Positions 1 to 32,661 of a stretch of 32,661 bases of DNA are shown in pieces. The stretch spans positions 1-32,661 of the forward strand of contig CAZBUF010000423.1 of the NCBI GenBank assembly GCA_964495025.1, read 5' to 3'. Source of the stretch: an uncultured Bacteroidales bacterium. Its GTDB lineage: Bacteria > Bacteroidota > Bacteroidia > Bacteroidales > UBA10428. The first letter of the stretch is position 1. Each line of letters begins with the position of its first letter. Below the pieces are notes generated by a model. That model had not been told where the DNA came from. It made no database searches and saw nothing but the letters and a program-made list of their open reading frames with translations. A program made the position numbers and the translations under genes.

Positions 1-1
1 A

Positions 2-304
2 TTCAGGAATTACTGCAAAACCAGGCATAGCAGACTAAGTAAATATAAACCATATAATGAAAATGAAGTAAGTGATATTGCTTCGACGGACCTGCAGGTA
101 CGGGAAGATAACCTGCTGTTCCGGGCTTTATCAAAATTGCCGGCAGAATATAAGGAAATAATTATTCTCAGTAAGTTTCAGGGAATGAAATATAAGGAGA
201 TAGCCATACTGTTTTCTGCTACTGAAGCATCAATTAAAAACAAAATGCTCAGGGCTATGGATAAACTTAGAAAAATATACTTTGAAACAGAAAAAGAATT
301 ATAA
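2..304 (+). CDS. RNA polymerase ECF-type sigma-70 factor, C-terminal fragment (5' end lies outside the window)
   Basis: The frame is open from base 2 to TAA at 302-304. The translation ...LLFRALSKLPAEYKEIIILSKFQGMKYKEIAILFSATEASIKNKMLRAMDKLRKIYF is a typical sigma-70 region 4.2 helix-turn-helix. The stop lies 2 nt before the anti-sigma gene start. Confidence 0.8.
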   Translation, partial: FRNYCKTRHSRLSKYKPYNENEVSDIASTDLQVREDNLLFRALSKLPAEYKEIIILSKFQGMKYKEIAILFSATEASIKNKMLRAMDKLRKIYFETEKEL

Positions 305-306
305 TT

Positions 307-1083
307 ATGAAATGCAGCGACATAAAAAATCAGTTTCTGGATTATCTGGATGATAATCTTGATAATAAAGCAAAAAAATTATTTGAAACTCATATTAAAA
401 GATGTGAACAATGTTCAAATGAACTTTCACAGCTTGGGTTGCTGAATAAAAAGCTCAGCAAAGTAAAAAACATTGAAACTCCCCGATCTTTAAGTGAGGA
501 GTTTTTATCCGCTATAGATATGGAGCAAAGAAAATTTGAAAACAGGATTTTCAGATATGAGAACTTAAGGTTTACTTTAAAAATTGCAGCAAGCATTATT
601 CTATTTATCGCCGGATTAGTATTCGGAGTTCTGATCAGCAACAGCGGAAAAGTTAATACGAGAGTGGCAAAGCTGGAAAATGAGGTTTCCCGGCTTGAAG
701 AAGCTGTGACTGTGGCAGTGTTTAATGAACATACAACAAGCCAGAAGATCAAAGCAGTATACTACTTTGATGATCAGAGTCGTATTAATCCGGCGCTGAT
801 AAAAGCACTGACAAATGCACTTAATAATGATGATAATATCAATGTTAGAATTACGGCAGCAAAATCATTATTCAGATACAATAATATCCCGGAGGTAAGA
901 GAATTACTGATAAAATCCCTGGTTAATCAGAATGAGCCAATGGTGCAGATCCTTATTATTGACCATCTGGTTGCAATTAATGAAAAAGGGGCGGCAGAGA
1001 GTTTAAAGGGCCTGGTGAACAGTAACAATACCAACAACATTGTTAAACAATATGCTGCGAGGGGCCTGAAAACCTTATTATAA
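307..1083 (+). CDS. Anti-sigma factor: N-terminal zf-HC2 zinc finger, one TM helix, C-terminal HEAT-like repeats
   Basis: It has the H-x3-C-x2-C motif (HIKRCEQCSNEL) near the N-terminus. A hydrophobic segment IAASIILFIAGLVFGVLI follows. The C-terminus carries repeated HEAT-like units (NVRITAAKSL..., EPMVQILIIDHL..., VKQYAARGL). It sits immediately downstream of the sigma gene. Confidence 0.75.
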   Translation: MKCSDIKNQFLDYLDDNLDNKAKKLFETHIKRCEQCSNELSQLGLLNKKLSKVKNIETPRSLSEEFLSAIDMEQRKFENRIFRYENLRFTLKIAASIILFIAGLVFGVLISNSGKVNTRVAKLENEVSRLEEAVTVAVFNEHTTSQKIKAVYYFDDQSRINPALIKALTNALNNDDNINVRITAAKSLFRYNNIPEVRELLIKSLVNQNEPMVQILIIDHLVAINEKGAAESLKGLVNSNNTNNIVKQYAARGLKTLL

Positions 1084-1143
1084 TTTAAAGATCTGCCTGT
1101 AACCGGGCAGGATAAATATTTTAATATTAAAACAGATAAAGCA

Positions 1144-2046
1144 ATGAAAACGATATATTTACTGTTTCTTATGATAATTATCCCGAAAACCCTGTTTTCA
1201 CAGTCATTAATAAAAGATGTAGAGGGTATTGAAAAAATCAAAATTGTTGATGTTTATGGTGATTTAAAGATAAATACAAATAGTACTGATAAAATAAAAA
1301 TTGAGGTCACCGGGTTCAAATCAATACCTGAACCGGTTGATATCTATAAGCCGGCACATTATAAAAATGATAATACACAGTTGGGATTACATATTGAAGA
1401 TGTTAATAATACATTAATAATCTCCTGCTCAGGAAAACAGTCGCAGTTTACCAGTTATAAGATTAGCATCCCAAAAAATACGGCAGTTGAGATTCGAAAT
1501 ATGTTTTTATCAGGGCCTGATGACTTATCATCTGATGAAAATGCTGATATTTTTAAGGAATATATGAGTGAAATAACTGTAAGAGGCGTAAAAAATGAAA
1601 TCGTTATTAACGTATTTGCTTGTGACATAAAAATCAGTAATGTTACCGGGCCGCTTGTTCTGGGTGCCTTTAACGGAAATTACGATATTGAATTTTCCAA
1701 ACTTGACCAGGATAATCCTTCCTCACTTGAATTGTATAATGGTGACATTAAGGTTAGTTTACCATATGATACAAAAAGTAATGTCACTTTAAGTGCTGAA
1801 AAAGGATATATCAACACTGATTTTACTATAAAGAAAGCTGTGATCAACTCCGGGGATTTAAGAGTTGAGAAGAAGAGGATACACGGAATAATATTAAAGA
1901 AATATCATGAATCAAGGATAGAAGGCATATTGAACAGGGAGGGTATACAATTTTATATTTCTGCGTACAACGGGAATATTAAATTATACAGGAAAGACTA
2001 TCAGACGTATCCGTTAATGTACCCGTTTTATCTGTATATGGACTAG
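1144..2046 (+). CDS. Secreted hypothetical protein, beta-strand repeat (DUF4097-like putative adhesin) linked to the ECF module
   Basis: It has an N-terminal signal peptide (MKTIYLLFLMIIIPKTLFSQ). Repeated short G-[DN]-[IL]-K-[IV] strands are present (GDLKINT, CDIKISN, GDIKVSL, GNIKLY). The position after a sigma/anti-sigma pair is typical for DUF4097-type proteins. The family call is tentative. Confidence 0.55.
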   Translation: MKTIYLLFLMIIIPKTLFSQSLIKDVEGIEKIKIVDVYGDLKINTNSTDKIKIEVTGFKSIPEPVDIYKPAHYKNDNTQLGLHIEDVNNTLIISCSGKQSQFTSYKISIPKNTAVEIRNMFLSGPDDLSSDENADIFKEYMSEITVRGVKNEIVINVFACDIKISNVTGPLVLGAFNGNYDIEFSKLDQDNPSSLELYNGDIKVSLPYDTKSNVTLSAEKGYINTDFTIKKAVINSGDLRVEKKRIHGIILKKYHESRIEGILNREGIQFYISAYNGNIKLYRKDYQTYPLMYPFYLYMD

Positions 2047-2115
2047 TTAATGTAATAGCCGGAAAGGACCGGAATTCACTTTTTGGCAGTCCGGGAGTTA
2101 GTTTTTATTTACCGG

Positions 2116-2436
2116 CTATTCATAAACAACAGCTGTACCGCTGGCAGTGACCATAAGCATACTGCCATTCTGCCCTACTGTTTCGTAATCCAGGTCAATT
2201 CCTAATACAGCGTTAGCACCCAGCTGCCTGGCAACTTCTTCCATCCCTGACACAGCATTATCTTTTGCTTCCCTTAGCACTTCCTCATAAGAGCCTGATC
2301 TGCCACCTACGATATCCCTTATCCCTGCAAACAGGTCCCTGAAAAGGTTTGCGCCAATGATAGCTTCACCGGTAACAAGCCCGGCATATCTGACTATCTT
2401 ACCGTTCTCAATAGTGTTTGTTGTTGTAAGTAACAT
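2116..2436 (-). CDS. ybjQ: YbjQ/UPF0145 family protein (heavy-metal-binding-like domain)
   Basis: It is 106 aa. The sequence ...[41 protein letters not shown]...[17 protein letters not shown] matches the conserved YbjQ family pattern along its full length. Confidence 0.9.
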
Positions 2437-2541
2437 ATCTTATATTTTATAATTATTTTGTGTAATATAAAAATAAAAATTTAAAGTTTATTAAAATCTT
2501 GTAACTTCGTTAGCCGGTATTACTTCCTCAAATAAAAACTT

Positions 2542-3489
2542 ATGGTACCCAGGATATCTATTATAATCTCTATCTTTTTGCAGTTTATGGTGGCGTTCCT
2601 TGCTTTACGCTTTATACCTGTGACAAAAAGAAGACTGTCGTGGATATTGATATCAATTGGTTTTGTGTTGATGGCATTTAGAAGGATGATTGAGCTTTCG
2701 ACTTTTCTTAATCTTAAGCGTTATGAGGAATTATTTTCAGTTGGCGCATGGATAGGAATCTCAACATCTATAGTTATAGCTATCGGCATCTGGCTTCTTC
2801 GGGATATTTTTTATACATGGAAAAGAGCGGAACATGAACGCAAAATGGCAGAAAGGAGAGTATTGAATGCGGTGATAAGAACAGAAGAGCGTGAGAGAAA
2901 ACGTTTTGCCAAGGATATGCATGACGGGATAGGACCGTTAATATCCACTATCAAACTATACGTTAATGAGTTGATATCCGATGAAATTACTGAAAAAGAG
3001 AAAGAAGAATCCGTGGATTATATTAACAAACTGCTTGATGATGCCGTAACGGGCATAAGGACAATTTCAAATAACCTTACTCCGAGAATCATTCATGAAT
3101 ACGGACTGGTTTCCGCGATTACTGATTTTTGCAATTCCGTAAATAAAACACATAAACTGGCCATTAAAATTAAAGGCCCGAAAAAGCTGGACCTGGGAAA
3201 TCATATTGAGATCAATTTATACCGGATAGTAAATGAACTGGTAAATAATACGTTAAAGCACTCTGATGCCACAAAGGCCGAAATATCAATAGTGCAGGAA
3301 AACAATATCATAAGATTTACTTACAGGGATAACGGAAAAGGTTTTGATTATTCAGGTTATGCTGAATCAAAGTATAAAGGCGATGGCATAAATAATATTC
3401 TTACACGTGTGCAGTCAATGGACGGGCAAACAGATATAGAGACCGCCGAAGGTAAAGGCATATTGGTTAATATAACTTTTCCCTTATGA
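2542..3489 (+). CDS. Sensor histidine kinase, HisKA_3/NarL-class, membrane-embedded input region only
   Basis: The N-terminus has about 3-4 TM helices. The H-box is ERKRFAKDMHDGIGPLIS (HisKA_3 type). The HATPase_c domain shows an N-box NELVNNTLKHS and a G-box DNGKGF...GDGINNI. Confidence 0.9.
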   Translation: MVPRISIIISIFLQFMVAFLALRFIPVTKRRLSWILISIGFVLMAFRRMIELSTFLNLKRYEELFSVGAWIGISTSIVIAIGIWLLRDIFYTWKRAEHERKMAERRVLNAVIRTEERERKRFAKDMHDGIGPLISTIKLYVNELISDEITEKEKEESVDYINKLLDDAVTGIRTISNNLTPRIIHEYGLVSAITDFCNSVNKTHKLAIKIKGPKKLDLGNHIEINLYRIVNELVNNTLKHSDATKAEISIVQENNIIRFTYRDNGKGFDYSGYAESKYKGDGINNILTRVQSMDGQTDIETAEGKGILVNITFPL

Positions 3490-3517
3490 TTAATTATTTA
3501 ATGAAACATTTTTTTAA

Positions 3518-4165
3518 ATGGATAAAAAAATAAAAATACTGATTGCAGATGACCATGAGATATTCAGAAAAGGGCTGAAAGTTATTCTGAACCGGCTGAA
3601 ATATGTTGATATTATTGCTGAAGCCTCAAGTGGTGATGAACTGATCGACATCGTAAGCAAAAACAATATTGATATTGTACTTATGGACATAGAGATGCCC
3701 GGAATGAACGGTATTGAAGCAACAAAAAAAGTTTTGTCAATTAAACCTAACGTTAAAGTTGTTGCACTGACAATGTTTAATGATGAACAGTACATCCAGG
3801 ACATGCTTGATGCAGGGGCAAAAGGATTTTTACTGAAGAATATAACAAAACAGATATTGGACAAGGCTATAAGAACTATTGCCGAGGGTAACAATTATTA
3901 TTCGGATGAGTTATTCGGGTTCTTTACCAAAAAAATAGCAGGGGAAAAATTCCCGAAAGACATAGAATTAATTCTGACAAAGAGGGAGAAGGAAATACTT
4001 CAGCTGATTTGTGAGGGATTGAACAACGAAGATATAGCACTTAAGCTGTCAATAAGTGAAAGGACGGTTATCGGACATAAATCTAACCTCCTTGCAAAGA
4101 CCGGATGCAAAAATACACCGGGCCTTATTTCATACAGTGTTAAAAATAAGATTGTTAAGCTTTAA
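3518..4165 (+). CDS. Response regulator, LuxR/NarL family (REC + GerE HTH)
   Basis: The receiver motifs are KILIADDH and VLMDIEMPGMNG (phospho-acceptor Asp), with KVVALTMF downstream. The C-terminus LTKREKEILQLICEGLNNEDIALKLSISERTVIGHKSNLLAK is a GerE/LuxR HTH. Confidence 0.93.
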   Translation: MDKKIKILIADDHEIFRKGLKVILNRLKYVDIIAEASSGDELIDIVSKNNIDIVLMDIEMPGMNGIEATKKVLSIKPNVKVVALTMFNDEQYIQDMLDAGAKGFLLKNITKQILDKAIRTIAEGNNYYSDELFGFFTKKIAGEKFPKDIELILTKREKEILQLICEGLNNEDIALKLSISERTVIGHKSNLLAKTGCKNTPGLISYSVKNKIVKL

Positions 4166-4364
4166 AGAATACTGAAAAAAATGATAAACCAGTAATAAAT
4201 TACCGGTTTGGGATTCCTTTTTTTACGGTGTTATTCATTTACTTATTAATAATATTCTCCGATACTAAATTGGTAAATACCTGCCTTTTTCTTTACATAC
4301 CACATATATATATTTATCATAGTTATTTCAGCAATAACAGGTTTTCAATAAAATATTCATAATT

Positions 4365-4784
4365 ATGGATAACAAATTTATTCCACTTATTGTAAAATGC
4401 CCTTATTGCCAAAATTCATTAATGGATCATAATAAGCTGATTAAGGGCGAAGCAAGTATTAAATTATATTTTAAGTCGGGAGATTATTCAGGCACACTCA
4501 ATTTATGCGCACTTTACGGATGCAATGAAAGGGAAAGTGATTTTAAATTACACCAGGGTGATATAATAGATATTTTTTGCCCTGAGTGTGAAAAAAATCT
4601 GAAGACTAAATCGATATGCAATATCTGTGGTGCTCCTGTTGTTGATTTAAGGCTGGTGACAGGCGGCATAATGCGTATATGTTCCAGGGTTGACTGTAAA
4701 AAACACAGTGTTCTGTTCGAGGATATTTATGAGGATATGACAAGGTACTTCATTAAACATAAATACAGAACAGGGTGTATTTAG
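4365..4784 (+). CDS. Small Cys-rich protein with paired zinc-ribbon-like CxxC knuckles, function unknown
   Basis: It is 139 aa. The Cys motifs are CPYC...C-x5-C, then CPEC-x12-CNIC and C-x4-C-x2-H. I do not recognise a family. It lies 115 nt upstream of the Hdr-like operon. Confidence 0.6.
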   Translation: MDNKFIPLIVKCPYCQNSLMDHNKLIKGEASIKLYFKSGDYSGTLNLCALYGCNERESDFKLHQGDIIDIFCPECEKNLKTKSICNICGAPVVDLRLVTGGIMRICSRVDCKKHSVLFEDIYEDMTRYFIKHKYRTGCI

Positions 4785-4899
4785 TGCATATGCGCCCGGA
4801 CAGTTATTAATCCAAGCTTTCAGACTGGTATTACAGGCTGATTCTTAATTAGTATCTGAAATAAGGATACTGGTATAAGGGGAGTAACAACTTTTTAAG

Positions 4900-5604
4900 A
4901 TGGAAAAACTATTTGAACGAATTAGTAAAGATGTGAGGTATAAGGAAGGATTAAAATCCTGTATGAACTGTGGCGTGTGCACAGCAATATGCCCTGCAGC
5001 GGAGTTTTTTGACTACGATCCGAGGATGCTTATTACTATTGTACAAACGGAAGATGATGACAAAATAGAAGATTTGCTTAAAAGCGATATGATCTGGTAC
5101 TGCGGGCAGTGTATGTCATGCAAAACAAGGTGCCCGAGAGGTAATTGCCCCGGTTTGATAATTAATGTATTAAGAAAAGTGTCGCAGGAACTGGGATATT
5201 TTACATATAGTAAAATGGGGAGGCAGCAGTATGCAATTAAACGGACCGTAGGTGAGAATATTTTAAATTACGGGTATTGTGTATATCCTGATGCTGTGAC
5301 GCCGGAGATGCATCCTGAGCAGGGGCCTGTCTGGCAATGGGTGTTTAATAACAGGAAAGAAGTGTATGCAAGGCTTAAAGGAAATTATGATAAGGAAGGC
5401 CCTGGCACATTAAGAAAAATTTCCCCGGAAACTATGGATGAGCTACAATCAATATTTGATGTTACAGGAGGGACCAGTTTCTATGAACTTATTGATGAAT
5501 ACAGCAAAAACAAAGTAGAGGAAATGGGATTTGAAAGTGACGAAAAGAATATGAATAAATATTTTATGCATGTGTATAAAGACAGTATCGATGACGATTC
5601 ATAG
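4900..5604 (+). CDS. HdrC-like 4Fe-4S dicluster protein
   Basis: It has two ferredoxin-type motifs, CMNCGVCTAICP and CGQCMSCKTRCP. The spacing and following region are typical of heterodisulfide reductase subunit C. It lies directly upstream of an HdrB-like gene. Confidence 0.8.
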   Translation: MEKLFERISKDVRYKEGLKSCMNCGVCTAICPAAEFFDYDPRMLITIVQTEDDDKIEDLLKSDMIWYCGQCMSCKTRCPRGNCPGLIINVLRKVSQELGYFTYSKMGRQQYAIKRTVGENILNYGYCVYPDAVTPEMHPEQGPVWQWVFNNRKEVYARLKGNYDKEGPGTLRKISPETMDELQSIFDVTGGTSFYELIDEYSKNKVEEMGFESDEKNMNKYFMHVYKDSIDDDS

Positions 5605-5620
5605 TTAAAATTTTAAGTGT

Positions 5621-6685
5621 ATGAAAAAAGAAGGTAAAAAGAGAATATGGAGCGATTGTCAGAAAGAGATAGCGGATGATAATTACTATTTTCAAAGAAG
5701 TTGTATCAGGCAGAATTTCTTTCCCGGTTCGGAGCATGCATTTCTAAAGATCCTTAAGGATGAACTTGGAAAGAACATATATGATGATGCAAGGCAAACA
5801 ACCTGTACAGGCATAGGTTACCACAGCGACATTATCCCTTTTGAAACAACACAGACTGTTGTTGCCAGGCATTTTGCCCTTATGACGGAAGAGGGATACA
5901 AGAATTTTGTTATCTCATGTGTGACTTCTTTTGGGATATACTCTGAGATAGTGGAAACATGGAAAGAATTTCCGGAAGAAGAAGAAAAGGCAAGAAAATA
6001 TTTGAAGCAGGCCACAGGTCGTGAATTTGAGCTCCCTGTGAATATGACTCATGCCAGTGATATAATTTACAAATTCCGCGATGAGATATTTTCAAAGAGG
6101 AAGTATGAGCTGATAAATAAAATAACAGGCAGGCCTTTAAGAATTGTTGAGCATATAGGTTGCCACTATGCAAAAATATTTCCCAGGAAAGGTGTGGGCG
6201 GTGCCGAATTTCCGCAGGTACTGAGCGGGATGATTGAATCGTGGGGGGGTGAAGTTATTGATTACCCCGAACGGAGGCATTGCTGCGGCTTTGGTTTCAG
6301 GCATTACCTGGTTATGGCAAACAGGGGTTATTCGGTGGCAAACACAAAGAAGAAATTTGATTCAATGGAACCTTATAAACCTGATGCAGTAATATGTAAC
6401 TGCCCAGGCTGTACAATGTTTATGGATAAGTGGCAGTACGTTATTGCTGAAAAGGAGAATAAAACTTACGGGCCAGACGGGCAGGGAATACCTGTACTTA
6501 CTTATGAAGAACTCGCGGGACTTGTCCTCGGCTATGATCCTTGGGACCTTGGGCTTCAGATGCACCAGATATCATGTGAACCATTGCTGGACAAAATGGG
6601 GATCAATTATAATCCTTCAATTAAATACCGCGGTATTGACGGTGTCGAATTGGAAATGCCCATGCAAAATAATTATATATACTAA
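5621..6685 (+). CDS. HdrB-like CCG-domain protein (first CCG domain degenerate, second intact)
   Basis: The C-terminal half carries a canonical CCG signature C...CCG...CxxC (HIGCHY...RRHCCGFGF...ICNCPGC). The N-terminal half shows the same architecture, but CCG is replaced by CTG (TTCTGIG) and CxxC by SCVTS. Confidence 0.8.
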   Translation: MKKEGKKRIWSDCQKEIADDNYYFQRSCIRQNFFPGSEHAFLKILKDELGKNIYDDARQTTCTGIGYHSDIIPFETTQTVVARHFALMTEEGYKNFVISCVTSFGIYSEIVETWKEFPEEEEKARKYLKQATGREFELPVNMTHASDIIYKFRDEIFSKRKYELINKITGRPLRIVEHIGCHYAKIFPRKGVGGAEFPQVLSGMIESWGGEVIDYPERRHCCGFGFRHYLVMANRGYSVANTKKKFDSMEPYKPDAVICNCPGCTMFMDKWQYVIAEKENKTYGPDGQGIPVLTYEELAGLVLGYDPWDLGLQMHQISCEPLLDKMGINYNPSIKYRGIDGVELEMPMQNNYIY

Positions 6686-6700
6686 TTTGATATAAAACGG

Positions 6701-7732
6701 TTGAAAGTGATAAATATAGTAGCCATAGGAGGAGGAATTGCAGGTATTGAAGTTTCAAGTTTATTATCAGGACTGGGGTATGAAGTGACGCTTTTGGAAA
6801 AGAATTCTGAGCTTGGCGGCAAATTGCAGAATTATGATGCCCTTTTCCCAAACTTCAGGCCTGCATCTGATATTAAAGAATATATATTCAACAAGTGCAA
6901 GAATAACGGATTTGATATTCAGACAAATACTGAAATTATTGATATCGCCAGGAAAAACGGTAAGTTTTTGATACGTGCAAAAAATAATGAGACATTCAGG
7001 GCTGATGCGGTGGTCATAACAACAGGCTTTGATTTTTTCGATGCAAGGAAAAAAGAAGAATACGGATATAAAATATATGAAAATGTTTTAACATCTGTTG
7101 ACCTTGAAGAAAAATTCAAAAGAAAAGAGAAAATAAGAACGGCAAACGGAAAAATACCGGAACGCATAGCTTTTATACACTGTGTAGGTTCACGAGATGA
7201 AAAATCGGGGAATCATTACTGTTCCAAAGTATGCTGTATAACAGGAGTGAAACAGGCGATAGAGCTAAGTGAACAGTTGCCTGAAACGGAGATTTACTGT
7301 TTTTATATGGACCTTAGAATGTACGGACAGGGTTATGAAGAACTTTATCGTTCTGCACAGGAGAATTATAATATTCAATTTATACGGGGCAGGCTTTCAG
7401 AGGCATCCGAGAACATGGATGAAAGTCTTTTGATAAAGGCAGAGGATACACTTTCAGGCCGTCCGCTGAAGATGAATGTTGACCTGCTTATTCTGCTTGT
7501 TGGCATGGAACCTTCAGCAGGTACGTCCTGTTTGGGTAAAAGCTGTAAGCTGGAATTTGACAACAGCGGATTTATTAAAACAAAAGATCCTCATACCCAA
7601 AGAAATTATTCGACAGAGAAAGGGATATTTCTGGCAGGCACCTGCTCAAGCCCCATGTCTGTTAACGATACAATTGAGAATGCCAGATCAGCAGCTATGG
7701 AAATTCATAATTACTTTCAAGCAATTGATTAA
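6701..7732 (+). CDS. HdrA/QmoA-like FAD-dependent oxidoreductase (short form without ferredoxin domains)
   Basis: It has an N-terminal dinucleotide fold IVAIGGGIAGIEVSSLL...EVTLLEKNSELGGK. The HdrA-type cluster motif is HCVGSRDEKSGNHYCSKVCC. The start is TTG at 6701 (alternatively GTG at 6707), and no upstream ATG is in frame after the previous stop. Confidence 0.8.
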   Translation: MKVINIVAIGGGIAGIEVSSLLSGLGYEVTLLEKNSELGGKLQNYDALFPNFRPASDIKEYIFNKCKNNGFDIQTNTEIIDIARKNGKFLIRAKNNETFRADAVVITTGFDFFDARKKEEYGYKIYENVLTSVDLEEKFKRKEKIRTANGKIPERIAFIHCVGSRDEKSGNHYCSKVCCITGVKQAIELSEQLPETEIYCFYMDLRMYGQGYEELYRSAQENYNIQFIRGRLSEASENMDESLLIKAEDTLSGRPLKMNVDLLILLVGMEPSAGTSCLGKSCKLEFDNSGFIKTKDPHTQRNYSTEKGIFLAGTCSSPMSVNDTIENARSAAMEIHNYFQAID

Positions 7733-7733
7733 T

Positions 7734-8105
7734 ATGGAAAAATTCGGATTTGCCATACGGGAAACACGAACTATCGATTTTGAACAGTTTGACGAAAGAC
7801 TGCTTGAATATGTGCTTTCTTACGAACCGTCATTCCGTGTTTGTTTATCATGCGGGGGATGTACGGCAACCTGCAGTGCAGGCAACCTTATAGATTTTAA
7901 TATCAGGAAGATGAATCTTTTAATAAGACGTGGAGAAACAGAAGGACTGGAAAAAGAAATAAATAAATGTATGCTCTGTGGAAAATGTGTCCTTGTATGC
8001 CCGAGGGGAATAAATATTAGGAATGTTATAATGCTCATAAAAAAGGGTATAGTGTTATTTAATACGAGTGGAAAATCAGACCAAAGATATTATTGCCATG
8101 CATAA
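7734..8105 (+). CDS. Small 2x[4Fe-4S] ferredoxin-like protein (second HdrC-like module)
   Basis: The motifs are CLSCGGCTATCSAG and CMLCGKCVLVCPRG. I chose the ATG at 7734, 2 nt after the HdrA-like stop. The track ORF start at 7476 would overlap the preceding gene by 257 nt. Confidence 0.75.
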   Translation: MEKFGFAIRETRTIDFEQFDERLLEYVLSYEPSFRVCLSCGGCTATCSAGNLIDFNIRKMNLLIRRGETEGLEKEINKCMLCGKCVLVCPRGINIRNVIMLIKKGIVLFNTSGKSDQRYYCHA

Positions 8106-9930
8106 AGAACTTTTTACACTGCCATTTACTATTGGAGTGGCCTTTTTAATAGTCATTATTGTCGTCAGGTTTGCACAATGGGCAAGAGGGCTTTCAAAGA
8201 TTGATAAAATAAGGATATGGAAAAATGTTTTAACGGTAAAATCCTTGTTATCAATAAAAGAATCCTTTAGAGAAGGACTTTTACACCGTAATATATTTCG
8301 TAAAAACCCGTTGCTGGGATATATGCATATGAGTCTTGCTTTTGGCTGGTTCCTTTTGATAGTTGTCGGACATATCGAGACGGTATTATATAAACAATCG
8401 TTGTCATTTCCTTTTCATCTGCCCTTGTTTTTCAGATATTACGTTAGAGAAGAGACCGGCTTTTTTCTTTCCGGCGCTCTTACTTTCACTATGGACCTCA
8501 TTCTTTTATTTGTGTTGTCAGGAGTTGGACTGGCAGTATTCAAGAGATTCAGAAGCAAGCTCTTCGGGATGAAAAAAACTACAAAATTAAAGCTGAGCGA
8601 TAAAGTTGCATTAATTTCATTATGGTTTATCTTTCCATTGCGTTTCCTGGCTGAAGCCTTTACTTCCGGATTATACCATAACGGTAGTTTCCTGACACAG
8701 CCTGCAGGTAATTTCTTTAATTCGTTTCTTCCGCTGGACTCTCTGATGTTGCCGGTATGGTTTGCATATTCACTGTCACTTGGATTTTTCTTTGTGTCGT
8801 TGCCAACTTCAAGGTATATGCATATCCCTACGGAGATATTATTTATCTTTTTAAGGAACTATGGAATAAAGCTGAAAAAAAGGTGCAACGCCTTTTCTTT
8901 TGTGCAGGTTTATTCATGTTCACGCTGTGGAATGTGTCTTGACACCTGCCAGATGAACGGGGCAGGAATTAAAACTACCCAGTCGGTTTATGTACTCAAG
9001 AATATCAGGAACAGGAGCCTTACGGATGAGACTTTATTTAACTGTCTGTTGTGCGGAAGATGCCAGCAGGAATGCCCGGTAGGAGTGGAATTAAATGATA
9101 TGAGGATAACACAGAGAATTGAATCGACCCTTCAGTATAATTCATCCTATGATTATCTGCAGGAAGGGAAGGCAGAAAAAGCTGACGTGATTTATTTTGC
9201 AGGATGCATGACCCACTTAACGCCGGCCATAAAAAAATCAATGGTAGATATTTTTAAATATGCAGGTGTTAATTACTGGTTCATGGATGAGGAAAAAGCC
9301 CCTTGCTGTGGACGTCCGTTGATGCTGGCAGGGCAATTTGAGGCTGCGAAAAAATTAATATTGAATAACCAGAAATTAATTGAATCATCCGGGGCCAAAA
9401 TGCTTATAGTATCATGCCCGATATGCTATAAAGTATTTAAGGAAGATTATGGCCTTCATGATATCAAGGTGATGCACCATTCGGAATACCTGCTTGAATT
9501 GGTGAGAAATAATATCATACCTCCGGCTAAGCAGCCGCATGCAGTAATTTATCATGATCCCTGTGAGCTGGGAAGAGGATGTAACATTTATGACCAGCCG
9601 CGTGAACTACTTGAAAATTATGTAGATGTCCTTAAAATCAATGATGAAAAAGAATTAAGTTTCTGCTGTGGCGGAAGCCTGGCAAATCTTAAGATCCAGA
9701 TGGCTGAAAGGGACAAGATAAGAAACGGGGCGCTGGAAGAATATATGAGATATGGACCCGATTTCCTCGTTACTTCCTGTCCGTTATGTAAAAAGACCTT
9801 TTCAAAAGGTACAAAGATCCAGGTTTACGATATTGCTGAGATAGTATCAAAGAACCTGAAAACAAGCAGGCAGAGAGTTAAACATATAAAAGACCTGAAA
9901 AAGGAAATATATCAAACGGAGCTTATCTGA
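8098..9930 (+). CDS. Membrane-bound HdrE/NarI-like (DsrM-type) domain fused to an HdrD/DsrK-like Fe-S CCG protein
   Basis: The N-terminal ~260 aa hold about 5-6 TM helices with conserved His residues (GYMHMSLAFGWFLLIVVGHIE, SRYMHIPTE), as in b-haem NarI/HdrE/DsrM proteins. Two 4Fe-4S motifs follow (CSRCGMCLDTCQ, CLLCGRCQQECP). Two intact CCG domains then follow (FAGCMTH...PCCGRP...SCPICY; HDPCELG...FCCGGS...SCPLC). The ATG at 8098 overlaps the preceding stop by 8 nt. Confidence 0.85.
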   Translation: MHKELFTLPFTIGVAFLIVIIVVRFAQWARGLSKIDKIRIWKNVLTVKSLLSIKESFREGLLHRNIFRKNPLLGYMHMSLAFGWFLLIVVGHIETVLYKQSLSFPFHLPLFFRYYVREETGFFLSGALTFTMDLILLFVLSGVGLAVFKRFRSKLFGMKKTTKLKLSDKVALISLWFIFPLRFLAEAFTSGLYHNGSFLTQPAGNFFNSFLPLDSLMLPVWFAYSLSLGFFFVSLPTSRYMHIPTEILFIFLRNYGIKLKKRCNAFSFVQVYSCSRCGMCLDTCQMNGAGIKTTQSVYVLKNIRNRSLTDETLFNCLLCGRCQQECPVGVELNDMRITQRIESTLQYNSSYDYLQEGKAEKADVIYFAGCMTHLTPAIKKSMVDIFKYAGVNYWFMDEEKAPCCGRPLMLAGQFEAAKKLILNNQKLIESSGAKMLIVSCPICYKVFKEDYGLHDIKVMHHSEYLLELVRNNIIPPAKQPHAVIYHDPCELGRGCNIYDQPRELLENYVDVLKINDEKELSFCCGGSLANLKIQMAERDKIRNGALEEYMRYGPDFLVTSCPLCKKTFSKGTKIQVYDIAEIVSKNLKTSRQRVKHIKDLKKEIYQTELI

Positions 9931-10120
9931 GCAAGCCGTGAATTTTCTGTAATTCCGGGGAAATACGGTTTTCTCATAAGTCTTCGTTCCCGGTGAAGCG
10001 AAGGGACCTTTATGAAATCAAATATTTATTATCATGAGATAACTTCAGTCATTCTTCCTTCGTAATGACGTATTTATATCTTTTCCGACAGCCTCATTTA
10101 TATCCCCTGACGCAAGTATA

Positions 10121-10906
10121 TCAAAGTTCCCTGATTTTGATGTTTCTGTACCATACATCATCGCCATGATCCTGAAGTCCGATATATCCTTCTTCCGCAA
10201 CATTTGCCCAATCAGGATTAATGGTTACGAACTTGCTTTTTCCCACCATTTCATTCCAGTCACTTGTCCACAGGTGGTACTCAAGAATTTTTTTTCCGTT
10301 AAGCCAGTGTTCAACAAGGCCCTTTTCACAATATATCGCAGCTTTGTTCCATTCACCTACGGGTTTGACTATATCCCTTGAAACAGGAATAAGATCATAC
10401 AGTGCCCCGGCACAATGCGTTGTGTCAAGTCCATCCCTGTGATTGTCATTATCCAGTACCTGCATCTCGGGTGCTGTATGCCATATAGGTTTTCCTTCCA
10501 GCTCCTGTGCCAGGTAGAATATACCACTGTTACCTCCTTCAGATATTTTCCATTCAATCCTGAGTTCAAAATTTCTGAACTTTTTATCATATATTATATC
10601 TCCGCCTTTTCCTCCTGCTTCACCTTTTCCCGTACCTATGCACCGCAGTGCGCCGTCTTTAACAGTCCAGCCGCTATCCGGGAATGAACTTGCATTATAA
10701 CCTCTCCAGCCTTCAGAAGATTTTCCGTCAAACATGAGTATCCAGCCTTTGTTTTTTTCTGCCTGAGTAAGCATGTTTGTATCGGCAGTTTCTTTTTCGT
10801 CCCCTTCTGTACCGGCCGTGCTGTTACATTTACTGCCTTTAAAGGCATAAAATATTAATACGCTAAGTATTATACAAATAATAAAAATCAGGTTAGTTGT
10901 TTTCAT
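10121..10906 (-). CDS. Secreted DUF1080 (3-keto-disaccharide hydrolase-like, concanavalin-fold) protein
   Basis: It has a signal/anchor segment MKTTNLIFIICIILSVLIFYA. The DUF1080 hallmarks are GWRGYN...GWTVKDGAL, FELRIEWKISEGGNSGIFY, PEMQVLDN, GEWN...HWLNGKKILEY and GYIGLQDHGDDVWYRNIKI. Confidence 0.9.
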   Translation of the reverse strand: MKTTNLIFIICIILSVLIFYAFKGSKCNSTAGTEGDEKETADTNMLTQAEKNKGWILMFDGKSSEGWRGYNASSFPDSGWTVKDGALRCIGTGKGEAGGKGGDIIYDKKFRNFELRIEWKISEGGNSGIFYLAQELEGKPIWHTAPEMQVLDNDNHRDGLDTTHCAGALYDLIPVSRDIVKPVGEWNKAAIYCEKGLVEHWLNGKKILEYHLWTSDWNEMVGKSKFVTINPDWANVAEEGYIGLQDHGDDVWYRNIKIREL

Positions 10907-10943
10907 AGTTTCCGGTTTTAATATTATTCAGATAGTTGATAAA

Positions 10944-12422
10944 TTATAAATTCCAGCCTTGCCTGTATGTATGTTTAATATATTCCTCAGCTGCCTGTTT
11001 TGCATTTATGGTTGTCCTTTGCGTGTCGAAATGAGGATGACCTTCAATAACTGTAAATTTGTCAGAAGTCACAACCCTGATAGTATCAGCATCAGAGATA
11101 TTCGTAAATTTCATATTCTTCCCGTCCCACTTAAGTTCCCTGTTAAGGTCCTGAAGGCGGGCGGCAACAACACCCATAACCACCATCTCATTAAGCGGCC
11201 CCGCGTACCCGAAGTTTGAGCTTGTTTCCACCCTGTTTTCGGGAGTTTCTTTACACGCTCTCACCCAGTCCATCACATGTCCCAGTTCAACCCTTCGCAG
11301 GGTTTTTGGAGGTTCATTGAAGTGATCCATCTCAGAGTAAGGCAAAAGAATGGGTTTGCTTGACCAGCATCCGCACATAAGTGTTCTTTTACTGCCAACA
11401 AGTAAACATCCGCCGTTAATATCACGGCCCAGGATATCTCCTTCAGGCAGCCCGGCAGGCCTTGGAGGCAATAGCCCACCATCATACCAGGTAACTGTTA
11501 CTTCGGGCATGTTAACTTTTGCCATGTCTTTGCGTGCAGGGAATTTGTATTTTACTATTTCAGCTACCGGTGGACTCTCATTATTTATTTGTGTTGAACT
11601 CCCCTGCACACTTACAGGATATTGCAGGTTCAGGGTTTTAAATATGGGATCCAGAATATGGCAGGCCATATCACCTAAAGCACCGGTGCCAAAGTCCCAC
11701 CACCCCCTCCAGTTCCACGGAGTATAGGTCGGATGGTAAGGCCTGTAGGAGGCAGGGCCAAGGAACAGGTCCCAGTCAAGTGTGCCGGGCACCGGCGGAG
11801 TATCAGCCGGCCTTTCAAGGCCCTGTGGCCAGATAGGCCTGTTGGTCCATGCATGGGCTTCTCTTACCTCACCTATGGCACCGTCCCAAACCCATTCACA
11901 CATCTGGCGAAGTCCCTCGCCGGAATTACCCTGGTTCCCCATCTGAGTGGCAACCTTGTATTTCCTGGCAGTCTCTGTTAATAACCGGGATTCATAAACC
12001 GAGTGAGTTAAAGGTTTTTCACAATACACATGCTTACCCATCTTCATTGCTGTCATTGCAATAATAGCATGGGTATGGTCAGGAGTGGCAATAACCAGGG
12101 CATCAATATCGTTTGATTCTTCCAGCATCCTGCGAAAATCTTTATACTTCCTGGCTTGCGGATACTTGTCAAAAACCGCTGCAGCATATTTCCAGTCAAC
12201 ATCACATAATGCAACAATGTTTTGATCGGTTATCTGCCGTAAAACATCACCACCCTTACCTCCTATACCAACTGCTGCAACATTAAGTTTATCGCTTGGT
12301 GCTGTATGCCCTAAACCTCCAACAACATAACCTGGCAGAATAGTAAAAGCAGCTGTTGCTTTTGCCGCATTGCCTACAAACGCTCTGCGGGAAAGTTTCG
12401 AATTATTTGAAGATTTGCTCAT
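10944..12422 (-). CDS. Tat-exported Gfo/Idh/MocA family oxidoreductase
   Basis: It has a twin-arginine signal (SRRAFVGNAAKATAAF). The Rossmann motif is LNVAAVGIGGKGG. The conserved EKPL motif (VYCEKPLTH) and a long C-terminal alpha/beta domain are present. Confidence 0.9.
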   Translation of the reverse strand: MSKSSNNSKLSRRAFVGNAAKATAAFTILPGYVVGGLGHTAPSDKLNVAAVGIGGKGGDVLRQITDQNIVALCDVDWKYAAAVFDKYPQARKYKDFRRMLEESNDIDALVIATPDHTHAIIAMTAMKMGKHVYCEKPLTHSVYESRLLTETARKYKVATQMGNQGNSGEGLRQMCEWVWDGAIGEVREAHAWTNRPIWPQGLERPADTPPVPGTLDWDLFLGPASYRPYHPTYTPWNWRGWWDFGTGALGDMACHILDPIFKTLNLQYPVSVQGSSTQINNESPPVAEIVKYKFPARKDMAKVNMPEVTVTWYDGGLLPPRPAGLPEGDILGRDINGGCLLVGSKRTLMCGCWSSKPILLPYSEMDHFNEPPKTLRRVELGHVMDWVRACKETPENRVETSSNFGYAGPLNEMVVMGVVAARLQDLNRELKWDGKNMKFTNISDADTIRVVTSDKFTVIEGHPHFDTQRTTINAKQAAEEYIKHTYRQGWNL

Positions 12423-12447
12423 AGCTTGGTTTATTTAATGATTAATA

Positions 12448-14043
12448 TTAAATTATTTTTTGCCTGTCTTTATCCCAGTATACCTTCCTGCCTTCCCTGT
12501 AAGATATTGCACTCATATGGGCAGTGATTGCCTCTTCAAATCCCTTGTCTATGTTGCAGCTTGTTTTTGCATTTGTCCTTATGCAATCAATCCATTCTTT
12601 AATATGCAGAAATGTTGTATCTATTCTTTGTCCGTTCCGGTACGTATACAATAATCCCCTTTGTGCAAAATATTGTTCAGTAGGTGATACAATACCATCA
12701 ATATTATTTTTTCCGGGTATATAATTATAAATCGGAACACCGGGATCAATCTTTCCCTTTTCAATTTTTTCTTTGAACCTTGTGGAGTTTGGTTCGACTT
12801 TTACCTTCAGACCTCCGTTAATCTCCATACTGGCATCATGACCCATTATTAATGTCCCTCTGTGAACTTCATTTGAGAGGGTGGCACTGTATAAAAGCGT
12901 AAGGTCGCGTTCCGGGTATTCCAGCGTCGTCTGAATAACATCCGGGACCGTGCGGCCATCCTTAAAGTAATATATACCTCCTGATGAAACAGCGGAATGA
13001 GGGATACCTATTCCCATCAGCTGGTTTATCAGGTCGTACTCATGTGTCATCAGGTCACCTGATATTCCCAGGCCGTAATCCCACCAGCAACGCCACCTGA
13101 AAAATCTCTCAAGGCTGAACTTATGGTAAGGAGCCTGCCCTATAAATTGTTCCCAGTCAATATTCACGGGATCCGCATCAGGATGGATCGCGTAAACCCA
13201 GGCACCGTTAGGCGAATTTCTGTTTGTTGTCAGTTCTACCAGCGATATATTACCGAGAATATTCTCTTCGATGATTTTTTTTGCAGCACTGCAGAATTCA
13301 TTCTGAATACCCTGATGCCCAAGCTGAAAGGCAATATTATTTTCTTTTACCGTCCGTACAAGATCATATGTTTCATTAACTGCCCAGGTCATTGGTTTTT
13401 CGCAATAAACATGTTTGCCGTTTTTTGCTGCTTCTATAGCTATAGGTGCATGCCAGTGGTCAGGCGTGGCAATTATTACCGCATCAATTTCCGGTGATGA
13501 AACAAGGTCTTTGTAATTAAGAAATCTCTTTGGCTTTATTCCTGCCTTTCCTTCTGATCCTACCCTGTGAATATTGGCGCCGGCCAGTAATGCTTCTTCT
13601 GCATGGATATCAAAGATATCACAAATGCCACTGACAACTGCATTCAGATCTTCCTGGTTCATATAATCATCATATGAGGTATTGAAACGGTCATTTTTTG
13701 CAGCAGCTATATTATCATCAATCCATCGCGGTTCAGCGAAACCTGCTGCCCTGAGAAGATGCCGCCCCCTGATGCCAAAGCCTATGATGCCCAGCCGTAT
13801 CACCTTTTCCTTATTAACCTGTCTTAATAATGGCACCGGCGCGGGACCGAGGTTCAGCTCCTCCAGCAAGTTATTCCTGTATATACTCTCAAGTTTTCTC
13901 CTTCGATAGATACCATAAGCAAAAATGCCCAGAACCGGTATGGTAGCCAATCCTTTAAGCAGATCTCTCCTGCCAATCAATTTTGAATGCTTTTCAGCTT
14001 TTTTTTGCTTTTTCTTCTCTTTCTTTGATTTTATTCCTTTCAT
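12448..14043 (-). CDS. Tat-exported Gfo/Idh/MocA family oxidoreductase (paralogous class)
   Basis: The signal is RRDLLKGLATIPVLGIF, preceded by a Lys-rich n-region. The Rossmann motif is IRLGIIGFGIRG and the active-site region is VYCEKPMTW. I chose the ATG at 14041-14043. The track start (TTG at 14091) runs into the tandem repeat. Confidence 0.85.
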   Translation of the reverse strand: MKGIKSKKEKKKQKKAEKHSKLIGRRDLLKGLATIPVLGIFAYGIYRRRKLESIYRNNLLEELNLGPAPVPLLRQVNKEKVIRLGIIGFGIRGRHLLRAAGFAEPRWIDDNIAAAKNDRFNTSYDDYMNQEDLNAVVSGICDIFDIHAEEALLAGANIHRVGSEGKAGIKPKRFLNYKDLVSSPEIDAVIIATPDHWHAPIAIEAAKNGKHVYCEKPMTWAVNETYDLVRTVKENNIAFQLGHQGIQNEFCSAAKKIIEENILGNISLVELTTNRNSPNGAWVYAIHPDADPVNIDWEQFIGQAPYHKFSLERFFRWRCWWDYGLGISGDLMTHEYDLINQLMGIGIPHSAVSSGGIYYFKDGRTVPDVIQTTLEYPERDLTLLYSATLSNEVHRGTLIMGHDASMEINGGLKVKVEPNSTRFKEKIEKGKIDPGVPIYNYIPGKNNIDGIVSPTEQYFAQRGLLYTYRNGQRIDTTFLHIKEWIDCIRTNAKTSCNIDKGFEEAITAHMSAISYREGRKVYWDKDRQKII

Positions 14044-14078
14044 TTTATTTCGTTTATCATTGTCCAGAATAAACATAG

Positions 14079-14166
14079 AACAATAGAGCAATAGAACAAT
14101 TTAGCAATAGAACAATTTAACAATTTAACAATTTAGCAATTTAACAATTTAGCAATTTAACAATAT
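14079..14166. repeat. Tandem 8-bp repeat, about 11 units of A[AG]CAAT[AT][TG] (AACAATTT / AGCAATTT / AGCAATAG)
   Basis: Read directly from the sequence: aacaatag agcaatag aacaattt agcaatag aacaattt aacaattt aacaattt agcaattt aacaattt agcaattt aacaatat. It fills the gap between the DoxX stop (14166-14168) and about 35 nt upstream of the oxidoreductase ATG (14043). Confidence 0.9.
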
Positions 14167-14654
14167 TATCTGAGTCTTGAAATAATCCTGTCCAGCCCGA
14201 TAATTTTACCGGTTGGAAAAATAGTAAGGACAGCCAGTGCCAGGATTTCAATCAGTGTTTTATTTACTATCAGGTAATTCCCTTCCTGTGGAATAATATA
14301 ATTAAGCCCCAGAAAAGGAGGATGTGAAAGATAATAAAAGCTCAGAAGTATTATACCGCATATGCCTGAGAATTTAGTAAATATTCCCATAATCAGTCCA
14401 AGCCCAATCAATATCAAACCCCATATATTCAGAAAGTCAACAATATTCAGAATGTCCGCATTTGCGGCCATCGACTGGAAAATTCCCGGGAACAGGCCTT
14501 TGGAATCCATAAGGTATTCAAATGATGTCCAGCCCGGATTAAGAAATTTCACTATCCCTTCATACAGAAAATGCCACCCGATAAATACTCTGAGCGTTAC
14601 CAGTATAATCAGCTGGCTGGTACCTAAAAGTGGAACGGAGCTTCTACCTGTCAT
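14166..14654 (-). CDS. DoxX family membrane protein
   Basis: It is 162 aa with four hydrophobic helices. The N-terminal LRVFIGWHFLYEGIVKF pattern is typical of DoxX/MhqP-type proteins. Confidence 0.8.
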   Translation of the reverse strand: MTGRSSVPLLGTSQLIILVTLRVFIGWHFLYEGIVKFLNPGWTSFEYLMDSKGLFPGIFQSMAANADILNIVDFLNIWGLILIGLGLIMGIFTKFSGICGIILLSFYYLSHPPFLGLNYIIPQEGNYLIVNKTLIEILALAVLTIFPTGKIIGLDRIISRLR

Positions 14655-14770
14655 TTATTTAGTGTTAAAATTTCAAATACTAAAAATATACAATTATTAT
14701 AAACCATTCAAATACATATTTCAACCGTTCATTTTCAATGCCTGCAAATTCTTTGTTTAAGTTTTAAGGG

Positions 14771-14803
14771 ATTATGAATTTTATGCTTTATAATATTCAT
14801 AAT
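14771..14803 (+). promoter_or_regulatory. Perfect 9-bp inverted repeat ATTATGAAT-N15-ATTCATAAT upstream of the precursor peptide gene
   Basis: The arms are at 14771-14779 and 14795-14803, 25-57 nt upstream of the ATG at 14828, inside the divergent DoxX/peptide intergenic region. It could be an operator or a 5'-UTR hairpin. The AT-rich context makes a chance occurrence plausible. Confidence 0.3.
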
Positions 14804-14827
14804 GTTTAACTTAAAAAACTTAAAACT

Positions 14828-14878
14828 ATGGAAACAAAAAAATTGAGTCTCGAACAAATGGAAAACCTCGAAGGAGGT
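14828..14878 (+). other. Predicted leader region of the precursor (cleavage expected after Gly16-Gly17)
   Basis: The motif is L-S-L-E-Q-M-E-N-L-E-G-G, followed by a third Gly. Hydrophobic residues sit at -4, -7 and -12 relative to the cut site, as in known GG leaders. Confidence 0.65.
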
Positions 14879-15106
14879 GGATTAAGCCCGAAAGCTAAAT
14901 GCGGCATTGCATTAGGGCTTTATGTTGTTTCATTTGTAGCACTTGCTGCAGCAACAGGAGGAGTTGCAGTAGTATTAGCGCTGGCTGGTTTTGGAGGTTC
15001 TATATGGGGCGCTGCAGTGACATGCGACGGGGTCATTATTGGCTCACAACAAGTTGTGACACTGAATCCATCAAAACCAATTAATGGGCTACCTACTTAT
15101 AAATAA
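14828..15106 (+). CDS. Double-glycine-leader precursor peptide (class II bacteriocin-like), 92 aa
   Basis: The leader METKKLSLEQMENLEGG fits the LSxxELxxIxGG double-glycine consensus. The 75-aa core is Gly/Ala-rich and hydrophobic (CGIALGLYVVSFVALAAATGGVAVVLALAGFGGSIWGAAVTC), has exactly two Cys and ends in a polar tail. A C39-peptidase ABC exporter is encoded 3.8 kb downstream on the same strand. Confidence 0.8.
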   Translation: METKKLSLEQMENLEGGGLSPKAKCGIALGLYVVSFVALAAATGGVAVVLALAGFGGSIWGAAVTCDGVIIGSQQVVTLNPSKPINGLPTYK

Positions 15107-15217
15107 GGATCATTGATTTAAGAATTAAGATCTGTAAAATTTATTCAGGCTATCCGGAAAATATTTAAATTTTTTAAGGTGAAAATGGCAAAATAACGTT
15201 TATATTATTAATTGTAT

Positions 15218-16705
15218 ATGACCTGTAAAGAATTATATAAACACAATATCCTGGCAATAATCAGGGCTCCTTTTTTTGAAAAAAGCAAACCTGCAGGATA
15301 TTTCATGGTTGCCGGCACCATATTCATTATTTTCAATCTGCTGGTTTTCGGGCTTTTTCTGGATAGCTTTGTTAAACTCGTATATCCTGATAAAGATCCT
15401 GTTTATGTTCTTAACTCTGCATTAATATATGTATTTGTATTTGATTTATTCTTTCGTTCAGTGGTTCAGAGGTTGCCAAAAGTTGATTTTATACCCTATT
15501 TAATATTACCTGTTAAGAAAACCTTGATATCCCGGTTTTTAATATCCAAATCATTTCTCAGCTTTTTAAATCTGTACCTTTTATTAATTTTTGTTCCCTT
15601 TCTGGTAAAAACAGTTTTGTTAAATTATGATACAGTTTCTCTGATTACTTATTGTGCGGGTTTCATTCTTATGGTAGTAATTAACCAGTTGCTGATAAAT
15701 ATTTTACACTGTTTGATCCAGAATCGTTTCTATTTGATTTTTTTCCCATCGGTTTTCATTCTAATACTTTTTATCGTAATATTTTATTTTTCCTGGCCGG
15801 CAGGTGATAAAACAGCGGTTATCGGTACAGCTTTTCTGGAGGGCAATATATATGTATTTGCCATGCAAATATTAATTATTCTCTTTTTATATCTTTTGAA
15901 TATTACAGCATTTAAAATATTAATATCGGGTGAAACAGATTTTCGTAATATAATACGGGAGGGCAGAAAAAATAACAGGGGTCCGGGTTACCTTGCTGGC
16001 CGGGGGATAATCGGAGAGTATATGAAACTGGAGCTGAGCATGATACTCAGGAATAAACGGACAAGACAGAATACTTATTATTCAATATTTTTTGCTGTTT
16101 ATGCCCTGCTGTTCATGTTTTTTAATGAAATATCCCTTGATTCAATTTATGTTACACAAACTGTATTTTTAATTGTAACGGGGATATTTGCACTTTTTCA
16201 CGGCCAGTTTTTATTAAGCTGGGAAAGCTCATTTTCAGATTTTATTCATACCTATAATATTGCTTTAAGTGACTTTTTAAAAGCCAATTTTTACTTGTTT
16301 GTAATAAGCAATTTTTTAAGCGGTATTATTTTTCTTCCTGTAGTAATAATAATGAAAACAGATATATATCTGTATATCAGCATTCTGGTATTTAATGCAG
16401 GAGTTACTAATTTTCTGATTATATATAATTCCGTATTAAATTCAGGCAAGATTGATTTAACACGTAAAGCATACATGAACTGGCAGGGTACCAGCCTGAA
16501 TCAATTTTTATTAATAATAGCCATTGTTACGGTTCCATCTGGTATCTCTTTTATTATCAGGAAACTTTTACCCGGATTCAGTATTTATCCGGCATTGATC
16601 TTTGCAGGAGTCATAGTAGTTGTTTTTCATAATAAATGGATTGACCTGGCAACTATAAAACTCAGGAAAAGAAAATACTCAAATCTTGAGAATTACAGAA
16701 ATTAA
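15218..16705 (+). CDS. Polytopic (~12 TM) membrane protein, permease-like partner of the downstream ABC ATPase (possibly DUF5687-like)
   Basis: It is about 495 aa and almost entirely made of hydrophobic helices. One cytoplasmic-looking basic loop is present (RNIIREGRKNNRGPGYLAGRG). The ATG at 15218 is preferred over the track TTG at 15212. The DUF5687 assignment is from memory of Bacteroidota annotations and is unverified. Confidence 0.7.
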   Translation: MTCKELYKHNILAIIRAPFFEKSKPAGYFMVAGTIFIIFNLLVFGLFLDSFVKLVYPDKDPVYVLNSALIYVFVFDLFFRSVVQRLPKVDFIPYLILPVKKTLISRFLISKSFLSFLNLYLLLIFVPFLVKTVLLNYDTVSLITYCAGFILMVVINQLLINILHCLIQNRFYLIFFPSVFILILFIVIFYFSWPAGDKTAVIGTAFLEGNIYVFAMQILIILFLYLLNITAFKILISGETDFRNIIREGRKNNRGPGYLAGRGIIGEYMKLELSMILRNKRTRQNTYYSIFFAVYALLFMFFNEISLDSIYVTQTVFLIVTGIFALFHGQFLLSWESSFSDFIHTYNIALSDFLKANFYLFVISNFLSGIIFLPVVIIMKTDIYLYISILVFNAGVTNFLIIYNSVLNSGKIDLTRKAYMNWQGTSLNQFLLIIAIVTVPSGISFIIRKLLPGFSIYPALIFAGVIVVVFHNKWIDLATIKLRKRKYSNLENYRN

Positions 16706-16855
16706 ATCGTGAAACGAAAATGAATTGTCTTAATATTGAATACACCTGCAGGCATGATTAAAATAAGTTCATTTGAGAACAAGATTAGCCGCTGGTTGCA
16801 GACATTATTAAATTTTTAATTAATCTGTTATTAGTCTGGTAAAAATTTTAAACGG

Positions 16856-17563
16856 ATGAAAATAATAATTGATAAGGTAATTAAAACTTATGGAAACAGA
16901 AATGTTGTTGATATTGATCTGCTGGAGATCAAATCAGGTGAGTTCCCGGGAATTGTCGGCAACAATGGGGCGGGTAAAACCACTCTTTTTCGTTTGATGC
17001 TGGATCTTGCAAAACCAAATCGCGGAGAAATAAAATCAGGAAATGTTATTGTATCAAAAAGTGAGGCATGGAAAAATTATACATCTGCATTCCTTGACGA
17101 TTATTTTTTAATAAATTTTTTAACGCCTGAAGAATATTTTCAATTCATTAGCAAATTATACGGATTAACAAATGATGAGATCTGCAGTAGGTTAAAAATA
17201 TATGACGGATTCATGAATAATGAGATACTTGATCAAAAAAAGTATATCAGGCAGTTTTCTTCGGGGAACAAACAAAAGATAGGAATAATAGGAGCATTAT
17301 TGGTTGAACCTCAGATATTAATCCTTGATGAGCCGTTCAATAATTTAGATCCTTCTTCTCAGAATATAATTAAGAAGATACTGAAGGATTTTAATAAGAA
17401 ACATAATTCAACAGTTATAATATCAAGTCATAATCTGAATCATATTGCAGATACCTGCTCAAGAATCATTCTGATGGAGAAAAGCAGAATAATCAAAGAT
17501 ATTAAGCAAAATAACGATAGCTTAAGAGAACTTGAAAGGTATTTTGCAATATCATACGATTAG
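16856..17563 (+). CDS. ABC transporter ATP-binding protein (stand-alone NBD)
   Basis: The motifs are Walker A GNNGAGKTT, a signature-like FSSGNKQK, Walker B ILILDEPFNNLD and an H-loop SSHNL. Confidence 0.93.
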   Translation: MKIIIDKVIKTYGNRNVVDIDLLEIKSGEFPGIVGNNGAGKTTLFRLMLDLAKPNRGEIKSGNVIVSKSEAWKNYTSAFLDDYFLINFLTPEEYFQFISKLYGLTNDEICSRLKIYDGFMNNEILDQKKYIRQFSSGNKQKIGIIGALLVEPQILILDEPFNNLDPSSQNIIKKILKDFNKKHNSTVIISSHNLNHIADTCSRIILMEKSRIIKDIKQNNDSLRELERYFAISYD

Positions 17564-17735
17564 GGATAATTTGTATTATTAATATACGTAAAGAGGTTCG
17601 GGAGTTCAGATATTTTGGGATAATCGTTATTTATATATGGTGCAAAGGCAGGGATCATAATACCTGAAAAAATTTCTAAAAACAGGAAATACTGAGTTTT
17701 TAAGTTAGTTCTCTTTAATAATTCAATGTAAAGCA

Positions 17736-18389
17736 ATGAAATATATTATTATTCTTTATAAAGCACTGGATAATGCCTCTTTATTTATTATTATATCTCT
17801 GGGCTTAATCCTGAACAATTACTTAATTAATGAATTTATTTATAGCAATGATATATTATATAAAGGGCTGGGAGATCAGTTAAGTGCTGATCACGTATCA
17901 ACGATAATTTATCTGTTAAAAAAGTGGAAATGGATCGGATACGTGTTTATACCAATAATACTGTTTGTAAAGCTTTATCTGATCTCATTCTGCATCGAGA
18001 TCGGCGCTATCTTTAAAGGGTATGAAATAAGCATAAAAAGAATTTTCAGAGTAGTGCTGTTCACTGAAATTGTGTATTTAACAGCACAGATTATGCGTAC
18101 TATAGCTTTGTATGTTTCAGATTATGAATCTATTAATGAAATTAGTCATTTCTATCCCCTGTCAATTATTGGTTTACTTAATTCTGAAAATTTAGCAGGC
18201 TGGTTATTATATCCTTTACAGATGATTAATTTGTTTGTCCTCATATACTTTTTTTTACTGGCTTATGGTCTTTCTGTGATGCTAAGAAAAAAATACATTA
18301 GGATGTTGTCCTTTGCAGTTGGCACATATGGGGCATGCCTGTTAATATGGGTGTTGCTGGTAATGTTTATTAGTGTTAGTATGTTATGA
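17736..18389 (+). CDS. Integral membrane protein of unknown function (about 5 TM)
   Basis: It is 217 aa with multiple hydrophobic helices. Its stop overlaps the start of the next gene in ATGA (18386-18389). I do not recognise a family. Confidence 0.7.
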   Translation: MKYIIILYKALDNASLFIIISLGLILNNYLINEFIYSNDILYKGLGDQLSADHVSTIIYLLKKWKWIGYVFIPIILFVKLYLISFCIEIGAIFKGYEISIKRIFRVVLFTEIVYLTAQIMRTIALYVSDYESINEISHFYPLSIIGLLNSENLAGWLLYPLQMINLFVLIYFFLLAYGLSVMLRKKYIRMLSFAVGTYGACLLIWVLLVMFISVSML

Positions 18390-18919
18390 TTATTCATTAC
18401 AGGAAATATTATAAGTCTGTTGTCCTTACACTGCTCATTTCCATACTGCTATATCTGCCATACAGGATATTCTCGGTTATTAAAATCAAAAGCAGTATCA
18501 TGAAGGAAATAGAAATATTACCGGATTTTGAGTTTACTACTTTACAGGGAACACGCTTTGGAGTGGATAACATTATTAAGGGCAGTCCGGTTGTGATATT
18601 TTTTTTTAATTCCGAATGTTATTATTGCATAAATGAAGTAGAGAGTATCATCGGGAACATTAATTCTCTTAAGAACACTAATATCCTGCTGGTTTCAGAA
18701 CAGCCATTAAATAAGCTGGCTGAATTATATGATGAATATAAATTATATAAATATCCGCAGGTGAAATTATTACACAGCAGTTATCGGAATTTCATCTCGA
18801 TATTCGGAAATACTGTTGTGCCCTCAACCTATATTTATAATGAAAGAATCAGCCTGTTAAAGCTATTCAAAGGTGAAGCAGGTATTGAGTCAATTTTAAA
18901 AGTTATTAATAACCCATAA
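18386..18919 (+). CDS. Membrane-anchored thioredoxin-fold (TlpA/AhpC-TSA-like) protein with CxxC motif CYYC
   Basis: It has an N-terminal TM anchor SVVLTLLISILLYLPY. A thioredoxin-like stretch LPDFEFTTLQG...GSPVVIFFFNSECYYCINE follows, with CxxC at nt 18617-18628. A cis-Pro-type region TVVPSTYIYN lies downstream. Confidence 0.75.
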   Translation: MIIHYRKYYKSVVLTLLISILLYLPYRIFSVIKIKSSIMKEIEILPDFEFTTLQGTRFGVDNIIKGSPVVIFFFNSECYYCINEVESIIGNINSLKNTNILLVSEQPLNKLAELYDEYKLYKYPQVKLLHSSYRNFISIFGNTVVPSTYIYNERISLLKLFKGEAGIESILKVINNP

Positions 18920-18930
18920 ACATCTGCCAG

Positions 18931-19335
18931 GTGGATTTAAAGGCAATTAAGAGATCATTTGTCAGGCAACATGACCAGTCAGATTGTGGTATTGCATGTA
19001 TGCTTAGTATTATCAACTATTACGGAGGTGAAGAAAAGCCGGAAAAACTCAGAGAACTTAGTGGAACAGCAAAAACGGGGACAAAATTGCTTGGCCTGTA
19101 CCAGGCATCCAGCCAAATCGGGCTTGTCGCTGAAGGACTGGAAACTAACATAGAATATCTGAAAAGAATAAAGGATCCTGTTATTTTACACATTACAACT
19201 GAAAACAACCTTCAGCATTTTATTGTATGCTACGGTTGCAGGGAAGATAAATTTATTATTGTCAACCCGGCAAAAGGTGTTGAGGAATATACAAGTGAGA
19301 AAATAAAAACAGTATGGAAATCCGGGGCATTGTTA
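18931..19335 (+). other. C39 cysteine-peptidase domain of the exporter
   Basis: Gln15, Cys19 and the HF...D/N-P region all appear intact, so the domain looks catalytically competent rather than a degenerate C39-like domain. Confidence 0.75.
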
Positions 19336-21099
19336 ACAGTAAGGCCAGGGAATGATTTTGTTAATAAAAAGCAGGCAAGGATAAAAAAGATAAAATGGGT
19401 CAAAGAGTTAATAAAAGAGGATATTACAATTCTGTCAGTATCATTGATCCTTGGTATAGTAATATCAATCCTGGGAATAATAATGGCAGTTTTTTCACAG
19501 ATACTCGTGGATGATATTCTGCCGGGTGAAAAAAAAGAAAAACTTATTGCAGGGTTAATAATTGTTGCATTCCTTTTGCTAATAAGAGGAGCATTGTCTT
19601 TTATTCATAATCTTTTTGGCATAAAGCAAAGCAGGGATTTTAATTTACGTATTATAGATTTTTTCTATTCAAACCTGTTAAGATTACCAAAAGCTTTTTT
19701 TGATAACCGCAAGACAGGAGACATGGTAGCAAGGCTTAATGATACATCAGTTATTCAGCAGACAATAGCCTATATCATTAATTCCCTGTTAATAAATATT
19801 TTGATCCTGATCATGTCAGGGGTTGTTATTTTTCTTTATTCCTTTACTGCCGGACTGATTGCTTTTTCCAGCCTGCCCGTGTATTTTTTAATTTCATATA
19901 TTTTTCATGACAGGATAGTGAAGGTCCAGCGTGAGGTCATGGAGGCACATGCGGGAAATGAAAGCAACTATATTAACAGTATACAGGGAATTGAGATCAT
20001 AAAGAACACAAATAATGAAAAGCTTTTTTCTGACTTAAATAAACTGGTATACGGGCTATTCCAGAATACTATATTTAAGCTGGGTAAAATAAACATCAGC
20101 CTGGGTGTTGTTGTCGATCTGACGGGTGTGATATTTGTTATGGCATTACTCACTGTGAACTCATTTATGGTCATTGGTAATTCAATTACTATTGGATCGC
20201 TGATAGCTATATCAGGTATATCATCGTTAATATTTCCTGCAATAGCTGCAATAGCCTTTGCAAATATTCATCTGCAGGGAGCAAGGATAGCTTTTGACCG
20301 TATGTTTGAATTTGCAGGGTTAAAAAAAGAGTATGAACTTCGAAAAGAGAATAATAAAATTAGCCAGGATAATATATCAACACTCTCCTTTCGGAACATA
20401 TCATTTCGCTTTCCCGGAAGGAAGGAATTATTCAGGGATATTTCATTTACAGTTAACAAGGGGGAAATGATTACTCTTTTTGGCCAGAGCGGTTGCGGAA
20501 AAACCACAATTCTGAATATTATCCAGAAATTCTATTATCATGATAGAGGCAGGTACCAGGTTAATAATATTGACTCAGATAAAATTTCTATCCCGGCGCT
20601 GAGAAAAAACATTGCTATTGTCCCGCAGGAAACGAAGTTCTTTAACGGAACAATAACAGATAATATTTGTCTTGAAAATACTAAAAGTGATCTTCAGGAG
20701 ATTATAATGTTTTGTAAAAAATATGGATTTGATAAATATTTTGAACAGTTCCCCATGGGATATATGACACTCCTTGGTGAGGACGGGATTAACATCTCAG
20801 GGGGGCAGCAGCAACTTGTGTCCTTTGCCCGTGCTCTTTACCGAAATCCCCTTGTGCTGCTGCTTGATGAACCTTCATCAAGCATGGACAGGGAAACGGA
20901 AAACTTTATTATTAATCTGATGAAAAAGTTAAAGAAAAATATAATAATAATACTTGTTACACATAAAATAAGCACAGCAAGGGAATCTGACAGGATATAT
21001 ATTATCGATGAAGGTGAGATTAAGCAGACAGGGAGCCATAAAGAACTTATATCTTATGAGAACATTTATAGTATGGCATATAATGACATTTCATTTTGA
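18931..21099 (+). CDS. Peptidase C39 domain-containing ABC transporter (bacteriocin/peptide processing exporter)
   Basis: The N-terminal sequence QHDQSDCGIACMLSIINYYGG provides the oxyanion Gln and catalytic Cys. The later sequence QHFIVCYG...IIVNPAKG provides the catalytic His/Asp region. Six TM helices follow. The NBD has Walker A GQSGCGKTT, signature ISGGQQQ, Walker B LLLDEPSSSMD and H-loop VTHK. The start is GTG; any downstream ATG would delete the catalytic Cys. Confidence 0.93.
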   Translation: MDLKAIKRSFVRQHDQSDCGIACMLSIINYYGGEEKPEKLRELSGTAKTGTKLLGLYQASSQIGLVAEGLETNIEYLKRIKDPVILHITTENNLQHFIVCYGCREDKFIIVNPAKGVEEYTSEKIKTVWKSGALLTVRPGNDFVNKKQARIKKIKWVKELIKEDITILSVSLILGIVISILGIIMAVFSQILVDDILPGEKKEKLIAGLIIVAFLLLIRGALSFIHNLFGIKQSRDFNLRIIDFFYSNLLRLPKAFFDNRKTGDMVARLNDTSVIQQTIAYIINSLLINILILIMSGVVIFLYSFTAGLIAFSSLPVYFLISYIFHDRIVKVQREVMEAHAGNESNYINSIQGIEIIKNTNNEKLFSDLNKLVYGLFQNTIFKLGKINISLGVVVDLTGVIFVMALLTVNSFMVIGNSITIGSLIAISGISSLIFPAIAAIAFANIHLQGARIAFDRMFEFAGLKKEYELRKENNKISQDNISTLSFRNISFRFPGRKELFRDISFTVNKGEMITLFGQSGCGKTTILNIIQKFYYHDRGRYQVNNIDSDKISIPALRKNIAIVPQETKFFNGTITDNICLENTKSDLQEIIMFCKKYGFDKYFEQFPMGYMTLLGEDGINISGGQQQLVSFARALYRNPLVLLLDEPSSSMDRETENFIINLMKKLKKNIIIILVTHKISTARESDRIYIIDEGEIKQTGSHKELISYENIYSMAYNDISF

Positions 21100-21183
21100 T
21101 AGTCCTGTTATTAAAAATCAGTAAGAAATATTTTTTGATTGTGCCAGAATATACTTAGGCCAATGAAATATATTCTTATATGA

Positions 21184-21960
21184 TCATTTTCTGATGATAT
21201 TCTTTTCCTTCTCAGGCAAATAGGATCTTAATTCCAGCTTCTGACCGTCAAGAACCGCAAATGAGAAATTGGTGATCCAGTCGCCAAGATTGATAACACG
21301 GCAGTTACCTGAAATTTTAAAATCGTAAGGTATATGGCGATGGCCTAATATGAAAAAATCAAAATGTCCGGTTTTAAGCTTTTCTTTTGCAAAAACAATC
21401 TGGTTTTCTTCAGCATCTTTCCTGCAAGGTTCAGCAACAAGGCCTTTGGCATAACGACTGCTTCGGGACCACCTTTGACCGAAAGCAATAGCTGCATTTG
21501 GGTGTATTCTGGCAAACAACCATTGAAGAATTTTACAGGTAAATATTGCTTTAAGTATCTTATATCCAAAGTCGCAGCGGCCCAGTCCGTCTCCGTGAGC
21601 CAGAAAAAACTTCAAACCATTTATTTCTCTTATTACCGGCTTACGGTAAATTGTCAGTCCTATCTCGTTTGGCAGGTATTTATACACCCAGATATCATGA
21701 TTGCCTGTAAAGAAATGTATTTTAGTGCCGTTATCCGATAATTCTGCCAATTTTCCCAGAAACCTGGTGAATCCTTTTGGTACTACTTTACTATATTCAT
21801 GCCAGAAATCAAAAATATCTCCCATTAAATACAATTCGTCAGCATCTGATTTAATACTATCGAGCCATTTTACCAGCAGCTTTTCTCTTATAAGGCTTTT
21901 CTCTGCGGGATATAATCCCAGATGAACATCTGAAATAAAGTAAATCTTTTTGTCAGGCAA
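21184..21960 (-). CDS. lpxH: UDP-2,3-diacylglucosamine diphosphatase (LpxH-type calcineurin-like phosphoesterase)
   Basis: The metallophosphoesterase motifs are ISDVHLG, GDIFDFW, GNHD, AHGD and GHRH. The size (258 aa) and a central insertion resembling the LpxH lipid-binding cap also fit. Confidence 0.75.
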   Translation of the reverse strand: MPDKKIYFISDVHLGLYPAEKSLIREKLLVKWLDSIKSDADELYLMGDIFDFWHEYSKVVPKGFTRFLGKLAELSDNGTKIHFFTGNHDIWVYKYLPNEIGLTIYRKPVIREINGLKFFLAHGDGLGRCDFGYKILKAIFTCKILQWLFARIHPNAAIAFGQRWSRSSRYAKGLVAEPCRKDAEENQIVFAKEKLKTGHFDFFILGHRHIPYDFKISGNCRVINLGDWITNFSFAVLDGQKLELRSYLPEKEKNIIRK

Positions 21961-21972
21961 GGTTGATAAATT

Positions 21973-23115
21973 TTAATTTAATAACTCTGAAAGTTTCCTG
22001 TTTAGTGCATTTGAATTTATATTCTTTGCTATGATAGTCTCCATATCTTTATCAATAAGATAATTACAGGGAATTGTATTAACGTTATATCTGGTCACAA
22101 CCCTGGAATCAGGATATGTGGAATCGTTAACACATAACCATGGCAACTCATCAAAATTAATTGCCCTTTTCCAGTGAGCAATGGATTTATCAAATGAAAC
22201 CTGATAGATCTCAAACCCTTTATGTTTATATCTGTCATAAACATCTTTAAGTTTAATATTTGCATTGACACTTTCAACATTCCAGGACGCCCAGAAACTC
22301 AGCAATACGTACTTCCCTTTTAATGACAACAGGTTAATGGTATCACCCCTGATATCAGGCAATGCAATTTCGGGCAATGCATAATCCTCTTGTTTGACAT
22401 AGCTAAGTATCTTTTGTGTATGATAATCCTGAATTAACTTGCTGGTGTATTTGTTAAGCACTGAAACATGGTTCGATCTCGGGTAGCGTTTTCTCAGTGA
22501 ATCCCTGACAATCTTATAAAACTGGATATCGCGTGTCTTGTTAAATAAATATGACTGTGGCTGTATTTCCTGGTATAATGCCCTGATGCTTGCCAGAGAT
22601 GAATAATTATTTAAAATAAAGTTAATTGAATACCTGCGGTGATCCTCAATAACTTTTTCATATTTTGCCGACAGGTCTTTTCTTGCCGTTTCATCTGATG
22701 AACTATTATAGTTGGTGGCCAGGGAATCGAGCTTAGACTTTGTTATTCTTAATTTATGCGACAGTTCATTGATCAACTGCGAACCTGTTGACCCTTTAAT
22801 TAAAAGTGTCTCACCTAAATTGCTTAAGTCTCCTGATATAACAGCACTTTCACCGGGCTCAAGCAAGAGGCTGATTATTTCATTATCTGATCTGAGTTGA
22901 TAGAATTGAGGGATTTTTGTTTGTGCAGAGAATGAAAAACGGCCCTTGTTTTTTAATCTTAATGAGTCAATTAATTTCACCCTGTAAACATCAACCTCTT
23001 CAAAATACATAGTTTGTCCCTTAGAATTCAGGAGCGTGCCCTTAATTTTGACTTTTTTAATATTACTGCACGAAACGAAAGCAAAAAGCCCGAAAATAAA
23101 AATTACAGTTCTCAT
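21973..23115 (-). CDS. TlpA/AhpC-TSA-like lipoprotein with N-terminal DUF4369-like domain; CxxC replaced by NVES
   Basis: The lipoprotein signal is MRTVIFIFGLFAFVSC (start taken at 23115, the second Met of the track ORF). The thioredoxin-fold block is GKYVLLSFWASWNVESVNAN...GFEIYQVSFD...IPCNYLID. The canonical WCxxC position reads WNVES (nt ~22270-22284). Confidence 0.8.
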   Translation of the reverse strand: MRTVIFIFGLFAFVSCSNIKKVKIKGTLLNSKGQTMYFEEVDVYRVKLIDSLRLKNKGRFSFSAQTKIPQFYQLRSDNEIISLLLEPGESAVISGDLSNLGETLLIKGSTGSQLINELSHKLRITKSKLDSLATNYNSSSDETARKDLSAKYEKVIEDHRRYSINFILNNYSSLASIRALYQEIQPQSYLFNKTRDIQFYKIVRDSLRKRYPRSNHVSVLNKYTSKLIQDYHTQKILSYVKQEDYALPEIALPDIRGDTINLLSLKGKYVLLSFWASWNVESVNANIKLKDVYDRYKHKGFEIYQVSFDKSIAHWKRAINFDELPWLCVNDSTYPDSRVVTRYNVNTIPCNYLIDKDMETIIAKNINSNALNRKLSELLN

Positions 23116-23116
23116 A

Positions 23117-24256
23117 TTAATAAAATATCTCATTCAGTTTCTTTTCAAGCTCATCAACGGCCAGGTTCTTTGCTATTATCCTTCCGGCCGTGTCGAGAAG
23201 AAAACTCCCGGGTATTTCTCTTATATTGTACTTCACAGCTGCCTGAGAATTCCAGAAATTAAGATCGCTTACATTAATCCAGGTCAAATGGTCTTCCTTA
23301 ATTCCCTTAAGCCATGACTCTTTGGTACGATCAAGGGATACCTGGTAGATTTCAAAATTTTTTGGTTTGTATTTTTTATATATTTTAACAAGGTGCGGAT
23401 TATTATCCCTGCAAGGCAGGCTCCACGATGCCCAGAAATCAAGCAGCACATATTTGCCCTTCAGGGAGTAGAGGGAAATCACTGAGTCTTCGGTATCAGG
23501 TAATGATATGTCAGGAGGTATTGCTCCTGGTTCATACTTTAACTGTTCCCCTGTTTCCACCAATTTACGGTTAAGACTTTTAACTGCTTCTGAGGCAGGA
23601 TATAATGCCGTAAGATTTGAATCAACCAGGTTGAAATATTTAAAATCTTTTTTAATATTAAAAACAGGGTCATTTATTCCCAGGTACTGAAAAAGGATCA
23701 TTATACAAACCATTGAAGCCGGATACTTTTCGATCATTTCTATTGAAAATTTTTTATGATCCTCAAATATGATATTGTATATACTGTCAATTTCTGCTTT
23801 CTTCTCAAAAAATCCGGGGGTACCCTTAATATTATCATATTCCATACTTAGTCCGGTAATTTTTTCCAGTGTTTCCCGTTGTTTATCTACCAGATATTTA
23901 ACCAGTCTTGAATCTTTTGAACCTTCAACAATATATTCCCTGTCAAAATTAGAGGCATTTGTAATAATATTTATATGGTCGCGAGGGTGAATTATCAAAT
24001 GAATATTATCACTATAATTTGTATAAAGAATGAAAAATCCGGGGTTATCAATATGACCTGAAAGTGAAAATTTTCCTGCTGCATCTGTTTCAGTTGAGTC
24101 TATATTTATTCTTTTGTTTGTTGTAAGCCTGGAAAGGTATATCTTTGTACCTGTTAAATCTTTTGCTGTTCCTTTAATTTCGAAATTGTCTTTAACCCGT
24201 GAACAACCACCCCAGATTATTGTTAAAAAAAATATCATTAATATAACATTTCTCAT
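23117..24256 (-). CDS. TlpA/AhpC-TSA-like lipoprotein with N-terminal DUF4369-like domain; active site SxxC
   Basis: The lipoprotein signal is MRNVILMIFFLTIIWGGC. The block GKYVLLDFWASWSLPCRDNNPHLVKIYKKYK...FEIYQVSLD...IPGSFLLD carries WSLPC at nt 23411-23425, where WCxxC is expected. Confidence 0.8.
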   Translation of the reverse strand: MRNVILMIFFLTIIWGGCSRVKDNFEIKGTAKDLTGTKIYLSRLTTNKRINIDSTETDAAGKFSLSGHIDNPGFFILYTNYSDNIHLIIHPRDHINIITNASNFDREYIVEGSKDSRLVKYLVDKQRETLEKITGLSMEYDNIKGTPGFFEKKAEIDSIYNIIFEDHKKFSIEMIEKYPASMVCIMILFQYLGINDPVFNIKKDFKYFNLVDSNLTALYPASEAVKSLNRKLVETGEQLKYEPGAIPPDISLPDTEDSVISLYSLKGKYVLLDFWASWSLPCRDNNPHLVKIYKKYKPKNFEIYQVSLDRTKESWLKGIKEDHLTWINVSDLNFWNSQAAVKYNIREIPGSFLLDTAGRIIAKNLAVDELEKKLNEIFY

Positions 24257-24489
24257 AAAGAAAATTTTTTCAAATATACTATTCTCAGAATGAAATTCAG
24301 GGATTTATATATGTTTCTTTTTTAGATTTATTTTTGTTTTACCATCTACCAGGGTCTAATTTTCCTGAATTCGGAATTTTTTAAAATTGATATTAAAATA
24401 CATTTTATAATTAGCATAAAAATATTTAACTTATGTATTCAAAGGTTAACAATTAATAGTTTAATTTCGCAGATTAAAATATAAGTATT

Positions 24490-26439
24490 ATGAGCTATCT
24501 GAACTTTGATAAGTCACAGTTAATCAACCTTGAATATTCGCTGAGCAAGGAGATATTAAGAAGCAACAGGGCCGGTTCCTATGCGAGTACAACGCTTGTG
24601 GGCTGCAATACCAGGAAATATCATGGATTACTGGTTTGTCCCATGGAGCATCTGGATGGCGACAGGCATGTTTTGCTTTCATCTCTTGATGAGACAATTG
24701 TTCAGGATAATAATGAATTTCATTTGGGTATTCATAAATATGAAGGAGATAATTATGTTCCCAAAGGGCATAAATACATACGTGATTTTGCTGTCGATCC
24801 TGCTCCAAAGATTTTCTACCGTGTTGGCGGAGTAGTAATTGAAAAAGAACGTATGCTGGTGGAAAAAGAACAGCAATTTCTCACCAGATATAATATCAAA
24901 GAGGTTGATCATCCGACAAAACTCAGAATACGTCCATTCCTTGCTTTTAGAAATATGCATCAGTTGAGCAAAGCTAATATGCATGCCAATACAAAGATAA
25001 AATTTATTACAAATGGTATAAAGGCCAGGTTATATGAAGGGTATCCTGGTTTGCACATGCAGTTTTCAAAGAAAGTAGAGTTTGTTCAAAGTCCTAACTG
25101 GTATTATAATATAGAATACCTGGAAGAGCAGAAGAGAGGATATGATTTTAAGGAGGATTTATTGGTCCCGGGGTATTTTGAAATGAACATAAAAAAAGGG
25201 GAGACAATAATTTTCTCTGCTTCCACTAAATTAACCAATCCTGAAAATCTTAAAAAGAGATTTACAGATTGCATCAGTAAACATATTCCCAGGGATAATT
25301 TCAAGAATTGCCTTATTAACTCGGCTCAGCAGTTTATTGTAAGAATGGATAAAAAGACTGAAATTATTGCGGGATTTCATTGGTTTGGCAGCTGGGGGCG
25401 CGATACTTTTATCTCTCTTCCGGGGTTAACACTGGCTATAGGTGATATTAAAACCTGCAGGTCTGTGCTTGATAATATGATTTCAAAAGTTAAGGATGGG
25501 CTGTTTCCAAATATGGGTGGTGATGATGATCCGGCATTTAACTCTGTCGACGCTCCCTTATGGTTTTTCTGGGCAGTTCAGCAATATGCCGCATATAGTG
25601 ATTCACAGGCCACAGTCTGGAAAACTTACGGAAAAACCATGAAATCAATACTTAATGCTTATAGAAATGGCACTTCGTTCAATATTAAAATGCATGAGAA
25701 CGGATTAATATATGCAGGAGAGAAAGGCAAAGCATTAACATGGATGGATGCTGTTGTTAACGGTGTACCTGTTACACCACGTACCGGGTACGCAGTAGAA
25801 ATTAATGCACTCTGGCATAATGCTGTGGAGTTTAGTCTTCAGTTGGCTAAAAAGGCCGGGGATGATGGTTTTATCAGATCCTGGAAAAACCTGCCCGCTG
25901 TTATAAAAAAATCCTTTATCCGGGAATTCTGGGATGAGAAAAAAGGTTATTTAGCCGACTGTATTGATAATGGTTCTAAAGACTGGTCAATTAGGCCTAA
26001 CATGGTTATTGCCACTTCACTGGAATTTTCACCTGTTGATGATGATATAAAAAAATCGATCCTTAAAATCGTTGAGAGAGATTTATTAACACCAAGAGGA
26101 CTCAGGACACTTTCACCCATGGATAAAAACTATACAGGCGTCTATAAGGGCAACCAGGAACAGCGTGATAGTGCATATCATCAGGGAACGGTATGGCCAT
26201 GGCTTCTGGAACACTTTTGCGAGGGTTATATTAATTTGTTCGGAGAATGTGGTGTTTTTAAGTTTAAGAAAATTGTCAGTGATTTTGAACCGGTGATGAA
26301 CGAGCATGGAATTGGTACAATATCGGAAGTATACGACGGCGATCCCCCTCATAATCCCGGAGGTGCTATATCACAGGCTTGGAGCGTAGCAGCTTTATTA
26401 AGGATTATTGAAAAAATTGAAAAATTTTCTTTAGCTTAA
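24490..26439 (+). CDS. Glycogen debranching enzyme (amylo-alpha-1,6-glucosidase, GDE_N + GDE_C, GH133-like)
   Basis: It is 649 aa. The N-terminus is RAGSYASTTLVGCNTRKYHGLLV. The C-terminal (alpha/alpha)6 motifs are GFHWFGSWGRDTFISLPG, LTWMDA, YHQGTVWPWL and GTISEVYDGDPPH...GAISQAWSVAALLR. Confidence 0.9.
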   Translation: MSYLNFDKSQLINLEYSLSKEILRSNRAGSYASTTLVGCNTRKYHGLLVCPMEHLDGDRHVLLSSLDETIVQDNNEFHLGIHKYEGDNYVPKGHKYIRDFAVDPAPKIFYRVGGVVIEKERMLVEKEQQFLTRYNIKEVDHPTKLRIRPFLAFRNMHQLSKANMHANTKIKFITNGIKARLYEGYPGLHMQFSKKVEFVQSPNWYYNIEYLEEQKRGYDFKEDLLVPGYFEMNIKKGETIIFSASTKLTNPENLKKRFTDCISKHIPRDNFKNCLINSAQQFIVRMDKKTEIIAGFHWFGSWGRDTFISLPGLTLAIGDIKTCRSVLDNMISKVKDGLFPNMGGDDDPAFNSVDAPLWFFWAVQQYAAYSDSQATVWKTYGKTMKSILNAYRNGTSFNIKMHENGLIYAGEKGKALTWMDAVVNGVPVTPRTGYAVEINALWHNAVEFSLQLAKKAGDDGFIRSWKNLPAVIKKSFIREFWDEKKGYLADCIDNGSKDWSIRPNMVIATSLEFSPVDDDIKKSILKIVERDLLTPRGLRTLSPMDKNYTGVYKGNQEQRDSAYHQGTVWPWLLEHFCEGYINLFGECGVFKFKKIVSDFEPVMNEHGIGTISEVYDGDPPHNPGGAISQAWSVAALLRIIEKIEKFSLA

Positions 26440-26488
26440 TATTTATAAAATTCTTTGAAAGAAATTTAAATTATTATACGGTGGACTT

Positions 26489-27769
26489 ATGAGAGTATTA
26501 ATGTTTGGATGGGAATTTCCTCCTCATATTTCAGGCGGACTGGGAACGGCTTGTTACGGATTAACAAAAGGCTTGTCAAAATTTGACGATGTTAAGACTC
26601 TATTTGTTATCCCAAAGGCATATGGTGATGAGGATCAAAGCAAGACAAAAATTATTAATGCCGGTGATGTGGTCCTTAGTGAAAAGGTAATTGATTATAA
26701 AAGCTTTTTTAAAGAAATCAGCTTTATTGAAGTTGGCTCCAATATCATTCCTTACACAAGCCCTGAAGAATATGAGAAGTTGATCTCAGAAGCAAGTTCT
26801 TCAAAGAAACAGTATATAAATACATCATTCTCAGGAAAGCTTGGTTTCTCCGGAGGGTATGGATTGAACCTCTTTCAGGAAATAGCAAATTATGCTGCAA
26901 TAGCTTCAGTAATAGGTGTGAATTATGATTTTGATGTTATTCATGCCCATGACTGGCTAACATATCCTGCAGGTATTGCTGCAAGAAATGTATCCGGAAA
27001 ACCCCTGATAATACATGTTCATGCCACTGAGTTTGATCGCAGCGGCAGTAATGTTAACCCCGAAGTTTATAATATAGAAAAAAACGGGATGGAAACAGCT
27101 GATAAAATAATTGCAGTAAGTAACTTAACAAGAAACATAATAATTGAGAAATACAATATAAACCCTGATAAAGTTACTACTGTTTATAACGCTGTTGAAC
27201 CGGTAACCGGTAAGGACATTAAATTCAATAAGAATAATGCAGATAAGACTGTGACATTCCTGGGAAGAATAACTCTCCAGAAAGGCCCGGAATATTTTAT
27301 TGAAGCGGCATATGAGGTATTACAGCGTAAGGATAATGTAAGATTTGTCATGGGCGGAAGTGGGGAATTATTAAACAGGATGATCTCACGGGTTGCTAAA
27401 CTTAAAATCGGAGAAAAGTTCCATTTCACGGGATTTCTGAGAAGCGATGATGTATCCCATCTGTACTCCTTAAGTGATGTCTATGTTATGCCTTCAGTAT
27501 CAGAACCATTCGGCATAGCACCCCTTGAAGCATTACAGTCAAATGTTCCTGTCATTATTTCCCGGCAATCAGGAGTTTCCGAGATTCTCAGGCATGCAAT
27601 AAAAATCGATTTCTGGGATATCCAGGCTATGGCTGATGCTATATACGGAATATTGAATTATGACGGACTGGTAAATATGTTCAAAAAACATGGCAAGCAA
27701 GAGGTTGATAACCTTAAATGGGAGACCACTGCTTTTAAAGTAAAACAGATCTATGATTCACTTGTTTAA
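26489..27769 (+). CDS. Glycosyltransferase family 4 (GT-B, alpha-glucan cluster-associated)
   Basis: The N-terminus is MRVLMFGWEFPPHISGGLGTACYGL. It has IHAHDW and the C-terminal motif VMPSVSEPFGIAPLEAL (E-x7-E) typical of retaining GT4 enzymes. Confidence 0.85.
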   Translation: MRVLMFGWEFPPHISGGLGTACYGLTKGLSKFDDVKTLFVIPKAYGDEDQSKTKIINAGDVVLSEKVIDYKSFFKEISFIEVGSNIIPYTSPEEYEKLISEASSSKKQYINTSFSGKLGFSGGYGLNLFQEIANYAAIASVIGVNYDFDVIHAHDWLTYPAGIAARNVSGKPLIIHVHATEFDRSGSNVNPEVYNIEKNGMETADKIIAVSNLTRNIIIEKYNINPDKVTTVYNAVEPVTGKDIKFNKNNADKTVTFLGRITLQKGPEYFIEAAYEVLQRKDNVRFVMGGSGELLNRMISRVAKLKIGEKFHFTGFLRSDDVSHLYSLSDVYVMPSVSEPFGIAPLEALQSNVPVIISRQSGVSEILRHAIKIDFWDIQAMADAIYGILNYDGLVNMFKKHGKQEVDNLKWETTAFKVKQIYDSLV

Positions 27770-27800
27770 ATAGGAATAAAAACTTGATAATAAATATATT

Positions 27801-29207
27801 ATGAAGACAATTTGTTTATACTTTCAGGTACACCAACCTTTCAGATATAAAAGATACAGGTTTTTCAATATTGGTAATGACCATTATTATTATGACGACT
27901 ATATGAATGAGTCAATAATGAGGAAAGTTGCAGACAAATGTTATTTGCCGGCCAATAAGATACTGCTTGATATTATAAAGAAGTACGGAAGCCGGTTTAA
28001 GGTAACTTTCTCATTAACCGGTATCGTTTTGGACCAGTTTGAACTTTACGCCCCTGATGTGCTTGACAGCTTCAGGCAACTGGCAGAAACAGGATGTGTT
28101 GAATTCCTGGCGGAAACCTATTCGCATTCACTGGTTGCTCTGAAAGATAAGGATGAATTTACCAAGCAGGTCAGAGAGCATTCTGATAAGATAAAAAAGT
28201 ATTTTAACCAGGAACCGGAAGTTTTTAGAAATACAGAGCTTATATATTCTGATGATATAGGCAGCCAGGATTTTGATATGGGGTTTAAAGCTATGCTGAC
28301 TGAAGGAGCAAAACATATACTTGGATGGAAGAGCCCAAATTATTTATATTATAATGCTATAAATCCCAGGCTTAAGGTTTTGCTTAAAAACTTTAAGCTT
28401 AGTGATGATATAGCATTTAGATTTTCAAACCAGGGATGGTCGGAATATCCACTTACATCAGAAAAATTTGTAAGCTGGTTAAATGATATCGACAAAAAAG
28501 AGGAGACGGTAAATCTTTTTATGGATTATGAGACCTTTGGCGAACATCAATGGGCCGATACAGGTATTTTTGAATTTCTTAAAGCTTTGCCCGGAGCAGT
28601 ATTTAAGAGATCTGACTTTTTATTCAGTACGCCTTCGGAGGTTGCAGATAAGCTCCAGCCCGTTGCAGCAGTGAATGTGCCAAATCCTATCTCATGGGCA
28701 GATGTGGAACGGGATTTAACAGCATGGCTTGGGAATGAACTGCAGACGGATGCATTTAATAAACTATATTCATTGACCGAAAGAGTAAATAAATGTACAC
28801 AGCCTGAGATTTTAAAAGACTGGAAATATATGCAATCCAGTGATCATTTATATTATATGTCAACAAAATTCTTTTCTGACGGAGAAGTACATGCCTATTT
28901 TAATCCTTATGAATCACCGTATGATGCGTATATAAATTATATGAATATTCTAAGCGATTTTATACTGAGACTTAATGCAGCAGTCCCGTTAACTGGTAAA
29001 GATCAGGAAATAGCAAATCTGTCGGGGGTGATCGATATAAAAAACAGGCAGATTGAGAAATATGAAGCAGAGATCAGGGTACTTAAATCAAACAAAGATA
29101 AAACCATACCAAAGTCAAAAAAACTGACGGAAACAAAAAAGCCCGTTAAAGCCGTAAGCACGGCAATGAAAAAATCACCGGGTAAAAAAACCGTGAAAAA
29201 GAAATAA
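27801..29207 (+). CDS. Glycoside hydrolase family 57 (alpha-amylase/branching-type) with coiled-coil and Lys-rich C-terminal tail
   Basis: The N-terminus CLYFQVHQPFRY matches the GH57 signature region. It also has ETYSHS, LFMDYETFGEHQW (catalytic Glu region) and WADVERD. The tail reads ...KSKKLTETKKPVKAVSTAMKKSPGKKTVKKK. Confidence 0.88.
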   Translation: MKTICLYFQVHQPFRYKRYRFFNIGNDHYYYDDYMNESIMRKVADKCYLPANKILLDIIKKYGSRFKVTFSLTGIVLDQFELYAPDVLDSFRQLAETGCVEFLAETYSHSLVALKDKDEFTKQVREHSDKIKKYFNQEPEVFRNTELIYSDDIGSQDFDMGFKAMLTEGAKHILGWKSPNYLYYNAINPRLKVLLKNFKLSDDIAFRFSNQGWSEYPLTSEKFVSWLNDIDKKEETVNLFMDYETFGEHQWADTGIFEFLKALPGAVFKRSDFLFSTPSEVADKLQPVAAVNVPNPISWADVERDLTAWLGNELQTDAFNKLYSLTERVNKCTQPEILKDWKYMQSSDHLYYMSTKFFSDGEVHAYFNPYESPYDAYINYMNILSDFILRLNAAVPLTGKDQEIANLSGVIDIKNRQIEKYEAEIRVLKSNKDKTIPKSKKLTETKKPVKAVSTAMKKSPGKKTVKKK

Positions 29208-29262
29208 TATTCATTTAGCCCTGAAAATAATACTGTGAAATAAAATTAATTCATTAATTGAG

Positions 29263-32200
29263 ATGTCAAATAATACTATAAGCCCCGATTACTTATTTGA
29301 AGTAAGCTGGGAGGTTTGCAATAAAGTCGGGGGGATACATACAGTAATTGCCACAAAAGCTGTGACCCTGATTGATGAGTATGAGGATAACTATATATTG
29401 ATCGGGCCTGATATTATCCGCGATGAGGCGGGAAACCGTGAATTTAAGGAAGACCATAATCTTTACCGGGCATGGAGAAGACAAGCTTTATCAGAAGGAT
29501 TGAGAATAAAGATCGGACGCTGGAACATCAAAGGTTTTCCATTTGCAGTAATTCTTGATTTCTCAAATTGGATAAGCCAGAAAGATAAGATCTTTAGTGA
29601 ATTCTGGGAAAAATATAAGCTCAATTCCATTTCAGGGCAATGGGATTATGTGGAACCCGCTCTTTTTGGATATGTAGCAGGCAGGGTAATAGAAAGCTTT
29701 GTTAAATTTAATTTAAGGAATGATGACAGGATAATTGCCCAGTTTCATGAATGGATGACAGGTACAGGTATATTGTATTTAAAAAGTGCCCTTCCGCAGG
29801 TTGCTACATCCTTTACAACACATGCTACAGTTATCGGCAGATCACTTGCTGCCAATAACCGCCCTTTATATAGAGACCTGAAGAATTATAATTCCGCTGA
29901 AATTGCAAAAGAATTTAATATAGTATCAAAACAATCCCTTGAAGAGTTATCAGCACAAAATGCTGATGTTTTCACAACAGTATCTGAAATCACAGCAAGG
30001 GAATGCAGCCAGTTTCTGAAACGCGACGTTGATTTGTTGACACCAAATGGATTTGAAGATACTTTTGTTCCCGAAAAAAAGGAATTTGATCTCAGGCGTA
30101 AAATAGCAAGAGAAAAACTTATTCAGATATCACAGTTGCTCACAGGATCAACATTCTCTAATGACCCATATCTGGTTGCAACAAGCGGCAGATATGAGTT
30201 TAAAAATAAAGGTATTGATCTGTATATTGATGCACTGGGGAAATTAAATAAGGGAAAGAACCTGGACAGGGATATTGTTGCGTTTATTCTCATTCCTGCC
30301 AACCATTACGGGCCAAGAAAAGACTTATTGAAGAAAATTGAAAATAAAAATGCGGAGCTGTCTGACTCGAAATATCTAAGCCATAACCTTCATGACGCTG
30401 AATGGGATCCGATTCTTAAACGTATAAAAGAAGCGGGATTAAAAAATGAAAATAGTGACAGGGTAAAGGTAATTTTTGTACCATCGTACCTTAACGGGGA
30501 TGACGGCATATTTAATATGCCCTATTATGATATTCTTATAGGTTTTGATATAACAGTGTTCATTTCATATTATGAACCCTGGGGATATACTCCTCTTGAA
30601 AGCCTTGCATTTTCAGTTCCTACAGTTACTACTAATTTATCAGGTTTTGGACTGTGGACAGAAAAACATTACGGACTGAACTGTAAAGGCATTACAATAA
30701 TTAACCGTACTGATGATAATGATGCCGATGTGATACAGGGGACTGTGGATGCTATAAATGCCAACTATCAGCTGGCGCATCCTGATGTTGATATTATCAG
30801 AGAAGGAGCTCATGCACTGTCGCATGAAACATTGTGGGATACCCTGGTTGATCATTACAAGCAAGCCTATGATATAGCCTTAAAGAAGGCTGACAGCAGG
30901 AAAGATGAGTTTGTTAAACTTGAAGAAAAACCGGCTGAGCAGGTTCGTGAATATTTTGTCCCAAAGATGAATGAACCGAACTGGAAAAGAATTATTGTTA
31001 AGTCAAAGCTGCCGGAAAACCTTAGATATCTGAACGAATTGGTAAAAAATATGTGGTGGACATGGGATGATGATGCCCAGAGCCTGTTTGAGCAGATAGA
31101 TTCTGAATTGTGGCACGACTGTGAACAGAATCCTGAGATTCTTTTTGAACAGGTTGATTATAATAAATTAAAAAAGCTGAGTAATAACAATGAATACTTG
31201 CTGAAACTGGAGAATGTGTACAAGAGGTTTCAGGATTATTTGTCAGAGACCGGTGAAAATAAAGTACCCGGAATAGCATATTTCAGTATGGAATATGGAA
31301 TCCATGATTCATTGAAAATTTATTCGGGAGGACTGGGGATACTCGCAGGAGACTACCTGAAAGAAGCAAGCGACCTAAATATTGCAATGGTTGGGGTCGG
31401 ATTATTATACAGGTATGGTTATTTTACACAAATTATCACTACAAAAGGAGAGCAACAAACTAAGGATGACTACCAGCATTTTTCAAAGCTGCCGGTTTTT
31501 CCTGAACGTGACGGGAATGGAGATTTTGCCAAGGTTAAAATAATTATGCCGGGACGGCCCTTATATGCACGGATATGGAAATTATGTATAGGCAGGATAA
31601 AATTGTATCTGCTCGATACTGACTTTGAAGATAATATTGCTGAAGACAGGAATATTACCAGCCATCTGTATGGCGGCAACAACGAGGACCGTTTAAAGCA
31701 GGAATTATTGCTGGGAATAGGGGGCATCAGGGCTCTTGATGCCTTAGGCATATCACCGGTATTATTCCATAGTAATGAAGGCCATAGTGCTTTCATAGGA
31801 CTTGAGAGGATGAGAAAACTTATCCAGGATGAGAAGCTTAATTTTAATGAAGCTATGGATATTGTCAGGGCATCAACATTGTTCACAACGCATACTCCTG
31901 TGCCTGCTGGACATGATGAGTTTCATGAGGACCTGCTGAGAAAATATATAGGGCATTATCCTGAAAGGCTGAATATTTCCTGGGATGAACTTATGGCACT
32001 TGGAAGGACCAATCCGAACAACTGGAACGAAAAATTTAATATGAGCCACCTGGCAGCACATCTTGCTGCAGAAGTAAATGGTGTGAGCATGTTGCACGGC
32101 TCCGTGACAAGAGAAATGTTTGCTAAGCTCTGGCCCGGCTATCTCCCGGAAGAATTGCATATAGGTTATGTTACAAATGGCGTTCATTATCCGACATGGA

Positions 32201-32661
32201 CAGCCCCCGAATGGAAGGCGGTTTATAATGATAATTTTGAAGAAGACTTTCTAAATGCTCATAATGGCAGTAATGTATGGAAAAAGATTTATGATGTGCC
32301 GGATAAACTGATTTGGGAAACTAAAAGCAAGCTCAGGTCAGCACTTATTAACAATATTAAGGAACGGTTCAAGGAAAACTGGATAAAACGTCATGAGGAT
32401 CCAAAACAGATAATGGAGATTAATAATACATTGTCAGATAAGGTACTGACAGTATGTTTTGCCAGAAGATTTGCAACCTACAAGAGAGCACATCTGCTAT
32501 TTGAAAGCCCTGAAAGACTAGCCAGGCTGGTTAATAACCCGCAGATGCCGGTACAGTTTATTTTTGCAGGTAAAGCCCACCCAAATGATAAGCAGGGACA
32601 GGATCTGATAAAGATGATCGTTGAGATATCGAAAAAACCGGAATTCTTAGGTAAAATACTT
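29263..32661 (+). CDS. Fusion protein: GT3 (eukaryote-type) glycogen synthase N-terminal domain + GT35 alpha-glucan phosphorylase domain; 3' end lies outside the window
   Basis: It is absent from the ORF track because it has no stop. I translated the frame by hand from the ATG at 29263 through about 31320 and found no stop. I also confirmed the frame register at the GKAHP motif near the 3' end; 31320-32560 was not checked codon by codon. The GT3 motifs are [24 protein letters not shown] and [10 protein letters not shown]. From about aa 590 the phosphorylase motifs are WWTWD, [51 protein letters not shown] and [12 protein letters not shown] (PLP-Lys codon at 32572-32574). Confidence 0.9.
   Translation, partial: [1133 protein letters not shown]

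Follow-up and report, generated by a model that had tools for sequence, protein, structure and literature searches.

The window (the whole 32,661 nt stretch of DNA analysed here, from an uncultured Bacteroidales bacterium) carries a six-gene operon whose most likely product, judged from its sequence, is a secreted peptide toxin: a hydrophobic hairpin of 75 residues stapled by a disulfide. The island is best read as a class II (unmodified, double-glycine leader) bacteriocin island of the bacteroidetocin type with a different cargo, a reading to which we give a probability of about 70%. Its six ORFs are co-directional on the + strand between nt 14828 and 21099 (Table 1), as described in an earlier note on this DNA, and Pfam and NCBIfam profiles uphold the domain assignments made there (permease, ABC ATPase, five-transmembrane (5-TM) protein, CxxC thioredoxin-like protein and C39-ABC exporter). 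Two other Bacteroidales MAG lineages have the identical six-gene order.

Table 1. Features of the island and its upstream region (window coordinates).
Feature	Position	Strand	Basis or detail
Two 9-bp direct repeats, ACCATTCAA (14703–14711) and ACCGTTCAT (14724–14732)	14703–14732	+	21 bp apart; candidate LytTR-type operator
Candidate Bacteroidetes-type promoter, TTTG (14752–14755) and GAATTTTA (14775–14782)	14752–14782	+	Conservation
Gene 1, peptide precursor (92 aa)	14828–15106	+	
Leader, precursor residues 1–17, METKKLSLEQMENLEGG	14828–14878	+	Predicted cut after G17
Core peptide (75 aa + stop)	14879–15106	+	Hairpin 18–66 with C25 and C66; hydrophilic tail 67–92
Gene 2, DUF5687 polytopic membrane protein, presumed ABC permease (497 aa)	15212–16705	+	PF18940, E = 1.5e-83, 282 bits against a cut-off of 33
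Gene 3, stand-alone ABC ATPase, DUF5687 partner (235 aa)	16856–17563	+	ABC_tran, E = 4e-21
Gene 4, 5-TM accessory protein, bacteroidetocin type (217 aa)	17736–18389	+	Homology to TM protein of the Bd-A locus
Gene 5, membrane-anchored thioredoxin-fold protein, CYYC at 78–81 (177 aa)	18386–18919	+	AhpC-TSA, E = 8e-9; one N-terminal TM segment
Gene 6, peptidase-containing ABC transporter (722 aa, GTG start)	18931–21099	+	Pfam; C39 residues 9–140, six TM segments, nucleotide-binding domain

The double-glycine leader recognised earlier on the precursor is borne out by hydrophobic residues at −4, −7 and −12 relative to the predicted cleavage after G17, and by its conservation in homologues. Among 23 family members, L6, M11 and G16 are nearly invariant and G17 is invariant. 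Five close homologues retain the full leader, and M1 is for this reason taken as the real start of the peptide; the gene call of the collection itself, an 82 aa product starting at M11, was rejected on the same ground. Nucleotide differences in the peptide ORF are distributed by codon position as 12/5/29 relative to locus L008 and 13/4/34 relative to L009, and the ORF is under purifying selection. The two core cysteines, C25 and C66, are invariant in the 23 relatives. An AlphaFold2 model of the peptide, of moderate confidence (mean pLDDT 62.6), predicts a helical hairpin consisting of helices 21–43 and 46–71 joined by a turn at G44–G45, with a disordered tail. The hairpin is strongly hydrophobic (GRAVY 1.48), the tail much less so (−0.07).

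The peptide is a member of a small, unnamed and undescribed family of Bacteroidota peptides that share the conserved double-glycine leader and, between the two invariant cysteines, a helical hairpin rich in glycine; the 26-residue tail is an addition of the subgroup to which the window peptide belongs. It matches no Pfam or NCBIfam family and no bacteriocin model in the profile search, and its core has no detectable similarity to the bacteroidetocins (compared with Bd-A), in keeping with the earlier statement that it is not a known Bacteroidota bacteriocin. Six of the 23 relatives give weak, sub-threshold matches to the lactobin A/cerein 7B class IIb model (TIGR03949; best E = 7e-4), and a single relative matches the E492 microcin model (E = 0.024). 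Homologues of the peptide might have proved to occur mostly away from exporters; instead, they are linked in cis to a TM protein, thioredoxin-like and C39-ABC exporter module in eight of the ten other loci with enough flanking sequence, including loci of Flavobacterium and Tenacibaculum. Distant relatives lack DUF5687 and keep this module. The peptide genes of other loci are followed by membrane proteins, with or without an ABC ATPase, and relatives are present as several paralogues in one locus, with small membrane proteins after each. The hairpin is found as well at the C-terminal end of lipoprotein-like proteins, and after each of these comes a multi-TM protein, an arrangement that looks like a toxin-immunity pair.

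The last three genes of the island are homologous, and identical in order, to the bacteroidetocin module characterised by experiment in Bacteroides, in which a 5-TM protein and a thiol oxidoreductase accompany a peptidase-ABC exporter (Coyne 2019, PMC6671954). The machinery can thus not be called uncharacterised, as it had been at first reading; the export genes are related to known bacteroidetocin machinery, and the novelty of the system is smaller than was then held. The exporter is 35% identical to that of the Bd-A locus over 726 aa (E = 4e-143), with Pfam E-values of 3e-30 (Peptidase_C39), 7e-31 (ABC_membrane) and 7e-30 (ABC_tran). The 5-TM protein belongs to no Pfam or NCBIfam family and matches no PDB fold; aligned over 187 aa, it is 24% identical to the Bd-A locus TM protein (E = 5e-11), and it shares 30–36% identity with its equivalents in L007, L010, L012, L014 and L024. 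Its gene shares 4 bp (ATGA) with that of the thioredoxin-like protein, consistent with the coupling noted previously. The latter protein resembles the oxidoreductase of the Bd-A locus in the region of the CxxC motif (E = 2e-6), is 29–39% identical to the counterparts in the same five loci and 22% identical to that of L027, and is presumed to be a disulfide-forming accessory.

The C39 domain of the exporter is not a degenerate form. Residues Q13, C19 and H96 align with the oxyanion Gln, catalytic Cys and His of PCAT1, C19 corresponding to the residue replaced by Ala in PDB 7n87 (PCAT1), so that the earlier claim of a retained catalytic Cys and His stands. The sole change is in the third residue of the triad, which is Asn112 rather than Asp, both here and in the closest orthologue; this substitution counts against the bacteriocin-export reading. 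The GTG start is also kept in the orthologue.

Beyond the export genes, the island resembles the bacteroidetocin loci in its double-glycine leader precursor with cysteines, its lack of modifying enzymes and of a membrane-fusion protein, and its Bacteroidota host. Bacteroidetocins have been proposed as class IIf, and their loci are found in Bacteroides, Phocaeicola and Prevotella (PMC6671954; Matano et al. 2021, PMC8546649). Deletion of the TM, peptide or oxidoreductase gene of bacteroidetocin B attenuated toxin activity, and its four-gene region was introduced into E. coli to test sufficiency (PMC6671954). The cargo differs: the window core is 75 aa long, hydrophobic and helical with two cysteines, whereas a bacteroidetocin has 42 aa, is hydrophilic and basic, and contains four. 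The peptide gene heads the operon instead of lying between the TM and oxidoreductase genes, and an ABC permease/ATPase pair is inserted, whereas bacteroidetocin loci carry no immunity function. Bacteroidetocins act on BamA.

The regulatory region upstream of the peptide gene includes a repeat pair that is unique in the window, was matched in none of 100 shuffles, and is also present upstream of the peptide genes of the orthologues and of the distant loci L015 and L024/L025. LytTR sites consist of 9-bp repeats with a 12-bp spacer (PMC2766830), and the pair has this geometry, making it a candidate operator. Closer to the gene, the TTTG and GAATTTTA blocks are conserved across the three aligned orthologous upstream regions and recur in distant loci. 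The Bacteroidetes promoter consensus is −33 TTTG / −7 TAnnTTTG, to which the blocks are an imperfect match, and they possibly represent a promoter of this type.

The inserted pair consists of the DUF5687 protein, with about 12 hydrophobic segments, and an ATPase with Walker A, Walker B and H-loop motifs at residues 35, 155 and 190. An ABC ATPase gene comes next after DUF5687 in all six contexts sampled. Among NCBIfam models, the ATPase comes closest to DrrA and to the lantibiotic-protection ATPase TIGR03740, without reaching either cut-off (for TIGR03740, E = 3.9e-33 and 115 bits against 309.75). The two genes are a generic Bacteroidota ABC pair recruited in this island, and our best guess, by analogy, is that they may provide self-protection to the producer. 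Because distant pairs (25–29% identity) occur in unrelated neighbourhoods, with neither bacteriocin linkage nor such a peptide gene, the argument for immunity comes down to position in three close orthologues and to this analogy. The same distant pairs, together with the lack of any immunity in bacteroidetocin producers (PMC6671954) and a DUF5687–ATPase gap of 150 bp in the window against 3 bp in the orthologues, would fit a somewhat unlikely alternative, that the pair either is a neighbour with no relation to the peptide or carries out a second step in transporting it. However, the three orthologous islands all keep the pair in the same place, with the peptide gene on one side and the export module on the other, and L001, the only island with a visible downstream flank, has a different downstream neighbour from that of the window. 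Non-homologous membrane proteins with an ABC ATPase occupy the same post-peptide position in L007, L014 and L015, and the subfamily of the ATPase also favours self-protection.

The peptide gene lies directly 5′ of the DUF5687/ATPase genes in the three orthologous islands, its predicted core resembles a two-helix membrane hairpin, and DUF5687 has no known substrate. These features would suit a resident membrane component, e.g., an accessory subunit or substrate-independent partner of the DUF5687 transporter, with an incidental double-glycine-like motif. This is quite unlikely, as distant DUF5687/ATPase pairs have no adjoining peptide gene, distant peptide relatives dispense with DUF5687 yet keep the export module, and few parts of the family are as well conserved as the leader. 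It is also quite unlikely that the peptide is no toxin but a pheromone exported as a signal (like ComC, BlpC or SilCR) that feeds back on a LytTR two-component system, even though LytTR-geometry repeats precede its gene, LytTR and histidine kinase genes adjoin relatives in L013 and L024, and C39-ABC exporters also export pheromones (PMC7018657). No LytTR regulator or kinase gene is present in the island or in the 32.6-kb window, the relatives occur as multiple paralogues each followed by a small membrane protein, as toxin-immunity pairs do, and the hairpin is also fused to larger secreted proteins. Known double-glycine pheromones are short and unstructured, unlike this long, hydrophobic core with its two invariant cysteines and dedicated oxidoreductase. 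A RiPP precursor with modifying enzymes encoded elsewhere in the genome is very unlikely. Bacteroidales double-glycine leader/C39-ABC clusters do include rSAM, LanC and YcaO types (PMC10352776), and the visible portion of this genome is only 32.6 kb, but a profile search detected no rSAM, LanM, LanB/C or YcaO gene in the island or its flanks in the window, in agreement with the earlier note, nor is there a modifying enzyme in any related locus examined, where the TM protein, oxidoreductase and exporter are the only conserved accessories. Native bacteroidetocins gave plain-sequence LC-MS/MS fragments covering 81–86% of the mature peptides, and unmodified synthetic ones are potently active (PMC6671954).

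As a bacteroidetocin-type toxin, the precursor would be recognised by the exporter C39 domain through its 17-residue leader and cleaved after G17, and ATP would drive its export across the inner membrane. On the periplasmic side, the anchored CYYC protein would link C25 to C66, stapling the open end of the glycine-rich helical hairpin, with the 5-TM protein acting as a required accessory for export and maturation, as in bacteroidetocin B. The hairpin of the mature peptide (computed average mass 7298.5 Da oxidised, 7300.5 Da reduced) would insert into the membranes of competing Bacteroidota, and the hydrophilic tail may serve in recognition or uptake. The DUF5687 permease and ATPase most likely would shield the producing cell by clearing the peptide out of its membrane, and transcription is probably from the candidate promoter under a LytTR-type regulator encoded outside the window. 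The island has no gene for a membrane-fusion or outer-membrane component that would account for passage across the outer membrane, and the same holds for bacteroidetocins.

Several better-known systems share parts of this arrangement. The pediocin PA-1 and bactofencin A operons combine a double-glycine leader peptide, a C39-ABC exporter, a thioredoxin-family accessory (a proposed disulfide former) and an immunity function (PMC5465099, PMC7616364), and many Gram-positive class II loci of that kind carry upstream LytTR-type direct repeats (PMC2766830). The window producer, in contrast, is Gram-negative, its accessories are not demonstrably orthologous and include an extra 5-TM protein, and its immunity would be an ABC transporter rather than a small dedicated protein. 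LanFEG-type/ABC-2 self-protection transporters likewise place a DrrA/lantibiotic-protection ATPase beside a polytopic permease and a bacteriocin gene, but the window permease, one protein with about 12 TM segments, has no sequence relationship to LanE/G, and most sampled DUF5687 pairs do not lie near bacteriocin genes. Lactobin A and cerein 7B (class IIb) also have a double-glycine leader followed by a glycine-/alanine-rich hydrophobic core; they belong to a different phylum, and the window island shows no trace of a gene for a complementary partner peptide. Microcins are modular, with a hydrophobic part and a C-terminal part. The class II microcins of Enterobacteriaceae (e.g., microcin V; PMC12219008, PMC10233263) are Gram-negative double-glycine leader peptides of 60–90 residues, glycine-rich and exported by C39-ABC transporters, and some are disulfide-bonded, as proposed for the window peptide. 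The window island differs from these in having neither a membrane-fusion protein gene nor a small immunity gene, and in its Bacteroidota-type leader. Leaders of the bacteroidetocin type are missed by the microcin pipeline.

With a probability of about 0.7, the six genes at 14828-21099 make up a system for a secreted, leader-cleaved antibacterial peptide. All six co-directional ORFs described in the earlier note were found, and Pfam and NCBIfam searches bore out its domain calls for the encoded proteins (DUF5687, ABC ATPase, AhpC-TSA, and C39 together with ABC_membrane and ABC_tran). Neither collection held a family for the peptide or for the 5-TM protein. The match to DUF5687 scored 282.1 bits against a cut-off of 33, with residues 14-497 aligned to profile positions 3-483 of 484. 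The genes for the 5-TM and thioredoxin-like proteins overlap by 4 bp. Radical SAM, lanthipeptide and YcaO modifying enzymes, which had been said to be absent, were not found in the island or in the window flanks, and Rfam gave no matches across the whole window. The flanks carry sugar-oxidoreductase genes, DoxX, a metallophosphoesterase, two DUF4369-thioredoxin lipoproteins and glycogen genes.

Genes of the island, and direct repeats upstream of peptide genes in the window and in related loci
Feature	Location	Strand	Family match or source
Precursor peptide, 92 aa	14828-15106	+	no curated family
DUF5687 membrane protein, 497 aa	15212-16705	+	PF18940, E=1.5e-83; about a dozen hydrophobic segments
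Stand-alone ABC ATPase	16856-17563	+	nearest NCBIfam models DrrA and the lantibiotic-protection ATPase TIGR03740, both below cut-off
5-TM protein	17736-18389	+	no curated family
Thioredoxin-like protein	18386-18919	+	AhpC-TSA, E=8e-9; one N-terminal TM segment; CYYC at 78-81
C39-ABC exporter	18931-21099	+	Peptidase_C39, ABC_membrane and ABC_tran; best full-length model TIGR01193
9-bp direct repeats, 12-bp spacer, 21-bp period	ACCATTCAA 14703-14711; ACCGTTCAT 14724-14732	+	upstream alignment
ACC[A/G][T/C]TCA-type repeat pair	L008 6181-6208		
ACC[A/G][T/C]TCA-type repeat pair	L009 9855-9882		
ACC[A/G][T/C]TCA-type repeat pair	L015 9882-9909		
ACC[A/G][T/C]TCA-type repeat pair	L024 7878-7905		

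Close homologues of the precursor are rare, with only five present among 5.8 billion clustered proteins (63-71% identity). These five keep the whole leader, M(K/E)TKKLSLEQMENLEGG, which places the start of the precursor at M1 and not at M11. If the cut falls after G17, hydrophobic residues occupy positions -4, -7 and -12, as in classical leaders; this upholds the proposed double-glycine leader, and the GGG run is accordingly read as GG/G. Differences between peptide orthologues pile up at third codon positions (12/5/29 and 13/4/34 for positions 1/2/3), showing that the peptide frame is under purifying selection. The predicted core product is 75 aa long, with a reduced mass of 7300.5 Da and a pI of 9.2. 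The collection's own gene call for the precursor runs from M11 (82 aa) and loses most of the leader (14828-14857), while its DUF5687 call is 466 aa (15212-15304 lost); conservation among homologues favours the longer forms of both.

Searching 1.84 billion representatives with a profile retrieved 29 proteins at E<=1e-3, most of them peptides of 57-92 aa with the same Bacteroidota-type leader. The family core follows the pattern C-G-x-A-x-G-x-Y ... A-T-G-G ... G-F-G-G-S-x-W ... C. Across 23 aligned members only G17, C25 and C66 are invariant, and L6, M11, G16 and G44 are nearly so. AlphaFold2, run on the family alignment (mean pLDDT 62.6), predicted a helix at 21-43, a turn at G44-G45, a second helix at 46-71 and a disordered tail, with both cysteines near the open end of the helical hairpin. 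The modelled geometry, together with the invariance of the two residues, suggests a C25-C66 disulfide. In most relatives the second cysteine lies at about the C-terminal end, and the subgroup of the window adds a proline-containing, hydrophilic tail of 26 residues (GRAVY -0.07, versus 1.48 for the hairpin).

The hairpin is also found at the extreme C-terminus of proteins of 118-280 aa without a GG leader (P0024, P0027, P0032 and P0037), at least one of which, P0024, has a lipoprotein-like N-terminus. At the loci of P0024 and P0037 (L020 6001-7441 and L023 234-1640), the next gene encodes a multi-TM protein (about 195-200 aa), and there is no exporter nearby. By gene order, the hairpin module would have been reused here in what looks like a pair of toxin and immunity genes, which fits the view of the hairpin as a toxic module. 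In one Bacteroidales MAG (L012 3837-6687), three tandem genes for GG-leader hairpin peptides with near-identical leaders (METKKLSLEEM..) lie downstream of a single TM/Trx/exporter module, each being followed by one or two genes for small membrane proteins.

The exporter has C39, six-TM and nucleotide-binding domains (Pfam; residues 9-140, 170-435 and 502-649). Its score with TIGR01193, 'peptide cleavage/export ABC transporter', is 380.1 bits and so below the cut-off of 523.85, but this is still the top model (alignment 13-715). When aligned with PCAT1, a C39-ABC transporter of known structure, it retains Q13 (oxyanion Gln), C19 (catalytic Cys) and H96 (His), as the earlier note had claimed for the Cys and the His, and the domain is not a degenerate C39-like form. 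C19 corresponds to the position changed to Ala by the depositors of PCAT1 structure 7n87. The third member of the triad, where Asp is usual, is Asn112 (IIVNPAKG; window 19264-19266). This Asn is common to the window and its closest orthologue (L008) only, and Asp is found in five other related exporters and in PCAT1. By analogy with papain-type proteases, which carry Asn at the position equivalent to the third triad residue, the C39 domain is likely to have kept its activity despite Asn112. The exporter gene is broken into two or three ORFs at L007 1770-3945, L010 12227-14376 and L027 84-2176, one of which belongs to an isolate, Flavobacterium segetis DSM 19741; the loci could be decaying, or the breaks could be frameshifts from sequencing.

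Two further uncultured Bacteroidales MAG lineages carry all six genes in identical order (L001-L005 with L008, and L009, a contig that stops after the 5-TM gene). In L001-L003 the island comes directly after Fer4/CCG/pyridine-nucleotide oxidoreductase genes, which in the window are at 4900-9930. The downstream neighbours of the orthologous islands differ (the far side is visible in L001), and with gene order shared and neighbours varying, the six genes behave as a unit. Ten further locus groups with distant peptide relatives were inspected; the broad peptide alignment (A2) proved too divergent to be used for scanning loci, and a scan with the DUF5687 alignment recovered the two known orthologues and nothing else. 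The TM/Trx/C39-ABC module (genes 4-6) adjoins the peptide gene in L007, L010 (F. segetis DSM 19741), L011, L012, L014 (Tenacibaculum), L024/L025 and L027, and was not found within the available flank of L013 or L015, the latter being from the same MAG as L012. With L008 included, and L009 and L026 left out as too short, the module is linked at 8/10 informative loci besides the window. The homologues are thus mostly accompanied by exporters, the opposite of what the earlier note had named as evidence against its reading.

The closest known relatives of this machinery are in the loci of bacteroidetocins, the Bacteroides peptide bacteriocins described by Coyne 2019 (PMC6671954). The bacteroidetocin A (Bd-A) precursor sequence was taken from the supplement of that paper, and L006 was fetched as the locus encoding an exact match. 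The 5-TM protein of the window matches the TM protein of this locus (24% identity over 187 aa, E=5e-11), the thioredoxin-like protein matches its oxidoreductase locally around the CxxC (E=2e-6), and the two exporters share 35% identity over 726 aa (E=4e-143), identifying genes 4-6 as a bacteroidetocin-type module. For bacteroidetocin B, loss of the TM, peptide or oxidoreductase gene weakened toxin activity (PMC6671954). Both kinds of locus encode a membrane-anchored CxxC thiol oxidoreductase, an orthologous 5-TM protein, an exporter and a GG-leader peptide with at least two Cys, and the passage of bacteroidetocins across the outer membrane is unexplained, as it is for the window island. A role for the 5-TM protein as a DsbB/VKOR-like redox partner was ruled out, since the family has no conserved Cys pair; its AlphaFold2 model (pLDDT 77.6) gave nothing better than E=5.6 against the PDB.

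The peptides themselves differ. Compared by BLASTP with every ORF in the Bd-A locus, the precursor gave no match at E<=1e-3, and no motif is common to the window peptide and the Bd-A and Bd-B sequences, in agreement with the earlier statement that the core resembles no known Bacteroidota bacteriocin. The description of the island as 'uncharacterised' therefore stands for the peptide, which is not a bacteroidetocin, and falls for genes 4-6. Bacteroidetocins are basic, with four Cys and 42 residues in Bd-A and Bd-B (about 42-48 aa in the family), whereas the window core has 75 aa and 2 Cys; the leader, at 17 aa, is one to two residues longer than the 15-16 aa stated for bacteroidetocins. Coyne 2019 also lists 14 weakly similar 'bacteroidetocin-like' peptides, with sequences in a figure alone (PMC6671954). 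In its logic the island is similar to Gram-positive class II loci and to class II microcin systems. The latter need a gene for a membrane-fusion protein, whereas the island and its flanking genes encode no HlyD-type domain, and the island falls outside the microcin systems. The window peptide likewise lies outside both the bacteroidetocin peptide family and TIGR03949 (lactobin A/cerein 7B, class IIb), which it did not match at E<=1; 6/23 relatives matched this model weakly (best E=7e-4). A defence system was also considered, but PADLOC matched the ATPase only by generic P-loop hits, and this reading was rejected.

The genes following the peptide vary between loci. DUF5687 plus the ATPase occupy this position in the window and the two orthologues, two unrelated polytopic membrane proteins and an ABC ATPase in L014, L015 and L007, and small proteins with 2-4 TM segments in L011, L012 and L013, each of the three L012 peptides having its own. 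Judging by gene content, membrane proteins in this position are what one would expect if they served self-protection. At 25-29% identity, DUF5687 homologues are always accompanied by an adjacent ATPase, making DUF5687 the permease partner of the ATPase. Their neighbourhoods are unrelated and contain neither GG peptides nor exporters, which indicates a general Bacteroidota ABC transporter that has been recruited into the island. Immunity is the most likely role of the pair and a reasonably probable one. The gap between the DUF5687 and ATPase genes is 150 bp in the window (16706-16855), versus 3 bp in both orthologous islands.

From family membership and the PCAT1 structures, the leader would be bound by the C39 domain of the exporter and cut after G17, and the peptide moved across the inner membrane. 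The periplasm-facing CYYC protein would then make the C25-C66 disulfide, by analogy with what has been proposed for the oxidoreductase of bacteroidetocin loci and with the accessory thioredoxin-like proteins encoded in the pediocin and bactofencin operons (PMC5465099, PMC7616364), and the 5-TM protein would be a required accessory. The mature hairpin may act on the membrane of competitors, with the 26-residue tail, more speculatively, as a candidate recognition or uptake element, and the producer would be protected by the DUF5687/ATPase pair.

In all three orthologous islands, a stretch of roughly 130 bp ahead of the peptide gene is conserved; it includes a pair of direct repeats. The pair is single in the window, and none of 100 shuffles matched it. 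A relaxed version lies just upstream of the peptide genes in the orthologues, L015 and L024/L025, and degenerate pairs with the same period occur in L011, L012 and L013; the distance to the peptide start codon is about 100-125 bp. Repeats of 9 bp with a 12-bp spacer have the geometry of sites for LytTR regulators, which govern many Gram-positive class II bacteriocin operons (PMC2766830). By this geometry, the pair at 14703-14732 is a candidate LytTR-type operator. In L013 a LytTR response regulator and a PF06580 kinase adjoin the peptide gene, and in L024/L025 a LytTR-domain protein is encoded directly upstream of it. Since no LytTR protein is encoded in the window, the regulator would have to come from another part of the genome. 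A two-component system is encoded at 2542-4165, but with HisKA_3/GerE domains it was rejected as the LytTR regulator; its genes keep their synteny with the adjacent Fer4/CCG genes in relatives, and it was excluded from the island. Two blocks downstream of the repeats, TTTG and GAATTTTA, resemble the Bacteroidetes -33/-7 elements, though imperfectly. The TAnnTTTG motif was not enriched and was not found upstream of the peptide gene, and a sigma-70 promoter and terminator scan, a model not applicable to Bacteroidota, did no better than shuffles. A TTAAC(T/C)TAAAA(A/C) block just before the start codon (window 14808-14827) recurs in L011, L012, L013 and L015, and could act in translation initiation or as a common leader element, or simply reflect AT-rich bias.

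Bacteroidetocins are the sole peptide bacteriocins of Bacteroidota with experimental support. Although class II precursors have been predicted by the thousand in this phylum through large-scale mining (PMC12648112), a 2025 review still counts only 19 bacteroidetocin-like peptides (PMC11901371). No paper was found on the hairpin family, on DUF5687, or on LytTR-type operators in these loci. More tentatively, at somewhat less than even odds, the peptides may belong to an unrecognised phylum-wide bacteriocin family of disulfide-closed, membrane-attacking hairpins, with bacteroidetocin export, their own self-protection, a LytTR-type switch, and reuse of the helical hairpin as the toxic end of larger secreted lipoproteins. 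If so, a Gram-positive-style class II bacteriocin regulon would be at work in Gram-negative Bacteroidota, and the hairpin peptides, unlike bacteroidetocins, would have self-protection genes of their own, either ABC pairs or small membrane proteins. The locus itself indicates that the three genes for export and maturation serve a second cargo family with no structural relation to the first, which broadens the range of products to be expected from this machinery. Bacteroidetocins kill Bacteroidales via BamA (PMC8546649); they are hydrophilic, bind this protein and come without immunity, and form a natural contrast to a hydrophobic peptide that probably acts on membranes and has candidate immunity genes. 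With its LytTR geometry, the conserved operator would open the regulation of peptide warfare in Bacteroidota to testing. In practical terms the gain is modest (a candidate narrow-spectrum anti-Bacteroidota peptide with a defined operon), and the system, unsurprising in principle, is of interest to specialists in Bacteroidota antagonism.

Between the Fer4/CCG cluster and the island, the window has four minus-strand genes (10121-14654) for a 3-keto-disaccharide hydrolase, two GFO/IDH/MocA oxidoreductases and DoxX, which are missing at the corresponding position of the MAG contigs L001-L003; the GC content of this region (0.40-0.50) is higher than that of the island (0.29-0.36). Just downstream of the island, on the minus strand (21973-24256), are tandem paralogues with DUF4369 and thioredoxin-like (TlpA-type) domains and a 17-bp overlap, a pair that lies outside the island in the orthologous contigs.

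Follow-up and report, generated by a model that had tools for sequence, protein, structure and literature searches.

A cysteine-bracketed, predicted helical-hairpin peptide encoded with a bacteroidetocin-type cassette in uncultured Bacteroidales

Few peptide toxins are known from the Bacteroidota, all of them recent discoveries, and tests have covered just four bacteroidetocins. [quoted passage not shown] 2019, PMC6671954), the proteins of the Bd-A/B cluster being EH213_01842–01845 (PMC6671954). The peptides have been proposed as class IIf (Coyne et al. 2019, PMC6671954; Matano et al. 2021, PMC8546649), and an extended set was defined by a GG leader, at least two cysteine residues and the ancillary genes (Coyne et al. 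2019, PMC6671954). Bacteroides are without general Dsb/disulfide machinery, and native bacteroidetocins migrate differently once reduced (PMC6671954).

We analysed a 32,661-nt stretch of DNA from an uncultured Bacteroidales bacterium (contig CAZBUF010000423.1 of assembly GCA_964495025.1; hereafter the window), in which the gene for a double-glycine peptide is followed by five further genes on the same strand (Table 1). The ancillary genes of the bacteroidetocin cluster have their counterparts here in the genes for a 4–5-TM protein, a CxxC protein of thioredoxin fold and a PCAT. The peptide shows the two cysteine residues and the GG leader of the extended set, but its leader is 17 aa and its core 75 aa long. 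That the whole arrangement matches a published bacteroidetocin-type cassette was missed by an earlier sequence-only reading of this DNA, and the match lowers the novelty of the locus.

Table 1 Features of the peptide gene cluster, given as positions in the window
Feature	Position	Strand	Description	Basis
Precursor gene	14828–15106	+	92-aa product; stop codon included	ORF list, orthologues, substitution pattern
Double-glycine leader METKKLSLEQMENLEGG	14828–14878	+	Residues 1–17; predicted cut after G17	
Short cationic N-terminal core segment GLSPKAK	14879–14899	+	Residues 18–24	
Cys25-to-Cys66 module	14900–15025	+	Arm 1, 26–43; turn, T43-G44-G45; arm 2, 46–65	
Polar, Pro-containing C-terminal tail	15026–15103	+	Residues 67–92, 26 aa	
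DUF5687 polytopic membrane protein	15212–16705	+	~12 hydrophobic segments	PF18940, 282 bits; hydropathy
ABC ATPase	16856–17563	+	DrrA/lantibiotic-protection type	PF00005, 76 bits
Unannotated 217-aa membrane protein (TM217)	17736–18389	+	4–5 hydrophobic segments	Hydropathy
Membrane-anchored thioredoxin-fold protein	18386–18919	+	C78-Y-Y-C81	PF00578 (AhpC-TSA)
PCAT	18931–21099	+	C39 peptidase, ABC membrane domain and ATPase	Pfam

The segment 14879–15103 corresponds to codons 18–92 of the precursor ORF, so that the 92-aa product is made up of a 17-aa double-glycine leader and a 75-aa core, as had been stated for the core before (residues 18–92), in the layout METKKLSLEQMENLEGG / GLSPKAK / C25 / GIALGLYVVSFVALAAAT / G44-G45 / VAVVLALAGFGGSIWGAAVT / C66 / DGVIIGSQQVVTLNPSKPINGLPTYK. 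M1 is the first ATG past an in-frame stop codon at 14807–14809. Orthologues were 68–75% identical to the precursor in BLASTP local alignments. Comparison with two of them (loci L001 and L007) gave 24–26 synonymous and 16–17 non-synonymous codon changes, with 29–36 changes at the third and 6–7 at the second codon position. This synonymous excess and third-position bias show that the ORF is a real gene under purifying selection. The protein-database entry for the peptide (P0001) has 82 aa and starts at M11 (MENLEGG...; 14858, not 14828), an automatic gene call that deletes most of the leader. The homologues start with M[KE]TKKL, supporting the M1 start and the 92-aa form. Leaders of PCAT substrates are ~15–30 aa long, end in GG and have hydrophobic residues at −4, −7 and −12, and all of this was found in METKKLSLEQMENLEGG, in which L6 (−12), M11 (−7), L14 (−4) and G16-G17 (−2/−1) can be read off directly. 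The leader was kept across the relatives with G17 nearly invariant in the family alignment, and cleavage after G17 is predicted.

C25 and C66 (codons 14900–14902 and 15023–15025) are the sole cysteine residues in the precursor, and none of the 40 residues between them is charged. G44-G45 (codons 14957–14962) separates arms of 18 and 20 residues, which agrees exactly with the sequence-only reading of two cysteines at the ends of a ~40-residue hydrophobic stretch that a GG splits into two helix-length segments. Gly, Ala and Ser account for 20 of the 42 residues from C25 through C66, and the core is extremely hydrophobic, with a net charge of about +3. Both segments had also been called rich in small-xxx-small motifs. 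As a count this holds, with nine such pairs between the cysteines, but not beyond composition, since composition-preserving shuffles gave 8.8 (P=0.57); GxxxG was observed twice against 1.3 expected in shuffles (P=0.39). An enrichment of small-xxx-small or GxxxG motifs was thus rejected, the counts being equal to what composition gives.

Searching 1.84 billion representative proteins with a profile (E≤0.001) yielded 29 relatives only, and the same kind of search in a 5.8-billion-protein set added just three further members. When the peptide and nine relatives were scanned against Pfam and NCBIfam (E≤10), no match exceeded its cut-off; they form a sequence family without a Pfam or NCBIfam model. 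In the alignment of 31 relatives, the mean column identity was 15%, T43 and G44 were at least 90% conserved and G45 was Gly in 27. C25 and C66 were the only invariant core columns at this low identity, so their bracketing of the core is far beyond chance, and the alignment supports a functional role for both residues. A third, unpaired cysteine occurs in some relatives and counts against our preferred explanation below. We also compared 43 GG-leader peptides, namely the profile relatives together with peptides read from the loci examined. The first cysteine lay 1–12 residues past the cleavage site and the last one near the C-terminus, with a median Cys–Cys span of 42 residues (range 24–51) that contained 0–1 charges, bar two peptides with 2 and 4. 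Arm lengths across the family were 18 or 21 residues for arm 1 (Cys to T43) and 21–25 for arm 2, the two being weakly correlated only.

Two AlphaFold2 models were computed, one of the precursor from 31 sequences and one of the isolated core from 30. Each contained a helix at residues 21–43, a break at G44-G45 and a second helix at residues 46–70 (precursor) or 46–68 (core), with a pLDDT of 74–85 in the hairpin, in support of the helix–GG–helix organization proposed earlier. The pTM was only 0.36–0.41, which counts against our preferred explanation below. Foldseek returned 0 matches in the PDB and nothing meaningful in BFVD, and a profile search of PDB sequences likewise returned 0 matches. C25 is located 19 residues ahead of G44, and C66 21 residues past G45. 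The residue numbers of the two cysteines add up to 91, against 89 for the turn, which would place both approximately level in an antiparallel hairpin. In this reading, the two helices would pack antiparallel.

Conservation patterns were examined for a helical register. Across the family, helix 2 positions 47, 51, 54, 58, 61 and 65 were at least 84% Gly/Ala/Ser, which with their 4-3-4-3-4 spacing fall in a stripe along one face of the helix (P ~0.03 for periodicity), and the large residues of helix 2 were periodic as well (P 0.01–0.02). Helix 1 showed no single small-residue face even at the family level (P=0.25), a point against our preferred explanation below, and small-residue helical periodicity in the window sequence alone was not significant. 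Conserved small residues were mirrored about the turn (42/47, 38/51, 35/54 and 28/61; r=0.46, permutation P=0.03), in a register that is not unique, as registers 82, 91 and 96 score alike; as evidence for an antiparallel register the mirroring is suggestive and no more. Overall, the reading as a hairpin clamped by its cysteine pair is well supported but indirect, resting on the alignment, the models and the accompanying genes described below. The sequence-only reading was largely right on the hairpin and on the role of the cysteine pair, and its zipper was overstated.

The tail was predicted as coil from residue 69–71 on (pLDDT ~50). Q74, L79 and P81 were conserved only within a close subfamily, and a tail of at least 15 aa was present in 12 of the 43 related peptides and missing in 31. 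Being disordered, poorly conserved outside the close subfamily and mostly absent, the tail is not part of the fold. Its earlier description as polar and Pro-containing was correct in composition but not in length, because the 20-aa string given comprises residues 73–92 of a 26-aa tail; the view that it has no obvious role accords with its predicted disorder and with its absence from most relatives. It is speculation that the tail might be a dispensable addition that serves solubility or the choice of receptor.

The Cys–hairpin–Cys module was also present at the extreme C-terminus of longer proteins (loci L016/L017), namely P0014 (256 aa), P0017 (118 aa), P0022 (188 aa) and P0027 (280 aa). P0014, P0017 and P0027 terminate exactly at the second cysteine, and P0022 stops short of it. 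A lipoprotein-like N-terminus without a GG leader was seen in P0014 and P0027, the latter encoded without a nearby PCAT, between a gene of HTH_3 type and one for an unannotated product of 194 aa. Possibly the module is a membrane-hairpin unit that can be moved between proteins. In locus L010 (3837–5803), three Cys-bracketed peptide genes in tandem encode nearly identical leaders and divergent cores.

Among the downstream genes, the ABC ATPase gene was always found after the DUF5687 gene in the loci examined, and the DUF5687 protein is presumed to be the permease partner of the ATPase. The best NCBIfam matches of the ATPase were DrrA, TIGR03740 and GldA, all under their curated cut-offs. A literature search found no paper on DUF5687. 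Distant DUF5687/ABC pairs occur in unrelated contexts, which counts against our preferred explanation below. TM217 had no Pfam or NCBIfam match; its homologues (30–36% identity) adjoin thioredoxin-fold and PCAT genes in Flavobacterium, Tenacibaculum and Bacteroidales loci. TM217 was considered as a DsbB/VKOR-like re-oxidant and rejected, because its homologues share no conserved cysteine.

The thioredoxin-fold protein has one N-terminal hydrophobic segment as its anchor, and its CxxC motif was invariant across seven homologues/loci with a varying intervening dipeptide. The nearest solved relative was the thioredoxin-family protein 2l5o, and matches to the NCBIfam ResA and TlpA models were sub-threshold. 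Positive charges flank the anchor on both sides, so a cytoplasmic, reducing role is possible for this protein. The PCAT scored 105 bits for C39, 108 bits for ABC_membrane and 105 bits for ABC_tran, matched PCAT1 (4ry2) over its full length (E=9e-113) and carries the catalytic Cys and His motifs of C39 (QxxxxDCG..C and HF), thereby providing the cognate C39-bearing exporter expected for a double-glycine substrate. The window ORFs of at least 80 aa that were scanned, a set without any ORF running off the 3′ end past 29208, contained no HlyD/MFP or OEP/TolC domain. The lack of a local MFP or TolC gene, which bears on passage across the outer membrane, counts against our preferred explanation below; TolC may be encoded elsewhere on the chromosome. 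Neither the window nor the conserved cluster was found to encode a modifying enzyme, be it radical-SAM, LanB/C/M, YcaO or another type.

All six genes were complete and identically ordered in L001–L003 and L006, which are uncultured Bacteroidales MAGs. L004, L005 and L007 are shorter contigs with the first three or four cluster genes only, L007 having the first four in the same order before the contig ends. Identities of the cluster proteins were 52–82% (52–77% for L001–L003). The trio of TM protein, thioredoxin-fold protein and PCAT is far wider spread in the Bacteroidota than the six-gene cluster, and tblastn placed it next to differing hydrophobic Cys...Cys peptides with a GG leader in L008 (Flavobacterium segetis), L010 and L012 (Tenacibaculum). 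In L010, another Bacteroidales MAG, the three tandem peptide genes lie beside the trio, and gene maps and translations gave the same gene order for L014 and L018. In L025, an unrelated metagenomic contig, DUF5687 and ABC genes stand directly upstream of two Cys-bracketed GG peptides. The DUF5687 gene of this contig is split into two half-size ORFs before the ABC ATPase, and past the Cys-bracketed peptides lie a GG-leader peptide of another type (MKKLKKNEILKIKGG...) and then a fragment resembling LanC (these features together at 5102–7219 and 8004–12359).

Upstream of the peptide gene, the sequence ACC[A/G]TTCA occurs twice, exactly 21 bp apart, at 14703–14731 (+), ~100–125 bp before the start codon. 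It is the only same-strand pair in the window, which has three matches overall, and the arrangement was identical in L007 and had one mismatch in L001. In layout, these 21-bp direct repeats recall the sites that LytTR-type regulators have in class II bacteriocin promoters. L014 and L018 carry LytTR genes close to related peptides, and none was seen within the window. A conserved TTTG (14752–14755) and then GAATTTTA (14776–14783) follow the repeat pair and resemble the −33/−7 promoter elements of Bacteroidota.

The flanks of the cluster contain genes of other kinds. A five-gene operon at 4900–9930 (+), encoding Fer4, CCG-domain and pyridine-nucleotide-disulfide-oxidoreductase proteins, resembles heterodisulfide reductase (hdr) and is syntenic in L001–L003; genes for a HisKA_3 kinase and a GerE-type response regulator lie upstream of it (2542–4165). 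Between this operon and the peptide cluster is a four-gene block on the opposite strand (10121–14654, −) for a 3-keto-disaccharide hydrolase, two GFO/IDH/MocA oxidoreductases, one with a twin-arginine-like N-terminus (RRDLLKG), and a DoxX/MauE membrane protein. The block is missing in L001–L003; in L007, the DoxX gene and its oxidoreductase neighbour, at a minimum, occupy the corresponding place. The G+C content reaches 0.50 at 11001–12000 against ~0.35 elsewhere, which suggests that the block is an insertion. The divergent DoxX/MauE gene (14166–14654) was considered as a member of the system and rejected, as it is absent in L001, where the cluster comes directly after the hdr-like operon. Just downstream of the cluster, two tandem paralogous genes at 21973–23133 and 23117–24256 (−) encode DUF4369 plus thioredoxin-like (TlpA/ResA-type) proteins, and we found no evidence tying them to the peptide cluster. 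No complete ORF of at least 140 aa was listed for 29208–32661; the G/C skew stays positive here, so that a long ORF on the + strand probably continues past the end of the window.

In our preferred explanation, to which we give a probability of roughly 0.6, the ORF product is a precursor from which an unmodified bacteriocin-like peptide is secreted, one of bacteroidetocin type (class II, microcin-like) whose helix-TGG-helix core is closed by its two cysteines. Once the 92-aa precursor is made from this selectively maintained gene, the PCAT, whose gene lies 3.8 kb downstream, would use its C39 domain to recognize the 17-aa leader, cut after G17 and export the 75-aa core, as the leader motif and gene adjacency suggest. 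C25 and C66 may then be oxidized outside the cytoplasm by the membrane-anchored CxxC protein of the cluster, and the resulting C25–C66 disulfide would close the open end of the hairpin, each arm of which is of bilayer-spanning length; the invariance of the cysteines, the co-conservation of the CxxC motif and the predicted secondary structure all point in this direction. By analogy only, the closed hairpin might enter a target membrane with its cationic N-terminus and tail remaining outside, and there disturb the membrane or dock on a membrane protein, or it might be toxic in another way. The characterized bacteroidetocins target BamA rather than the lipid bilayer (BamA for Bd-A; PMC8546649), which counts against membrane action. 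The ~5-TM protein could be an accessory factor, like the TM protein needed for bacteroidetocin production, and the DUF5687 and ABC-ATPase proteins would form an ABC exporter that shields the producer from its very hydrophobic product or aids release.

It seems unlikely to us that the peptide is exported with cysteines that form no intramolecular staple, being instead reduced, joined in intermolecular dimers or bonded to a partner, with the thioredoxin-fold protein serving as reductase or isomerase. TlpA/ResA-type proteins are classically reductants. The sub-threshold ResA/TlpA-type matches of the thioredoxin-fold protein and its ambiguous topology would fit such a role, and so would the odd number of cysteines in several relatives. 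Both cysteines are, however, invariant and equidistant from an almost invariant turn, and the predicted antiparallel architecture sets them level. The bacteroidetocins speak on both sides, since synthetic, non-oxidized forms are active whereas the native peptides shift on reduction (PMC6671954). A further possibility is that the peptide is a RiPP with heavy modification, for instance of the lanthipeptide or sactipeptide kind, and that its cysteines are used for thioether links. A GG leader with conserved cysteines would suit such a precursor, and a LanC-like fragment does lie near related peptides in L025, but the window and the conserved cluster lack the modifying enzymes listed above and the sole redox enzyme present is the CxxC protein of thioredoxin fold, making this origin very improbable.

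We also doubt, to a considerable degree, that the peptide is no toxin at all but a small membrane-resident or signalling peptide in the producer envelope, for example one that anchors as a hairpin or that serves the DUF5687–ABC pair as substrate or partner. Its leader, the PCAT, the tandem loci (three genes in L010) and the fast diversification of the cores are hallmarks of bacteriocin loci, and experiments have established the matching four-gene cassette as a toxin system (PMC6671954). These points have to be set against the occurrence of the same module at the end of 118–280-aa proteins, including the lipoprotein-like P0014 and P0027, the latter without a nearby PCAT, an arrangement that looks like a membrane anchor with both ends periplasmic; the extreme hydrophobicity of the core would suit an anchor as well.

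The peptide could belong to a wider group. It is possible, albeit doubtful, that there is an unrecognized phylum-wide class in the Bacteroidota of PCAT-exported helix-TGG-helix hairpins of TM length, with a disulfide installed by a CxxC protein, modular in tails, tandem arrays and lipoprotein-like carrier fusions, and paired with the DUF5687 ABC proteins in at least two lineages. DUF5687 would then gain its first role, in bacteriocin self-protection or release; the locus offers in any case a first testable role for this domain. The model makes the simple prediction of one disulfide, with function lost in C25S/C66S or CxxC mutants. Such peptides, if active, would be possible narrow-spectrum tools against Bacteroidales. 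Nothing is overturned by these results, which are for specialists an expected extension of class II and bacteroidetocin biology.

Several described groups of peptides share features with the window peptide. In pediocin-like class IIa bacteriocins a second disulfide, such as C24–C44 of pediocin PA-1, stabilizes a C-terminal hairpin-like domain. This disulfide ties the end of the membrane-inserting domain back on itself, much as the one proposed for the window peptide would; the window peptide differs in having no YGNGV box and no N-terminal β-sheet domain, in coming from another phylum and in that the whole core, rather than a C-terminal domain, would be the hairpin. Lactobin A/cerein 7B (TIGR03949) and the Bacteriocin_IIc peptides (PF10439) have a GG leader, a Gly-rich hydrophobic core and two cysteines in common with the window peptide, but are from Firmicutes. 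These two were the only curated models with any signal for the window peptide or its relatives. The window peptide scored 12.7 bits against PF10439 (E=0.13), under the gathering threshold of 27.1 bits, and had no match to TIGR03949 at E≤10; the relatives P0019 and P0015 scored 15.4 and 14.9 bits against TIGR03949, under the cut-off of 21.5 and with a signal mostly from the leader.

The disulfide of MccV is a small C-terminal loop, unlike the end-to-end clamp proposed for the window peptide. The class IIa microcins (MccV/colicin V, MccL and MccN; PMC12219008) are otherwise comparable in their Gram-negative producers, in a GG leader cut by a PCAT and in a Gly/Ala-rich, hydrophobic mature peptide of 75–90 aa; they have one or two disulfides and act at the inner membrane. 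They show no sequence match to the window peptide, are exported via PCAT, MFP and TolC whereas the scanned ORFs of the window include no MFP or TolC gene, and rely on a small dedicated immunity protein instead of an ABC pair.

The bacteroidetocins come closest in gene content. As in the window system, these are Cys-containing, unmodified peptides of Bacteroidota with a double-glycine leader, encoded next to genes for a ~5-TM protein, a thiol oxidoreductase and an ABC exporter with a C39 peptidase, and local genes for an MFP or TolC are absent from both. The mature bacteroidetocins are 42–48 aa long with leaders of 15–16 aa, compared with 75 aa and 17 aa for the window peptide. Bd-A and Bd-B have a core of 42 aa, four cysteines and only 12–13 hydrophobic residues, whereas two cysteines bracket 40 uncharged residues here, and the fully hydrophobic, Cys-bracketed predicted hairpin of this family is clearly unlike Bd-A/B in architecture. 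In addition, the DUF5687/ABC-ATPase pair sits between the peptide gene and the cassette in the window. Bd-A/B producers are without an immunity function. Thus the window system is an unannotated variant of bacteroidetocin-type systems, not a system of a new kind, and is set apart from Bd-A and Bd-B by the features above.
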